Source: Naegleria gruberi
Lineage: Eukaryota
Assembly: GCA_000004985.1 (NCBI GenBank)
Contig: GG738860.1
Length of the DNA: 64,000 nt
Reading direction: 5' to 3' (one strand)
Shown: in pieces, positions 1 through 64,000 of the stretch
Layout: the number at the start of each line of letters is the position of its first letter
Numbering within the stretch: the first letter of the stretch is position 1
Notes under the pieces: model-generated
Database searches by the model: none
What the model was told of the DNA's origin: nothing
The model's input: the letters and a program-made list of their open reading frames with translations, nothing else
Translations under genes and position numbers: made by a program

Positions 1-473
1 ATTTTGATTGGCTGATTTTTGTAATTGATAATGACTAAGTACTCCTTCAAATTCTCGAATATATTTCACTCCTACAGCATCCTTCTCCCTTTTACATTGT
101 CCTAGAATTGGTATTGGATGAGGATTGACTTGCTTTAGAAAGGGAAAATTCCAAAAACCTTTAAAATCAATTCCCTGATCATGAGATCGTTTTGTTACAC
201 TCAAATTAAAATCATACTCTGATAGGTATTCAACAACTTGTGCTTCAAATCTTCTTCCCAATTCTTGTGATGATGATGATGTAATTATTTCTTCCGAATT
301 AACTTGATCCTCAGAAAGATTAATTGGAAATATTGACGAATATTTTCGTTTATCCAATGATAATCCATCAAAAAATCGTTCCGAAATAAATTGATGACTA
401 TTCAATGAATGATGACAATTTAATTTTCCTCTCCGAGAAACAAAGAATCTTTGAGAAAGAAGTTTTTTCATTT
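1..473 (-). CDS. Mrr-like (PD-(D/E)xK restriction-endonuclease fold) domain protein, N-terminal part; CDS continues beyond the left edge of the window
   Basis: ATG at 473..471, then an open minus-strand frame to position 1: MKKLLSQRFFVSRRGKLNCHHSL...SHDQGIDFKGFWNFPFLKQVNPHPIPILGQCKREKDAVGVKYIREFEGVL. The D..(Q/E)CK..V...REF.G pattern fits the Mrr_cat nuclease fold. It is missing from the ORF track only because it runs off the edge. Confidence 0.4.
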
Positions 474-651
474 TTTTAATTGTTTTTTAATAAATTTTTT
501 TATTATTCACTTTTATTAAATTCATAAATCGAAAAGTCTATACAATTTTAAAAGAAATTATTCAAATTAAGTTCTAAATATAACAATTAACATTTTTGTA
601 CTCTTAATTCCCAAAAAGAAGCTCTCAAGTTCATAGCAAAATCAAAAAAAA

Positions 652-3196
652 ATGCATCTCGTCACCCTAGCAACCTGTAACCTCGATCAGTGGTCTCTCG
701 ATTTTACTGGGAACTTGGAAAGAATCAAGGAAAGTATTAAAATTTCAAAGGAAAAGGGAGCTCGTTATAGGTGTGGCCCAGAACTTGAAGTTTGTGGATA
801 TGGTTGTGAAGATCACTTTCTTGAGAATGATACCTATACTCATTGTATGTTGTTGTATTAGTATTTCCATGATCCGAAGGTGGTATTAAATATTTTTGAT
901 ATTATGATGAATTGATGATAATTTCAAAATTTCAATTTAGCAATGGAATGTTTGGCTGAATTGTTGAAGAGCGATTTAACTGATGATATTCTTGTAGATA
1001 TTGGTATGCCAATAATGCATAAGAGTGTAAGATATAATTGTAGAGTATTTCTATTGAATAGAAAAATTGTATTGATTCGTCCAAAATTGTTTTTGGCAAA
1101 CGATGGAAATTATAGAGAGACTAGATGGTTCTGGTAGGTTTTATTTCCTTCAATACGTATTGTTGACCTCGATTTACTTGTCTTTTGATTGATGGCTATT
1201 GAACTAATTGGAATATTTATCTAATATTTGATTTTAAAATTTGAAAAAGTGCTTGGACAAAGAGATTTGCTATTGAAGATTTCGTTCTCCCAGATTTTAT
1301 GAGAGAATTGACTGGTCAGAGAACCGTTCCAATTGGTGATTGTATTATTTCATTGAATGATACTGATTTGGCTGTTGAAACTTGTGAAGAATTGTTCACC
1401 CCAAACTCTCCTAATATTTATCTAGGTCTGGATGGTGTGGAAATTATTAGTAATGGATCTGGAAGTCATCATTCTCTTCGTAAATTGCATACTCGTATTG
1501 ATTTAATCAAGAATGCAACTGCTAAGAACGGCTTAGTATATCTTTATGCCAATCAACTAGGTTGTGATGGTGGAAGACTTTTATTTGATGGTTGTGCAAT
1601 GATTTGTTGTAATGGAGTGCTTCTTGCTCAAGGTTCTCAATTTTCCTTGAAACAGGTTGAAGTTGTGACGTAAGTTTTGATTGGATTTTTCAAGTATTTA
1701 AAATCAAAAGTGCCAATGTTGATTTAGATCAAGTGAGAGCATTTAGAAATAAGATTGCCAGTAGATCTGTGCAAGCTTCTGAATCTAGAGAATTCCCTAG
1801 AGTTCGTATTGATTTCACACTCAAAATTTCACACTATTCTCAAAGTTTGAAACCAACTCACCCAGTAGATGTCAAGTATTTCACAACCAATGAAGAAATT
1901 GCCCTAGGTCCAGCTTGTTACTTGTTCGATTATTTGAGAAGATCTAGCCAGGGTGGATATTTCCTTCCATTATCTGGAGGAGCTGATTCTAGTGCTACCG
2001 CTACTATTGTAAGCTTCTTTTATTTTCTACTGAATCTAAAATATTTTGTCAAATACTTATCATGTTATGCTTAATTTTTTTCTAGGTTGGATCAATGTGT
2101 CAATTGATTTATAAGGATTGTATTGAGGAAGCTAACTCATATGAGGAGGAATACAATAAGAAAATTGTCTTGAAGGAAATTAGAAGAATTTGTTCAAAGG
2201 GAGATGAGTGGATTCCATCCTCTCCAAAGGAAATTGCTAATATTATTTTCGTTACTTGTTATATGGGTACAGTGAATAGTTCAAATGAAACCAGAAACAG
2301 AGCTAAACAATTGGCTTCAGAAATTGGATCTCATCATATGGATATTGATATTGATACAGTTGTTAATTCAATGAAGGATTTATTTACCACTACTACTGGT
2401 AAAACTCCATCATTTGAGGGAAGTGCTGGAGAAAATATTGCTCTCCAGAATATTCAAGCCAGATTGAGAATGGTTGTCAGTTATTACTTTGCTCAATTAA
2501 TGAATTGGAGTAGAGATTTCAAACCAAAGAATTTACTTGTTCTAGGTTCTTCCAATGTTGATGAAGCTTTGAGAGGATATTTCACTAAATATGACTGCAG
2601 TTCTGCTGATATTAATCCTATTGGAAGTATTTCAAAGACTGACTTGAAAAAATTCCTCTTGTATGCCTCTGACAATTTGGGTTATCCTTCACTAAAGGAA
2701 GTTTTACAAGCCAAACCAACAGCTGAACTACAACCTCTCGAATCTCATCAAACAGATGAAGAAGATATGGGTTTGACCTATGATGAACTTTCTCGTTTTG
2801 GTATTTTAAGAAAGGTCTACGGTACGTGTTGTGTGAATATTAAGAATTGTTTATTAACATTTTTATTAATTGATTTATTGAATTTTTATTTAAATAGGAA
2901 ATGGACCTGTTGAATGTTTCAATAATCTAGTTTATGAATGGAGAGACAAGATGAGTATTCTTCAAATTGCTGATAAGGTTAAACGTTTCTACAGATACTA
3001 TGCAATCAATCGTCACAAAATGACCACTCTCACACCATCCTATCACTGCGAATCCTACAGTCCAGAAGACAATAGGTTTGACCTGAGACAATTTCTCTAT
3101 CCTGTTGATTTCCAATGGCAATTCAAACAAATTGATGATTTAGTAATTCAATATCAAGAGGAGGAAGAGAAGGTTAAAAAGAGTAGTAAATTGTAA
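652..3196 (+). CDS. nadsyn1: Glutamine-dependent NAD+ synthetase (N-terminal CN-hydrolase domain plus C-terminal NAD synthase domain), 6 exons
   Basis: Exons 652..844, 941..1133, 1250..1669, 1711..2008, 2086..2821, 2898..3196. Introns have GT..AG ends (donors GTATGT, GTAGGT, GTAAGT, GTAAGC, GTACGT). The spliced product is 712 aa and collinear with human NADSYN1 (706 aa) along its whole length, e.g. [54 protein letters not shown] and [38 protein letters not shown]. Exon phases sum correctly. Confidence 0.9.
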
Positions 3197-3306
3197 ACTG
3201 TTTGTTTTAGTACAGAGATCTTAGTTACAATAATTCACTAATTAGCCGCTTAACTTGAATACCTAAACATTTAATTTTCGGAGTTAAAACTCCCATCTTT
3301 AAAAAA

Positions 3307-4185
3307 ATGAGTGATAACAAGAAACAACTTTCTATTGTCATCTTGTTGGTATTGATTGTGTTATTCTCAAGTGTTGGCCTAGCTCTTGCAGCTCCAATAC
3401 TAAAACCAGCAACACCATCAACCAACACACAAAATATTCGTCTCATTAGTTTTGATTTATTCGCTGCCCTGATGGATACCGGTTCCTCTATTATTGACAA
3501 CATTATCAGAGTGCTTTCTCCGTATTGTAGCAAGGATGAAGCAACACATTTAGCAGAAGAGTGGTTGAATCACTATGCAGGGACATTTTGGGAGTATAAT
3601 TCATTGGCCAGGGATCCGAATATGAAATTTGAAAATTCCAATATTTTCCAATTAATGTTACAAACTGGATTGGATTTTAATTTGAAAAGAATGAATCTTG
3701 AACATAGAATTCCACCAAATATTAAGCAAGACTTGTATTCAACTTGGTCAGAATTGAAGCCATGGCCAAATACAGGAAGAGTTCTTAATTTATTGAGGAA
3801 TATGACAGATTCGAATGGACAAAGAAGATTTAAACTTGCTGTCTTATCTAATGGAGATCGTTTGACTCTTCAAAACGCCACTCAAATCTTCAAAATTGAA
3901 AATGGTTTTGAATTTGATTATGTGATTGGTTCTAGTGATAGTGGACTTTTCAAACCAGATCCATTATTCTATGGAATGGTTGAAAAAATTTCAGGTTTGA
4001 ATAGAAATCAAATTCTTCATGTTGGAGGTTCAATGTACGATGCTAGAGGTGCTAAGGGATATGGATATATGGCTGCACTCAATTTCGGTAATCCAAACGA
4101 ATTTATCAACTTGACAGGTAATCCACAATATCAAATTGACTTTTTCTTGAAGGACCTGTCAGATTTACTTAAAATACTTCAATAA
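3307..4185 (+). CDS. HAD-superfamily hydrolase (2-haloacid dehalogenase-like), with N-terminal signal peptide or TM anchor
   Basis: Single 292-aa ORF. It has a hydrophobic N-terminus (LSIVILLVLIVLFSSVGLALA) and HAD motifs: ISFDLFAALMD (motif I, like FDLYGTLFD of L-2-haloacid dehalogenases), LAVLSNGD (motif II), and KPDP...HVGGSMYD (motif III). Confidence 0.5.
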   Translation: MSDNKKQLSIVILLVLIVLFSSVGLALAAPILKPATPSTNTQNIRLISFDLFAALMDTGSSIIDNIIRVLSPYCSKDEATHLAEEWLNHYAGTFWEYNSLARDPNMKFENSNIFQLMLQTGLDFNLKRMNLEHRIPPNIKQDLYSTWSELKPWPNTGRVLNLLRNMTDSNGQRRFKLAVLSNGDRLTLQNATQIFKIENGFEFDYVIGSSDSGLFKPDPLFYGMVEKISGLNRNQILHVGGSMYDARGAKGYGYMAALNFGNPNEFINLTGNPQYQIDFFLKDLSDLLKILQ

Positions 4186-4224
4186 ATTAATAATCAATAA
4201 TTCTAACTTTGCAAGTTATCATAA

Positions 4225-7166
4225 TTATTCTCTCCAAAGACCCTCAAAACCCAAGTCAGTAATTTCTGTCAGAAGCCTTCTTGCATGTACAGAATTGTCA
4301 ATCAAACTTTCAAACGAAATATTATTTGAAGAGTTTCTCAATAAAAGTAATTCACCCAACTTGTTACCAATATGTTGCTCAAATGAATTTGATTCCTTCA
4401 TCCATTTTTCAACCGAATAAATATTCAATCTATCAATAACAGGATTTTTCTCATTCCTTGTTCTAGCTGATTCCTTATATGGTAGAGTAGCTAGATAGTA
4501 ACACAAAAACATATCCTTAACCTTAAAATATACTTCCTCAGACATGACTACAATGTTTGGTTTCGACCTTGAAATCATGTAATTGCAAATAGCAACAGTT
4601 TCACCAAAGCATGAAAAATTAATTCTGCTCGATGTTGAGCCAGTATATCCCAGAACAATTTTACCACTGGATATAGCAATTTTGAATGAGAAAGTTGACC
4701 CTCTGCATTCAAATTGTTTGATTACCTCAATTTTTTCTTGAAGTATTTGCTGAACTTCGTATCCAGTAACACAAGCTTTCAGTTCATGATTTTCCACTGG
4801 AAGGCTACTATCATTCCACAAGGCATACAACTTGACACCGTTAACAACACTCAAATCAAAAACAAATCCATCATTGGCGTGAACAGCTCCGGTTATTTCT
4901 GAAATGATAGAATTTAAAATTTGGCAATAGTATTCAGAGCCAACAACTGACTGAATTTCACCAACATCCTCCAAATCGACAATCATCATAGTCATTTGTT
5001 GCTTTTTCATTGGGAACATCGGTTCTGTCTCTGATGATTTCAACACTGACTTGACTACCAATTCGGGACAAAATAAGGAAAAGTAAAAGATTGATTTTCT
5101 AAACTTTTCCACAGAGCTTTCCATCTTTCTAATGTCATGAAAGACACTCGTTGTATCTACCACCAAAGTTCTGGTACCATCCAATCTCAAAATATTATTC
5201 ATAATCTTATTCAATCTCTGTAGGGGATAGGTGATGGTTTTAAGAATGATAATCAGTACAACAGTTCCTAAACTAACCAACAAGATTAGAACGATTACTG
5301 ATATCAAGCTCGTATTAATAATATACGTAAGGAAACCAGTGTGATCAGTAATAATAATGACCTTTACAAATAGGCCATGAATTAGAAAGGAGTTAGCACT
5401 GAAATAATAGTCATTTCCGTTCACTGAAATATCACCACTAAGTACTCTACTACTATCTGATTCACCATTAACGGAGGAGAAATTGGAAAAGTTATATGCT
5501 TGCATTAACTTGAAAATTTCATAGTAAATAGTCTCATTACTAAAGTCTTGTGGAAATGTCTGAATGGACTGTGGTTCATTTAAGACTTTGGAAGCCTTGT
5601 GATTAATGGAGGCTGCCAACACGTGATTAGACTTGTCTAGAATAATCACTGTATTACCGGGCTCAGTGGTTGAATTGAGAAAATCTGAAATAGATTTTGT
5701 AAGGTACTGAATACCAGCCACACCAACAAACTTTCCACTTGTTTGATCTCTCACAAGCAATGACTGAGTAATTGAGAGTCTTGACTCGGATTTGAAAATG
5801 TCACTCCACACAGTATACTGTTTGGATGGAGGAAAATCAAAACTAGTGGTATTCACACTGTCTGTAATAGCCTTAAACCAAGGTCTAACTAAAATATTGA
5901 ATGAAAAATTCTGAAACTTGTAGCTTGATGTTTGAATGACATTATCCACAATTTCATATCTCAAATGTGATGTTTTGCAGAAAGTCTTGTCTGTGAGATC
6001 AGATGGGTTTGTAATATTTGTTTGGATGCAAGGTATCAGTGTAAATCTGTCTGTACCCTTATTTGCGTAAAGAACTATCATATTATCAGCTCTTCCAAAG
6101 TAAATATAATCCAAGTGGTCCGTATATGAACCAGTCATTGACATTACCCTTGCCCATCTTGTTAAATTATAAGGATTGACTCCAAGAGCTACCAATTCCC
6201 CATGCAGAGTTTTAGTAATAAAGCCTGCTGGATTAACAAAGTAATGAACCTCATTCGATAATTTTTGATAGACCACAGAGTGTTGCAATAAGACAACTTG
6301 TCTAGCCGTCTATTTTAATATGATTGATTATCCATTATTTCAGAAAAGTATTTAGAATTAGAAAAGTTCACAAGATAAGTGAAATAACAAAGTTTCGATA
6401 ATATCCGCATCAAATAATGCAATGGTGAATATTTTTCATCAAGATAAGAATAACTACTTACGGTTTCTCCTGCACTAAATAAAACTCCAAAGGTTGTTCC
6501 TATTGATATGGCAGCCTGAAATAAAAAGACCAACACGAGCACATTCATCACTGTGAATAGTGAGGGAATAAGGGAGAAGAGTTTCTTAATAGCCTTTGCA
6601 CATTTGTGGAGGAGAGGATATGATTCTTCAGGATTATGTAATGTGCCAGTCTTATTTTCAGTTCCATGACTATCTGGTGGCTCAATTGATTGCTCCTTTG
6701 GTTGTTGATTGAGGATGATTTGATTATCATCGACCAGGCTATTCACTGGAGGTTGAGCCAAGCTTATTGTACTCCGCGAGGTAATAATGTTATTCTGTGA
6801 GGTTGCTGTCATTTCATTAAATGTTGATTCATCTATTATTCCATTGTAGTTGTTATTGTTATTATTGTTACAAAGTCTATTATTGTTAGAAGCAGTTGAA
6901 GTGGAAGAATCATGTTTTTCAACACCATGATTAACATTATGATTGAACAATGTACTGGGTGATGATATCATACTTGTATGATGATAATACTGTTGTTGAC
7001 CATTATTAGTATTTTGGGATGATGAAGATGATGACTGTATTCCTCTCATTTCGGAGAGCTCAATCGTCGACGATAGCGAGCCAGGATACACAGCATAGGA
7101 AGATGTTGTCTCAAAAGAACGCCGTATCGTGTGTTGAGAGAGGCCCTGTTGTTGACTTTGGGGCAT
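4225..7166 (-). CDS. Membrane sensor nucleotidyl cyclase, 2 exons: N-terminal low-complexity cytoplasmic region, TM, extracellular Cache/CHASE-like domain, TM, class III cyclase homology domain (ACG-like architecture)
   Basis: Exon 1 is 7166..6462 (235 codons, ends ...FSAGET at a GTAAGT donor). The intron 6461..6310 is 152 nt and AT-rich, with a TAG acceptor. Exon 2 is 6309..4225 in phase 0, continuing TARQVVLLQHSVVYQ. The C-terminus matches the cyclase homology domain: FKIAISSGKIVLGYTGSTSSRINFSCFGETVAICNYMIS...NIVVMSEEVY aligns to lrvGihsGpvvaGvvG...GdtVNtAsrMes...IhvSe. Two hydrophobic segments flank a ~330-aa extracellular domain. Confidence 0.6.
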
Positions 7167-7408
7167 TTTCTTTGTTTATTTAAAGGGATGTGATATGATA
7201 GCGGCCTCTAAAGGCAAGTTTGCTTGACCAAAATAGTGAGCATTACCATGCCGCTTCGTGGAGTTTTTGAGAATACAATATAATAATTAAGGTCATAAAG
7301 AGGTATTTATTTGTCACAATGGTCACTAAATTGTTCAAAGCTTCTCACAGTTGGAATGGTCAATTGATGAATACTCACTAGTTTCAATTATTTTGATCAG
7401 CATAATGT

Positions 7409-7813
7409 TTAACACCATCTGTATGGATGATAACCACCATAACCACCATAGTATGGAATACCATAACCACCATATCCACCATAGTAAGGCATTGAGTATG
7501 CAGAGTTGTAATTATTTCCGTAGGAGGTTGGTCCTCTGTAATAAGATCCATAGCTTGCATAAGGTTGATAATTGATGGCATTGATTTGATTTGAATAGGC
7601 TTGAGTGTTTTGAGCATATTGATTATAGCTACCACCTGAAACACCATAATTTTGACCAGCACCACCATAAGAACCATATGCACTATTGTAAGCATTGTTA
7701 TATTGGCCACTAACAAGTGCCGAGCACAAAGAGACGATAATTGCAATTGCAACACAACAAATAATGTTCTTATTCATCTTGAGATTTCTTGTTTTTTCTT
7801 GTTTTTGTTTCAT
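7409..7813 (-). CDS. Small secreted Gly/Tyr/Asn-rich low-complexity protein (structural or cell-wall-like)
   Basis: The ORF has a classic signal peptide after its second Met (MNKNIICCVAIAIIVSLCSALVSG, start 7777). This is followed by YGSYGGAGQNYG...YYGGYGGYGIPYYGGYGGYHPY repeats. The overlapping sense and antisense ORFs are by-products of the repeat. Confidence 0.5.
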   Translation of the reverse strand: MKQKQEKTRNLKMNKNIICCVAIAIIVSLCSALVSGQYNNAYNSAYGSYGGAGQNYGVSGGSYNQYAQNTQAYSNQINAINYQPYASYGSYYRGPTSYGNNYNSAYSMPYYGGYGGYGIPYYGGYGGYHPYRWC

Positions 7814-8035
7814 TTCACAATCTTTCTTAGAGGGTATTTATAGGTGTTGCAATCTTTCAGAATCAATGTTGTGTTTTTCCAAAATGGTTATTGTATAATT
7901 GTGGAGTTTGTTCATTTTTGTTGTGTCGATATGTTTCGCACGAATTCTATTTACCTGAATTATTTCATTTTTGATCAATTTGGAATTATTACTTTTCAAT
8001 AACCCTTTACAATTTGCATAAAGTCAAAAATCATT

Positions 8036-9271
8036 TCAAGGATCACATGCATATTTGATAAAGTAATCCATTAATCTTTCGTAATTCATTAACTGAAAGA
8101 AATTCTTAACATTTTGAATTCTATTACCCATTGATGAATTATGGAAAGTGTACAAATCCATTTTCCTAACTCTTTTTGGTAAATTATACTCCATCTCAGT
8201 GATTGCATTACTCAGTGCTTCAGTATTATTCTCCTCCACATCGTATTCCTCAATTAATTGAATTACTTTTTGATATATTGGTTTTTGTAAAACTGATAAG
8301 AGCTTGTTAACCTTCTTTTCAAGTCTATGCGAAAGAATGTTTCTCATTAGTGGGTTTGAATAATTGTTGGAACATTTGAATACTTCTCTGAATGGTCTAT
8401 TACATCCAAAATTCGACAAAACTTTTCCAAGAATCATTAACCATATAGGTATATAATTCAAAGGACTCAAATCATATTGCTTCAATTCAGGAACTATTTG
8501 GTTCAATGCCTTTAGTAATGATTCTTCTCCACTTGTTTCGTATTGATCCTTTCTTTTTCTAAATATAAAAGCATCATGAAGAGGCAGTTCTCTTTCTTCC
8601 TCGTTTACATTGAAAATCTCATTGGATTGGAAATTTTTCAAATCATCTTGCAATGTTGAAATGTAAATGAAAAAGTTCTTTACATATCTGCTATATCCCA
8701 GAAAGTCCATATCGAATGAGAAATTTCTTCTCATAACATATTCTCCTACTCCAATTATTTCAAAAACTAATTTAATTTCAAATGAATCAAAATCCAACTC
8801 TGAGAATGCATACGAATCAAACAATTGAACCAATTCGTCACTATATGACAAGTTACAGTAATAAATTTCTTTAACTCTAATTCTTCCCATCACAAAACCA
8901 ATAAATTGTTTTAATATTCTCTCATCAAACAATGAAGAAATATTCGTGTCTACATTATTTTGAACAGAAATTGAGATAGGTCTTTGATTCGTAATGCTCT
9001 GTTTAATTTCTATTAAATTTGATAATTCATCCCTAATCAATTTCTTATAGATAGAACCACTCTCAGTACCCCCATCACTTGAGTAAATATATTTAGATTT
9101 AAATTCTGAGAGTAGACATTTCCATGATGGACCAGCCATTAAGCGAAAGTAATATTCCCATAAATTATCACTATTACACGCCTGAAACCATTCCGAACAG
9201 ACGAGGGAGTTTGTGATATGACTCCAGTCAAGAAACTGGAAGATGGAGATGAGGTTGTCTTGTACTATCAT
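8036..9271 (-). CDS. F-box domain protein
   Basis: The 411-aa ORF has an N-terminal F-box-like motif: LISIFQFLDWSHITNSLVCSEWFQACNSDNLW. No other domain was recognised. Confidence 0.5.
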   Translation of the reverse strand: MIVQDNLISIFQFLDWSHITNSLVCSEWFQACNSDNLWEYYFRLMAGPSWKCLLSEFKSKYIYSSDGGTESGSIYKKLIRDELSNLIEIKQSITNQRPISISVQNNVDTNISSLFDERILKQFIGFVMGRIRVKEIYYCNLSYSDELVQLFDSYAFSELDFDSFEIKLVFEIIGVGEYVMRRNFSFDMDFLGYSRYVKNFFIYISTLQDDLKNFQSNEIFNVNEEERELPLHDAFIFRKRKDQYETSGEESLLKALNQIVPELKQYDLSPLNYIPIWLMILGKVLSNFGCNRPFREVFKCSNNYSNPLMRNILSHRLEKKVNKLLSVLQKPIYQKVIQLIEEYDVEENNTEALSNAITEMEYNLPKRVRKMDLYTFHNSSMGNRIQNVKNFFQLMNYERLMDYFIKYACDP

Positions 9272-9391
9272 TTTTTTTGATTAGTTTTTTATTTTGTAAT
9301 TTAAATTTAAATTTCAAATTTGGAGGGTTGTGCCATTTTTGGAAATTTAATCTATTGCAGAAGATTTTTTTAATTTTTAATAATATTATAT

Positions 9392-10490
9392 TTAAAATAA
9401 ACTTTCTCTCTTCTTCTCTCGTGCCCTCCTGAATGGAAGGTCTCTTTCGTAAAAATCTTCCAAACAAATAAAGGTATAAATAATAGACAATACATCCATA
9501 TTGAGGTTACATTCACTCTTGAAAACACACATAGTCAGTGTTTGGATTGTTTTTTTTAAGGAAGGCGTCAGGAATCTATGTACATTAGGATGCCATTCAA
9601 ATATCAAATCCCACATATTAACATGATTTTCCCTCATTAAATCATTTGTAGATATTTCATTTCCATCTCTTTTGAAAGGTATCGATGATAAAGCTCCATT
9701 GGAAAGAAGGAAATAATACAATTCTTCATCCTTGGAATTGATAGCAATGTGAAGAGGAGTGTATTCAATTTCAATATTAGTTTCGTTATTTCTATCAAAT
9801 CCATTACTTCTCATACGAGAATAACCATAATAATTGATGTCAGTTCCATAATTGATTAGTGCCTTGATCATTTGTGTTGTTGTATTTCTATGATGCTGGT
9901 GTAAATTACATGCCTCATGAATAGGCAGCTCCTTAACTTTCAAAGGATACTCTTCAGATAATTCAACTCTTCCAGATCCCAAAATATTAGGATTAGCTCC
10001 ATATTCCAATAAACAATTAAATACTTTCAAATTCTGATTAGAGACGCACATATACAAGTATGGATTATATAAATGTCTACTTCTCATATGACGTGTTCCT
10101 TTTACTAAAATTCCAATTGAAATATTTGGATCAGCTCCATATTCGAGAAATAGTCGTATCATTGGCATGTCTTCCTCAGCAACTACCCTTTGAAAAAATG
10201 ATGTAAAATTAGTTGATGAACAACTTTCATTAGGATCGGCCTTATGTTGAAACATTAATTCCATCGCCTCCAATCTATTCGATTTCCAATCCAATACTGT
10301 TTCCATAATTTCTTCAATATCCGGGGAGTCTTTTCAAAGAAAAAGAAAACTTCCAATCATTATAGGATTTTGTTTTTCACTTACTGTAACAATCTGAGTT
10401 TTCAAAAGTGACACCAATTATTGCATCACTGAAGGCTTTGAAATTCTTATTGGAAGCTGCAGCATACACTTTCTGTCTGGCTTGTTGCAT
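9392..10490 (-). CDS. Ankyrin-repeat protein, 2 exons
   Basis: Exon 1 is 10490..10385 (MQQARQKVYAAASNKNFKAFSDAIIGVTFENSDCY, ends in phase 1 at a GTAAGT donor). The intron 10384..10330 is 55 nt with an AAAAG acceptor. Exon 2 is 10329..9392 and continues in frame (N-SPDIEEIMETVLDW...). Several ankyrin repeats are present: LFLEYGADPNI, LLEYGANPNI, ALINYGTDINY, TPLHIAINSKDEELYYFLLSNGA. Confidence 0.6.
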
Positions 10491-10902
10491 TTTTTTTTTA
10501 ATTGTTGAACCATTGATATTGTAATGAGTTCATCCACAACATACTAAAATGTCTGTGAATCTGTACAGACATTGAATGATTGTCTTTTAACAAAATTGTT
10601 CTTGTTTTTTCCATTGAGCAATTTTTCGATGTAATAGTCCCAACACAATCAACAGTTGTAAATGTCAATATTGACAGGTGGTAAATTAACTGTTAAATTG
10701 TTGTGAATTGAAAACGGTTTTTTCCCGCCTTTTAACAAATCGCGCCCAAATTTTTAGACAAAAAACAAGAAAAAATTGTCTAGATACCTGCTGCGCCCTT
10801 CCCTTCTAGACCAAGCCAGCACAAGCTTCCAACATTCACACGAAGTCAACGGTCTGAGCCAGCAGCTAAACTTTCATCAGCACCACCAAACACTATAGTA
10901 TT

Positions 10903-13287
10903 TTGGTCGTTAGTTTTAGTAATTATACAACCATCAACAAGAAAAAGATGATGAAGAGCAAAAAAGTGTTTATTCAGCCATTTACTAAACAATTGTTCGA
11001 TGCGCTCGATGAGACGTCAGACTCACAAGAGCCTCCATCGGCAGTTGGTAATGGAGAACAATCACCTTGTACACCAACAGAGGCTGGAGGTCGTTTCTCC
11101 TTTAATGAAAACATTTTTGCAACACCAAAACTCTGTCCTCCAACTCCAACAAAAACTCCTGCAACAGCAACTCTTAAGCCATCATCATCAAAGACACTTT
11201 CTTCTTTAAAATCACCACTCTTTGACTCGGAGAGTGAAGAAAGTGATAATGATGAAAATAAGTTTGTGATCAAGTCTCCAATCTCAATCAAAGCTAGACC
11301 AAACCGTTTCCAAGTTCTTGGATCAACAACAAAACCAAGATCTCCTCTCATGCCTGTACAACCAAATCTACCACCACATCGTGACTTTTCTCAAATCAAA
11401 CTTGGTAACAAACAAAAACCAAAAAGACCTAGTTTCTCTCTCGTTCAACAAAGCACAAGTGATGATGAAATTGAAGAAGAATTAACACCACCTGGTATCT
11501 GTAAGAAGAGACCATTCGATGCTATCAGAAGTCCTGTCACCACTAAGAGCAGTACCTCAAGTAAACCTTCATCTCTTCTTGGTGGTACTCCTAACTTTGA
11601 TTTTCCTGACCTTTCAGAGGCTGATAGAAAGGTTTTCCCACCACCAAATAAGAAAACAGCAGGAACAACATTTATGGATATTTCTGGAGATTTCAATTCC
11701 CCTGGAATGTGTCCACCTAGTACAATCAAACCAAAATACACAAATAGTAGTGAACCAATGTCTTCTAATTGGTTTGCTAGTCCAAGTCTTACTAAGAGTA
11801 TTGTGGAAACTCCTCAAATTGAAATGACTCCACCATCCCCTGTATTATTCCAATCATCTAATAATTCAAAGGGTAACTTTTTCTCAAATCTCTCCCAATC
11901 TACCCTAGATTCTCCTGGTAACCCTTTTGAAACTGAAATTTTCCAAACTGATTTTGATGAAGCTGTCATTGATTGCTCTGATGATATGATTAGCGATGAT
12001 GATAATGCTTCAATGGAAGATTTTGGAGACATGTCAAGTCAAATGCAAGCTTCAACTCCACCTAGAGCAACCCTTTCCCAAACATCTCCAAATGCCCTCA
12101 ATGTACAACTCATTCCTGGTAGACTCACTGCCAATGAAGATGTTCATGAAAATCCATTCTCCCCTGAAAGAAACTTTAAAAAGACAAAAACTGAAGACGA
12201 TTACTTTTCCATTACAGATGATAAGAATACATCATCATATTTACAGGGAAAGATTGCCTCATGTAAAAAGTCAGCTAGAAAGAAGAGACAAAGTGACATG
12301 GCTCTTAATATTAGTGATGTGAATAACCTTAGTGAAGTTGACCCAATCTTTGAAGTGTACTTTTCTCGTTATTTGGAAGATTTCGAAGAGACTGGAGTTC
12401 TAGGCGATGGATGTTTTGGTAGAGTTACCAAGGCAAAGAATAGATTCGATGGTATTACGTATGCTATTAAATCCATGAAGAGAAAGATTAAAGGAAAGAA
12501 GGATCTAGATAAGATCTTGAAAGAAGTTCAAGCTCTTGCCACCCTTGTAGATAACCCATACCTTGTAAGATATTACTCATGTTGGATTGAAGGTAAACTT
12601 CCTCAATTTAGTTTATTTTTGCAAACCGAATTATGTGAGGGTGGTTCTCTTGCTAAGAGAATTGGCAAACAAATATTTAACGAATCTCAATTGATAGACC
12701 TTACGAGACAACTTGCATCTGGCTTGATGCAAATGCATGCCCAAAACATTGTACATCTTGACTTGAAGCCAGACAATATCTATCTAACATCAGCAGATGA
12801 TGATAAACCTCGATACAAGATTGGTGATTTGGGACTTGCCTCAAGCTCTTTAGAAACTTTAAAGGATGTCATGGAAGGTGACTCGAGATATCTTGCAAAA
12901 GAATTATTAAGTACTGAAGAAAATGTGAACACTGACTTGACGAAAGCTGATATTTTCTCTCTTGGTGCAACAATATACGAGTGTGCAATTGGTAGACCAT
13001 TACCAAACAATGGAAATGAATGGCATGATATTAGAAATGGTATACTGAAAGATTTCCCAAATCATTTTACTGACTCTTTCAAGAATTTATTACTTGCCAT
13101 GCTTAATATTCAACCAACTTGTAGACCTACAGCTTATCAACTTTTACAACATCCACTTTTTACCCAACAAAAACTCACTGAAAATGACTTGCTTCAAACC
13201 ATCCAACATCAACAAAATATCATCATCAAACTAAAAGAGCAAGAAGCTATTTTAAGAAGAAAAATTGAAGAAATGGAACGAAAATAA
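10903..13287 (+). CDS. wee1: Wee1-family protein kinase with long Ser/Pro-rich N-terminal region
   Basis: The C-terminal kinase domain is collinear with Wee1 over ~260 aa. Examples: YAIKSMKRKIKGKKDLDKILKEVQA, HLDLKPDNIYL (Wee1 HMDIKPSNIFI), KIGDLGLA (KIGDLGHV), EGDSRYLAKELL (EGDSRFLANEVL), KADIFSLGATIYE and LPNNGNEWHDIRNG (LPRNGDQWHEIRQG). The true start may be the MMKSKK at 10948. Confidence 0.85.
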   Translation: MVVSFSNYTTINKKKMMKSKKVFIQPFTKQLFDALDETSDSQEPPSAVGNGEQSPCTPTEAGGRFSFNENIFATPKLCPPTPTKTPATATLKPSSSKTLSSLKSPLFDSESEESDNDENKFVIKSPISIKARPNRFQVLGSTTKPRSPLMPVQPNLPPHRDFSQIKLGNKQKPKRPSFSLVQQSTSDDEIEEELTPPGICKKRPFDAIRSPVTTKSSTSSKPSSLLGGTPNFDFPDLSEADRKVFPPPNKKTAGTTFMDISGDFNSPGMCPPSTIKPKYTNSSEPMSSNWFASPSLTKSIVETPQIEMTPPSPVLFQSSNNSKGNFFSNLSQSTLDSPGNPFETEIFQTDFDEAVIDCSDDMISDDDNASMEDFGDMSSQMQASTPPRATLSQTSPNALNVQLIPGRLTANEDVHENPFSPERNFKKTKTEDDYFSITDDKNTSSYLQGKIASCKKSARKKRQSDMALNISDVNNLSEVDPIFEVYFSRYLEDFEETGVLGDGCFGRVTKAKNRFDGITYAIKSMKRKIKGKKDLDKILKEVQALATLVDNPYLVRYYSCWIEGKLPQFSLFLQTELCEGGSLAKRIGKQIFNESQLIDLTRQLASGLMQMHAQNIVHLDLKPDNIYLTSADDDKPRYKIGDLGLASSSLETLKDVMEGDSRYLAKELLSTEENVNTDLTKADIFSLGATIYECAIGRPLPNNGNEWHDIRNGILKDFPNHFTDSFKNLLLAMLNIQPTCRPTAYQLLQHPLFTQQKLTENDLLQTIQHQQNIIIKLKEQEAILRRKIEEMERK

Positions 13288-13289
13288 AC

Positions 13290-13721
13290 CTAAGCAGTTT
13301 CTCTATTCTGTTTAAACTTTTCCAATGTTGCAACCTTTTCCTTTTGAACATCTTGTAAATTCTTTAATTGTTCTCTATTGAATTCTAAAGAAATCATTAA
13401 ATCCTCTTCATTCAATCCACCAGGGAAGAATAAATGTTTGGTTTCATCTCTAGCGTAGGGTGTATAAAATTCGGGATAATCTATTGTTGGGAAGGCACCT
13501 GGCGAAGCATCCCACTTTTGTTCAATCTTGTATCGTTCCCAAAGTGCAACAAATATTGCCACACTCCATGTCAATAACATGGATGGAATGAACCCCTGAT
13601 AGAGAAATCTATTTTCATGTCTATTCCGAAGTCTTCTCACACTCTGATCTTCAAACAAACTTGCATAAACCTCATGTTTATGTCTGAATAGATAAAATAA
13701 TCGTTTTCCAATTCTTGTCAT
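13290..13721 (-). CDS. Hypothetical 143-aa single-pass membrane protein (possibly a mitochondrial inner-membrane accessory subunit)
   Basis: Clean single ORF with one hydrophobic helix (FIPSMLLTWSVAIFVALW) and a charged C-terminal coiled segment. No confident family assignment. Confidence 0.35.
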   Translation of the reverse strand: MTRIGKRLFYLFRHKHEVYASLFEDQSVRRLRNRHENRFLYQGFIPSMLLTWSVAIFVALWERYKIEQKWDASPGAFPTIDYPEFYTPYARDETKHLFFPGGLNEEDLMISLEFNREQLKNLQDVQKEKVATLEKFKQNRETA

Positions 13722-13841
13722 TTTTTAATTCTCTTCTCCTTTTCTCAAACATCATCACGGAATGCAATTATTATTTAATAAATATTGTTGAACAGGTTAT
13801 TTAATTATTAAAAAAGAATAATAAATATATAATTTAAAAAA

Positions 13842-15320
13842 ATGAGTGTATTGATTAGTACATCACTAGGTGATTTTGTAGTTGATTTGTGGATTGAAGA
13901 ATGTCCATTTACTTGTTTTAATTTCCTCTCCCTCTGTAAAATTAAATACTATAATAATTGTAAAATATTTAATATTGAAAAGAATGCTTGGTTTCAAACA
14001 GGTGATCCATCATCCAATAACAATGATGAAAATGTAGGAAAGGGAGGACATTCCATCTTTCATCTCATTGAAAAATATAAACATGAAAAGGTGTTGAAAA
14101 AACCACTCACGGAAAACATTTACTTTAATGATGAAATTAATTTACTAAAGAAACATAATATGGAAGGCTTACTTTGTATGGCCAATAAGGATGGAAAACC
14201 AAATACCAATGCTAGTCAATTTTATGTCACTACTAGTGGCAGACATTTGGATTATTTGGATGGAAAACATACAATTTTTGGAAGAGTAGAAGAAGGAATG
14301 GAAGTTATTAAAGCAATTGATAGATTATATACGGAAAAGAAGAATGATATGGAAATTCCAATTCAAACTGTTAGAATAAGACATACACAAATTCTCTTTG
14401 ATCCATTTGAGGAGGAAGAATCTTTTAGGAAACAATTTGAAGAGTTTTTGGATGGTGTCAGTCTTTTAATTCCACCTAGCAGTCCTCTTCCTATTAGAGA
14501 TGATGAAATTATTGAAATATCTAAAGAAAAACTCACACTAGAGGAGAAACCAACTGAAAATAAGCGTCTCTCCAAAGAAGAATATGAAGCAAAGAAGGAA
14601 AGAGAGGCTAAATCAAAGGCTATTGTATTAGAAATGATAGGAGATTTACCAGATGCTGACGTCAAGCCACCAGATAGTGTTCTCTTTGTTTGTAGACTCA
14701 ATCCAATCACCTCAGAGAAGAGTCTTCGAACAATCTTTTTACAATACGGTAATATTGTAAAATGTGAAATTGTTAAAAACAGAAAGACTGGAAAGAGCAA
14801 AACTTATGCATTCATTGAATTTGAAGATGCTGAATCCTGTGAGCGAGCCTTCCTCAAATCTGAAGGATTAGTCATTGATGATCACAAGATTCACGTCGAC
14901 TTTTCTCAATCCATTGCCCATCTGTGGGCTCAGAATGAGAAGGAAAAAAAGCAGGCCGAAACATCACCACAACGACATGGAAATGACAAGGAAAGAAATG
15001 ATCGTCACCATGATAATAGAAGGGATAATAGAGATTACAACGATGATCATTATGGAAGAGAACATAGGAATTCCCATAAATCTGAATCGTCAAGTCATCA
15101 CAATAGAAGTTATAGAGATGATTATCATAGAGACTATAGGGATGATAGAAGAGATTACAGAAGGGATGATAGAAGGGATTACAGAGATGATAGAAGAGAC
15201 AACAGAGACCACAGAGATGACAGAAGATTGGACTCTGATAATAAGAGAAAGTACAATGATGACCACAAGTCAGAGAGAAGATTCAATGACTATGACCAAA
15301 ACAAAAAGCAAAAACGATAA
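13842..15320 (+). CDS. ppil4: Peptidyl-prolyl cis-trans isomerase-like 4 (cyclophilin domain + RRM + Arg/Asp-rich tail)
   Basis: N-terminal cyclophilin-like domain: MSVLISTSLGDFVVDLW...LLCMANKDGKPNTNASQFYVTTSG...GKHTIFGRVEEGMEVIKAI. Then an RRM: LFVCRLNPITSEKSLRTIFLQYGNIVKCEIVKNRKTGKSKTYAFIEFED. Then an RD/RDDY repeat tail. This matches the PPIL4 architecture. Confidence 0.85.
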   Translation: MSVLISTSLGDFVVDLWIEECPFTCFNFLSLCKIKYYNNCKIFNIEKNAWFQTGDPSSNNNDENVGKGGHSIFHLIEKYKHEKVLKKPLTENIYFNDEINLLKKHNMEGLLCMANKDGKPNTNASQFYVTTSGRHLDYLDGKHTIFGRVEEGMEVIKAIDRLYTEKKNDMEIPIQTVRIRHTQILFDPFEEEESFRKQFEEFLDGVSLLIPPSSPLPIRDDEIIEISKEKLTLEEKPTENKRLSKEEYEAKKEREAKSKAIVLEMIGDLPDADVKPPDSVLFVCRLNPITSEKSLRTIFLQYGNIVKCEIVKNRKTGKSKTYAFIEFEDAESCERAFLKSEGLVIDDHKIHVDFSQSIAHLWAQNEKEKKQAETSPQRHGNDKERNDRHHDNRRDNRDYNDDHYGREHRNSHKSESSSHHNRSYRDDYHRDYRDDRRDYRRDDRRDYRDDRRDNRDHRDDRRLDSDNKRKYNDDHKSERRFNDYDQNKKQKR

Positions 15321-15325
15321 ATTAT

Positions 15326-17284
15326 TTATTTCTCTGACTCCTCCTGCCTAATCTTCGAAGCATGACCAAAGAGGATAATGCCTATCAACACTTTGAATAA
15401 GAATAGACAACAATAAGTTAAAAAGACTAACAAGGCAGAAATGAAAGTTGATCCACTCTGTAAACGCCAAGATCTCTCTACTGAAATAATTATCAATCTG
15501 AGAATGAGACTAATGATTGGACCATCTACAAATCCAACCCTCCTCGAAGTTGTGTTTGCATTATCAAGAAATGACTTGAATAATTAAATTCAATCAGTAA
15601 AGTAATTAAACTTACACTAGCATTATTGACTGTTGAAAGATCAAAAGCTAATTTGACCTTGTATGATTGATAAGTGTTCGATTGAATGTCATTAAATTTA
15701 CAAATAAATGAATGCTTAATAGAGTCAACTGCCATCTCTGAAGAAATCATATACAAAATAATGTACAAAAATTCCTCAATTCTATAATCGCCACTCGATA
15801 AAGAGTTTTGAAAGAAAATTACAATACTAAATATTACAATCTCAAATCTTTCCACAATATCTATATTTAAATTAAGAAATTTTAATAGAGTAGTTGTAAC
15901 ATACCATTACAAGACAATTGGAATAATGCCTCTCTTACTGATTTCTTGAAAATATTTGCCTTAATTTCCACAAAATTAGTGGATATTAAAAGGGTCAATA
16001 GAGATTGATTTCTCGAGTTGAGGGCAATATTTAAAGTTACAATTCTCAATAGAGCAATTACGGTGTGAATATCTTGTTAGAGATTAATATATTAATTTGT
16101 AATAATTCAAACCTACATAAAACAAATGTATGTACAATAAAAGAGAAAATAGCTGTAAATATAAGCTTATTCCTCTCAGGGCCAATAGTAATAGAAAAAT
16201 TTGGATCAGTAGCTGAAAAGTACATTGAAGTTTGTGAATTCTGCTCAAATGACGAACACAACCTATCTAAAACCTCCAAAATACCATGAAACATGAACAA
16301 TTTCAGTACAGTCTCCCCTCTAATAACATGATACAGTAGTGAATAATCAGTCGTATAATAAATTACAATTACATTAATGATAATTGAGAATGTTTTCAAA
16401 AATTCACAAATATTAGTTTGTCCAATTGGTTTCCCTCTCAATAATCCAAACAGAGAAAACAACATTCTCAATGGAAAAAACGTAAAATGAAACAATAAAC
16501 TATCCAAACATATTGAAAATCCAAAAAAGAAGTACTTTTCCAAATTCCAAGGAACATTAATGAAATTGTAAATACTATTCCTTATTTCTTCTTCTGTTTT
16601 AGTTGGAATGGGTCTATCCTTTGATACATTTCCCATTGTTGATGATGATAATACATTATTTGAATTTCCTCCTCCATTCAATATTGTTTTCGAATTGCTT
16701 TTAATCATTACATTAGATTCCGAATCAATTATTGCCATCCTTTCCGTACTCTTTGAATTATTCATTGCAGATTGTGTCCAATTCTTATTTACATCCAATT
16801 CTCCTTGTAAATATTTGAATAAACTATTCACTCGACTAACTTTAGGCTTTGAAATCTTTCTAGGAGGTGTTCTAGGTGATAGATTACCACTATTATTCAT
16901 TAAATTAGATGATAAATCATTGGAATTTATAGAATTTGATGATGAAGAATTATTCAATGATGGTGGTGCTACTTGGAAGGGATTTGATTTCTTTCGATTG
17001 GGAGAATTAAGTCCCTGTAGAAGTGTTAGTGATGATCGTTTATTTCCCAGTGATGATAACAATAAGGATGGAACAGAGGAGTTGGAGTTTGATTCCAATG
17101 CTGATAGCGATGATGAAGATATTGATGGTGATGAAAATATTATTTCCGAAGAGGACTGATTGGTAACAACATTACTTGTTGTTGAAGGAATAACATGATC
17201 CCCTGATGATGTATTATTATTATTTGTAGGAGGGAGGAAATCGGAAAGATTAACACGACTTGTACTTCGACTCCTTAAAGACAT
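15326..17284 (-). CDS. TAPT1/Emp65-like (DUF747) multi-pass membrane protein, at least 5 exons; exact internal boundaries only partly resolved
   Basis: The large 5' exon is the ORF 17284..~16063 (Ser/Asn-rich N-terminus, then the conserved core SLLYHVIRGETVLKLFMFHGILEVLDRLCSSFEQ typical of TAPT1). Further minus-strand exons have canonical splice sites: ~16025..15921 (NQSLLTLLISTNFVEIKANIF..., donor GTATGT) and ~15872..15595 (the 15526..15855 ORF; donor GTAAGT after ...NNAS). The terminal exon is ~15547..15326 (SFLDNANTTSRRVGFVDGPIISLILRL...FGHASKIRQEESEK, stop 15328..15326). Confidence 0.55.
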
Positions 17285-17338
17285 TTTTTAGATTGAAAAA
17301 TTGTAAACAATTATAACATAATAATAATGTGAAACAAT

Positions 17339-20042
17339 TTAATCCTTTTTAACCTCTTCTTGACTATCAGAGGCCTTCTTTGGTCTTACAAATCTACTCT
17401 TTGCCTTATTGACTGTTGGTTCAGAATCATTGGCATGATTATCTGTCGTTGTGCCAACAATATTTCTAGCAGTGGATTGTGGTTCTTCCTCTGGTTCGTG
17501 TATGACCATTTGATCTTGTTCATCATCATCGTCATCATCACTATCACCTCCCTTTGGTGTTGGTTTCAGCTTCTTTGGATCACTTTGCAAATCACTTTGT
17601 GGGATAGGACTATATCTTCTCTTCATTGGTGACACTTCTCCTAAATTGGTGCTCATACCACTTGGTGGAACAGTAGTGGTAGGTTGTTGAGGTTGAGGTG
17701 GAGGACCTTGTTGCATTGGAGGTTGTGAAACTGGATAGTAAGGTGGCTGTGTCACTTGTGGAGAAGCTCCAACTACTTGTGATGATGGTGGAGGATTACT
17801 TGGTGCATTTCCATAAGGTGGTTGATTTGAAGGTGGTTGAGTTGTTCCATTAGTGGCACTAGTTGTTGGTGGAGGTTGTTGATAGGCTTGTTGTTGAGGT
17901 GGTGAATTATGTGGAGGGAAAGTAACATTATTAGATGTTGGATATGGTGAAAGAACTTCTTTAGGACCTTGAGAAGGTTGTGAAATACCAACAGGAGTGG
18001 ATTGAGAACCTCCTAATGGTTGTTGTTGTTGTTGAGAGAATGAAGGAGGATTCACATTGGCTGTACTTGCTGGTGGTGGATTATTGAGTGGTGGTGGATG
18101 TGAATAACTTGAGCCACCCCCAGTGCTAGTAGGACCATTGTAAGAACTTGCTGAACCTCCTTGTGGTTGCCTTTCTTGGAGTCTTTCTTGAAGTCTTTCT
18201 TGAGGTGGAGGCAAATAGTGTTGTTCCATTGGTGGTTGTCCATAACCATTCAAATTGTTTTGTGGACCATTCTGAGGTGGTAAATTTGTTGGAGGTTCCA
18301 ATTTTGGATAACGATCAACAGAATGATATGGTGGAGCTTGTGATGCTGGATTTGGTGGAGGATAATTACCAGGAGGATTTGGAAGGCCCAATGATTGAAT
18401 ATTTGGATTTGGTTGAGTATTACCAGCTGATTGAGGACCAGGGAATATGCCTGATTGGAATCCTGATTGAGGACCAGCAGTTGGTGGTTCAACAGCAGTC
18501 AAATTCTTTGGTTCTTCTGGATTACCTCTATCCATATTCTTAAGGAACATTAAACGTTGTTGAATGTGCTCATTATTTTGATCCAAATCAGCTGCACGTT
18601 GATAAGCGTCCAAAGCATCTGGAATTTGTGAACATGATTCGTACAGAGTACCCAAATCATACCAAACTTCACTCAAAAATGGATTCAATCTAATAGCTCT
18701 ACTATATGCATCCAAAGCATCCCTATATTGATTAATTTGATAATACAAGACACCAATTGAGCACCAGAAAGTTGGATTCTTTCCATCTCTGAAAACAGCT
18801 TGTTGGTAGGCATTGTATGCATAACGATATCTCTTTTGTGCCATAAAGCAACGTCCTAATAAATACCATGTTTGTCCACTTGATGGATCAGCATCAATAG
18901 ATTGTTGTAAATAAGTGATGGCTGTTTCTAAATTTTGGAATTCAGTATTTTGATGATAAAGCCATCCCAATTGTTGAAGAACCTTACTGTGGTTTGGATT
19001 GAATTTGAGTACCTTTTCGTATGAATTCTTTGCTTCTTGGAAATCCTTCTTTAATTCGTAAACGTGACCGATTTGGAACCAAATATCTGCTTCCGTCAAT
19101 GGTGGTGGTGGATTTTTACGAATTATTCCAAAACATTCCAAGCTTTGTTCATACTTCTTTTGTTGTTTGTATATAATACCTAGACGGAAGTAGATTTCAT
19201 TGATTTTTTCGAATTGTGCATCCATTTTCAATACACTTCTAAAAGCTTCTTCGGCATTGTCCAAACTATTGTATCTTTCATAGAGGATACCAATTCCGTA
19301 CCATAAATGTGGATCTTGTTTTGTTCTATTTTGTAATTTAGCATTGTAGATGGCTTGATGATAGGCAGTGTAAGCTTTAGTAAGATCGTCCATCATTAAA
19401 AAACAATGTCCCAGATTACCCCAGATTTCTGTATTGTTATCTTCGGTTTGAAGGGCAGTGTGATAATATTCGACTGCTTTTTGGAAATCTGGAGGATCCT
19501 TCATTCTATAAATTGAGGCAATACTCGTCAGAGCTTGAACATGATATTGATTATAACGTAAGATTCTCTCATAATAGTGAATGGCTTTATCGGCTTCATT
19601 CATAGACTCGGCAAGTTTACCTATTATAAAAGTATACACACAATGTTATTGTTCGCATATCATGATGTGTCGTGAGTTGTGTATATCATTTGATGATGTT
19701 GTTATTGTTGCAATAAAGATGATAATGCAATACAATGTTGATGAAATTAAAAGGTAACAATATTATGTTAAAAATCGAGATGGGCCATAGTACCGTAAAA
19801 ATGCGGGACAATTTAGCAGAAAGGGAAGCATCAATATTTGACACGTCATTGGGAATTTGGCCATTCATAATTATTAGCAACACACAATTTTGTTGTTGAA
19901 TAATAAAGCAGACAGTAATCCAACATTATCATTAGAATATGTAATACTTACCTAACCTCATCCAAATTTTTTCATTCTCCATATCCAATCTGGCATTAAT
20001 TGGACCAGGTGGAGGGCCATTAGGAGGATATCCACTATTCAT
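17339..20042 (-). CDS. trfA: Ssn6/Cyc8-type TPR transcriptional corepressor with long Pro/Gln-rich C-terminal region (trfA-like), 2 exons
   Basis: Exon 1 is 20042..19952 (MNSGYPPNGPPPGPINARLDMENEKIWMRL, GTAAGT donor). The intron is 19951..19621 with a TAG acceptor. Exon 2 is 19620..17339. Ten TPRs are nearly collinear with yeast Cyc8, e.g. WYLLGRCFMAQKRYRYAYNAYQQAVFRDGKNPTFWCSIGVLYYQINQYRDALDAYSRAIRLNPFLSEVWYDLGTLYESC. They are followed by ~400 aa of P/Q/N low complexity and an acidic tail. Antisense ORFs here are low-complexity artefacts. Confidence 0.8.
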
Positions 20043-20837
20043 TACAAAGTAATAGTATACAAAATGATGTTCTAATTAAATTTTCTTATTGTAGGAAGAT
20101 CCCAACAATTTGTGAAACTAATGTGAAAGTACAATTCAACGTTCTTGATGATGATGGAAAACTGTAGTAATAATAACTATTACCAACACAACTACTACAG
20201 AAAAACTTTTCCAAAAAACGTTTGTTGTTGTTGATCGTTGAACACAAATAAATATTCTTCAAAATGGAGAATTTTTGCTACAGCCAACAAGAGCGTAAAA
20301 TGTTGTATTTTTTTTGACCCTTGTCGCGGTGTGTTCTCCCTCTATTTATAGTGGAGCCAAAAATGGAGCGATGGGTTTTAGCTTTAGTCAACCGCGCTGA
20401 TGAATCCCCACTTACCATCAAAAATGATGTTGGCCACTACTTTTACTGTTCGGGTAGTTGGTTAGTCCATCACTAGACATCAAATCACCAAAACAAACCA
20501 CCACCAACAATATTTTAAAGTTGAAGAGAGTATTTTCTAGTTGGAATATTTTACAACAACAATGCGAGTTGGAAATCGATATTTTCTACAACATGAAATT
20601 TATTCTTCTAGAATGGAAAAATTGATAAGGTTTCAAATAGGAAAGAAGATTCTCAGATATTTAATTTCATCAAATTTAGCAAGTTGATTATGAATTTATT
20701 ACAATAAGAAAAAAAATAACATCAATACTTATTGATACAACCTTGTGAACATCACTTTCTGATAAAAAATTTTTAATTAGAAATTCTAATTGGTTGAAAC
20801 AAACTACTAGGTGAAAGTGTAAAATAATTGTTGGAAA

Positions 20838-22362
20838 ATGTTGGCCATTCATCATCATCACAAACAACAAGAACACGAATTGGAAAGTCTAAAACAAAAT
20901 TATAAATTTAATATTGAAGCAGTTTTTGATCATGAAAGTGCTCGTGATTGTTTCCGAAAGTTTTTAAAGGATAATTTGAATGAAGATCCTTTCATGTTTT
21001 ATGAAATGGTTGAAAAGTATCAAAAAACAAGATTGGACAAGAATAGATTTGATATGGCTGTGGAAATTATGAATACTTTTATTGTTGTGAGTGCCAAACA
21101 TGAATTAAACTTGTCAATGACTATTAGAAATGATATTCTAAAGAATTGGAAGGTGATTCAGGAGCTAAATGAAGGGAAATCTGCTGAATTAATGGAATGT
21201 CCAACTGACTTGTTCCAAAAAGCTCAGAATGTCATCTTTTCCGAATTGAAACAAGATAATTTTCCAAGATTTATCGATTCTGAACAATTTGTAAAATATT
21301 TAAAGAAGGAAGCTAGAAAATCACAATTCAAGGGCTCACCAGCAACATTGTTAGACTTGTTGGGATCGAAAAAGGCAATGGAAAGGTCAGATAGTGGTCT
21401 ATCACATGAATTGACTGAATCCGGCTCTTTGGAAGACATGTCAGTGGTAGAAAACAAACCTTCAACTATTGCAGATAATGATAGACCTCTTGTTGATCCA
21501 CATTCTGTCTACATTTCATCAAAGGATTATGATATTGTGAATGAATTGATTTCTTCATTGAATGATAGTAGTAGATGGAAAGTAGTTGAAGAAAAGACAG
21601 GTATGAAAACATTGACCAGTGCTCATAATTATTATCTGAACCCATCAGATGGAGCTCTTCCTTTAATTTGTTTCACTGGTCTCGCTAAGGGAAATCACAA
21701 GGAATTATTTAATTTGATTTTTTCACAACATTTCGAAAAGAAAATGAGTGCTCTCCAAAAGAGGAAATTACAATTGGACTATATCAAAATTAATCCAGAG
21801 AATGGTGTGGATTATCCTAATTCAATAATTTACTCGGAACTCGATGTATGTATTCTTTTCAATTCTCAAATAATAATTAATTGAATTATTACAACAGACT
21901 CACTTTCCAATATCTAAAAGAGACCTAGTACTAGCCAAGACAGTTATACCAGATCTTTACAATCCAGAAACTGATGATTTTGATCGATATTCCATAATTC
22001 AGAAACCATGCACTCATCAAGATGCTCCAATCTCTAAGGAATTTATCAGAGTTTCACTCTTCTCAGCAATAATTGTAGAGAAAAAGACTAATGACACTTT
22101 GAGATACTACATGTTTGATTTTATGGATTTGAAAGGAAAAGTTCCAAAGAAACTCTTATCAGGAATTGCACGTTTTGCTGCTAAGGAATTTCATAAATAT
22201 CTCCAAAAACAATTTATCAATCCCAGAGATGGACGAATCAAATCACCCTCAGCCGATTCACCAACAGAAGAAGAATTATATAGCTCTGAAGGAATGGTTG
22301 AGTTGCTTCATGATCATATCAATTACATTCGAGAACACATTCTCCCAAAGAATACACTCTAA
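20838..22362 (+). CDS. RGS-domain protein with C-terminal START/Bet-v1-like lipid-binding domain, 2 exons (paralog A)
   Basis: Exon 1 is 20838..21845 (ends ...SELD at a GTATGT donor). The intron 21846..21897 is 52 nt. Exon 2 is 21898..22362. RGS signature: FDHESARDCFRKFLKDNLNEDPFMFYEMVEKYQK. The C-terminal exon (...YYMFDFMDLKGKVPKKLLSGIARFAAKEFHKYLQKQF) looks like a START domain end. A paralog lies at 49633..51190 on the minus strand. Confidence 0.65.
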
Positions 22363-22981
22363 TTTGTCTAAATTTAATTATGTTGTGAAGGACAAGTTTT
22401 TTGATAAACATAAATTCAAAGAGATTTATTATTGGAATCATAACTAAGGAAAGAAAGCATGTTATATGATGTTTGAAGTTTCAATTTCGATTTGATCAGA
22501 AAATAGAAAATGAGAAACCAAAACTTGCATCCATCAATTCAGGAGTTAAATATTCAATTTATAGAAGGGTGATCAACCTAATCAATATCTTCAAACAAAA
22601 CCTGAACCAACAAGATTCTGTCTTCGTTGCCTTCACTGTTCATACAGTCAAAGACTGTAGCGGGATTGTCGTCATATTCCTGGCAGGCTTCCCGTCCAAT
22701 GAAACCTAAAAGAATATCCAAAAATTAATGTTACTAAATTGTTAATAACTTAATTACTGAAAGTTTGTATTGAGTTGGTCGTGGATCGATTACAGAGCTT
22801 AATAGGTTAACCACTTTAAGTATTACTAAGTAGCATTAAGTTTTGCAAAGAAGTTCCATATTCTTTATATTCATTGCATTGATTTACCTTTGCTATTAAT
22901 CGTGACTCGTTATATTTGGAAAAGATTCGTCGTGCCAATGCTATCATGTTAATGGACACAATGGAAGATGATGAACTGAAT

Positions 22982-23100
22982 GGCTACGGCCATATCACGA
23001 TGAATGCACCTCATCCCGTCCGATTTGAGAAGTTAAGCATCGTCGAGCCACATCAGTACTGAGGTTGGAGACAACTTGGGAACCTGTGGTGCTGTAGTCT
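22982..23100 (+). rRNA. 5S ribosomal RNA gene (copy 1)
   Basis: GGCTACGGCCATATCACGATGAATGCACCTCATCCCGTCCGATTTGAGAAGTTAAGCATCGTCGAGCCACATCAGTACTGAGGTTGGAGACAACTTGGGAACCTGTGGTGCTGTAGTCT is 119 nt. Helix I pairs 5' GGCTACGG with 3' CTGTAGTC. It is very similar to D. discoideum 5S (CATCCCGTTCGATCTGATAAGT...AGTACTCTGGTTGGAGACAAC...GGGTGCTGTATACT). A T5 run follows at 23114..23118, consistent with a Pol III terminator. Confidence 0.85.
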
Positions 23101-23617
23101 ATTTAAATTCAACTTTTTAGATGTCGATTTTCAGAACAATTTGAAAGTTCAATAAACTTGTGAATAATTAATGCTTCAAAGCTTATAAAAAGTTTAACCA
23201 CAATTATTAATAGATTTTAAATTAATTGAATACATAGAGAGATCAACATTCATCATTCCATAGCAATCACACTGCAATCCAACAACCAAAGGTATCAGCA
23301 AAAGGCAACTTATGGGTTAGGGTATTCGATTGCTGTGAAGTGGGTACACTAGCTCAGTTGTCTTTTTTTCTATTTCCCAATCAATGAGTGCTTTTGGAGT
23401 ATGTTGATACATTTATTATTTACAAACTTTTTTGTTACAAATTTCAATCGAAATGCCTGAGAAATTTTTTAAAATGAAAGTGCCCAATCATTGATTATTT
23501 TCTCTATGGTTTTAAGAAATGAAACTTTGAAAATTGAATCTTAGCTAGATTACATATAATTTATCATATAATGATAAAATTAAATGTCAAATATAGGAGA
23601 TGGAGTCAAAAATTAAT

Positions 23618-23688
23618 CTCGAGTGCCGGGAATTGAACCCGGGTCGCCAGAGTGACAGTCTGGAATGCTACCACTATACCACACCCGA
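23618..23688 (-). tRNA. tRNA-Asp (anticodon GUC), copy 1
   Basis: Minus strand: TCGGGTG TG GTAT AGTGGTA GCAT T CCAGA CTGTCAC TCTGG CGAC CCGGG TTCAATT CCCGG CACTCGA G. It has a 7-bp acceptor stem (one G-U), a perfect anticodon stem, U33, GTC anticodon, A37, and a T-arm with TTCAATT loop. One D-stem mismatch. A T5 run follows the 3' end. Confidence 0.8.
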
Positions 23689-24251
23689 TTTCACATGTTG
23701 TATCACCAGTAACAGTATTTGTAGTTGTTCAAACGGATTACCATAAAAGGAACCTTAGTGTTTCTTTTTAATATAATTATACTTACATATATGTATACCT
23801 ACTGAGAATGGATCCATACAATCGATTACTCCAACGAACTAAATTTTGAATCTGCTAATTGTCAACAAATGATATTGTTAAACAAAATACAAACACTATG
23901 AAATGCACAACTTCATTCTAAACATTGTATTAGAAAAATTGGAAATAGGAAAGAATCGGTAAAATTGTCTCATAGTGATTCTCTCTTGTTTATGGCCATA
24001 AATACTTTTTTGGACAGTTTCGTATGAAATTGGGTTTTGTAATATTTATTTTCTATGACATGTCATGCATAATTTCTTGTACTTGCCATCTCAATGGCAC
24101 ACAAGGGTCACAACAAATTTTTTCTTCAAGAGGCACCACCTCCTTCTTGCTTGTTATTTCCAAATTTAAACTATGCGTGCTGTCAATAAACTGAAAAGCA
24201 AATGTCAAATGTTTTCTCTTCATCGCTTAAAAAAACAAACACACAATAACA

Positions 24252-27200
24252 ATGGCAATTGGAATCTCGTTCATTCCTTTGGCTAGTTACACAATTTTGT
24301 GTATTATCATGCTAATTGTTGTTGGTGGTGGACATGTTTCGTCAACATTAGCTGAAGAAACTAAACCTTTCCCAGTAATGAGAATGTTTAATTTGAAAGC
24401 AAGCCATCATTCCACCTCCACAACAAGTGATGATTCCATCTCCATGGTTTTAGGAAAGATTAAACAACTTCCTTTCATCCCAACTACCATGCACCCATTC
24501 ACCAGCAATTCCCAATTGACCAAAGCAATCGCTTCAGATCCTTACGATTTGGCTGAATATCCTCACTATAAGAAAGTCTCTGAACAACAAGTTAGAAGCA
24601 TGTACTCTAATATTGTCAATAGCAAAGCATCTAAAAGAAGTATCAAGAAAAATCTTGACATGTTGGTTACAGAAAGTGTTGATTATGTCAACTTGAATGA
24701 TGTTTCTCGTTTTTCAGCAATGGGATCTTTGCATAGATATTCTGTTGATGCAAATGTTTTATCAGGTGTTGCTTCATTGGATTATGAGCAAAATGTATGG
24801 GATGTCACATGTTCTGTCCTGTCAGATGAACAAACTGAAATTGTTGTTGATTTTGCAAATGGTCATACAACTGCCATGAAATGGGTACCAGGTACAAGAA
24901 TTATCATTGGAAAGCAATGGAATTGTTATGGTGATTTGACTGATCAACTTTACAATAAGGATCAAGCAAGATTTTACTTGATTTTGACAAGATCTATTAT
25001 CGTAACAGATGAAAACATGTTGAGAATTAAATTCCTCACACAACCACTCACCTTCTCTCAATTATTTATGAATGGTAGAGTTGAATATTCTTCCACACCT
25101 CTCTTGACAGAATCTTTGGACGAAACTAATGTTTTCACTCAAGGTGCATCTTCAAGAAGTCTCAGATCAAGAAAGGCACAATTTTCTTACACTAAAAGAA
25201 TGGCAGCATTCAATTTCAATTACAATGATGCAACTGGTCAACCTGTCAATGATGAAGTTACCATGTATGATCAGGATGGTTTGAAAATTATTTGTGAAAA
25301 GTGTTATGCTTATTTGAATACCGAATTCAGAGTAGAATTTGAGTTTTCATGGACTCAATTACAAGTTACCAAGGCAGAAGCATCTGTCGGTGGTCAATGG
25401 AAGGCAACTGCCAATGTCAAGGCCAGTATTACAAAATCTTTCCAAAAAAAGATTGGTCCAAACACTATTATTCAAACTCCACCAATTGGTTTGACATTCT
25501 TCATTTGGGTAATTCCAGTTTATGTAGATTTCACTCCAAAACTTCAATATTCCTTCAATTTCCAATTGACTGGTACTTTGGAATATTCCAGAAAGTTTGA
25601 TATGGCCTATGAGAAGTATATTGGTTTCTCATATACACCAGAAGCAGGTTATAATAAGGTTACTAGAGGTGATGATGCCATTTCCTTCACAAGTTCTTCA
25701 CCTGGTCTTCGTATTGAGCTCGATGGGTCAATTGAGGTTGCACTCATTCCAGCATTGGATATTACTTTCTATAAATTGGCAACAGTTTCGATTGGAATTG
25801 TGCCATCTTTGAAAGCAGATTTACATGCAGAAGGTATCATTTCCTCACTTGATAATTACAAGGCATTCGTTAGTGTCAAATGTTCTTACAAGATTGGTTT
25901 GACATTTGATGTTTTAATCAAGAACTTTGAATTTACTTTATTAGATTATCAACCAATTGAAAAATTGAGTGGAACCTATTCCATCCAATCAGCATCCTAC
26001 AAGGCAATCAATCCAAATGATCAAATCTATTCCAAAGATAATTTACTCCCAACCATTCCAGACACAGCAACAACTTCCAACACCATGTTCTCATTCGAAA
26101 TTAGTGGATTGACAGGTAATTACTACATGGAATATCAATATCAAGATATCAAATTGAGCCCATTGCTATACAGAACTGCACCAACTCAATCCTGTGTTTC
26201 AGGTTCTGTCTGTAAAATTGCCGAATTGAAACCTGACTTTAGTTATTCCTATCTTTACTTTAGATTTTTGAAGGATGTTCCATTGTGGTTTGATGATACT
26301 GTATTGGTGGATTATATTGAGCAGAAGAATTATGTTACTACTCAATCGAGTCAAACCATATTTGGTAATACTAATGCTAAAGTTATTGTAAAGCCAACTG
26401 ATTTGACAATTTCATTTTCGAATACTCCAACTAATTCGTTTAAATTACCAACTGGTATTAGTACTATTAATGTAAAATTATCTCCAATCAATAGTTTGTA
26501 TTACATTTCATTTACAACAGATAGTGCCATTTCCATCACAAACGTTGCCATGCAATTTAGCTCAGATTCGAATGGTTTCCATTATGCTTTCAATGGAACT
26601 CTTCCTGGAGGTACAATTTTAATTTCAAATTCTGTTTCTGACAATAATTTGAAATTCCATCAATATTTCTCATTTGATTTGACAAAGGAGAAACAAACTT
26701 TAACTCCGGCACCAACTCCTATTACAAGTATGAATGCTATTAGTTCATTCCTACAAGTGGTAAAGAAGAATTCTCCAAGATATGCCGTCTCTGCAAAGAT
26801 TAAAGGTAATTTCGTTGTCATGATCTTTGAAGGTTGGGACAATGGAGTTTCTTTCGTTCAAACTAAAGGAAGAAAGTTTAGTCAAACCTCAATTCCTATT
26901 AAGAATGGAAATGTCACTCTCACTGAGCCATTATCTTATTACTGGACTATTTCCATGGAAAATGACTTTGGTTCATCGAGTCATTACATTGCAGCTCAAT
27001 TCCTTCCTGTTGATTCGTATGGTTTCATATTGGAAAGTGTCAAGATTGATCCATATACTGAATTGAGTGTTTCAAGTTCTAATACTTTGGAGGATGTAGA
27101 CAATGCCATTATTAATCAAGTTTCTAGCGTTAATTTGTATCCTTACATGGCAGTTTCTAGACCAGATTCGAATAGTTTCACTGCCAGATTAGGTAACTCT

Positions 27201-28610
27201 GTATTTGATGTTTTTAACAATTTAAAGTCTCAAATCTCACTTTCCATTCAAAAATCTGCTCGTATCCCCATTGACAATTCCTATCTCAACGCCGACGGCT
27301 CATTAGCTCTTTCACTTTCCTCCTCAGCCAACGTTACAATCTTTAACAATTACAAATTATTGAATGGTATGGCATCTGTTGGAAAGAAATTCGAAAGTGC
27401 ACTTTCATTTGCAGTTTCATGTGATACCTTATTGAGTGTTATTGGTGATTTGAGTAGATCTGGTGATATTTTCATTAGAATTTTGGATGGGTTGACCAAT
27501 AGAGCTCTTGAAAATAGAGGATTTTCCATTAGTTTGGAATTGGCAAAACCAAACTCTGATATAGTTTCAATTCATATGGTTAATTCCAAATCTGGTTTGA
27601 ATGAGGCATTGTTTAATGTTGATTCACCTTCTAAAATCTTGAGTTCATGCAATTCGAATCCAACCTATTATGTCAGAGTTATTCTCACACGTTTGGATGT
27701 TTCTCTCTCAAGTAAGACAGTTCAAGTAGAATTCTCGTTCAGTAAGAAGGTTCTTAGCACTCTCCCACAAACAAGAAGTATTCTATCCGAATCCATTGAT
27801 CCAAAGACGAAAGGTATTTCCATTTTGGATTTGAGTGATTTAATTCAAAAAGAAAAGAGTTTGGGAAGTATTGGTATTGTATTGCAAGCTAATACTCAAA
27901 ACTGCAATATTGACATGTATATTAATAGTAATAATGCAAGTGCTCCTCCATCTTTCTTTGATCCAGCAACAATATTCGATTCCACTTCAAGAAATTCCCT
28001 CACTTATGAAGCATTGCCAATTTCCTTCCTTTCTTCATATGGTTCCAGTGTCATGCTTTATTCTGAAAGTGCATGTACTTTTGATTTATCCTATTCTCAA
28101 TTGAAACTTACCTATTTGACAATGAAATTTATAGATTTGAAGGGAAGTGCAGTTGATAGTGTGATTTTCTATTCAAACACCTCAACAACCATTCAATTAC
28201 TTATCAATGATGAAAATCATTCATTCGAAAAGACTTGGGTAACTTCACTTCAATCAAATCCATCATTGATTTTCTCAATTTTCAAATCTACAAAGAAATC
28301 AGATGGAACAGCAGCTAAATTGAGTGATTATTTCAAGAGTGCTGTTTGTAATTTAGTTAATGCTCAAACTCTTCAATTCGAAATGATTCCAAAGAGTGGA
28401 GTTGTCTTTACCAATATTTTATCAATTGAATTCAATGCTCAAAATTCAATGTTCACATCAAGATATAATTTGAGATCATCAAATGTTGTTAGTTTGGGAG
28501 AGAATGTTCAACCTATTGTTTACAAATCTACATCTTCTGGTCAACCAAAGGGAGGACAATCTGGAAGAATGAATGGAGGAAATGGCTTGAATTTGTTGTT
28601 GGTTTGTTAA
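24252..28610 (+). CDS. Large secreted or surface protein of unknown function (1452 aa; signal peptide, S/T/N-rich, possible GPI-type C-terminus)
   Basis: Single uninterrupted 4.36-kb ORF. N-terminal signal peptide or anchor: MAIGISFIPLASYTILCIIMLIVVGGGHVSS. It is rich in predicted beta-strand-like alternating segments with many N-x-S/T sites. It ends ...GQPKGGQSGRMNGGNGLNLLLVC, a short hydrophobic tail after a Gly/Ser-rich stretch. No known domain was recognised by eye. Its 5' flank is the shared 5S/tRNA repeat. Confidence 0.6.
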   Translation: MAIGISFIPLASYTILCIIMLIVVGGGHVSSTLAEETKPFPVMRMFNLKASHHSTSTTSDDSISMVLGKIKQLPFIPTTMHPFTSNSQLTKAIASDPYDLAEYPHYKKVSEQQVRSMYSNIVNSKASKRSIKKNLDMLVTESVDYVNLNDVSRFSAMGSLHRYSVDANVLSGVASLDYEQNVWDVTCSVLSDEQTEIVVDFANGHTTAMKWVPGTRIIIGKQWNCYGDLTDQLYNKDQARFYLILTRSIIVTDENMLRIKFLTQPLTFSQLFMNGRVEYSSTPLLTESLDETNVFTQGASSRSLRSRKAQFSYTKRMAAFNFNYNDATGQPVNDEVTMYDQDGLKIICEKCYAYLNTEFRVEFEFSWTQLQVTKAEASVGGQWKATANVKASITKSFQKKIGPNTIIQTPPIGLTFFIWVIPVYVDFTPKLQYSFNFQLTGTLEYSRKFDMAYEKYIGFSYTPEAGYNKVTRGDDAISFTSSSPGLRIELDGSIEVALIPALDITFYKLATVSIGIVPSLKADLHAEGIISSLDNYKAFVSVKCSYKIGLTFDVLIKNFEFTLLDYQPIEKLSGTYSIQSASYKAINPNDQIYSKDNLLPTIPDTATTSNTMFSFEISGLTGNYYMEYQYQDIKLSPLLYRTAPTQSCVSGSVCKIAELKPDFSYSYLYFRFLKDVPLWFDDTVLVDYIEQKNYVTTQSSQTIFGNTNAKVIVKPTDLTISFSNTPTNSFKLPTGISTINVKLSPINSLYYISFTTDSAISITNVAMQFSSDSNGFHYAFNGTLPGGTILISNSVSDNNLKFHQYFSFDLTKEKQTLTPAPTPITSMNAISSFLQVVKKNSPRYAVSAKIKGNFVVMIFEGWDNGVSFVQTKGRKFSQTSIPIKNGNVTLTEPLSYYWTISMENDFGSSSHYIAAQFLPVDSYGFILESVKIDPYTELSVSSSNTLEDVDNAIINQVSSVNLYPYMAVSRPDSNSFTARLGNSVFDVFNNLKSQISLSIQKSARIPIDNSYLNADGSLALSLSSSANVTIFNNYKLLNGMASVGKKFESALSFAVSCDTLLSVIGDLSRSGDIFIRILDGLTNRALENRGFSISLELAKPNSDIVSIHMVNSKSGLNEALFNVDSPSKILSSCNSNPTYYVRVILTRLDVSLSSKTVQVEFSFSKKVLSTLPQTRSILSESIDPKTKGISILDLSDLIQKEKSLGSIGIVLQANTQNCNIDMYINSNNASAPPSFFDPATIFDSTSRNSLTYEALPISFLSSYGSSVMLYSESACTFDLSYSQLKLTYLTMKFIDLKGSAVDSVIFYSNTSTTIQLLINDENHSFEKTWVTSLQSNPSLIFSIFKSTKKSDGTAAKLSDYFKSAVCNLVNAQTLQFEMIPKSGVVFTNILSIEFNAQNSMFTSRYNLRSSNVVSLGENVQPIVYKSTSSGQPKGGQSGRMNGGNGLNLLLVC

Positions 28611-28789
28611 TGACAATCTTGTTGAATATTGTTTTATTGTTGTAATTGAATAAAAACTTCATCTATTCATTGAATGATCATTGTGTATTAATGAATAATA
28701 ATAATTAATATTGAATTTAAATTGAAACACGGAAATGAAATTCTAAGATAGTAATTCCGAATACAAAAACAAAGAAAGACAAAACAAAA

Positions 28790-28870
28790 CGTTGAGGATG
28801 GGATTCGAACCCACGCGGATTACTCCACCAACTTAGCAGGCTGGCGCCTTAACCACTCGGCCACCTCAAC
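28790..28870 (-). tRNA. tRNA-Ser (anticodon GCU), class II with long variable arm
   Basis: Minus strand: GTTGAGG TG GCCGAGTGGTTAAGGC G CCAGC CTGCTAA GTTGG TGGAGTAATCCGCG TGGGTTCGAATCCCATCCTCAAC G. It has a 7-bp acceptor stem, GCT anticodon with U33 and A37, and a T-arm identical to eukaryotic tRNA-Ser. It is followed by TTTT. Confidence 0.85.
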
Positions 28871-29154
28871 TTCATGGCTAAACTAAGAAAATACTAAAGT
28901 CATGGTACGACAATCAAACCCTTAATGAACAGCTTCTTTTTCGTATCAACTGTTGAGGTGTTATTGGTTAGATTGTTTAATTGTTCAATACTGATTTAAG
29001 CTGTTTCTTAGGAGTATCACTTATCTTTCATTTGGTGGCCAAAGAATCTGTGTTCAACATACTGCTATAGATTAGATTCAGCCATTCAAATTTCAACAAA
29101 AGAAAGTATTGATTGATACCTCCGATTTCAGATAATATTTAATAAATTGCTGTT

Positions 29155-29820
29155 TTATTGAAGAACCTTCCCACAAGTCAACATGGAATGATCTTTACAA
29201 ACATTAGTTCGTCCATTCAAACTATACGTAAAACTATTAGCACTGCAACTTTCATCCTTCAAATAATAAGACCTTGTCCAAGTTGTTTGATTGCAGGAAA
29301 CCCTTTCGAATTCCTTTCCAGTAACTTGTTCACAATAATTTACATCTTCTCCAGCAATTGAAACCAAATTCCCAGAACAACTATTCTCTGCATCTATATA
29401 TTCAAATGAATAGGTGTACAATAAAGGAACTACAAGTTGTGGAATATTTCCACATCCGACATTTTGCATTCCACATTCATTCTTGTGAAATTTCCAATCG
29501 TAGACAGCATCACAATATTGGCAGTTACTGTCTACACAGTATGTATAGATGGTGGCTGAATCCTTTCCACAAACTGCCTTCATGTATTTGAAATGGGATG
29601 AGCTTTCAAAGTTTTGGAAACAAGTTCCATTTTGTCCATAAACAGGATAGATTTCAATAGCTGAAATAGATTGTTGATTGCATGAATTATCATGGTAGTA
29701 GATGGAGTAGGCGAAAGTGGTTGGTTTTTCGAGGGGTTGTTTTGCATGCAAGAAGGAAATGATTGCAAGAATGATGAAGAAGGTACAGAGGGAATAGTTT
29801 AGTTTCATCATTTTTTTCAA
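29155..29820 (-). CDS. Secreted cysteine-rich protein (221 aa, ~20 Cys), unknown family
   Basis: Signal peptide MKKMMKLNYSLCTFFIILAIISFLHA followed by a Cys-rich mature region (CNQQ...CFQNF...CGKDSATIYTYCVDSNCQYCD...CGMQNVGCGN...). Single ORF. Antisense small ORFs were rejected. Confidence 0.5.
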   Translation of the reverse strand: MKKMMKLNYSLCTFFIILAIISFLHAKQPLEKPTTFAYSIYYHDNSCNQQSISAIEIYPVYGQNGTCFQNFESSSHFKYMKAVCGKDSATIYTYCVDSNCQYCDAVYDWKFHKNECGMQNVGCGNIPQLVVPLLYTYSFEYIDAENSCSGNLVSIAGEDVNYCEQVTGKEFERVSCNQTTWTRSYYLKDESCSANSFTYSLNGRTNVCKDHSMLTCGKVLQ

Positions 29821-30569
29821 GTACTGATGTTCATCTACGCCAAATTAGCAAATATGTGTTCGAATGCCAAATCATGTCCTTCCTTATCATCTCCGTAGAA
29901 GAAGAGGTGTTTTGAAATAATGTCCATGCACAACCACATAGTGGTTCTATTTACGACGAATACCAAGCTTCTTTAACGAATATCCTTGCGAAGAGAAAGT
30001 TATAAATATTACAATACATCATCGCTTCAAAGGGGTTGTGCTTGCTGATATTGAATGATGTTGTATTATTGTCTTGTTGTTGTTACTCCGTTCATTGTCC
30101 ACAGTCAGGAAAAGTATTATAAATTTTTTTCTATATTATTAAATTATTATTTTGACAAAGAGGAGCAAGCAGGAACGAAACAAAACCAACAAAATGTATT
30201 CAATTTAATTGTTCAGGGTAAAGAAGAAAGAAAATTACTTGATATTGATTTTGACTTTTTTATTTAAATGTTTTTGGATTTTTAATTTTTTAAACAAGTC
30301 ACTCTTCTAGGATTATGTAAATATCAAGTTATTGTTGTTAGACTTGATAAATCCGAGAATCATCATTGGACCTGTTCTTTCAAAGTATGAGTAAATATAT
30401 CTTGAATAGTAACTACATGTTGTGTTAAAATTTGTATAAAAACTCTACAAGTGCTTTCGCAAAGTAATCTTAAACTGTACCAGTGATATGTGAAATGAAA
30501 TGGTTAATCAACAAAGATTGTGATCAGTTTCAACACAATCTTCTCCGCATCATTTCTCTAGTTTGATGT

Positions 30570-31334
30570 TTAAGCATTGGTCAATCTAGTCTTCAAGACA
30601 CGATCTTCCAAACAAACACAAAAGCTTGGAATATTGACAGTCTTTGGAAGTGGGCTGTTAATAGCAAAACAATCCCAATCATCTTCTTCTCTATCTTCAT
30701 CATTTACCAATTCAACTTCAATTTCATCACCTCTGACAGCAATAACTTTACCCAATTTACCTTGTAATTGTGGATCGACACTTTGGAGTAAAGCCATTTC
30801 ATCATCAACATTGATGAGGACTGTATCATTCTTCTTGAGTAATCTGCTTGTATTAGTATTAGAAACAAATCTCTTAATAGTTGATGATGAAGAAATAATT
30901 GAAGCACTTCTTGTAGATTGCATCTTCTTTTGCTTGTGAATACCTCTTGCTGTTGTATTATTTGATGATTGCATCATGGACATGAAGGAAATTCCCTGAT
31001 GTGGTTTATAAGATGAGGAGTACATATCCATTGAGGAATCATTATTATTCATCATTTGGTTACCAGTGGCATTAACTCTTTTCAAGAACATTTTGTATTG
31101 CGTTGTTGTTGGTTGCGTTGTTTTTTTTCGATGTGAAAATGTCTGATCGTTTTCCATAAATTTATTGCGTTTGTGCAAGTTCCACAAGCAACTGGCTTCC
31201 GCTGCGTGTTCAAAATCGAGCTTAAAATAGAACTTCAAAAATGTTTTGCTGCATACGGAATTCGTTTGGGCGCCAAAGAATTTGATGAGTGTGGAAAAAG
31301 GATTCCGTGAGAGTGAATCTTTTCTGCAAATCAA
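30570..31334 (-). CDS. Hypothetical protein (S/N/T-rich, acidic C-terminal beta-barrel-like segment); start codon uncertain (internal Mets at MENDQ / MFLKRV possible)
   Basis: 254-aa minus ORF. The C-terminal segment LINVDDEMALLQSVDPQLQGKLGKVIAVRGDEIEVELVNDEDREEDDWDCF looks globular. The remainder is low complexity. No family was assigned. Confidence 0.35.
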   Translation of the reverse strand: MICRKDSLSRNPFSTLIKFFGAQTNSVCSKTFLKFYFKLDFEHAAEASCLWNLHKRNKFMENDQTFSHRKKTTQPTTTQYKMFLKRVNATGNQMMNNNDSSMDMYSSSYKPHQGISFMSMMQSSNNTTARGIHKQKKMQSTRSASIISSSSTIKRFVSNTNTSRLLKKNDTVLINVDDEMALLQSVDPQLQGKLGKVIAVRGDEIEVELVNDEDREEDDWDCFAINSPLPKTVNIPSFCVCLEDRVLKTRLTNA

Positions 31335-31835
31335 AAAGATTGATCATCAATCTTTATGAAGCTATTACAATAATTGATTGTATTATCATTATTCAAATGA
31401 TCAACCACAAAAGATACAGTAAAGGTACCATTCCGAATATCACGACTATATGATTTGGTAAAGGTAGAGATGACTGATAGTTGAACAGCTTTCCATCTCA
31501 ACTGAAATTATCGGAAATTAATCTTCATCCAACAACATTCAATAATATTATTATTGAAAACAGTCTGCTTCATCCACTTTGAAATTAATAGAAACAACTT
31601 CTTCTACAACATTCAATATAATATTGAAAACAGCACTGCTTCATTGCCTTACTTGGTTTGGCTTCATTATAAACGCACTTTTCATTCCCTCACTAGAACT
31701 AGGGCTTTAAGGATTAGAACAGTACAACTATGGTTCATTGTTCGTGTCTCCTCTCCCTAACCTCAATAATGCAGGAATAATAATCCAACAACCAGAAGGA
31801 TAGAACATCAAGAGAAAAAAAGCTTTTGAGAAGAG

Positions 31836-33029
31836 ATGAATTATCTCCTTCAGGGATTTTCAGAAAAATCTTCATCTACTAACCAATCAATAATGAAAAA
31901 CAAGTCAAGAAAGGGGTGGAGCAATGCACTGTTCCTCCTTAACTACTTTATCATCATGATGATAATTTTACAAATATCAACCAATTACTACTGTTTGGCC
32001 ATTCCGAATGACAAGAACAAAACCCCTACATGTAAGAATGGAAGGCTTATTACAAATACCACTACTCCTCAACAATTTGCCTCAACCAAATGTTCATGTT
32101 TTAAGGGATATTCGGGAAGTGATTGTAACATACCAGTTTGTTTTGGATTGAAGGCAAGTTCAAAATCTGTATGTGGTGGCAAAGGTAACTCCAAATGTAT
32201 TGCTCCAGATACATGCATTAAAATCAATGAAGCAACAATCATGAAGCGATTTCAATCCAATGCTAAAGAGGACAGTTCATGTTCCAATCGTGGTCAAATG
32301 AGTAATGGTCAATGCATATGTAGTGAGGGATTCTATGGAGAATCTTGCGAATATTCTAATTGTTATGATACAGCTAGCCAGCTCACTTGTAGTGGAAGAG
32401 GAGAATGCTCCTCTGATAATATTTGCACTTGTAGAGAGAATGATATGTTTGGCGATAGATGTCAATACACACTCCCAGATAAGATTTATCAAAATGATGT
32501 TTGTGGGTCATGTATCATTGTGGCTGGTGTCAGTGGAGATGCTATTCCATCGAAGTATTCACTCTTGAACAATCCTACTGGACTATTTGTGGATGAAACA
32601 ACTGGTTTCATCTTTTTCGCAGATCAAGGCAATGCAAAGGCAAGAGTTCTCACAAGGGATGATACTATCTATTCGATTGCCTCTGTTTCCACACCAACTA
32701 GTATAGCATTCGATAAGAAAACAAGAGATGTCTATATTGGTACTAGAAATGGACTATTCAAATTGAACAGCAAGAGAGAACTCTCTAAATTGAACAGCTT
32801 GTATTGTAGCAGTGTCATTGTTAATGGTCAGGGACATGTTGTGTTTACACAGGGACCATATAACAAGATTTCAAAACTTGTAAATGGTGTGCAAGTTGAG
32901 GTGGCAGGGGATAATGACGGCGAAGGAAAATATGATGGTGACAACAAAGTGGCAACGGATGCAAGTGTCAACAATCCAGCTTATTTGAGCTACCATGCTG
33001 ACTCTGATACAATTTACTTTATGGACAGA
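31836..33029 (+). CDS. N-terminal fragment of a receptor-like protein: signal peptide, tenascin-type EGF-like Cys repeats, start of an NHL-repeat beta-propeller; truncated by assembly gap. Probably the 5' part of the receptor kinase resuming at 43232
   Basis: Begins MNYLLQGF..., with a hydrophobic signal or anchor (WSNALFLLNYFIIMMIILQISTNYYCLA). EGF-like modules follow (CSCFKGYSGSDCNIPVCFG..., CICSEGFYGESCEYSNCYD...CTCRENDMFGDRCQ). NHL-like blades come next (LLNNPTGLFVDETTGFIFFADQGNAKARVL...NNPAYLSYHADSDTIYFMDR). The frame is then cut by the 50-N gap at 33030. Confidence 0.6.
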
Positions 33030-33079
33030 NNNNNNNNNNNNNNNNNNNNNNNNNNNNNNNNNNNNNNNNNNNNNNNNNN
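33030..33079. other. Assembly gap (50 N)
   Basis: A run of exactly 50 N separates the receptor gene fragment from the second 5S/tRNA unit. Confidence 1.
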
Positions 33080-33087
33080 AACTGAAT

Positions 33088-33206
33088 GGCTACGGCCATA
33101 TCACGATGAATGCACCTCATCCCGTCCGATTTGAGAAGTTAAGCATCGTCGAGCCACATCAGTACTGAGGTTGGAGACAACTTGGGAACCTGTGGTGCTG
33201 TAGTCT
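33088..33206 (+). rRNA. 5S ribosomal RNA gene (copy 2)
   Basis: Identical to 22982..23100 (offset 10106 bp). Confidence 0.85.
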
Positions 33207-33723
33207 ATTTAAATTCAACTTTTTAGATGTCGATTTTCAGAACAATTTGAAAGTTCAATAAACTTGTGAATAATTAATGCTTCAAAGCTTATAAAAAGTT
33301 TAACCACAATTATTAATAGATTTTAAATTAATTGAATACATAGAGAGATCAACATTCATCATTCCATAGCAATCACACTGCAATCCAACAACCAAAGGTA
33401 TCAGCAAAAGGCAACTTATGGGTTAGGGTATTCGATTGCTGTGAAGTGGGTACACTAGCTCAGTTGTCTTTTTTTCTATTTCCCAATCAATGAGTGCTTT
33501 TGGAGTATGTTGATACATTTATTATTTACAAACTTTTTTGTTACAAATTTCAATCGAAATGCCTGAGAAATTTTTTAAAATGAAAGTGCCCAATCATTGA
33601 TTATTTTCTCTATGGTTTTAAGAAATGAAACTTTGAAAATTGAATCTTAGCTAGATTACATATAATTTATCATATAATGATAAAATTAAATGTCAAATAT
33701 AGGAGATGGAGTCAAAAATTAAT

Positions 33724-33794
33724 CTCGAGTGCCGGGAATTGAACCCGGGTCGCCAGAGTGACAGTCTGGAATGCTACCACTATACCACACCCGA
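33724..33794 (-). tRNA. tRNA-Asp (anticodon GUC), copy 2
   Basis: Identical to 23618..23688. Confidence 0.8.
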
Positions 33795-34261
33795 TTTCAC
33801 ATGTTGTATCACCAGTAACAGTATTTGTAGTTGTTCAAACGGATTACCATAAAAGGAACCTTAGTGTTTCTTTTTAATATAATTATACTTACATATATGT
33901 ATACCTACTGAGAATGGATCCATACAATCGATTACTCCAACGAACTAAATTTTGAATCTGCTAATTGTCAACAAATGATATTGTTAAACAAAATACAAAC
34001 ACTATGAAATGCACAACTTCATTCTAAACATTGTATTAGAAAAATTGGAAATAGGAAAGAATCGGTAAAATTGTCTCATAGTGATTCTCTCTTGTTTATG
34101 GCCATAAATACTTTTTTGGACAGTTTCGTATGAAATTGGGTTTTGTAATATTTATTTTCTATGACATGTCATGCATAATTTCTTGTACTTGCCATCTCAA
34201 TGGCACACAAGGGTCACAACAAATTTTTTCTTCAAGAGGCACCANCTCCTTCTTGCTTGTT

Positions 34262-37200
34262 NNNNNNNNNNNNNNNNNNNNNNNNNNNNNNNNNNNNNNN
34301 NNNNNNNNNNNNNNNNNNNNNNNNNNNNNNNNNNNNNNNNNNNNNNNNNNNNNNNNNNNNNNNNNNNNNNNNNNNNNNNNNNNNNNNNNNNNNNNNNNNN
34401 NNNNNNNNNNNNNNNNNNNNNNNNNNNNNNNNNNNNNNNNNNNNNNNNNNNNNNNNNNNNNNNNNNNNNNNNNNNNNNNNNNNNNNNNNNNNNNNNNNNN
34501 NNNNNNNNNNNNNNNNNNNNNNNNNNNNNNNNNNNNNNNNNNNNNNNNNNNNNNNNNNNNNNNNNNNNNNNNNNNNNNNNNNNNNNNNNNNNNNNNNNNN
34601 NNNNNNNNNNNNNNNNNNNNNNNNNNNNNNNNNNNNNNNNNNNNNNNNNNNNNNNNNNNNNNNNNNNNNNNNNNNNNNNNNNNNNNNNNNNNNNNNNNNN
34701 NNNNNNNNNNNNNNNNNNNNNNNNNNNNNNNNNNNNNNNNNNNNNNNNNNNNNNNNNNNNNNNNNNNNNNNNNNNNNNNNNNNNNNNNNNNNNNNNNNNN
34801 NNNNNNNNNNNNNNNNNNNNNNNNNNNNNNNNNNNNNNNNNNNNNNNNNNNNNNNNNNNNNNNNNNNNNNNNNNNNNNNNNNNNNNNNNNNNNNNNNNNN
34901 NNNNNNNNNNNNNNNNNNNNNNNNNNNNNNNNNNNNNNNNNNNNNNNNNNNNNNNNNNNNNNNNNNNNNNNNNNNNNNNNNNNNNNNNNNNNNNNNNNNN
35001 NNNNNNNNNNNNNNNNNNNNNNNNNNNNNNNNNNNNNNNNNNNNNNNNNNNNNNNNNNNNNNNNNNNNNNNNNNNNNNNNNNNNNNNNNNNNNNNNNNNN
35101 NNNNNNNNNNNNNNNNNNNNNNNNNNNNNNNNNNNNNNNNNNNNNNNNNNNNNNNNNNNNNNNNNNNNNNNNNNNNNNNNNNNNNNNNNNNNNNNNNNNN
35201 NNNNNNNNNNNNNNNNNNNNNNNNNNNNNNNNNNNNNNNNNNNNNNNNNNNNNNNNNNNNNNNNNNNNNNNNNNNNNNNNNNNNNNNNNNNNNNNNNNNN
35301 NNNNNNNNNNNNNNNNNNNNNNNNNNNNNNNNNNNNNNNNNNNNNNNNNNNNNNNNNNNNNNNNNNNNNNNNNNNNNNNNNNNNNNNNNNNNNNNNNNNN
35401 NNNNNNNNNNNNNNNNNNNNNNNNNNNNNNNNNNNNNNNNNNNNNNNNNNNNNNNNNNNNNNNNNNNNNNNNNNNNNNNNNNNNNNNNNNNNNNNNNNNN
35501 NNNNNNNNNNNNNNNNNNNNNNNNNNNNNNNNNNNNNNNNNNNNNNNNNNNNNNNNNNNNNNNNNNNNNNNNNNNNNNNNNNNNNNNNNNNNNNNNNNNN
35601 NNNNNNNNNNNNNNNNNNNNNNNNNNNNNNNNNNNNNNNNNNNNNNNNNNNNNNNNNNNNNNNNNNNNNNNNNNNNNNNNNNNNNNNNNNNNNNNNNNNN
35701 NNNNNNNNNNNNNNNNNNNNNNNNNNNNNNNNNNNNNNNNNNNNNNNNNNNNNNNNNNNNNNNNNNNNNNNNNNNNNNNNNNNNNNNNNNNNNNNNNNNN
35801 NNNNNNNNNNNNNNNNNNNNNNNNNNNNNNNNNNNNNNNNNNNNNNNNNNNNNNNNNNNNNNNNNNNNNNNNNNNNNNNNNNNNNNNNNNNNNNNNNNNN
35901 NNNNNNNNNNNNNNNNNNNNNNNNNNNNNNNNNNNNNNNNNNNNNNNNNNNNNNNNNNNNNNNNNNNNNNNNNNNNNNNNNNNNNNNNNNNNNNNNNNNN
36001 NNNNNNNNNNNNNNNNNNNNNNNNNNNNNNNNNNNNNNNNNNNNNNNNNNNNNNNNNNNNNNNNNNNNNNNNNNNNNNNNNNNNNNNNNNNNNNNNNNNN
36101 NNNNNNNNNNNNNNNNNNNNNNNNNNNNNNNNNNNNNNNNNNNNNNNNNNNNNNNNNNNNNNNNNNNNNNNNNNNNNNNNNNNNNNNNNNNNNNNNNNNN
36201 NNNNNNNNNNNNNNNNNNNNNNNNNNNNNNNNNNNNNNNNNNNNNNNNNNNNNNNNNNNNNNNNNNNNNNNNNNNNNNNNNNNNNNNNNNNNNNNNNNNN
36301 NNNNNNNNNNNNNNNNNNNNNNNNNNNNNNNNNNNNNNNNNNNNNNNNNNNNNNNNNNNNNNNNNNNNNNNNNNNNNNNNNNNNNNNNNNNNNNNNNNNN
36401 NNNNNNNNNNNNNNNNNNNNNNNNNNNNNNNNNNNNNNNNNNNNNNNNNNNNNNNNNNNNNNNNNNNNNNNNNNNNNNNNNNNNNNNNNNNNNNNNNNNN
36501 NNNNNNNNNNNNNNNNNNNNNNNNNNNNNNNNNNNNNNNNNNNNNNNNNNNNNNNNNNNNNNNNNNNNNNNNNNNNNNNNNNNNNNNNNNNNNNNNNNNN
36601 NNNNNNNNNNNNNNNNNNNNNNNNNNNNNNNNNNNNNNNNNNNNNNNNNNNNNNNNNNNNNNNNNNNNNNNNNNNNNNNNNNNNNNNNNNNNNNNNNNNN
36701 NNNNNNNNNNNNNNNNNNNNNNNNNNNNNNNNNNNNNNNNNNNNNNNNNNNNNNNNNNNNNNNNNNNNNNNNNNNNNNNNNNNNNNNNNNNNNNNNNNNN
36801 NNNNNNNNNNNNNNNNNNNNNNNNNNNNNNNNNNNNNNNNNNNNNNNNNNNNNNNNNNNNNNNNNNNNNNNNNNNNNNNNNNNNNNNNNNNNNNNNNNNN
36901 NNNNNNNNNNNNNNNNNNNNNNNNNNNNNNNNNNNNNNNNNNNNNNNNNNNNNNNNNNNNNNNNNNNNNNNNNNNNNNNNNNNNNNNNNNNNNNNNNNNN
37001 NNNNNNNNNNNNNNNNNNNNNNNNNNNNNNNNNNNNNNNNNNNNNNNNNNNNNNNNNNNNNNNNNNNNNNNNNNNNNNNNNNNNNNNNNNNNNNNNNNNN
37101 NNNNNNNNNNNNNNNNNNNNNNNNNNNNNNNNNNNNNNNNNNNNNNNNNNNNNNNNNNNNNNNNNNNNNNNNNNNNNNNNNNNNNNNNNNNNNNNNNNNN

Positions 37201-40200
37201 NNNNNNNNNNNNNNNNNNNNNNNNNNNNNNNNNNNNNNNNNNNNNNNNNNNNNNNNNNNNNNNNNNNNNNNNNNNNNNNNNNNNNNNNNNNNNNNNNNNN
37301 NNNNNNNNNNNNNNNNNNNNNNNNNNNNNNNNNNNNNNNNNNNNNNNNNNNNNNNNNNNNNNNNNNNNNNNNNNNNNNNNNNNNNNNNNNNNNNNNNNNN
37401 NNNNNNNNNNNNNNNNNNNNNNNNNNNNNNNNNNNNNNNNNNNNNNNNNNNNNNNNNNNNNNNNNNNNNNNNNNNNNNNNNNNNNNNNNNNNNNNNNNNN
37501 NNNNNNNNNNNNNNNNNNNNNNNNNNNNNNNNNNNNNNNNNNNNNNNNNNNNNNNNNNNNNNNNNNNNNNNNNNNNNNNNNNNNNNNNNNNNNNNNNNNN
37601 NNNNNNNNNNNNNNNNNNNNNNNNNNNNNNNNNNNNNNNNNNNNNNNNNNNNNNNNNNNNNNNNNNNNNNNNNNNNNNNNNNNNNNNNNNNNNNNNNNNN
37701 NNNNNNNNNNNNNNNNNNNNNNNNNNNNNNNNNNNNNNNNNNNNNNNNNNNNNNNNNNNNNNNNNNNNNNNNNNNNNNNNNNNNNNNNNNNNNNNNNNNN
37801 NNNNNNNNNNNNNNNNNNNNNNNNNNNNNNNNNNNNNNNNNNNNNNNNNNNNNNNNNNNNNNNNNNNNNNNNNNNNNNNNNNNNNNNNNNNNNNNNNNNN
37901 NNNNNNNNNNNNNNNNNNNNNNNNNNNNNNNNNNNNNNNNNNNNNNNNNNNNNNNNNNNNNNNNNNNNNNNNNNNNNNNNNNNNNNNNNNNNNNNNNNNN
38001 NNNNNNNNNNNNNNNNNNNNNNNNNNNNNNNNNNNNNNNNNNNNNNNNNNNNNNNNNNNNNNNNNNNNNNNNNNNNNNNNNNNNNNNNNNNNNNNNNNNN
38101 NNNNNNNNNNNNNNNNNNNNNNNNNNNNNNNNNNNNNNNNNNNNNNNNNNNNNNNNNNNNNNNNNNNNNNNNNNNNNNNNNNNNNNNNNNNNNNNNNNNN
38201 NNNNNNNNNNNNNNNNNNNNNNNNNNNNNNNNNNNNNNNNNNNNNNNNNNNNNNNNNNNNNNNNNNNNNNNNNNNNNNNNNNNNNNNNNNNNNNNNNNNN
38301 NNNNNNNNNNNNNNNNNNNNNNNNNNNNNNNNNNNNNNNNNNNNNNNNNNNNNNNNNNNNNNNNNNNNNNNNNNNNNNNNNNNNNNNNNNNNNNNNNNNN
38401 NNNNNNNNNNNNNNNNNNNNNNNNNNNNNNNNNNNNNNNNNNNNNNNNNNNNNNNNNNNNNNNNNNNNNNNNNNNNNNNNNNNNNNNNNNNNNNNNNNNN
38501 NNNNNNNNNNNNNNNNNNNNNNNNNNNNNNNNNNNNNNNNNNNNNNNNNNNNNNNNNNNNNNNNNNNNNNNNNNNNNNNNNNNNNNNNNNNNNNNNNNNN
38601 NNNNNNNNNNNNNNNNNNNNNNNNNNNNNNNNNNNNNNNNNNNNNNNNNNNNNNNNNNNNNNNNNNNNNNNNNNNNNNNNNNNNNNNNNNNNNNNNNNNN
38701 NNNNNNNNNNNNNNNNNNNNNNNNNNNNNNNNNNNNNNNNNNNNNNNNNNNNNNNNNNNNNNNNNNNNNNNNNNNNNNNNNNNNNNNNNNNNNNNNNNNN
38801 NNNNNNNNNNNNNNNNNNNNNNNNNNNNNNNNNNNNNNNNNNNNNNNNNNNNNNNNNNNNNNNNNNNNNNNNNNNNNNNNNNNNNNNNNNNNNNNNNNNN
38901 NNNNNNNNNNNNNNNNNNNNNNNNNNNNNNNNNNNNNNNNNNNNNNNNNNNNNNNNNNNNNNNNNNNNNNNNNNNNNNNNNNNNNNNNNNNNNNNNNNNN
39001 NNNNNNNNNNNNNNNNNNNNNNNNNNNNNNNNNNNNNNNNNNNNNNNNNNNNNNNNNNNNNNNNNNNNNNNNNNNNNNNNNNNNNNNNNNNNNNNNNNNN
39101 NNNNNNNNNNNNNNNNNNNNNNNNNNNNNNNNNNNNNNNNNNNNNNNNNNNNNNNNNNNNNNNNNNNNNNNNNNNNNNNNNNNNNNNNNNNNNNNNNNNN
39201 NNNNNNNNNNNNNNNNNNNNNNNNNNNNNNNNNNNNNNNNNNNNNNNNNNNNNNNNNNNNNNNNNNNNNNNNNNNNNNNNNNNNNNNNNNNNNNNNNNNN
39301 NNNNNNNNNNNNNNNNNNNNNNNNNNNNNNNNNNNNNNNNNNNNNNNNNNNNNNNNNNNNNNNNNNNNNNNNNNNNNNNNNNNNNNNNNNNNNNNNNNNN
39401 NNNNNNNNNNNNNNNNNNNNNNNNNNNNNNNNNNNNNNNNNNNNNNNNNNNNNNNNNNNNNNNNNNNNNNNNNNNNNNNNNNNNNNNNNNNNNNNNNNNN
39501 NNNNNNNNNNNNNNNNNNNNNNNNNNNNNNNNNNNNNNNNNNNNNNNNNNNNNNNNNNNNNNNNNNNNNNNNNNNNNNNNNNNNNNNNNNNNNNNNNNNN
39601 NNNNNNNNNNNNNNNNNNNNNNNNNNNNNNNNNNNNNNNNNNNNNNNNNNNNNNNNNNNNNNNNNNNNNNNNNNNNNNNNNNNNNNNNNNNNNNNNNNNN
39701 NNNNNNNNNNNNNNNNNNNNNNNNNNNNNNNNNNNNNNNNNNNNNNNNNNNNNNNNNNNNNNNNNNNNNNNNNNNNNNNNNNNNNNNNNNNNNNNNNNNN
39801 NNNNNNNNNNNNNNNNNNNNNNNNNNNNNNNNNNNNNNNNNNNNNNNNNNNNNNNNNNNNNNNNNNNNNNNNNNNNNNNNNNNNNNNNNNNNNNNNNNNN
39901 NNNNNNNNNNNNNNNNNNNNNNNNNNNNNNNNNNNNNNNNNNNNNNNNNNNNNNNNNNNNNNNNNNNNNNNNNNNNNNNNNNNNNNNNNNNNNNNNNNNN
40001 NNNNNNNNNNNNNNNNNNNNNNNNNNNNNNNNNNNNNNNNNNNNNNNNNNNNNNNNNNNNNNNNNNNNNNNNNNNNNNNNNNNNNNNNNNNNNNNNNNNN
40101 NNNNNNNNNNNNNNNNNNNNNNNNNNNNNNNNNNNNNNNNNNNNNNNNNNNNNNNNNNNNNNNNNNNNNNNNNNNNNNNNNNNNNNNNNNNNNNNNNNNN

Positions 40201-43200
40201 NNNNNNNNNNNNNNNNNNNNNNNNNNNNNNNNNNNNNNNNNNNNNNNNNNNNNNNNNNNNNNNNNNNNNNNNNNNNNNNNNNNNNNNNNNNNNNNNNNNN
40301 NNNNNNNNNNNNNNNNNNNNNNNNNNNNNNNNNNNNNNNNNNNNNNNNNNNNNNNNNNNNNNNNNNNNNNNNNNNNNNNNNNNNNNNNNNNNNNNNNNNN
40401 NNNNNNNNNNNNNNNNNNNNNNNNNNNNNNNNNNNNNNNNNNNNNNNNNNNNNNNNNNNNNNNNNNNNNNNNNNNNNNNNNNNNNNNNNNNNNNNNNNNN
40501 NNNNNNNNNNNNNNNNNNNNNNNNNNNNNNNNNNNNNNNNNNNNNNNNNNNNNNNNNNNNNNNNNNNNNNNNNNNNNNNNNNNNNNNNNNNNNNNNNNNN
40601 NNNNNNNNNNNNNNNNNNNNNNNNNNNNNNNNNNNNNNNNNNNNNNNNNNNNNNNNNNNNNNNNNNNNNNNNNNNNNNNNNNNNNNNNNNNNNNNNNNNN
40701 NNNNNNNNNNNNNNNNNNNNNNNNNNNNNNNNNNNNNNNNNNNNNNNNNNNNNNNNNNNNNNNNNNNNNNNNNNNNNNNNNNNNNNNNNNNNNNNNNNNN
40801 NNNNNNNNNNNNNNNNNNNNNNNNNNNNNNNNNNNNNNNNNNNNNNNNNNNNNNNNNNNNNNNNNNNNNNNNNNNNNNNNNNNNNNNNNNNNNNNNNNNN
40901 NNNNNNNNNNNNNNNNNNNNNNNNNNNNNNNNNNNNNNNNNNNNNNNNNNNNNNNNNNNNNNNNNNNNNNNNNNNNNNNNNNNNNNNNNNNNNNNNNNNN
41001 NNNNNNNNNNNNNNNNNNNNNNNNNNNNNNNNNNNNNNNNNNNNNNNNNNNNNNNNNNNNNNNNNNNNNNNNNNNNNNNNNNNNNNNNNNNNNNNNNNNN
41101 NNNNNNNNNNNNNNNNNNNNNNNNNNNNNNNNNNNNNNNNNNNNNNNNNNNNNNNNNNNNNNNNNNNNNNNNNNNNNNNNNNNNNNNNNNNNNNNNNNNN
41201 NNNNNNNNNNNNNNNNNNNNNNNNNNNNNNNNNNNNNNNNNNNNNNNNNNNNNNNNNNNNNNNNNNNNNNNNNNNNNNNNNNNNNNNNNNNNNNNNNNNN
41301 NNNNNNNNNNNNNNNNNNNNNNNNNNNNNNNNNNNNNNNNNNNNNNNNNNNNNNNNNNNNNNNNNNNNNNNNNNNNNNNNNNNNNNNNNNNNNNNNNNNN
41401 NNNNNNNNNNNNNNNNNNNNNNNNNNNNNNNNNNNNNNNNNNNNNNNNNNNNNNNNNNNNNNNNNNNNNNNNNNNNNNNNNNNNNNNNNNNNNNNNNNNN
41501 NNNNNNNNNNNNNNNNNNNNNNNNNNNNNNNNNNNNNNNNNNNNNNNNNNNNNNNNNNNNNNNNNNNNNNNNNNNNNNNNNNNNNNNNNNNNNNNNNNNN
41601 NNNNNNNNNNNNNNNNNNNNNNNNNNNNNNNNNNNNNNNNNNNNNNNNNNNNNNNNNNNNNNNNNNNNNNNNNNNNNNNNNNNNNNNNNNNNNNNNNNNN
41701 NNNNNNNNNNNNNNNNNNNNNNNNNNNNNNNNNNNNNNNNNNNNNNNNNNNNNNNNNNNNNNNNNNNNNNNNNNNNNNNNNNNNNNNNNNNNNNNNNNNN
41801 NNNNNNNNNNNNNNNNNNNNNNNNNNNNNNNNNNNNNNNNNNNNNNNNNNNNNNNNNNNNNNNNNNNNNNNNNNNNNNNNNNNNNNNNNNNNNNNNNNNN
41901 NNNNNNNNNNNNNNNNNNNNNNNNNNNNNNNNNNNNNNNNNNNNNNNNNNNNNNNNNNNNNNNNNNNNNNNNNNNNNNNNNNNNNNNNNNNNNNNNNNNN
42001 NNNNNNNNNNNNNNNNNNNNNNNNNNNNNNNNNNNNNNNNNNNNNNNNNNNNNNNNNNNNNNNNNNNNNNNNNNNNNNNNNNNNNNNNNNNNNNNNNNNN
42101 NNNNNNNNNNNNNNNNNNNNNNNNNNNNNNNNNNNNNNNNNNNNNNNNNNNNNNNNNNNNNNNNNNNNNNNNNNNNNNNNNNNNNNNNNNNNNNNNNNNN
42201 NNNNNNNNNNNNNNNNNNNNNNNNNNNNNNNNNNNNNNNNNNNNNNNNNNNNNNNNNNNNNNNNNNNNNNNNNNNNNNNNNNNNNNNNNNNNNNNNNNNN
42301 NNNNNNNNNNNNNNNNNNNNNNNNNNNNNNNNNNNNNNNNNNNNNNNNNNNNNNNNNNNNNNNNNNNNNNNNNNNNNNNNNNNNNNNNNNNNNNNNNNNN
42401 NNNNNNNNNNNNNNNNNNNNNNNNNNNNNNNNNNNNNNNNNNNNNNNNNNNNNNNNNNNNNNNNNNNNNNNNNNNNNNNNNNNNNNNNNNNNNNNNNNNN
42501 NNNNNNNNNNNNNNNNNNNNNNNNNNNNNNNNNNNNNNNNNNNNNNNNNNNNNNNNNNNNNNNNNNNNNNNNNNNNNNNNNNNNNNNNNNNNNNNNNNNN
42601 NNNNNNNNNNNNNNNNNNNNNNNNNNNNNNNNNNNNNNNNNNNNNNNNNNNNNNNNNNNNNNNNNNNNNNNNNNNNNNNNNNNNNNNNNNNNNNNNNNNN
42701 NNNNNNNNNNNNNNNNNNNNNNNNNNNNNNNNNNNNNNNNNNNNNNNNNNNNNNNNNNNNNNNNNNNNNNNNNNNNNNNNNNNNNNNNNNNNNNNNNNNN
42801 NNNNNNNNNNNNNNNNNNNNNNNNNNNNNNNNNNNNNNNNNNNNNNNNNNNNNNNNNNNNNNNNNNNNNNNNNNNNNNNNNNNNNNNNNNNNNNNNNNNN
42901 NNNNNNNNNNNNNNNNNNNNNNNNNNNNNNNNNNNNNNNNNNNNNNNNNNNNNNNNNNNNNNNNNNNNNNNNNNNNNNNNNNNNNNNNNNNNNNNNNNNN
43001 NNNNNNNNNNNNNNNNNNNNNNNNNNNNNNNNNNNNNNNNNNNNNNNNNNNNNNNNNNNNNNNNNNNNNNNNNNNNNNNNNNNNNNNNNNNNNNNNNNNN
43101 NNNNNNNNNNNNNNNNNNNNNNNNNNNNNNNNNNNNNNNNNNNNNNNNNNNNNNNNNNNNNNNNNNNNNNNNNNNNNNNNNNNNNNNNNNNNNNNNNNNN

Positions 43201-43231
43201 NNNNNNNNNNNNNNNNNNNNNNNNNNNNNNN
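34262..43231. other. Assembly gap (8970 N)
   Basis: Continuous N run. All giant ORFs reported across it (34130..43276, 34159..43266, 34171..43431, 34197..43394, 34200..45386, 34232..43288) are poly-X artefacts. Confidence 1.
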
Positions 43232-46200
43232 TACTGGAACAATTGCCAAAGTCTTTTCTGCTCCATACGGTGTTAAAAGCTTCCACAAACTTGAGAATGG
43301 TAATTTTATTTTCGCAGAGAAAAATTATCCTAGAATTGCCCTTTTCAAGACCAATAGCAGCAAGATTATCTACTTGGCTGGTCAATACGAACAAGGTTAC
43401 GATCCAATCGTTATTTCTGACAATGTGTTAGCAACCACAACAAGTGTGAATCATCCTCGATCACTCTATGTAAAGAATGGAGAGCTCTATTTTGCAGATA
43501 CCTACAACTCTCTCGTGAGAAAAATCACCCTCTCAACAGGAGTTCTCTCAACCATTGCTGGTAATGGAGGTGAGCGTTTTTATGGGGATGGTGGATTGGG
43601 AACGAGTGCTTCTTTGAACTATCCATATGGAATTCACTTACATACTGATGGTTCTATCTACATTGCCGATACTTACAATAGTAAGATTAGAAAGTTAGAC
43701 TCTTCCAAAAAGATTAGCTCAGTTGCTGGAAATGGATATTTGGGATATTCGGACAATACTCAACCATTGAGAGCTTCATTCAATTTGGCAGTAAGCGTTC
43801 TCATTAACAACGTAGGGGACATGTACATTTCAGATTATGCAAACAATGTAATTAGAAAGATGAGCTCCTCTGGTGCCATTACAACTATTGCTGGACAAGC
43901 AAAGATTTCTGGTTTTGCTGATAGTTTAAATGCAAAGACTGCTCTATTGAATGGTCCATTTGGATTATATTATCAGGAATCCACACAAACTCTCTTTTTT
44001 GCTGACAGTCTCAATGGTAGAATAAGAAAGCTAACAAAGAATGGAGCAATTGAAACAGTTCTTGCTTCAATTAACGATCCAAGAGAAATCTCATTCCACA
44101 CAACCCATGGTCACATGTACTTTACTTCTGGAGGTGACCAAACCATTAAGGTTCTATTCTCCAATGGTACTCTTTCTGTGCTCAACATTCCAAAAGATTA
44201 CTACATTGGTCTCCATGTTGATTCCACTAATGATTATCTCTATGCAAGTGGTTATACATACATTTATAGATTTTCCATTGCAGGAGGTAGTAGCATTGAT
44301 CACAATCAAACCGATCCAATCATCGATAACATTTCTAAGAATTGTACTAAGGGATGTGAAAAGGGTGAATGTGTGAATGGAACTTGCGTCTGTAAGGAAA
44401 ATTATGGAGGTGAAATTTGTGATAGGCCAATGTGTTTTGGAAAATTGAGCAATGAGAGTGGTGTGTGTAATACTCACGGAGTTTGTCTGCAACCAAACGT
44501 TTGCTACTGTTACGGAAATTGGGAGGCCGAAGAATGCACCCAATGTAAGAGTGGATTTACTGGTTCTAATTGCAGAACCTGTGCCGATGGTTTTGTTGGA
44601 GAATTGTGTAATATCCCTATTTGTTTCAACGTATTTGCTAATGAATCAAACGTTTGTTCTGGACATGGTTCTTGCAAATCTCCAAACAATTGTTCATGCT
44701 TTGGAAATTGGGAGGGAGAAAGTTGTCAATCTTGTAAGGAGGGATACACTGGCTCAGAATGTGACACTCCAGTTTGTTTCGGGTTCAGNNNNNNNNNNNN
44801 NNNNNNNNNNNNNNNNNNNNNNNNNNNNNNNNNNNNNNNNNNNNNNNNNNNNNNNNNNNNNNNNNNNNNNNNNNNNNNNNNNNNNNNNNNNNNNNNNNNN
44901 NNNNNNNNNNNNNNNNNNNNNNNNNNNNNNNNNNNNNNNNNNNNNNNNNNNNNNNNNNNNTGGGTTGGAGATTGTGTGATTCCTGTCAAGCTGGATACAG
45001 TGGTTCAAATTGTGATATTCCTGTTTGTTTTGGATCAAGCGTTGAAGGAGATGGTTCTTTGGTTTGCTCAGGGCACGGTAACTGTTCAGGACCAGATATG
45101 TGCACTTGTAACGAAAACTGGTCTGGAAATGATTGTTCCACTTGTAGAGAAGGTTATTATGGAGAAGACTGCTCCTCATGTACACCTGGATTCAGTGGTG
45201 AGAGATGTGACATTCCTTCATGCTTTGGTATTTCAGCAAATGCTAGTAATGTATGTTCTGGAAATGGTTATTGTTTCAGTCCAGATTTGTGCTCCTGCTT
45301 TGAGAATTGGAAGGGTGAAAGTTGTAATCAATGCAGTAGCGATTACATTGGTGAATTGTGTGATATTCCGTCCTGTTTTGGAGTGAATGGTAATGATAGA
45401 TCAGTTTGTTCTGGTCATGGCTCTTGTATTACCCCATCCAATTGTTCTTGTTTCAATAACTGGGAAGGAGCAATGTGTGAAAATTGTCCAACAGGTTTCT
45501 CTGGAGATGACTGCAAATCCTGTGACGAAAGTCACACTGGAGAGGGATGTGATGTTCCAATCTGTTACGGCCTTGCAGCTAATAATGAAAGTGTTTGCTC
45601 TGGAAATGGCAAGTGCATTGAGTCCTCTGTATGTGTTTGTTCTGGTTTTTGGACTGGAGCTAATTGTGATACTTGTCCAGAAAAGTATTCAGGATCGGCT
45701 TGTGATGTGCCAGTTTGTTATGGAGTAAGCGCTAACGATTCTATGGTTTGCTCTGGACATGGTTCTTGTGTTGCACCTTCTCAATGTTTTTGTGAAGGAA
45801 GATGGGCTGGAGAATTGTGTGATTCCTGCGTGGCTGGATATAATGGTTCAAATTGTGAAAATCCAATCTGCTTTGGAGAATTCAACACCTCTATTGTTTG
45901 TTCTGGTCATGGTTTGTGCTCAGCACTAGATGTTTGTGTGTGTAGCGAGCAATGGGCTGGAGAAACTTGTGGCAAATGTAATTCTGGATATTACGGAATA
46001 ACTTGTGAGCTTTCTTGTGATCCACAAATAGTGAAACCATCTCTCACAATCAAGCAAGGTTCAATAATTTCCTATGTGATTGGAACTTCTATTGCTTTGG
46101 AACCAGAATTGACAATTCCATTGTGCTATGCCGGTCATTTCAGCTCCATTAGCTATGGATATGCTTCTGATTTCTTTAACCAATCTCAACTGGTTCAGGT

Positions 46201-47305
46201 TGATAAATTCCTTGTCATTGGCGAATCAACCAAGAGCTCTGGAACTTTAATTTCTAACGAAGGTGAATATTCATTCAAGGTTATTGCTACACTTGGCAGG
46301 TTGGAAATTTCCACTTCCTTTGAATTTATTGTCAAGTCCAATTTGGCTTCGCTCACTCTTGATTTCAACATTCCAAATATGCTCACTCAATCCTTTGAAA
46401 AACCTTTGGAATTTGAAGTTAAAGCCTCTGATCCAAGCTTCCCTAGTGATTTAACTGAGGGTGATTTATCACTCAATTGTTGGAATCAAGATAATCAATT
46501 GGTAGAAAAGTTGGTTGACACTGTTTTCAATCATACTATTACAGTCTCAAAACAACTCAATCCAGGGCAATATGTTTGTGAAGCAACATTCAAGAAGGAT
46601 TCCAGAGTTATTACCAAGTCAATTCAGGTTGTCCTTGTTGATGTCTCTTCATCAAATGTACTCACTGTTACTCTTAAATTGGAAGGTCAAAATCCAACTT
46701 GGGTAAATCCAACAAAAGATTTGACCATATCAGCTGATATCAAAGAATCTATTGGTCCAAATGTTGTGTATGATTGGAAATCTCCATTCCAACCAATGGA
46801 TACAACTGTCTCGAATCAATTAGTTATTCCATCCAGTCAATTAGCTCTTGGAAAGAGGTATAACATTTCTCTGATTGTTACAGATGGAAGTAAGAAGGGA
46901 TTTGGATTTATTTCCTTCAAGACCTATAGTCCTCCTTCAATGGGATCATTCTCTGTTTCTCCTCTCTTTGGTTACTCTCTCACAACCAATTTCATGCTAT
47001 CTGGTGGTGTTGATTGGATTTCTTTCAATCAAGATGTCTTGACATTTACATTCATTTATAGAAGTGTAGGTTCTTTGGCATGGAAATCATTGGCTGAAAG
47101 TTCTGTTCAAACATCTCTCAATACTACTCTCCCTTCAGGAACATGGGAAACTTCAGTTTCAGTTTCCGATTCATTCTTATCATACACAATCTATGATAAA
47201 CCAGTCATAGTCCAGGTGAATACTACAGATTTAACTGTTGCTCAATTGAATTATGTTGCCTCTAATCCAATTACTCCATCAGTCATTTCTTCATTGATTA
47301 GTTAT
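43232..47305 (+). CDS. Ectodomain of a receptor-like kinase: NHL-repeat beta-propeller, array of ~13 tenascin-type EGF-like modules (interrupted by a 172-N gap), REJ/PKD-like beta-rich region; 5' end lies in the gap
   Basis: The open frame starts right after the gap. NHL blades: SLYVKNGELYFADTYNSLVRKI, GIHLHTDGSIYIADTYNSKIRKL, GDMYISDYANNVIRKM, GLYYQESTQTLFFADSLNGRIRKL. A periodic ~60-aa Cys module follows: CDxPxCFG...N.S.VCSG.G.C..P..C.C...W.G..C..C..G..G..C. The frame continues after the N-run (44789..44960) through a Cys-poor beta-rich region with many N-glycosylation sites, up to 47305. Confidence 0.65.
44789..44960. other. Assembly gap (172 N) inside the EGF-repeat array
   Basis: N run within tandem near-identical EGF-module coding repeats, a likely assembly break in a repeat. 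Confidence 1.
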
Positions 47306-47328
47306 GTGAGCAGTGGTTCTTCTTCCAA

Positions 47329-49434
47329 GTGAAAGAACAATCAAAACAAATTGTCATGGATAGTATCAAGACATCTTTGACAAAGGAGACTCTTGACACT
47401 ACATTGACAGTTTCTTCATTGAAATCTGCCATTTCAGTTATTGATTCGGTGAGCTCAGTTGTTAATGTCTTTAGGGATAGTGAAAGTACTGTTGTTTTGG
47501 AATACTTTTCGACAGTATTACACAAGACAATATCCAATGGAATTCAAATGTCTTCTGATGATATTCAGCTATGTTTGAACTCTGCTACAAAATTTGAAGA
47601 ATTCTTCTTTGGATCAAAGAGACGAACTTCTCGTGCAGTATCTGATTCACTTGAAAAGATCACTCAGATTTATAATATTCTCACAGAAGTTCAGTTCAGA
47701 AAACTAAAGGAAGGCGAAGGCCCTTCAAGAATTTCAAGTTTATCATACTACTCGTATTGCAAATTTATGAAATCTGATTCGATTGCTCCATATTCTGATA
47801 CCATCACTCAAACTTCTCTTCAATTCTCCTTGTTGCAAGCCCTTAATACTTCAAGAGATACTTTGGGCGTTCCAGAGAATTCAATGGTATGCCTCAAGAT
47901 GTATTATGTTCAATCTTGGAGAAGTGTCATGCCAAGCTCTTATACTGTTGAGTTATCATTCTTGGATATTAAGCGTGATTATGCCTCTGTTTCAATTTCT
48001 AGTAGCCACAATATTGCAAAATTGACCATTCCAAGAATGAATACTGGAGTTGATAAGAAACAAACATGTTACCTTGTTGATACAATGAAAAAGGAAGAAT
48101 GCTCAATTTCCTCTACTAGTCCTCTTCAAATAGTTATTCAAACCACCAAGACTGGAAAATTCTTTGTTGGTTACTATGAAGATGCTGCAACGCCAATTGT
48201 TAATCCTTCCAATGGTGACGTTTCCCTCAGTGCTTTTATTGTCATATTTGCCATCATTCTTCCAATATTAGTTTGTGGTTGTATTTGTGCAGCACTTGCT
48301 ATTGTTTGTGGTTGTGCCTGTAAGAAATGGAAAGCTAGAGCAGCATTGAACAGCCATTCAATTCTCCGAAGTACTCAATCATTACCACTTCCAAATGAAC
48401 GATTGGATGTAACATTTGATGATATCAATGTCTATAATACTGGAATTAATAGTAGTCCTTTATTGCCACTCTATATTCAACCAAGTGAACTTAAACTCTT
48501 GTCGAAACTGGGAAGTGGTGGATATGGAAGTGTTCATAAGGCCTATTGGAAAGATCAACTTGTTGCTGTCAAGTCTACTCCAGTTCCAGATAACTCCAAG
48601 CAAATTGAAATTCCAAGAGAAGCTGCACTCATGTATTCATTGAAACATCCAAATATTGTTGAATGTTACGGTATTTCTATTAAGGGAAAGGAACAATTAA
48701 TTGTTATGGAATATGTTAATGGAAATTTGAATCAATTGATTGGGGATTTGTGTAGAAAATCTATCAAGATGGATTTGGATGAAAAGATTGAAATTTTACT
48801 TCAAATTGCCACTGGTATGAATTACTTGCATCAATTGAATCCTTCCATTGTTCACAGAGATTTGACTCCTGCTAATGTGTTATTTGATCCAAGAACAAAA
48901 GCTTGTAAGATTTGTGATTTTGGTCTCAGTAAGCCGCTCAACTTGGAAAATACTGAAACCAAGAATAGGAGTACCATATATTTCGTTCCTAACGAGCTTA
49001 TTTGTTGTACAGATCCAAATTTAACCAATAATCCACGTGCCATTGATGTTTACAGTTTCTCCATTCTTGCTTGGCAAGTAATCTTTGAAGACCATCCTTA
49101 TCTGTATATCAATAAGGAAAAACTCTTCTCCAACTCTAAATTCAAACACACTCCATATGTTGATGTGACCAATGACAACTTATTGGCAAGAGTTGCTACT
49201 GGATTGAGACCTGTCATTCCATTCAATGCTGATACAGTTTCTAAATGGACTCAAAAATTCATCAAATCCAAGTATGATAATGATTTGATAGCACTCTCAA
49301 TGATTGCCATAGCTCAACTCGTTCAAAATTGTTGGAACTTGAATCCTCATTTGAGACCCAACTTCCAAGATGTTAGTGATACATTACAAACATGCAAAAA
49401 TACTCTCTCCAGTAACCATCCTCTCTTAGTTTAA
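47329..49434 (+). CDS. Membrane-proximal ectodomain, transmembrane helix and TKL-type protein kinase domain; almost certainly the 3' continuation of the receptor gene at 43232..47305, joined across a 1-nt frame discontinuity near 47300..47330
   Basis: The reading frame has no ATG and opens at 47302 (the ORF track assumed a GTG start). It contains ~300 aa of extracellular sequence, a TM helix (AFIVIFAIILPILVCGCICAALAIVCGCAC followed by KKWK), and a kinase domain: LGSGGYGSVHKAYWKDQLVAVKS, HRDLTPANVLF, DFGLSKP, the activation segment, and ILAWQV...HPY. The stop is at 49432..49434. Confidence 0.7.
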   Translation: MKEQSKQIVMDSIKTSLTKETLDTTLTVSSLKSAISVIDSVSSVVNVFRDSESTVVLEYFSTVLHKTISNGIQMSSDDIQLCLNSATKFEEFFFGSKRRTSRAVSDSLEKITQIYNILTEVQFRKLKEGEGPSRISSLSYYSYCKFMKSDSIAPYSDTITQTSLQFSLLQALNTSRDTLGVPENSMVCLKMYYVQSWRSVMPSSYTVELSFLDIKRDYASVSISSSHNIAKLTIPRMNTGVDKKQTCYLVDTMKKEECSISSTSPLQIVIQTTKTGKFFVGYYEDAATPIVNPSNGDVSLSAFIVIFAIILPILVCGCICAALAIVCGCACKKWKARAALNSHSILRSTQSLPLPNERLDVTFDDINVYNTGINSSPLLPLYIQPSELKLLSKLGSGGYGSVHKAYWKDQLVAVKSTPVPDNSKQIEIPREAALMYSLKHPNIVECYGISIKGKEQLIVMEYVNGNLNQLIGDLCRKSIKMDLDEKIEILLQIATGMNYLHQLNPSIVHRDLTPANVLFDPRTKACKICDFGLSKPLNLENTETKNRSTIYFVPNELICCTDPNLTNNPRAIDVYSFSILAWQVIFEDHPYLYINKEKLFSNSKFKHTPYVDVTNDNLLARVATGLRPVIPFNADTVSKWTQKFIKSKYDNDLIALSMIAIAQLVQNCWNLNPHLRPNFQDVSDTLQTCKNTLSSNHPLLV

Positions 49435-49486
49435 CGCAACATTAATAAATTGTTACCAATAACAATTATAAAACAGTGGCAAAATT

Positions 49487-49560
49487 TGCCTCCCTTGGGA
49501 ATCGAACCCAAGACCTCTGTCTTACTAGGACAGCGCTACTGCCAACTGAGCTAGGAAGGC
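49487..49560 (-). tRNA. tRNA-Thr (anticodon AGU)
   Basis: Minus strand: GCCTTCC TA GCTC AGTTGGCAGT AGC G CTGTC CTAGTAA GACAG AGGTC TTGGG TTCGATT CCCAA GGGAGGC A. It has a perfect 5-bp anticodon stem, U33, AGT anticodon, A37, a canonical T-arm, and a 7-bp acceptor stem (one G-U). A TTTT run follows. Confidence 0.8.
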
Positions 49561-49632
49561 TCACGTTAGTTTTTGCAAAATGGCTTACATAGTTTCAAAA
49601 TTATCATTATATTGTGTTTATTTAAGGTTTGG

Positions 49633-51190
49633 TTAAAGATTCAATGAGTCTCTTATTGCTTTGTTTTGCTCTTTTAAAACTTCAAGAGATCCATCCATTG
49701 ACAAGAGCTCTTCATCTACATCCTTTGTCTTTTCAATATCCTTCTTTACCATTTTGTGCATGTCACTAGCAAACATTTTGGATAATCCTGCAACAATACC
49801 CTTTGGAACAGAACCTTTCATATCCATGAAATCAAAAATGTAATATCTGGTCGAGTTTGTTGTTTGTCTCTCAATAACAACAGCTGTGTAGAGCGACACT
49901 CGAATAAAATCCTTCTTGATTGGTGAGTCATCGTGAGCTGAAGGCTTTGAAATAATTACAAATCTATCAAATTCATCCGTTTCCTCATTATATTTATCAG
50001 GTATGATGGTTCTAGCCATGACAATTTCTCTCTTAGTGAATGGGAACCCAATCTATTAGTTTTAAGTTTTACAAATAGTATTATACATAGTAAACTTAAT
50101 CACCCAACCAAATTGAATTTTGAAAACTTACATCCAACTGATGGTAAATAATAGTATTAGGATATTCAATTCCCTTTTCATGATTAATCTTTAAATATTC
50201 CAATTGGAATTTTCTCTTATAGAATGAGTTAATCTTCTTTTCAAATGATTTCTTAAAAAATAGATTGAAAATACTCTTGTGATCTCCACTCATCAATCCA
50301 GTAAAACAAATCACTGGTAGGGCTTCTTCACCTAAATTCATATAATAATTATTAACACTGGTAAGTGTTTTGGTTCCAGTCTTTTCATCTGCCACTTTCC
50401 ACCTGTTGCTATCGTTCAATGTTGATATTAATTCTTTCAAAATTTCATAATCCTTTGGAGTGACATAGATTGAGGTATTATCAATTAGGGGTCTATCTTT
50501 ATCCTTGATGGGTGTACTCTTTGCTATTTCCTCTATAAAGCTATCACTATCACTCGAATCCTGTGAAATGCTACTGTCTGATCTATCCAATGCTTTTTTG
50601 GTCCCTAATTGTTCAAGTAATTGTGACGGAGAGTCCTTGTATTCTGGCTTTTTAGCTTCCTTCTTTAAAAAGGATTTAAATTGTTCAGATTCGGTAAATC
50701 TTGGAAAATTATCTTGTTTCAATTCGGAAAAGATGACGTTCTGAGCTTTTTGGAACAAGTCCGATGGACATTCTATTAATTCAACTGCTTTTCCTTCATT
50801 AAATTCTTGAGTTAAACTCCAAATCTTTAGAATATCTTTCCTAATGGTCATTGACAAGTTTAATTCATGTTTGGCACTCACAACAATAAAAGTATTCATA
50901 ATTTCCACAGCCATATCAAATCTATTCTTGTCCAATCTTGTTTTTTGATACTTTTCAACCATTTCATAAAACATGAAAGGATCTTCATTCAAATTATCCT
51001 TTAAAAACTTTCGGAAACAATCACGAGCACTTTCATGATCAAAAACTGCTTCAATATTGAATTTATATCGTTGAATGAGAGAATCGTCCAAACCAACTGT
51101 TGGTTTCTGCGGTTGGCCTGACAGGTTATTCAACATTTTTTTCTTATTAGTTTCGGATGAGATAACTATTGTCTTCCAACACAATACCAC
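49633..51190 (-). CDS. RGS-domain protein with C-terminal START-like domain, 2 exons (paralog B, inverted relative to 20838..22362)
   Basis: Exon 1 is 51190..50132 (ends ...YHQLD at a GTAAGT donor). The intron 50131..50053 has a TAG acceptor. Exon 2 is 50052..49633 (IGFPFTKREIVMARTIIPDKY...). The RGS core YKFNIEAVFDHESARDCFRKFLKDNLNEDPFMFYEMVEKYQKTRLDKNRFDMAVEIMNTFIVVSAKHELNLSMTIR is identical in protein to paralog A. Exon-2 START-like sequence: YYIFDFMDMKGSVPKGIVAGLSKMFASDMHKMVKK. Confidence 0.65.
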
Positions 51191-51378
51191 ATAGCTCTAA
51201 GATATTTATTACTCCATACTATTTTGATTGTGTTCGTTCTTCTATTAATATAACCATTGAAGGTTTGTATATCCGAGGCCCTAGCAGCAAGTCCTCTCCG
51301 TTGTCCGATTCCAACCAAGGCTTTCATTCACTGATCATCATCATTAAACATTAAATAATAATTAATAATAAATTATAA

Positions 51379-51642
51379 TTAATTAATCCATTCAAAATCG
51401 GAAGGAGGAGGTACATTATCATCATCTATATGATTTGTTAAATAGGAGGTTGTTACTGATGATGATGAATTGAATAATGTTTCTTCGGAAACGTCCTTTT
51501 TATTCTTTTTAGAACGATCATCATCAGAGTCTTGTCTTTTTCGCTTTTTAAAATCCTGATCATCGTGATCCGAGAGGTTAACCTGTTGTGAGTAGTGGTG
51601 GTAAAACATTGAGTTATTATTTGAGGTGTTGGTGGTGTTCAT
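51379..51642 (-). CDS. Hypothetical small charged protein (87 aa)
   Basis: Short ORF with low-complexity N/S-rich and KRKR/acidic segments. There is no supporting homology. It could be non-coding or an exon of an unresolved gene. Confidence 0.2.
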   Translation of the reverse strand: MNTTNTSNNNSMFYHHYSQQVNLSDHDDQDFKKRKRQDSDDDRSKKNKKDVSEETLFNSSSSVTTSYLTNHIDDDNVPPPSDFEWIN

Positions 51643-51980
51643 GATTTGTAGATGATTAGAGTATTTTTTTACAAATTCAAATTTATTTGATATTTTTGAA
51701 ATAGAGTTTCAATTCTTGTTGGCGGGAAACAATGATAATATCCAACACAGAGTACTTCAATTCTTGATCAAGTTTCTCCAGAGTTTAAAGATTGAGAATT
51801 TAATGTTGTGAAAAGTTGAAAGTTAAGTTTCGAATAAAAAAACATTTGATATCAAAGTTAGTCGAAAGTTCTTCCTTATTGGTCATGTGAAATTGATGTT
51901 TTGCTTTGAAATGTTTGTTTCCTTTTAACCACCAATCATCAAAAAAATTCATCATCCATTTACTCACTTTCGAATAAAAT

Positions 51981-53486
51981 ATGATGGAGGGACGAAACTT
52001 ATTCTCTCGATGTATTTCCATCTTTCTAATAGTTATTGGCATTTGTTGTTTGTTTGGAAGTGGCACTTTTGTGGAAGGAAAGTTTAGTTTCAAGTCAGCC
52101 ATTAGTAAAGTAAAGAATAGCGTTTCGAATAAAATTAAACAGGCAGAAAGAAAGATAAAGGATCGCATTCGTCAGGTCAAAGATGTATCTTTTGGCAAGT
52201 GGAAGAATATCAAACAGAAAGCTAAAAAGAAGTTATTCGATTCTGTTTCAAAGGTTTCTAACAAGTTGAAGAATAGGGCCAACAAGAAGAAACAATTGTT
52301 CATGAAATATTCCTCTAAAATTAAACAACAAGCAAAGAAATTGAAGGGAAAATACAAGAAACTCTCCAACAAATTGAAGAATAGCAAAATTGTAAAGAAA
52401 ATCAAAGAAAAATCACAGAAATTTAAAAAGAGCAAATTTGGACGAAAGATTTCTTCCAAGATTGAAACAACTAAACAAGCATTGAGAAAGGCAGGTAAGA
52501 AAATTGACAAAATCTTCTCTCCAATCAAGAAATCTCTAAAGAAAGTTTCTCAAAAGATTGCAAAGAAGGCATTGAAAGAATTAAACAAAATTGGAAAGAA
52601 AATTAGCGAAACTAAAGGTTGGAAAATCTTGAAAAAACAAGCAAAGAAACTTTTACATTGGAAGAGTGGTGCAAAGAATGACCAAACTAAAGGTGTTACC
52701 AAATTGGAAACTTTAAACGGAATGAATAGTAATCAAAAGGTCACACCCAAGTCATCAATCACTGCCAAATCAGTTGAATTGGCATCTGAATTCTCAAAAG
52801 CCAATGACAATGATGCAAAGAGTGAAGCATTATTGAAACAACAAGGTTACAAGCCAATTCTTGAAAAGGATCACAAAATTGAAAAGATTGCTTCTAAAGT
52901 TTGGTACAATGAAAAAGATAAGACCCTTGTAGTTTCGTATAGAGGAACTGATGTAAATTCTGTTGTGGATTGGGGAAATAACTTTGATATGAAGATGAAA
53001 CCTGCCTATTTCAATGGAAAATACGTTGGAAAAGTTCACTCTGGTTTCTATAAGCATTACATGAAAGATAGAAAGGAAATCAACAAGCTCATTAATCAAT
53101 ATCAAAAGGAAGGAAAAGTTTCCAAGATTGTTTTCACAGGACACAGTAAGGGAGGCGCACTGAGTGAACTTGCAGCCACCGATTACAAATTGAATCACAA
53201 GAATAATGCAGCCAAAATTGAATTAATTACATTTGGTAATCCAAGAGTTGGAGATAAGGAACACGCTCAAATAGTCAATAAGAATATTAAGGATTTCGTT
53301 CGTGTTGTCAATATGGTGGATAAGAATGGTAATGGACCAGCTCAGAAAGACATTGTTGCTCAAATGCCACCACAAGAATTAGGATTTGCTCATGCAGGAA
53401 ATGAAGTTCAAATTGAATGTGAACAAGGTGGATATGCTTCATGCCATGGATTGGATAATTATATGAAAAATTTGGATCCAAAATAA
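51981..53486 (+). CDS. Class-3 (fungal-type) lipase domain protein with signal peptide and ~200-aa lysine-rich repetitive N-terminal extension
   Basis: Signal peptide: LFSRCISIFLIVIGICCLFGSGTFVEG. A K-rich repeat region follows (KVKNSVSNKIKQAERKIKDRIRQVKD...KKLKGKYKKLSNKLKNSKIVKKIKEKSQKFKK...). Then a lipase_3 domain: VVSYRGTDVNSVVDWGNNFDMK, GKVHSGFYKHY, IVFTGHSKGGALSELAA (GHSxG nucleophile elbow), ITFGNPRVGD. Confidence 0.7.
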   Translation: MMEGRNLFSRCISIFLIVIGICCLFGSGTFVEGKFSFKSAISKVKNSVSNKIKQAERKIKDRIRQVKDVSFGKWKNIKQKAKKKLFDSVSKVSNKLKNRANKKKQLFMKYSSKIKQQAKKLKGKYKKLSNKLKNSKIVKKIKEKSQKFKKSKFGRKISSKIETTKQALRKAGKKIDKIFSPIKKSLKKVSQKIAKKALKELNKIGKKISETKGWKILKKQAKKLLHWKSGAKNDQTKGVTKLETLNGMNSNQKVTPKSSITAKSVELASEFSKANDNDAKSEALLKQQGYKPILEKDHKIEKIASKVWYNEKDKTLVVSYRGTDVNSVVDWGNNFDMKMKPAYFNGKYVGKVHSGFYKHYMKDRKEINKLINQYQKEGKVSKIVFTGHSKGGALSELAATDYKLNHKNNAAKIELITFGNPRVGDKEHAQIVNKNIKDFVRVVNMVDKNGNGPAQKDIVAQMPPQELGFAHAGNEVQIECEQGGYASCHGLDNYMKNLDPK

Positions 53487-54312
53487 ATGCAAACAAGTGA
53501 TATACTCCAACATAAAAACTTTGAAATATTTACATACATGTTGGCTGGTGGAATTTGTGAAGGCATTACAAGTTTGGGTTACTCCTCGAAATTTCAACAC
53601 CACCCCCATTTATCAAATCAAGAAATTCAATGATGAGGACAATATGAACAAATTGAGTCCTTTCATTATTCCAAATTGGTACTAATATTTCCAGTCTTCT
53701 ATCTCCATTTACTCCCTTTGAAGGTTGTTAAATTAATATCATATTCCAATAAGTGTTGTATTAGAAATATTGGGTCAATTGAAACTTACCTCTGTTTCTA
53801 GGCTTAAAATTGTATAGGCAGTGTCAATTTCGTCTTCATAGGAATTTTCCTCACTTCTGGTCGAGCTGACATCGCTGGACTTTTTCATCTTACTCTCATC
53901 CTCTTGAGATCTCTTTCTTTTAAGGTTATTTTCAATGGTTATGTCCTTCACCACTGCCTTGACAATTACATTAGTACGATGAAAACGTTAAAGAGTAGTA
54001 GGAATCTCAAATAATTCCTTGTAATAAATCCAAGGAATGTTGACATACCTTGCTTTGAATGATTCAAAATCTTGAAAGTCTGGAATAGGATATTGCCTCG
54101 AAGGTCCAAATGTTGTACATTCTGTTGTTCCAAATCGTCAAGTTTTCATTCATTTACCTGCAATGGGATTCAACCTTTACATCAATAAATTCACATTAAT
54201 TGAAAAGTTTAGGGTTATCACCTTAATAGAACATTGAGCTATTTCAGAATATTGAGCTATTTCTTTTTTTGGTATTAAGAGAAATATGAATACAATAAAA
54301 TGCAAAAGAACA

Positions 54313-54383
54313 GGGGGCGAGGGGGAATCGAACCCCCGGCCACAGCTTTGGAGGCTGCGATGTTACCATTACACCACCGCCCC
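54313..54383 (-). tRNA. tRNA-Trp (anticodon CCA)
   Basis: Minus strand: GGGGCGG TG GTGT AATGGTA ACAT C GCAGC CTCCAAA GCTGT GGCC GGGGG TTCGATT CCCCC TCGCCCC C. It has U33, CCA anticodon, A37, a perfect T-stem and a 7-bp acceptor stem. A TTTT run lies downstream. Confidence 0.8.
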
Positions 54384-54471
54384 TGTTATCTTAATCTGTA
54401 AGACTTACAATCCTAACAATTAGCTTATCCCGTATTAGCACATAATAAAAGACCACATCTCAGTTCCATTC

Positions 54472-56361
54472 TTGATGGACAATGGTATTTTGAGATTAAC
54501 ATTGATGTTCAACAATCATAAAAAAATGTCAGAACAAGACACACCATCTTTCTCCAACAATCCGTTTGGTGGTTTTTTTTCTTTCACACCCAATAACAAT
54601 ACAACAACAACAACAAATAATCCATTTGCTGCTTTTTTAAATACTTCTTTGGAAGAAGCCATTTCATCAAGACCAATATTTGGTGGCGGTACATCAGACA
54701 GTTCTTCTTCATCATTGGTTGATGTTGTTGATTCCCAACCAAAACAGGAAGAAACTAAATATTCAATCGACTCAGTGATTTCTGTATTTTCGGAGAGTAT
54801 TTTGGGGATTACAGAAAGTAAAGGTCGTCATCATCAAGTTTACTTGTTAGATATTTCTGATGTTTCAAATATTAGCAAGGTTATCATTTCAGAATTTGAC
54901 ATCAACGTCAAGGGTCAAGAACAAGTCAATTGTGGTTTTAAGAATGTTTCATTAGATTTTGAAAGTTTAGTCTTGAATAAGATTGAAAATGATTCTAAAA
55001 AAGTGAGAGGTGTATGTAAATTATTCAAGAGAGAATACCCTGTAATTGAAAGTGCAATTATTTCAGATTGGAAACCTCATTCAATGTCTTTAAATAATGT
55101 AATTAGAACTCAGGACTATACAGTTATTGGATTTGTTGATCAATTAGCTGTGGCAACAAAATTTGGATGTAAAAATCCATTCTTAGAAAATAGTTCCACA
55201 GAATGTCTTTTCACAGAAGAATTAATATTGGATTCTAATTCAGTAGATCAGTATGCTGCCATTGATACAGATAGCCCTCTAGTTGTACTTCTCCCTTGTG
55301 AAAATTGCAAGGAGAGAAAATATTCATTGAATGGTTTATGTTTCAATGGATCCATCTTCCTATTCGATTTGAAAGAAAGAAAATTTACAAAATCTGTGAA
55401 ATTTACTGATGAATCATTGGGAAAGCAATTTATTTTAAAGAGATTTATGGATAATCCAGAGTTTATTCCCTATTTAGATGGAAATAGATTGAGAAGTTTC
55501 GTTCTCTCTGAACAGAAACTTTATGAATTTTATTGGAATGTCCAGTATGAGGAATTGGTGTGTGTTGAACATTGCATGTGGGTTAGTGGTCAAATTTCAC
55601 AAGTTCGTATCACAGATGAAGAGTTTGGATTCATTATCTCCACATGGGATAAAAAAATAGTTTTATACAAACCAGGTCAAGTGGGAAAACCTTATAATGA
55701 AGGACACGTTAGAATTATAGAAAAGGAAAAAGTGCTTACTCCATCCATTTGGTGCTCAAAGAGTAAGGTTCTCTTTGAAAGGAGCACATATTACAATTAT
55801 GTTCCACTCAATTTTGAAAACCACAATCTTACATTAGAAGAAATCACCAAATCAGAGGTAAAGAATCCTTTTCAACTTTTCAATATAGCAGACTATGCTA
55901 AAGAATTTGAATTTTCATGCTATGATGAATTAATTGATAATTGTTTGAGTATTAAGAAAATCAAGGTTGGCAGAAAACTCAAAGGCCTTAGATCAGAATT
56001 TATTTACAAAGTCGATAACAAAGAATTAGCTGTCCTAGAATTGGAAATTATTGCTGGACTGACCTCTAATCAATCAACCATCATGGTAGAAACAACCTCC
56101 ATTAGACAAAGTGAAAATTTCAAATTATTGGAATTGAAAGATTTTACCAATTTTCTTGGAGCTCCAATTATTTACAAACGTAAAGATGAGAAGAAATTTC
56201 AGTTTACTTCTTTCATTGATTTAAAAGATGGAAAGAAATCTTCTGAAACTGTAATTTTTGGAGATATTAATGAAGGAAGTGGATCCACTTCAACATCATC
56301 AACACCAATATCCAATTTGGAATTTATTGGCCTTTTAGCACCAAAACAAACCAGGAATTAA
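54472..56361 (+). CDS. Hypothetical 629-aa protein with N-terminal NPF/FG-like motifs (NNPFGGFF, NNPFAAF)
   Basis: Long single ORF with coding-like composition throughout and no recognised domain. The likely start is the internal MSEQDTPSF. The NPF motifs suggest EH-domain-binding or adaptor roles. Confidence 0.5.
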   Translation: MMDNGILRLTLMFNNHKKMSEQDTPSFSNNPFGGFFSFTPNNNTTTTTNNPFAAFLNTSLEEAISSRPIFGGGTSDSSSSSLVDVVDSQPKQEETKYSIDSVISVFSESILGITESKGRHHQVYLLDISDVSNISKVIISEFDINVKGQEQVNCGFKNVSLDFESLVLNKIENDSKKVRGVCKLFKREYPVIESAIISDWKPHSMSLNNVIRTQDYTVIGFVDQLAVATKFGCKNPFLENSSTECLFTEELILDSNSVDQYAAIDTDSPLVVLLPCENCKERKYSLNGLCFNGSIFLFDLKERKFTKSVKFTDESLGKQFILKRFMDNPEFIPYLDGNRLRSFVLSEQKLYEFYWNVQYEELVCVEHCMWVSGQISQVRITDEEFGFIISTWDKKIVLYKPGQVGKPYNEGHVRIIEKEKVLTPSIWCSKSKVLFERSTYYNYVPLNFENHNLTLEEITKSEVKNPFQLFNIADYAKEFEFSCYDELIDNCLSIKKIKVGRKLKGLRSEFIYKVDNKELAVLELEIIAGLTSNQSTIMVETTSIRQSENFKLLELKDFTNFLGAPIIYKRKDEKKFQFTSFIDLKDGKKSSETVIFGDINEGSGSTSTSSTPISNLEFIGLLAPKQTRN

Positions 56362-56415
56362 ATCTTATTTTCAAAATGGATAAAAACTAAGCCATTGGTC
56401 GCCAACTGAATAATA

Positions 56416-57522
56416 CTAATTAATATCAATTGATTTTAATTGTTTCATTTCAATTATGAATTTGGCTACTTCATCACCAATTTGATTTCTACCAATATCA
56501 AGTGATGTTAATTGTTTCATTTCAATTATGAACTTGGCTCCTTCATCACCAATACAATTGTTACTAATATTAAGTGATGTTAATTGTTTCATTTCACTTA
56601 TGAACTTGGCTCCTTCAGCATAAATTTGATTGTCAGAAATATCAAGTGATGTTAATTGTTTCATTTCACTTATGAATTTGGCTCCTTCAGCATAAATTTG
56701 ATTGTTATTAATACCAAGTGATTTTAATTGTTTCATTTCACTTATGAACTTGGCTCCTTCCACACCAATACGATTGTTATTGACAGTAAGTGATGTTAAT
56801 TGTTTCATGTCACTTATGAATTTGGCTACTTCATCACCAATGTGATTTCTACCAATATCAAGTGATGTTAATTGTTTCATTTCACTTATTGGTTTGATTC
56901 CGTCTATACCAATCCAATCGTTATAAATATTAAGTGATTTTAATTGCTTCAGTTCACTTATGAATTTGGCTCCTTTATCATATATTCGATTTCCACCAAT
57001 ATCAAGTGATGTTAATTGTTTCATTTCACTTATTGATTTGGCTCCTTCAGCATAAATTAGATTGTAAGAAATATCAAGTGATGTTAATTGTTTCATCTTA
57101 GTCATTTCATTTATGAATTTAGGTGTTTCTTCAGAGTTAAACAACATTTCAGAAAATTTAACATCAACAATACTACTCATAAATCGACTATTCATGAATA
57201 ATTTAATTCTATATCCAGTAAATTTTTTTTTAAATTTAATAACCAGTTTGGAACGTTCCTTGATCACATTAAAGAATTGTTTTGAAATTAAAACGCAATT
57301 TTTTAAAATAAACCACGAATCATCAATCATGGAAATTATTTCAAAACAAATATCATCTGAAAATATTTCTTGTTCTGGGAGTGCAACAAGTTTTTTCTTT
57401 TTTGCCTTCTCCTCCATGTCATTATTGTCTAGCTCCTCCGAAATTAATATTTTTCTAATCCTGCTTCGTTTGCTCATTTTTTTTGTAAAATTTCTAAAGC
57501 GCTGTTTTTTGCTTGATATCAA
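56416..57522 (-). CDS. F-box-like / leucine-rich-repeat protein (RNI-type 24-residue LRRs)
   Basis: N-terminus with F-box-like segment: IFSDDICFEIISMIDDSWFILKNCVLISKQFFNVI. About ten tandem 24-aa repeats follow: MKQLTSLDI..N.I..EGAKFISE. Confidence 0.6.
   Translation of the reverse strand: MISSKKQRFRNFTKKMSKRSRIRKILISEELDNNDMEEKAKKKKLVALPEQEIFSDDICFEIISMIDDSWFILKNCVLISKQFFNVIKERSKLVIKFKKKFTGYRIKLFMNSRFMSSIVDVKFSEMLFNSEETPKFINEMTKMKQLTSLDISYNLIYAEGAKSISEMKQLTSLDIGGNRIYDKGAKFISELKQLKSLNIYNDWIGIDGIKPISEMKQLTSLDIGRNHIGDEVAKFISDMKQLTSLTVNNNRIGVEGAKFISEMKQLKSLGINNNQIYAEGAKFISEMKQLTSLDISDNQIYAEGAKFISEMKQLTSLNISNNCIGDEGAKFIIEMKQLTSLDIGRNQIGDEVAKFIIEMKQLKSIDIN
56430..57110. repeat. Intragenic tandem repeat, 72-nt period, ~9.5 copies (encodes the LRR array)
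   Basis: The unit aagtgatgttaattgtttcatttcacttatgaa(c/t)ttggctccttca... recurs every 72 nt with >85% nucleotide identity between units. This indicates recent repeat expansion or concerted evolution. Confidence 0.85.
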
Positions 57523-57627
57523 GTAAGTGCTTTACAATTTCTTTTTACAATTCATGTTTGATTGACTTCAAACTTCCACCAATAATAAGAAAAAATTTTA
57601 ATGTGGAGGACTACGTGCTAAATTGTT

Positions 57628-58452
57628 GTGCAAAAAAAAATGGCGCGAACCAAACAAACCAAAAGAAAAACATGCCCAAACACTGAAGAAGAACGAATCG
57701 AAAAGATTAAACAACGTAAAATCCTTCTTGGTCAAGAAAATCACTCATGGAAAAGAACCTCTCCTTCCTTCATTCTCTACCCGACCGATATTTCCATCCG
57801 CTGCACGATTACCAACTCTGAAACTGATCCGAATTCTAATCAATTATTATTATTATTGGGAAATAAGTTTGTAGAACATGTATGCTCTGATTCAACTTGT
57901 CATTGCGATCTTCCACGAATTAATTGGCAAAAAACTGGATTTTATACACAATTTTTTAGTGATGTTTTGGTTAACCCTAGAAATGATTATACGTTCCTAG
58001 GTGATGGGGAAGCTAGTGAAGAGTATTCAGAAAGGGCAATGAATATTCTTGAAAAAGTGTTAAATAATGTTCAAGCTTATGAAATGAATACGAAACTGAT
58101 CGAATGTGAAAGAAAAAAAGAAAGTATCAACAGTATTACCATTGAATATTCAACATGTGGATCAAAGTGTTATTACAAATCAAATTGTGATTATGAATAT
58201 GAATTTGTAGTATTACTAGTGAGCGAGGATGAACATCTTGCATTTGGACATATTGGATGTCATGCTTTCTATTTATTACCTGGATTGGAATATTTAAATT
58301 CAGATGGAAGTTCACCCAATGTCTGCTCTGATTCCATTATAACCTATGATGAGGAGAATGATATGTACCATCCAAATATTATTCCACTTTCTAAGGTTTT
58401 GAAAAAATCGAAAGAATTTTTAAGAAATGTTTTAGATGACAGATATCACTAG
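57628..58452 (+). CDS. Hypothetical Cys-containing protein; N-terminus (from second Met) MARTKQTKRK resembles the histone H3 tail
   Basis: 274-aa ORF with several Cys/His (CSDSTCHCD, CGSKCYYKSNCD, GHIGCH). No family was recognised. Confidence 0.45.
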   Translation: MQKKMARTKQTKRKTCPNTEEERIEKIKQRKILLGQENHSWKRTSPSFILYPTDISIRCTITNSETDPNSNQLLLLLGNKFVEHVCSDSTCHCDLPRINWQKTGFYTQFFSDVLVNPRNDYTFLGDGEASEEYSERAMNILEKVLNNVQAYEMNTKLIECERKKESINSITIEYSTCGSKCYYKSNCDYEYEFVVLLVSEDEHLAFGHIGCHAFYLLPGLEYLNSDGSSPNVCSDSIITYDEENDMYHPNIIPLSKVLKKSKEFLRNVLDDRYH

Positions 58453-58598
58453 AGAGTTTATTTTACATATTTGAATTATTGACTGGTACTGTAACAATAA
58501 AATTTATTTTTTGAAACGACAAAATTTGGCGGGGCTGTGTAATGGAAGATCCATATTATTCGAAACAAAAAGAAAGTACCTACGTGAATATTTCGTAA

Positions 58599-59591
58599 AT
58601 GAATGAACTCCATTCACAATTAAAACAATTAGAAAAATCAGAAGAAATTCTTTCGGAAAATCCACACCGTTTCACTCTCTTTCCGATTCAATATCCTAAA
58701 CTGTGGGAAATTTATAAAAAGAGATTGGCATCTTCCATTTGGAGTGTTGAACAATTTGATCAAATTATTAGAAATGACATTTCTAAATTATCGGAAATTT
58801 GCAATTCTGATCACAGTTTCATCAAGATTATTCTTGCGTTTCTTGTTGCAAATTGTAAACAGAAAACAAATCTATGGGGAGCATTCAAAGATATTCAAAT
58901 ACTAGAAGCAAAACATTTCCACGGCTTTCGGCTGGCCATGAAGAATATTCATTACGAAATGTATTGTAATCTATTCGAAATTTTAACAGAAGAAACAGAA
59001 AGAAGTGAACTAATAGAAAAAATGATCAATTCAACCATGAAGAAATCTCAATATACAAAGAAATGGCTCAATTCTGACAATTTATTTTCTGAAAGATTGA
59101 TAGGTTTAGTTTGCATTGAACAGATTTTCCTTTCTGCAAGTTTCTTTTCCATTTTTTGGCTAAAGAAGCGTGGATTAATGTCAGCTTTAACAATTTCCAA
59201 CGATTTGATTTTCAGAGATGAAGAATTTCATTCCAATTTTTTATATTCTCTATATTCGAATTTGAAACATTCTAAACTTCCTCAAACTCTCGTTCATTCA
59301 CTTGTCAAGGAAGCAGTTGACATTGAAAAGGAATTTATTACAAGTTTACCCACTGAATTGATTGAATTGGATAGAAACTCCATGTATCAGTATGTGGAAG
59401 TAGTTTCAGATAACATTCTAATTTCATTTGGTTATGAAAAACTCTTCCATACTGAAAATCAATGTTCATGGATTCAAGACATGTTAATGAACAAGTCGGG
59501 TTTCTTCTGGAAAATTGGATTAGAATCCTATTCTTCCATTCCACATTTCCCAACCATTAACAATGAATTAAAATTGGATGAAGATTTTTAA
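58599..59591 (+). CDS. Ribonucleotide reductase small-subunit (R2)-like protein with substituted di-iron ligands (Rnr4-like, probably non-catalytic)
   Basis: Collinear with eukaryotic RNR R2. [18 protein letters not shown] matches [38 protein letters not shown] matches [69 protein letters not shown] matches [49 protein letters not shown]. A C-terminal LDEDF tail is present. The ENIH Glu is replaced by Lys, and the Asp of the AASDG motif is absent (LVANCK). Confidence 0.8.
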   Translation: [330 protein letters not shown]

Positions 59592-60198
59592 CCATTTTCC
59601 AAAACCTCAAATAATTTTGAACTACTTTATATATTTACAAGATTTTTTGAGCAAACAACTTATTGTTTTTGTTGGCTTAATGGTTGTTTTGATGTTGTGT
59701 TCCTTGTTCTTGGTAAACTTGTTCTGGATCAACTTGAGGATAAACTTGTTGGTAAGTATTTAGGGAGTGTTGTTCTCTTTGTGTTTGATAAGAAACTTGT
59801 TGTGGTTGAGTTTCTTGTTGACCTTGACTAATTGCTTTGGCTTGTTTCTTAATAAAAATGACTGAAATAATGGCAATCAATGGATAACCAATTGCAAACC
59901 AAACTCAGACTCATTCGCATTTGGCTGGCTGGTTCAGTAATTAGTCTTTCTCTCAATACAGACACTCCCTCCAATTAAGTAAATAGTCTCAAATATAGTT
60001 ATCACAATTTTGAAAATGATGGAAAAGGAAGCTCTGTTGTTCTTTCACATAAGTGTTTAATTGTTGACTACATTTCCGTACAACCAATTGATCGATTGAA
60101 ATCTGCTTGAACTAATCCAAGTCTTTTTCCTTTGAAAATGTCGTAAAACTGAACTGTACTCGACAAGTGTTCAATGTTCTCAGACTCTCAAAAAAAAT

Positions 60199-60999
60199 TT
60201 GAGCCATCTTGAATCCATTGTAACTTTAAAAAAAATGGCAAACATGATTACTGACATTCCCAATGATGTTCTATTAGACATTCTCTCCGATTTTGACCTA
60301 AAAGATTTATTCAATCTCTCACTCTGTAATCAATTCTTTTTAAAATTAATATTCAATCAGACATTGAAAGATTTCTCCAAGTTTAATCTTGTTAAAAATC
60401 TATCCGAAAAGCCAATACTCTCCCGATACGAATTTAGATATACGAAAGATGAGAAGGATTTTGAATTTTGTAAAACTCAGAATAGAATTTGGAGAATTCA
60501 TTTGATTTCCTACTTTCCCAAATTTAAAAGTGATTTGAATGTGAAAAATTGGCTCCATGTATTGAGGTGGGTAGTTTACAAAGTTTACAATAATTCCAAT
60601 ATTGAAACTCTTACATTTTTTATTTTAATGAAATATTGATTATTTATCATGAAAAGGAGGAGAATTCTCCATTTGAAATTGTATGATCCATCCAAATTAC
60701 CCCTCACTCCAAATACAAATAGTAAATCATTCGAGGTGGAGAAGCCAATCTTTGTACATAGTAACAATGACTCGAAATTTATTGAAGGTTGTGAATGGAT
60801 TTATAAGTGTCCACTCAAATATGAAGAATTATCATTTTTGAAGGAGAATTCAAGATTATGTAAGGAATGTTCCAAAGTTGTTTATTTTGTGAATAATATT
60901 GAGGATTTTACGGAAAAGATTGAGGAAGGAAAGTGTGTAGCATATCAAGCAAAGGTTAAAACGAATTATGTTATTCACATGGGAAGAAAATGTTTTTAA
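60199..60999 (+). CDS. F-box protein with Cys-rich C-terminal region; putative single intron
   Basis: F-box: IPNDVLLDILSDFDLKDLFNLSLCNQFF. Joining the ORFs 60199..60639 and 60649..60999 needs an intron 60567..60656 (GTGGGT...AAAAG, phase 2), giving ...NWLHVLR-RRILHLKLYD.... The splice is plausible but weak. Confidence 0.4.
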
Positions 61000-61254
61000 A
61001 ATAATTCCATAAATGGAAATTTAAATTCTCAATTCCAAAAAGTGATGATGAGAACTCATCTCTCAGTTAATCTTTGAATAAGTTCAACACTCTAAATCTC
61101 TATCCAATTAATAAATGATAGTATGATGTGGAATTTATTGTAAATTTTACATTGTTACTTGAAAGTGGTAACATTCTCAGTTCATTAGAAAGGAAGTATG
61201 GAAAATATCACAATTCTAAATCATTGGTTGCAAAAGAGTGGATAAATATGTCAT

Positions 61255-61632
61255 TTGTTAATAAACCAGCGAACAGTCAACTTGAGGATAAAACTCAAAA
61301 AAAACATCATCATGGCCATCACTTGTTGCTTCTCTGACAAACCAATCAATGCATGGGATAAAGGAGATTGGTTATTTGCTTTCATTTTGCTCATGTCTGT
61401 CATTTGTCCACCACTGACAGTTTGTTACTGCTTCTTTTGCATTCCACTCAATAAGAAGAGAATTCACGAGGTTATGGAAGATCCTAGCAGGAGTTTATGG
61501 TGTTCACCTGAAACTAATCCTGCACTTCATATATTCTTGAGCTTTTTATTCACATTACTGTTTTGGTTGCCTGGTGTTTTTCATGCTTGGTATGTCATCT
61601 TTGCAGTTTCAGTTGCTGTACATGGTAAATAA
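61255..61632 (+). CDS. Small Cys-rich two-TM membrane protein (likely start MAITCCF at 61312)
   Basis: Two hydrophobic helices (WLFAFILLMSVICPPLTVCYCFFCI and LHIFLSFLFTLLFWLPGVFHAWYVIFAVSV). A short ORF with no family assigned. Confidence 0.3.
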   Translation: MLINQRTVNLRIKLKKNIIMAITCCFSDKPINAWDKGDWLFAFILLMSVICPPLTVCYCFFCIPLNKKRIHEVMEDPSRSLWCSPETNPALHIFLSFLFTLLFWLPGVFHAWYVIFAVSVAVHGK

Positions 61633-61770
61633 TTATAAACAGTATTCCAATAAAAGAACACAATATAATGCTTATCTACTAAACCACGTAATTACTCCGT
61701 TGTCGATTAGTAAAAAAAACCTCAACACCAATTTCTCCGCTCAAATAATTTCATATTTACAGTAAAAAAA

Positions 61771-63514
61771 ATGAAAAAAACCGTTGTAAATAATAAGGCA
61801 GACTCATCGGCAACAAAACCAACATTTCAACCGGAGACTTCACATAAGAAGGCCCTTTCAATTTATGGAGGCAGTGCAAAGACGGTAGTAGCTCCCACTG
61901 CTGTGTCTACCTCAAAATCAAATTCTCAGCAAGCAAAAAAAGTTCCGATAATTGTTGATGCTTCTTCTGGTAGTAGTAGTAAATCACAAACAAAAGTTTC
62001 AATTAAGACGGCAACTGTGTCGTCTCAAAAGGATGCCTCTGTTACTCAATCGAAAGAAGAGAAATTAAAGGAATTGTTTGCTCAATTACCTCAAGAAATT
62101 GTGTTGCAAGTTTTGGATTATTATGTTGGTTCGGGATTTAAAGCTTGTTTTCCAAGATTTGAAAAATTGGCAAATACTAATTTTAAGGAAGCATTTGAAT
62201 ACGATTCTTTGAGTTTTGATGAATCAATGTTTTACAAACAATATTTTGGAAAGTTCAAAAACAGAGGAGACACAAACCCAAAACCTATTTTCTGGAGGTC
62301 AGCAAGTGAAAATCTTGTAGATTTAAATAGAATTTCTAAGGAATTCCATTACTTGTTATCATTGCAAATTTAGGTCGAGAACCTATTGATATTTATTACA
62401 AAAAGTTGTGTACTTTATATTTTGCAATTAGAAAGAAAAGACCAAGTGATCTGGAGCAAATAGAGACCAGAAGATTGAATTATATTGCTAATATTTTCGA
62501 GAAGGATAAAGGCTTATGTGAAAAGGTTAAAATTCTTGATTTTTACGGATTGGAAACGTTTGAAGGGACTATTGATTTTGCAGCAAATAATTTTCCAAAT
62601 ATAGAAATACTAACACTAGGGTTTCAACAAGGATTACTAAAGGTTATGAATTTCGTAGAACAATAGATATGTACCAAATTGTTTCTGCAATCTGCAAAAT
62701 GAGCAAATTGAAGGAGTTCAAATTTAAGGGAAGGAACTTTTACTTTGAGGGCATTGAAGAAATCTCAAAGTCAACACCTCTTATTCAGAAATTTTCACTC
62801 ATAGGCTCTAGATCAATTCTTGAATGTGGTAAATCTATTGGAAATTGGAAACATTTAAGAGAAATAGAAGGAGCAGTCCATTCCTACTTTGATAATAGTT
62901 CCATTGCAACTCCACCAACTCCACAAGAACAAACAAATTTCTTCACAGTCATTAATGAAATTAATTTAGAAAAGTTAGAGCTGCTGAATGATGATATTTC
63001 CAGTGCCAAGTTCCATAAACTGCCATCTTCACTCATAACTCTTAACTTGGAAAGAACAAGAGTTAGTTCTAAATTATTTGAAGCAATTTCAGAGTTGGAA
63101 AATCTCAAGATTCTTATTCTTGACAGCACATCTGGGTTCGAAAGTGAAGATTTCCAACATCTCAATAGTTTGCCAAACCTTGAAGAGTTATCACTTAATA
63201 AGAGTTCTCATTGTGGAGATGTTGGGTTGAAACACATCTCTGCCGTTAAAAGTTTGAAAAGAGTTTTCTTGAACAAGTGTGAGATACATGATGAAGGAGG
63301 AATCTCACTTTCCAAATTGAGTAATCTTGAAATTATTGACCTTCAATATTCTGATATTACAGAGAAAACAATTAACAATATTGTTCAAAACTGTAAGAAA
63401 ATCAAAAAGATTTGCGTGTATAAATGTCAGAAAATCTCTAAAAATAAGATAGCTGACCTTCCCAACATAAAACAGATTCTCTCAGAAAATCCAATCAACA
63501 GAGAGTATTATTAA
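61771..63514 (+). CDS. F-box/LRR-repeat (FBXL-like) protein; three consecutive ORF segments (61771..62373, 62406..62666, 62669..63514) that are probably exons of one gene with short unresolved introns or frame errors
   Basis: Segment 1 has a Ser/Thr/Lys-rich N-terminus and an F-box (LFAQLPQEIVLQVLDYYV). Segments 2 and 3 contain cysteine-containing LRRs typical of FBXL proteins (LNKSSHCGDVGLKHISAVKSLKRVFLNKCEIHDEGGISL...NCKKIKKICVYKCQKI). The junctions lack clean GT..AG sites, so the structure is uncertain. Confidence 0.45.
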
Positions 63515-63551
63515 CATTTAATGATTTGTTTGTTCGAACTTGAGACATTTA

Positions 63552-63980
63552 TTACAAAAACTCACTAGTTTTTGCAGGACGTCTAATTGAATTTGTCATA
63601 CCATCATGAAATTCCAAATACATGGTATGAATTGATTTGAGTTGAGATCGTCTTCTATTCTTTTGCTCAATAGCAACTTGAGCACTGACATTCTTTGGAG
63701 AGGCCATTGGAGAAGATTTAATCTTTTCTAACATTTCTTCATTGGTTTGTTCATTCTTCTTTTTGAACTTTCTCTCTAATTTTTCAAAGTGAAGAGCGGA
63801 AGAGATAATCTTTTTGAAAGACTCACTAATTACAACAGGATTATTTTCCTGGTTTGGAGTAGATGAGTTTGGTGGTTGTGGGATTGTTTTTTGGGAGGTT
63901 TTTTCTTGCTTTTGGTTGGATGGATACACACTCACTTCATCAAGTGGAGGATCAATCATATTTTCATGAGTTTCATTCAC
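63552..63980 (-). CDS. Hypothetical protein (Pro/Ser/Asn-rich N-terminal half, basic C-terminal half); may extend beyond the right edge
   Basis: 142-aa minus ORF near the window end with no recognised domain. Low-complexity content makes coding status uncertain. Confidence 0.3.
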   Translation of the reverse strand: MNETHENMIDPPLDEVSVYPSNQKQEKTSQKTIPQPPNSSTPNQENNPVVISESFKKIISSALHFEKLERKFKKKNEQTNEEMLEKIKSSPMASPKNVSAQVAIEQKNRRRSQLKSIHTMYLEFHDGMTNSIRRPAKTSEFL

Positions 63981-64000
63981 ATAGGTCTGTTTGACATTAA

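Follow-up and report, generated by a model that had tools for sequence, protein, structure and literature searches.

Does a second 5S rRNA/tRNA-Asp unit reside inside a receptor-kinase gene of Naegleria gruberi, or was it brought there by the assembly? The question arises in part of JGI scaffold_16, in a stretch of 64,000 nucleotides that we analyzed as a whole and refer to as the window; its positions 22,900-44,000 correspond to about 438,900-460,000 of the scaffold. The first-pass annotation had noted that a receptor fragment breaks off at a 50-N gap, that similar sequence resumes after a gap of 8970 N, and that a 5S/tRNA-Asp contig is all that separates the two gaps. Three explanations were offered without ranking: the erroneous scaffolding of a repeat contig into the gene, a unit residing in a large intron, and two receptor paralogs with the unit between them. 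We favor as the probable explanation that the small contig (C2) is a redundant, misplaced duplicate of positions 22974-24155, and that the receptor gene hosts no second Pol III unit. The layout of the locus is as follows:

1-33029: contig A, the upstream contig; its end is also the end of receptor fragment f1.
33030-33079: gap of 50 N between contig A and C2.
33080-34261: contig C2, 1182 bp, carrying a 5S rRNA and a tRNA-Asp gene; duplicate of 22974-24155.
34262-43231: gap of 8970 N between C2 and contig F.
43232-44788, + strand: contig F, 1557 bp, which holds receptor fragment f2.

The remaining N in the window are at 34245 (1) and 44789-44960 (172). As the first-pass annotation had stated, the only called bases between the 50-N and 8970-N gaps are those of C2, and they are 100% identical to an upstream copy (copy 1). 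The alignment of C2 to 22974-24155 was gapless over 1182 bp, and 1181 of the 1181 called bases matched; the sole “mismatch” is C2’s N at 34245, opposite a C in copy 1. This N is the single ambiguous base of the window and lies 17 nt from the end of C2, as fits a contig assembled from few reads. Hence the whole of C2 repeats sequence already in the assembly, with zero bases at either end that are absent from copy 1. The flanks of copy 1, on the other hand, run into unique genes, one encoding an RGS-domain protein upstream and a 1452-aa ORF (24252-28610) downstream, and this segment is probably the true origin of C2. The following features were identified in the two copies:

22974-24155: copy 1 segment, within contiguous unique sequence.
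22982-23100, + strand: 5S rRNA gene of copy 1 (Rfam RF00001, 105.4 bits, full length).
23618-23688, - strand: tRNA-Asp(GTC) gene of copy 1 (ARAGORN; Rfam tRNA, 57.1 bits), convergent with the 5S gene.
33088-33206, + strand: 5S rRNA gene of C2 (full length, 105 bits, the same score as in copy 1).
33724-33794, - strand: tRNA-Asp(GTC) gene of C2 (ARAGORN and Rfam).

The 5S matches span model positions 1-120 and exceed the RF00001 threshold of 38 bits, and the tRNAs carry the GTC anticodon, which identifies the genes as 5S rRNA and tRNA-Asp(GTC). A T5 run follows the 5S gene on its 3' side (read in the identical copy in C2), and the first base of C2 lies only 8 nt before the gene. Scanning metagenomes with the 5S core recovered one contig of 1964 bp (L001) with a 5S sequence 96% identical; it has neither the tRNA nor a common flank and is, therefore, silent on linkage or synteny.

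The 5S genes of N. gruberi form a dispersed family of 279 BLAST hits that is unlinked to the rDNA plasmid (PMC3369914). Both copies are catalogued, at scaffold_16 438985 and 449091 (copy 1 being the hit at 438985-439096 in Table S1), and their Table S1 coordinates are 10,106 bp apart (PMC3369914). They are also the only entries in that table with a similarity value of 0.745762712 (PMC3369914), which marks the 5S gene of C2 as the copy 1 variant rather than a generic family member. Copy 1 resembles the rest of the family in being an ordinary 5S gene that stands alone and has a T-run downstream; the pair differs from it in that the identity covers 1 kb of non-5S flank. The shared similarity value and the flank identity are more easily reconciled with double counting of a single locus than with two members of the family. 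Further, approximately 20 of the 279 hits are on tiny scaffolds numbered 400 or higher (PMC3369914), which makes orphan 5S mini-contigs a common occurrence in the N. gruberi assembly. As a counterpoint to an artifact, some 279 dispersed copies make additional real copies plausible in principle.

The sizes of the two gaps (50 N and 8970 N) fit the placement of C2 at the copy 1 locus. Copy 1 ends at 24155, which is 8874 bp before the last base of contig A (33029); the 8970-N gap exceeds this distance by 96 bp. For a gap size drawn from 0-10 or 0-40 kb, we estimate the probability that the two values match by chance within a few hundred bp at ~1-4%. We infer a contig layout logic of the assembler that could have produced this arrangement. 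C2 would be a small, low-quality draft contig copying the 5S/tRNA-Asp locus at 22974-24155, to which read-pair links would have assigned the scaffold coordinate of copy 1. With contig A (1-33029) already holding that coordinate and contigs output by start position, C2 would have been placed after contig A. The negative gap from contig A to C2 (about -10 kb) would then have been swapped for a minimal 50 N, which from the layout arithmetic appears to be the floor value for negative gaps, and the distance from C2 to contig F printed as estimated, 8970 N. The true gap in the receptor gene would be ~100 bp (roughly 2-370 bp) and would fall inside one NHL beta-propeller. The scheme links four direct observations: the identity, the gap arithmetic, the split within one blade and the intron that the layout forces on the public gene model. 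Two counterpoints attach to it: the emergence of a separate C2 contig from reads identical to contig A is left without explanation, and the start of C2 8 nt before the 5S gene could mark a real duplication boundary.

We examined the receptor sequence on both sides of C2, which comprises the following fragments:

31836-33029, + strand: f1, with an N-terminal signal/TM segment, EGF modules, three complete NHL-type blades and strands a and b of a fourth.
43232-44788, + strand: f2 (contig F), with an orphan strand (TGTIAKVFS), a closed six-blade NHL propeller, one blade-like repeat and EGF modules.
44963-47329, + strand: f3, with EGF repeats and a REJ domain (Pfam); 100% match to XP_002678784.1.
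47329-49434, + strand: f4, with a stalk, a TM segment and a protein kinase domain (Pfam Pkinase, 3e-44), in a different frame from f3.

Together they describe an unusual receptor architecture, EGF-NHL-EGF-REJ-TM-kinase. The f1 reading frame is open through the last base of contig A, and its residues 1-376 are identical to XP_002678784.1. The AlphaFold model of f1 (pLDDT 87) has strands up to residue 186 of 188 and stops after strands a and b of the fourth blade, in agreement with the first-pass annotation that the fragment ends in the middle of an NHL blade. The NHL nature of f1 stands by its repeat pattern, homologs and structure model, but not by Pfam, which at E<=0.01 identified EGF domains only. 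Also as annotated, NHL sequence resumes after the 8970-N gap: contig F codes in frame from 43233 and matches Pfam TEN_NHL/NHL, and its AlphaFold model (pLDDT 85 overall, ~95 for residues 12-320 and <50 for residues 1-11) leaves the TGTIAKVFS strand outside the closed six-blade propeller that follows. An orphan N-terminal strand (CIIVAGVSG), blades 1-4 and the blade-like repeat at residues 321-360 of contig F may together form a first propeller. Further downstream, the f4 stalk shows homology to the sequence that follows the REJ domain in the paralogs P0107 and P0103, and the candidate GT..AG introns enumerated for the 47329 frame break were too numerous to be informative.

The repeat consensus of the blades (Y.aD-xxNxxIRKvxxx-GxItTxaG) suggests that the “...IYFMDR” end of f1 and the TGTIAKVFS strand plausibly share one blade from which 10 residues are missing, and the reading frames demand a missing length of 2 mod 3. 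A blade HMM, with weak scores, also allowed TGTIAKV to align as strand c, another register that leaves almost nothing missing and sets the minimum missing length at 2 nt and not firmly at 29 nt. Counting of blades, in turn, fits one or two missing blades (~150-370 nt) better than exactly 96 nt. The ends of f1 and contig F plausibly belong to the same blade of one NHL domain in compatible frames, and the models point to a single split domain from which some 1-120 residues, rather than 10 kb, would be missing. We found no DNA overlap between the ends of contigs A and F, so their continuity rests on the register of the protein repeats. If C2 is an artifact, the gene would read continuously through “...SDTIYFMDR”, 1 to ~120 residues, and then “TGTIAKVFSAPYGV...”.

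The REJ-family paralogs P0103-P0112 have no NHL domains and are, therefore, unusable as a ruler for the receptor gap. Word-indexed homolog searches with f1+f2 and with f4 returned neither a self match nor a close ortholog, and the number of junction-spanning residues was thus not obtainable from them. A metagenome scan for the end of f1 gave no matches, and searches by exact protein match for this locus in other assemblies (1452-aa ORF, 221-aa ORF, RNR2 and P0102) returned no record.

The public gene model treats everything between the two receptor fragments as an intron:

32965-43317, + strand: “intron” of NAEGRDRAFT_66049, GTGTCA...TCGCAG, 10,353 nt, holding both gaps and C2.

If this were correct, a true second 5S/tRNA-Asp unit would lie inside a spliceosomal intron of ~10 kb. 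The deposited order of the scaffold, the GT...AG sites used by the model at 32965 and 43317, and the dispersal of 5S genes over ~279 genome sites are all in keeping with such a nested unit. Among exon joins, only that across 32965-43317 yields the first 700 residues of XP_002678784.1. However, the annotated intron removes open blade-coding sequence on both sides: the reading frame passes the annotated donor and continues for 65 nt to the end of contig A, and on the contig F side it begins 86 nt before the acceptor. Both splice sites cut beta strands that AlphaFold modeled at pLDDT >90, and there is no GT dinucleotide in the last 36 nt of contig A. The sites on either side of the insert do not, in light of these models, look like genuine exon-intron boundaries. 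The length of the annotated intron is also out of line with the two confirmed introns of the window (52 and 79 nt, a local sample only), being ~130-200 times longer. A nested unit would, moreover, leave the 8970/8874 agreement as a coincidence and the 100% identity across non-genic spacer unexplained. With the blade reading frame open to both contig edges, splice sites through confidently modeled strands and confirmed introns this short, we consider an intron-hosted unit very improbable and the 10-kb intron of the public model probably not real. If true, it would mean that Pol III genes are hosted in the intron of an otherwise short-intron protist.

Two complete tandem receptor paralogs would place f1 in the first, contig F onward in the second and the 5S/tRNA unit in between. 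In favor of this arrangement, the modules concerned (NHL, EGF and REJ) are repetitive in nature, and N. gruberi has an expanded REJ/EGF family of at least 8 paralogs. Yet the remainder of the first paralog, from the NHL to the kinase region and no less than 6 kb long, would need to fit in the 50-N gap before C2. The modules are also split between the two sides: f1 has N-terminal modules only and lacks the C-terminal ones, and contig F, f3 and f4 have C-terminal modules only, with no start or signal sequence. A second receptor-like sequence was not found elsewhere in the window. Given this complementary distribution of modules, we regard the two-paralog arrangement as scarcely credible.

A variant that the first-pass annotation did not name is a real, recent tandem duplication of ~10.1 kb (unit from 22974 to ~33080) that was collapsed by the assembler. 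The order would be unit 1, unit 2 and contig F: a truncated 5' copy of the receptor, then a genuine second 5S/tRNA-Asp, then a second version of 24156-33029 filling the 8970-N gap, with the intact receptor running on into contig F. The end of f1 would, in that case, adjoin AACTGAATGGCTACGG. Such a duplication predicts the same arithmetic (gap = 8874 bp plus a small remainder) and accounts for the stop of contig A at 33029, for the defined start of C2 8 nt before the 5S gene behind a minimal gap, and for the 100% identity. What it fails to deliver is the junction: the 5' end of C2 has no f1-like bases, the 3' end of contig A has no bases of the 5S flank, and junction reads should have fused the two contigs. 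Identical reads from the second unit should, in addition, have merged into contig A rather than yield a contig of 1.2 kb. In drafts of this kind, a redundant mini-contig is more common than a perfectly identical tandem duplication of 10 kb. We judge the duplication unlikely; if 5S-seeded, it would hint at dispersed 5S genes as duplication breakpoints in Naegleria. Taking this duplication and the ~10-kb Pol III-hosting intron together, it is doubtful that a second unit is real within the transcribed span of the receptor gene. The lack of unique sequence in C2, its possession of the window's only ambiguous base and the relation 8970 = 8874 + ~96 make wrong scaffolding the best supported of the three explanations initially proposed, with the large intron and the two paralogs both disfavored.

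The main value of assigning C2 to copy 1 is a correction of the annotation, without wider biological consequence. If C2 is an artifact, scaffold_16 of the N. gruberi reference would be ~10.1 kb too long at the receptor locus, and a 5S gene in the catalogue of 279, as well as a tRNA-Asp gene, would have been counted twice. The public protein XP_002678784.1 (NAEGRDRAFT_66049, D2VB11_NAEGR) would carry a fictitious intron of 10.35 kb and would have lost from its NHL propeller ~50 encoded residues plus the unsequenced ones. Receptor modeling, Pol III gene counts and intron lengths in Naegleria would all be misled.

The arrangement can be compared with known systems in which 5S or tRNA genes appear in unusual settings. 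The tRNA arrays of Entamoeba contain linked 5S/tRNA repeat units, and N. gruberi likewise has a 5S gene with a tRNA gene no more than ~0.5 kb away, in a unit that the scaffold contains twice. Unlike those arrays, the N. gruberi copies are not arranged head to tail but lie 10.1 kb apart in the scaffold, and one is probably spurious. In animals, introns of Pol II genes have been described as hosts of nested Pol III genes, chiefly tRNAs. The locus as deposited, with a 5S and a tRNA gene within an annotated intron of a protein-coding gene, has the same appearance; however, its “intron” spans assembly gaps, is >100 times longer than the two confirmed introns of the window, and has splice sites that cut coding beta strands. 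The locus can also be compared with the stacked mini-contigs that create false duplications in Sanger-era WGS scaffolds. These usually derive from allelic haplotypes and show some divergence, whereas C2 has none. As in those cases, however, C2 is bounded by gaps and wholly identical to nearby sequence, and it sits behind a minimal placeholder gap where it lengthens the scaffold and breaks a gene model.

In the scaffold as deposited, two gaps in the receptor-kinase gene (31836-49434) isolate a single contig, C2 (33080-34261), enclosed by the first and third N runs listed here with the Pol III genes and the gap downstream.

22982-23100, plus strand, 5S rRNA gene of copy 1, full length, 105.4 bits
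23618-23688, minus strand, tRNA-Asp(GTC) gene of copy 1, convergent with the 5S gene
33030-33079, first N run, 50 N
33088-33206, plus strand, 5S rRNA gene of C2, full length, 105.4 bits
33724-33794, minus strand, tRNA-Asp(GTC) gene of C2, convergent with the 5S gene
34245, second N run, a single N inside C2
34262-43231, third N run, 8970 N
44789-44960, fourth N run, 172 N

A BLAST search of C2 against the window returned one gapless match of 1182 bp to 22974-24155 (copy 1, inside contig A, 1-33029), with C2's own N, a C in copy 1, as the sole difference. Every base of C2 is also present in copy 1, and the sequence reads a T5 run after each 5S and tRNA-Asp gene on its own strand. All coordinates that the first-pass annotation gave for the second 5S/tRNA unit, which seemed to it to lie in the receptor gene, are correct. 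Copy 1 runs without a break into unique sequence on both sides: upstream lies an RGS-domain gene, and 97 nt downstream a 1452-aa ORF begins. C2 carries the sole single-N call in ~54.8 kb of called sequence. C2 is probably redundant, and we consider it fairly likely that the genome has no such second unit. All 5 tRNA genes in the window (23618, 28790, 33724, 49487 and 54313; Asp twice, Ser-GCT, Thr-AGT and Trp-CCA) lie on the minus strand, the two 5S copies on the plus strand.

The JGI Naegr1 assembly has 279 5S BLAST hits, including a scaffold_16 pair (438985-439096 and 449091-449202) separated by 10,106 bp (PMC3369914 Table S1). This is the exact offset of the window copies (33080 - 22974), which identifies the window as scaffold_16 of the Sanger draft, an assembly of 1977 contigs in 784 scaffolds (PMC6125883). 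Only the two scaffold_16 entries have the similarity value 0.745762712, indicating that the 5S of C2 is specifically copy 1's variant, and tiny scaffolds with numbers from 400 upwards account for ~20 of the 279 hits, so 5S-bearing orphan mini-contigs are common in this assembly (PMC3369914 Table S1). Database look-ups for other assemblies of the locus and metagenome scans found nothing usable. The 5S core scan matched a 1964-bp JGI metagenome contig (L001, Ga0247722_10036048) with a 5S at 539-657 (minus strand) 96% identical to Naegleria 5S. It has neither a tRNA near its 5S nor further similarity to the window, and probably comes from an environmental heterolobosean.

The receptor gene is split into four pieces, listed with the two introns of the window that were confirmed, each by an ORF that stays open when joined and by a position conserved in paralogues.

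31836-33029, plus strand, f1: N-terminal hydrophobic segment, EGF modules, NHL-type blades
43233-44786, plus strand, F: NHL blades, then EGF modules
44963-47329, plus strand, f3: EGF repeats and REJ domain, 3' of the 172-N gap
47329-49434, plus strand, f4: stalk, TM segment and protein kinase, in another frame than f3
21846-21897, plus strand, confirmed intron, 52 nt
50053-50131, minus strand, confirmed intron, 79 nt

A full HMMER scan recovered the public model of the locus, P0102 (XP_002678784.1 / EFC46040.1 / NAEGRDRAFT_66049 / D2VB11_NAEGR, 2331 aa). The word-indexed protein search had given no self hit for f1+f2 or f4 despite this 100%-identical protein, and its negatives are to be weighed accordingly. 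Exon reconstruction joins 32964 to 43318 across an intron of 10,353 nt (32965-43317, GTGTCA...TCGCAG) that encloses both gaps and C2; the deposited annotation therefore already makes the 5S/tRNA unit intronic. The f1 ORF, however, stays open 65 nt past the annotated donor, to the last base of the contig, and F is open 86 nt ahead of the annotated acceptor. In confident AlphaFold models built with homologue alignments, the NHL part of f1 (pLDDT 87) has three whole blades of four strands each and, of a fourth, strands a and b, stopping two residues short of the contig end. F (pLDDT 85; ~95 at residues 12-320) folds as a closed six-blade propeller over residues 12-320, outside which residues 1-11 (TGTIAKVFSAP) form an orphan strand. 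The annotated 32965/43317 sites cut coding beta strands in these models, the confirmed introns have GTATGT/GTAAGT donors, and the proposed intron is >100 times longer than either. As modelled, it does not appear credible, and the same boundaries and length make a unit truly intronic or inserted in the receptor gene, an option left by the first-pass annotation, very improbable. Two complete receptor paralogues with the unit between them are hardly to be expected, because at least 6 kb of gene would have to fit the 50-N gap and the fragments have complementary N-terminal and C-terminal content.

Across 31836-49434 the receptor combines EGF, ~11 NHL blades, ~14 EGF modules, REJ, a GPS-like stalk, a TM segment and a TKL-type kinase. 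Pfam scans of the N. gruberi REJ/EGF paralogues P0103, P0105, P0106 and P0108 found no NHL or kinase domain, and the sole other NHL-kinase found (P0038, N. gruberi) is without REJ; the architecture looks like a lineage-specific domain fusion. Contig F (43232-44788), just 1557 bp long, has a gap at either end (8970 N and 172 N), so the NHL/EGF region is poorly assembled in general; the public model also bridges the 172-N gap by an intron ('...ECDTPV|SGYSGSNC...'). It crosses a reading-frame break at 47302-47363 (f3 stop TGA 47330-47332; f4 open from 47302) by a 35-nt 'intron' (47329-47363, GTGAAAGA...GGATAG) that is not AT-rich and is shorter than both confirmed introns. The paralogues P0107 and P0103 have, after REJ, a region homologous to the f4 stalk, so f3 and f4 belong together; what separates them may be a very short intron, a pseudogene lesion or a draft error of 1 nt.

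The whole region is flanked by two RGS-domain genes that are inverted paralogues (20823-22359, plus strand; 49636-51196, minus strand), with 74% nucleotide identity over ~1.25 kb and introns of 52 nt and 79 nt at a matching position. Each adjoins a Pol III gene (5S at 22982; tRNA-Thr at 49487-49560). Farther along lie a leucine-rich-repeat gene (ORF 56419-57531, Pfam LRR_6/LRR_8) with an internal tandem repeat at 56419-57120 (minus strand; 72-bp period, ~80-87% identity among copies) and an intronless RNR2 ORF (58599-59588) 100% identical to NCBI 'predicted protein [Naegleria gruberi]'.

How much receptor is missing between f1 and F can be estimated from the NHL blade consensus (PxGxaxDxxGnxYxaD-xxNxxIRKvxxx-GxItTxaG). 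In this register '...NNPAYLSYHADSDTIYFMDR' and 'TGTIAKVFS' belong to one blade, as its front and its last strand respectively, and 10 residues are absent between them; the f1 and F frames fit only if the missing length is 2 mod 3. Because hardly any residues would be missing in an alternative register permitted by a small blade HMM, and the blade count fits better with one or two extra blades, we estimate the missing part at 1 to ~120 residues (2 to ~370 nt). The scaffold layout gives a second value. Copy 1 ends at 24155, 8874 bp before contig A does (33029), and C2 is followed by 8970 N; an agreement within a few hundred bp would arise by chance in an estimated ~1-4% of cases. If C2 had been placed at copy 1's scaffold coordinate and the contigs then printed by start coordinate, in the order A, C2, F, a gap of ~-10 kb would have resulted between A and C2 and been swapped for a placeholder, which the 50 N matches, and the C2-to-F gap would be the sum of 8874 and the true gap between A and F. 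On the observed length, this true gap comes to 96 bp, within the range that the protein repeats gave independently. A collapsed tandem duplication of ~10.1 kb (unit 22974 to ~33080) would yield the same arithmetic and account for where contig A stops and for the start of C2 8 nt ahead of its 5S gene, but it comes without any junction sequence, and reads of an identical second unit would be expected to merge into contig A; we regard it as unlikely.

If C2 is redundant, the practical value of the result is to correct the scaffold length, the 5S and tRNA counts and gene model NAEGRDRAFT_66049. Pol III genes nested inside introns are known in other organisms. Of their defining features, true splice boundaries and a credible length of the intron were tested at this locus, which showed neither; the closest known system is the false duplication, or redundant mini-contig, of a draft scaffold.

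What the first reader, a model, noticed from the sequence alone, without database searches (positions are those of the whole stretch)
58599..59591. R2-like ribonucleotide reductase subunit with substituted di-iron ligands (Rnr4-like, probably non-catalytic)
The protein is collinear with class Ia RNR R2 along its length, including the R1-binding C-terminal LDxDF. In the ENIHSEMY block the iron-ligand Glu is Lys ([10 protein letters not shown]). The upstream Asp ligand (AASDG) is replaced in LVANCKQ. The radical Tyr and the distal Glu/His (RDEEFH) are retained. Loss of a subset of metal ligands is exactly what characterises yeast Rnr4 (Y4), a folding and stabilising partner in R2 heterodimers. 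Such a subunit has not been well characterised outside fungi, so an amoebozoan example would be notable.
Basis: partly seen in the sequence, partly recalled or inferred. Interest (0 to 1): 0.6.

Follow-up and report, generated by a model that had tools for sequence, protein, structure and literature searches.

The report
Naegleria R2 paralogue with disabled iron site
This is a real, transcribed gene of the amoeboflagellate Naegleria gruberi for a highly diverged copy of the small subunit of ribonucleotide reductase that has lost two of its six metal-binding residues, so it probably cannot make the enzyme's radical itself and more likely serves as a helper or regulator of the normal enzyme.

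Summary
Window 58599-59591 (+) is an intact 330-codon ORF. It is 100% identical to N. gruberi XP_002678788 (NAEGRDRAFT_32493), listed as "NrdB2" by Lundin et al. 2010. It is a full-length R2 (Pfam E=2e-64; the model superposes on human and mouse R2).

- **Ligands lost:** the bridging Glu is Lys115. The Asp is Asn85 or Cys86, depending on where a one-residue gap is placed.
- **Ligands and key residues kept:** His118, Glu174, Glu208, His211, the radical Tyr122, Trp48, Asp207 and the C-terminal LDEDF.
- **Divergence:** 51 of 125 near-invariant R2 columns are changed (yeast Rnr4: 43). No protein among representatives of about 15 billion is more than 47% identical.
- **Selection:** neutral drift to this divergence predicts about 14 stop codons, and replacements are conservative.
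- **Expression:** public RNA-seq shows 4-7x induction after mitotic release and about 7x repression in flagellates.
- **Partners:** the genome also holds NrdB1, NrdA and a class II RNR.

The Rnr4-like reading is plausible but untested. The gene is not an Rnr4 orthologue and loses different ligands. The organism is a heterolobosean, not an amoebozoan. Non-fungal non-canonical R2s (apicomplexan PfR4) are already known. Interest is moderate.

The parts
58599..59591 (+). Single-exon gene for N. gruberi NrdB2 (NAEGRDRAFT_32493, XP_002678788.1, D2VB17_NAEGR), 330 aa plus stop
   Evidence: ORF; 100% identity to P0001; accessions; same 993-bp length as scaffold_16:474599-475591 in the RNA-seq table
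58740..58742 (+). Trp48, equivalent to E. coli W48 / yeast Y2 W108 on the radical-transfer path; retained
   Evidence: Invariant column W48; column scan
58851..58856 (+). Asn85-Cys86 (aat tgt): the place of the Asp metal ligand (AASDG becomes VAN-CK), next to a one-residue deletion; no carboxylate under either alignment
   Evidence: HMMER aligns Cys86 with Asp; MAFFT aligns Asn85 with Asp; hmmalign puts a gap there
58941..58943 (+). Lys115 (aag) in place of the bridging Glu ligand (ENIHSE becomes KNIHYE); one transition away from GAG
   Evidence: the column is 100% Glu in the 119 other hits
58950..58964 (+). His118 (ligand, kept), Tyr119 (Ser to Tyr, a bulky residue beside the site) and Tyr122 (radical-site Tyr, kept)
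59118..59123 (+). Glu174 (ligand, kept) followed by Gln175 in place of the invariant Gly
59217..59231 (+). Asp207-Glu208-Glu209-Phe210-His211: Asp and the Glu/His ligands kept, with the conserved Gly replaced by Glu209
59529..59531 (+). Tyr311 in the disordered tail: candidate equivalent of the C-terminal radical-transfer Tyr, shifted 1-2 residues from the family register
   Evidence: the family Tyr column holds Glu309; pLDDT below 50 for residues 300-326
59568..59588 (+). C-terminal LKLDEDF, the R1-docking heptapeptide (family consensus F-x-LDEDF; the first Phe is Leu here)
   Evidence: role of the tail as stated in PMC3824934

Best explanation
The gene encodes NrdB2, a lineage-restricted, fast-evolved but selectively maintained paralogue of the class Ia ribonucleotide reductase small subunit of Naegleria gruberi. 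Shown: it keeps the R2 fold and the R1-docking C-terminus. Its dinuclear metal site lacks the terminal Asp carboxylate and has a Lys in place of the carboxylate that bridges the two metals. Bulky or polar residues (Tyr119, Gln175, Glu209, Lys87) have replaced small ones around the site. It is transcribed with a proliferation-linked profile. Inferred: without the bridging Glu, and with a cationic Lys in the cavity, it cannot assemble the diferric cluster that oxidises Tyr122, so it is a non-catalytic subunit. Most likely it acts within the class Ia system. It may pair with the canonical NrdB1 as a beta-prime-type partner (functionally like yeast Rnr4 or Plasmodium PfR4), or it may dock on NrdA through its tail and so modulate holoenzyme assembly or activity around cell division. 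The Lys probably compensates charge for the remaining Glu174 and Glu208 in a metal-free four-helix bundle, as Arg does in Rnr4.
For: R2 family and fold: Pfam E=2e-64; AlphaFold pLDDT 81, pTM 0.81; Foldseek top hits are human, mouse and Plasmodium R2, target-normalised TM-score 0.89-0.91, rmsd about 1.9 A. Ligand losses. Divergence like a known non-catalytic subunit: 51 of 125 columns that are >=95% conserved are changed, against 43 in Rnr4 and 3 in a canonical yeast-type R2. Identity to canonical R2s averages 40%, while canonical pairs average 69%. Changes lean towards the ligand neighbourhoods (18 of 32 against 33 of 93; odds ratio 2.3, p=0.06). Maintained by selection: neutral drift to the same identity gave a mean of 14 stops, a minimum of 5, and none of 2000 runs stop-free. 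Replacements at conserved columns average BLOSUM62 -0.08 against a null of -1.39 +/- 0.215 (0 of 20000). Expression: in Data S2 of bioRxiv 10.1101/2024.01.08.573270, jgi_32493 is flagged up_in_mitosis TRUE. Its log2FC is +2.1, +2.6, +2.8, +2.1 at 10-40 min after release, back to 0 by 60 min, and -2.8 at 80 min of differentiation. This resembles mcm5 in the same table. Canonical partners exist: NrdA (JGI 58675) and NrdB1 (JGI 56348, short branch 0.16 against 0.37 for NrdB2). The genomic setting is ordinary eukaryotic genes, with no viral hallmark genes.
Against: No interaction, metal-content or activity data exist. NrdB1's sequence could not be retrieved, so its intact site is inferred only from its short branch in a published tree. 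No orthologue was found: the next best hit is 46% identical by BLASTP in the word-indexed search and 40% in the exhaustive representative search. An essential, Rnr4-like role would usually be conserved among relatives. The radical Tyr, Trp48, Asp207 and four ligands are retained, which a purely structural partner does not need. The first Phe of the R1-binding heptapeptide is Leu and the tail Tyr is out of register, so R1 docking and radical transfer may be weakened. The RNA-seq induction follows heat-shock release and is not proven to be S-phase specific. NrdB1 and NrdA profiles were not available for comparison because the stored table is truncated.
Confidence: 0.55

Rival explanations
1. Tail-mediated regulator or competitor. 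NrdB2 forms inactive homodimers that occupy the R2-binding cleft of NrdA through LKLDEDF and so damp or time class Ia activity. It would not chaperone NrdB1.
For: The C-terminal docking motif is kept while the metal site is disabled. Transcription is sharply pulsed after mitotic release and repressed in differentiation. A class II RNR in the same genome (PMC3605638) could make such tuning tolerable.
Against: There is no precedent for an R2-fold inhibitor among the papers read. Phe to Leu at the first heptapeptide position may lower R1 affinity. Induction together with replication genes suggests a positive role rather than a negative one.
Confidence: 0.18
2. Functionless, slowly decaying duplicate that is still transcribed (an expressed relic).
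For: Extreme divergence: 51 of 125 conserved columns are changed. It has no detectable orthologue anywhere. Catalytic ligands are lost. The genome has redundancy through NrdB1 and class II NrdJ.
Against: The ORF is intact although about 14 stops are expected under neutrality (0 of 2000 simulations). Replacements are strongly conservative. The only length differences are a few in-frame single-residue gaps and short insertions. Expression is significantly regulated.
Confidence: 0.15
3. Still catalytic with an unconventional cofactor. Candidates are a mononuclear or heterobimetallic site built from His118, Glu174, Glu208, His211 and Cys86, or a metal-free modified-Tyr radical stabilised by the Lys, by analogy with bacterial class Ie R2.
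For: Tyr122, Trp48, Asp207, a tail Tyr and the R1-docking motif are all retained. Class Ie shows that an R2 with substituted carboxylates and a Lys in the site can be active (PMC11846895). Expression is proliferation-linked.
Against: The class Ie signature is different: all three Glu are replaced and the Asp is kept (QSK or VPK). Class Ie is derived from class Ib and needs NrdI. Here the Asp and only one Glu are replaced in a eukaryote-type class Ia scaffold. A canonical NrdB1 exists, so there is no need for this route. Divergence extends to many non-site conserved residues.
Confidence: 0.07
4. Neofunctionalised ferritin-like protein acting outside ribonucleotide reduction.
For: The site is heavily remodelled. 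R2-fold proteins with other chemistry exist, such as R2lox.
Against: It keeps the R1-docking C-terminal motif, which R2lox-type proteins lack. It matches no R2lox model, whereas the canonical P0002 weakly does. Its best structural matches are eukaryotic R2s.
Confidence: 0.05

Closest known systems
Saccharomyces cerevisiae Rnr4 (Y4, beta-prime; PDB 1jk0_B, 1sms)
   Same: An R2-fold paralogue that coexists with a canonical R2. It lacks part of the di-iron ligand set, with a cationic residue placed in the site. It keeps the C-terminal R1-binding motif. It has a comparable loss of family-invariant residues (43 against 51 of 125).
   Different: It is not orthologous: 30% identity, and NgNrdB2 is closer to canonical R2s than to Rnr4. 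The overlap of changed columns is no more than chance (21 against 17.5 expected, p=0.13). The ligands lost differ: Rnr4 has His to Tyr, Glu to Arg and His to Tyr while keeping Asp and the first Glu, whereas NgNrdB2 loses Asp and the first Glu and keeps the rest. Rnr4's heterodimer is solved (PDB 1jk0, the Y2Y4 heterodimer), and the paper read says it may play a chaperone role. Nothing has been tested for NgNrdB2.
Apicomplexan R2_e2 / Plasmodium falciparum PfR4 (Munro et al. 2013, PMC3824934)
   Same: A non-fungal, long-branch, non-canonical second R2 with a conserved C-terminal docking motif. It is presumed unable to supply the radical. PfR4 is reported to bind PfR2 and R1.
   Different: In that paper's comparison R2_e2 has Asp at the sixth ligand position and the other five ligand positions are identical across clades with few exceptions. 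It lacks the radical Tyr in most genera and the C-terminal Tyr. NgNrdB2 shows the reverse pattern. R2_e2 is conserved across a phylum, whereas NgNrdB2 has no detected orthologue.
Canonical eukaryotic class Ia R2 (RRM2, Rnr2, NrdB)
   Same: Same fold, length, helix order, radical Tyr, Trp/Asp radical-path residues and LDEDF tail.
   Different: Two of six metal ligands are missing. 41% of near-invariant columns are changed. Identity is 38-47%, where canonical pairs share 53-99%.
Bacterial class Ie metal-free R2 (NrdF QSK/VPK variants)
   Same: Carboxylate ligands are replaced and a Lys sits in the former metal site beside a retained Tyr.
   Different: In class Ie the three Glu are replaced and the Asp is kept. 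Class Ie is derived from class Ib, is encoded with NrdI and depends on it. NgNrdB2 keeps two Glu, loses the Asp, and is a eukaryote-type class Ia protein.
Uncharacterised degenerate R2 paralogues found here (Chlorella sorokiniana PRW20806, C. ohadii KAI7841796, Parachlorella kessleri GAB4819391, a Nonionella stella EukProt entry, metagenomic P0161)
   Same: Eukaryote-type R2s with substituted ligand and/or radical positions. P0161 also has Lys at the first Glu.
   Different: They have different substitution sets (for example the Chlorella pattern Glu to Gln, Tyr to Val, Glu to Ser, His to Asn). Identity to NgNrdB2 is only 32-37%, so they are independent events.

Membership tests
Ribonucleotide reductase small subunit (Pfam PF00268, ferritin-like R2 fold) | Full-length match to the family profile and the R2 helical fold | tested here: met
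   E=2.1e-64, profile positions 1-280 of 281; Foldseek target-normalised TM-score 0.89-0.91 to human and mouse R2
Catalytic class Ia R2 | Six metal ligands (Asp, Glu, His, Glu, Glu, His) | tested here: not met
   Four of six. Asp is replaced by Asn85 or Cys86, and the first Glu by Lys115. 216 of the 269 sequences scanned (including the query) show the full pattern at the ten positions scored. Of the rest, 41 differ only by gaps or by what look like broken alignments in over-long predicted proteins, and 12, including the query, carry substitutions at ligand or radical-path positions
Catalytic class Ia R2 | Radical-harbouring Tyr, with Trp and Asp of the radical-transfer path | tested here: met
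   Tyr122, Trp48 and Asp207 are retained
Catalytic class Ia R2 | Conserved Tyr in the C-terminal tail, in register | tested here: inconclusive
   The family column holds Glu309. Tyr311 lies 1-2 residues downstream in a disordered segment
Catalytic class Ia R2 | C-terminal R1-binding peptide | tested here: met
   LKLDEDF against consensus F-x-LDEDF; the first Phe is Leu. Binding itself is not testable here
Rnr4-type beta-prime subunit (functional class) | Incomplete metal site in an otherwise intact R2 | tested here: met
Rnr4-type beta-prime subunit (functional class) | A canonical R2 and an R1 encoded in the same genome | tested here: inconclusive
   Lundin 2010 Additional file 2 lists NrdA 58675, NrdB1 56348 and NrdB2 32493. 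NrdB1's sequence could not be retrieved to check its ligands, and none lies in this window
Rnr4-type beta-prime subunit (functional class) | Forms a heterodimer with the canonical R2 and supports its cofactor assembly | not testable with these tools
   Needs co-expression or pull-down, or at least a multimer structure prediction
Fungal Rnr4 (orthologous family) | Sequence closer to Rnr4 than to canonical R2s, with the Rnr4 substitution set (His to Tyr, Glu to Arg, His to Tyr) | tested here: not met
   E=4e-46 to 1jk0_B against about 1e-60 to canonical R2s; 30% identity; a different set of ligands lost
Class Ie R2 (metal-free, DOPA radical) | QSK or VPK replacement of the three Glu ligands, with the Asp kept | tested here: not met
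   Only the first Glu is replaced (by Lys), Glu174 and Glu208 are kept, and the Asp is lost
Class Ie R2 (metal-free, DOPA radical) | Dependence on NrdI | not tested
   The rest of the N. gruberi genome was not available to search for NrdI
Class Ic R2 / apicomplexan R2_e2 | Radical Tyr replaced (by Phe, Leu, Ile or Val) with the ligands kept | tested here: not met
   Tyr122 is retained and ligands are lost

The most novel reading that the evidence does not exclude
NrdB2 is an active eukaryotic R2 that generates or holds a radical without a canonical dinuclear cluster. It would use Lys115 and Cys86 or Asn85 with the remaining His/Glu ligands. Candidates are a mononuclear or mixed-metal site, or a metal-free modified Tyr as in bacterial class Ie. 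This could let Naegleria make dNTPs under iron limitation. The retained Tyr122, Trp48, Asp207, tail Tyr, docking motif and division-linked expression do not exclude this.
Probability: 0.06. Interest if true: 0.85.

Novelty: new variant of a known kind. Interest (0 to 1): 0.36.

Why it matters
If NrdB2 works as a non-catalytic partner, Heterolobosea would be a further eukaryotic lineage, after budding yeasts and Apicomplexa, to have evolved a dead or altered second small subunit on its own. It would have done so by removing a different half of the metal site. That would suggest beta-prime-type pseudo-subunits are a recurrent answer to assembling or regulating class Ia RNR.

The scan also turned up similar degenerate R2s in Chlorella-type green algae and a foraminifer, so the phenomenon may be wider than is recognised. 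Practically, the gene is annotated only as "predicted protein", and this work gives it an identity and a testable role. The value is limited: the gene is already catalogued as NrdB2, it appears to be restricted to N. gruberi, and its function remains inferred.

Tried and rejected
- **Viral or horizontally acquired insert:** rejected as unsupported. Neighbours within about 15 kb and across the rest of the window are ordinary eukaryotic genes. No relative was found in IMG/VR. The closest protein, P0002, lies on a 41% GC metagenome contig and is itself an ordinary R2, 60-69% identical to giant-virus R2s, which is uninformative.
- **Orthologues carrying the same substitutions:** none found, either in the word-indexed search of 5.8 billion proteins or in the exhaustive phmmer search of 1.84 billion representatives.
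- **P0003 as a possible heterolobosean R2:** rejected, because its contig is 42-47% GC.
- **Retrieving the N. gruberi NrdB1 sequence:** not possible. No tool holds the genome, and a ranked search would bury it among thousands of canonical R2s, so I ran no further search on it.
- **NrdB1 and NrdA expression for comparison:** the stored Data S2 is cut near jgi_39xxx and the PMC copy has no supplements. No published version with the full table was found.
- **Locus tags in the literature:** no hits. The Velle 2022 supplements contain no entry.
- **Inspecting metal-site geometry in the AlphaFold model:** coordinates are not exposed, so the Asn85/Cys86 ambiguity stays open.
- **Convergence with Rnr4 at the same columns:** not significant (p=0.13).
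- **NCBIfam:** only sub-threshold matches (46 bits against 178 bits for a canonical R2). These are bacterial models, so the result shows erosion of the family signature but does not help classification.
Full report
**1. What is in the sequence**

Window 58599..59591 (+) is an uninterrupted ATG-to-TAA reading frame of 330 codons. A TAA lies immediately upstream in frame. The product matches Pfam PF00268 (ribonucleotide reductase small chain) over essentially the whole profile (residues 24-287, E=2.1e-64). It also matches solved eukaryotic R2 structures at E about 1e-60 (Plasmodium, yeast Rnr2, mouse, human). An AlphaFold2 model built on 46 sequences has mean pLDDT 81 and pTM 0.81, with only the C-terminal tail (residues 300-326) disordered.

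**2. Identity of the gene and organism**

The protein is 100% identical to a Naegleria gruberi "predicted protein". The accessions are EFC46044.1, XP_002678788.1 and UniProt D2VB17, locus tag NAEGRDRAFT_32493. N. gruberi belongs to Heterolobosea within Discoba, not to Amoebozoa.

JGI protein 32493 is listed as "N_gruberi_NrdB2" in Additional file 2 of Lundin et al. 2010 (PMC3019208). The same file lists NrdB1 (JGI 56348) and NrdA (JGI 58675). In that paper's BIONJ tree NrdB2 sits on a long branch (0.367) at the base of the eukaryote/virus R2 clade. NrdB1 has a short branch (0.162) among ordinary eukaryotic R2s, and only NrdB1 was carried into the refined ML tree. N. gruberi also has a monomeric class II RNR (PMC3605638). 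I could not retrieve NrdB1's sequence, so its intact metal site is inferred and not shown.

**3. The ligand positions**

- Every residue-level alignment that covers the motif puts Lys115 on the first, metal-bridging Glu of the ENIH motif. These are HMMER pairwise alignments to three crystal-structure sequences, MAFFT in two modes and hmmalign to a canonical profile.
- That column is 100% Glu in the 119 other hits.
- The codon is AAG, one transition away from GAG.
- The Asp ligand region AASDGIV reads VAN-CKQ, with a one-residue deletion. HMMER pairs the Asp with Cys86, MAFFT pairs it with Asn85, and hmmalign leaves a gap. Under any placement the carboxylate is gone.
- His118, Glu174, Glu208 and His211 are kept. 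So are the radical-site Tyr122 and the radical-path residues Trp48 and Asp207.
- Around the site, small conserved residues have become large or charged: Ser to Tyr119, Gly to Gln175, Gly to Glu209, and Gly/Ile to Cys86/Lys87.
- The tail ends in LKLDEDF against the consensus F-x-LDEDF.
- The tail Tyr used for radical transfer is 1-2 residues out of register, GLESYSS against VGEYQKA.

**4. How unusual the protein is**

- Of 125 alignment columns that are at least 95% conserved in 119 R2 homologues, NgNrdB2 changes 51. Yeast Rnr4 changes 43, and a canonical yeast-type R2 changes 3. I verified the Rnr4 sequence as 100% identical to PDB 1jk0_B.
- In the first (MAFFT auto) alignment, before Rnr4 was added, the count for NgNrdB2 was 52 and no other hit exceeded 17.
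- Identity to canonical R2s is 38-47%, with a mean of 40%. Canonical pairs in the same set average 69%.
- Changed columns are somewhat concentrated within four residues of the ligands: 18 of 32 against 33 of 93 elsewhere (odds ratio 2.3, p=0.06).
- Against bacterial NCBIfam R2 models it scores 46 bits, where a canonical eukaryote-type R2 scores 178 bits.
- An exhaustive phmmer search of 1.84 billion cluster representatives, standing for about 15 billion proteins, found nothing closer than 40% identity.
- The word-indexed search found a best hit at 46% identity by BLASTP (47.5% in the MAFFT alignment), and that hit has a canonical site. The gene therefore has no detectable orthologue.

**5. Is it a dead gene?**

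Three results argue that it is not.

- I simulated neutral nucleotide drift, at the window's base composition, from a canonical consensus down to the observed 43.8% identity. The simulations produced on average 14 in-frame stops, never fewer than 5, and no stop-free outcome in 2000 runs. The real ORF has none, and its only length differences from the family are a few in-frame single-residue gaps and short insertions.
- Replacements at conserved columns are far more conservative than random draws: mean BLOSUM62 -0.08 against -1.39 +/- 0.215, exceeded in 0 of 20000 draws.
- Public RNA-seq of synchronised N. gruberi includes a row for jgi_32493 at scaffold_16:474599-475591 (+), which is 993 bp, the same length as this ORF (bioRxiv 10.1101/2024.01.08.573270, Data S2). 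The row is flagged up_in_mitosis TRUE. Its log2 fold-changes are +2.09, +2.56, +2.76 and +2.14 at 10-40 min after release from the synchronising heat shock. They return to about 0 at 60-80 min and decline to -2.81 by 80 min of differentiation into non-dividing flagellates. Inclusion in a cluster required statistical significance and a change greater than 2-fold. The replication gene mcm5 shows a similar pulse in the same table.

The gene is thus transcribed and regulated with the division programme.

**6. Context**

The neighbours are ordinary eukaryotic genes:

- EGF/REJ receptor-like proteins
- protein kinases
- RGS proteins
- a class 3 lipase
- a leucine-rich-repeat protein
- F-box proteins
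- a cyclophilin-RRM protein
- a TPR protein

There is no second RNR gene in the window and no viral hallmark gene. No relative was found in viral contigs.

**7. Mechanism**

Shown: an R2 fold with a docking tail, a metal site missing the terminal Asp and the bridging Glu, and a Lys inserted in the site. Also shown: purifying selection on the fold, and division-linked transcription.

Inferred from established R2 chemistry: both lost residues bind iron site 1, and the Glu bridges both metals. A diferric-oxo cluster able to oxidise Tyr122 should therefore not form, and the subunit should not be able to generate a radical on its own. The Lys is positioned to neutralise the remaining Glu174 and Glu208 in a metal-free bundle, analogous to the Arg that replaces a Glu in Rnr4.

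Given a canonical NrdB1 and NrdA in the genome, the best-supported role is a non-catalytic component of the class Ia system. It may be a beta-prime partner of NrdB1, or a protein that binds R1 through its tail.

My estimates:

| Reading | Probability |
|---|---|
| Unable to form the canonical cofactor | about 0.8 |
| Non-catalytic role within the RNR system | about 0.55 |
| — of which beta-prime partner | about 0.35 |
| — of which tail-mediated regulator | about 0.2 |
| Functionless relic | about 0.15 |
| Unconventional active cofactor | about 0.06 |
| Non-RNR function | about 0.05 |

**8. Comparison with known systems**

- **Rnr4** is the nearest functional analogue but not a relative. Identity is 30%, and E=4e-46 against about 1e-60 for canonical R2s. 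The overlap of changed columns is at chance level. The ligand losses are complementary: Rnr4 keeps Asp and the first Glu and loses His, Glu and His.
- **Apicomplexan R2_e2/PfR4** shows that non-canonical second R2s are already described outside fungi. That clade has Asp at the sixth ligand position, with the other five ligand positions conserved, and loses the Tyr residues instead.
- **Bacterial class Ie R2** shares a Lys in a de-metallated site. However, it replaces all three Glu, keeps the Asp, derives from class Ib and needs NrdI.

**9. Verdict**

The gene is an independently evolved variant of a known kind of thing, a ligand-deficient R2 paralogue. It has been catalogued since 2010 as NrdB2, but I found no discussion of its metal site in the papers searched. 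Interest is moderate.

Noticed in passing
proteins P0221/P0271/P0272 (Chlorella sorokiniana PRW20806.1, C. ohadii KAI7841796.1), P0244 (Parachlorella kessleri GAB4819391.1), P0241 (Nonionella stella, EukProt): Other eukaryote-type R2 paralogues have degenerate sites. The trebouxiophyte proteins have Glu to Gln, radical Tyr to Val or Leu, and the last His to Asn; the Chlorella cluster representative also has the third-ligand Glu replaced by Ser. The foraminifer protein has Asp to Asn and Glu to Ala. Ligand-deficient second R2s may be scattered widely among protists and algae.
   Followed up: partly
protein P0161 (JGI metagenome, 482 aa) and Logan-only proteins P0199, P0265, P0247, P0263, P0208, P0197: P0161 also has Lys at the first Glu ligand but keeps the Asp. 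P0199 and P0265 have Asp to Asn plus Lys at the last Glu. The source organisms are unknown, and identity to the Naegleria protein is only 32-37%.
   Followed up: partly
window 33030-33079, 34262-43231, 44789-44960: These are runs of N (assembly gaps), the largest about 9 kb. The very long 'ORFs' listed across 34130-45386 are artefacts of these runs. The EGF/REJ receptor-like gene at about 44963-47332 is probably truncated by the gap.
   Followed up: partly
window 56416-57522 (-): This is a 368-aa protein made almost entirely of about 24-residue leucine-rich repeats (MKQLTSLDIxxNxIxxEGAKFISE; Pfam LRR_6, E=2e-34), directly upstream of the region. F-box and F-box/LRR ORFs lie at 60199-60639 and 62669-63514.
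   Followed up: no
window 57628-58452 (+), 54472-56361 (+), 24252-28610 (+), 4225-6288 (-), 8036-9271 (-): These are long ORFs (274 to 1452 aa) with no Pfam match. The 274-aa ORF ends only 146 bp upstream of the R2-like gene on the same strand.
   Followed up: no
window 20838-21884 (+) and 50096-51190 (-); 10903-13287 (+) and 47329-49434 (+): There are two RGS-domain genes and two protein-kinase genes, one of each on either side of the assembly gap. EGF/teneurin-like ORFs lie at 31836-33134 and 44963-47332. This may be a local segmental duplication or a gene-family cluster.
   Followed up: no
locus L001 (JGI metagenome 3300002220 contig, 4553 bp, 41% GC): The closest homologue of the Naegleria protein (P0002, 46%, canonical site) sits on a gene-dense contig next to a GmrSD_N-domain protein. 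Its organism is unknown, and it is 60-69% identical to many giant-virus R2s.
   Followed up: partly
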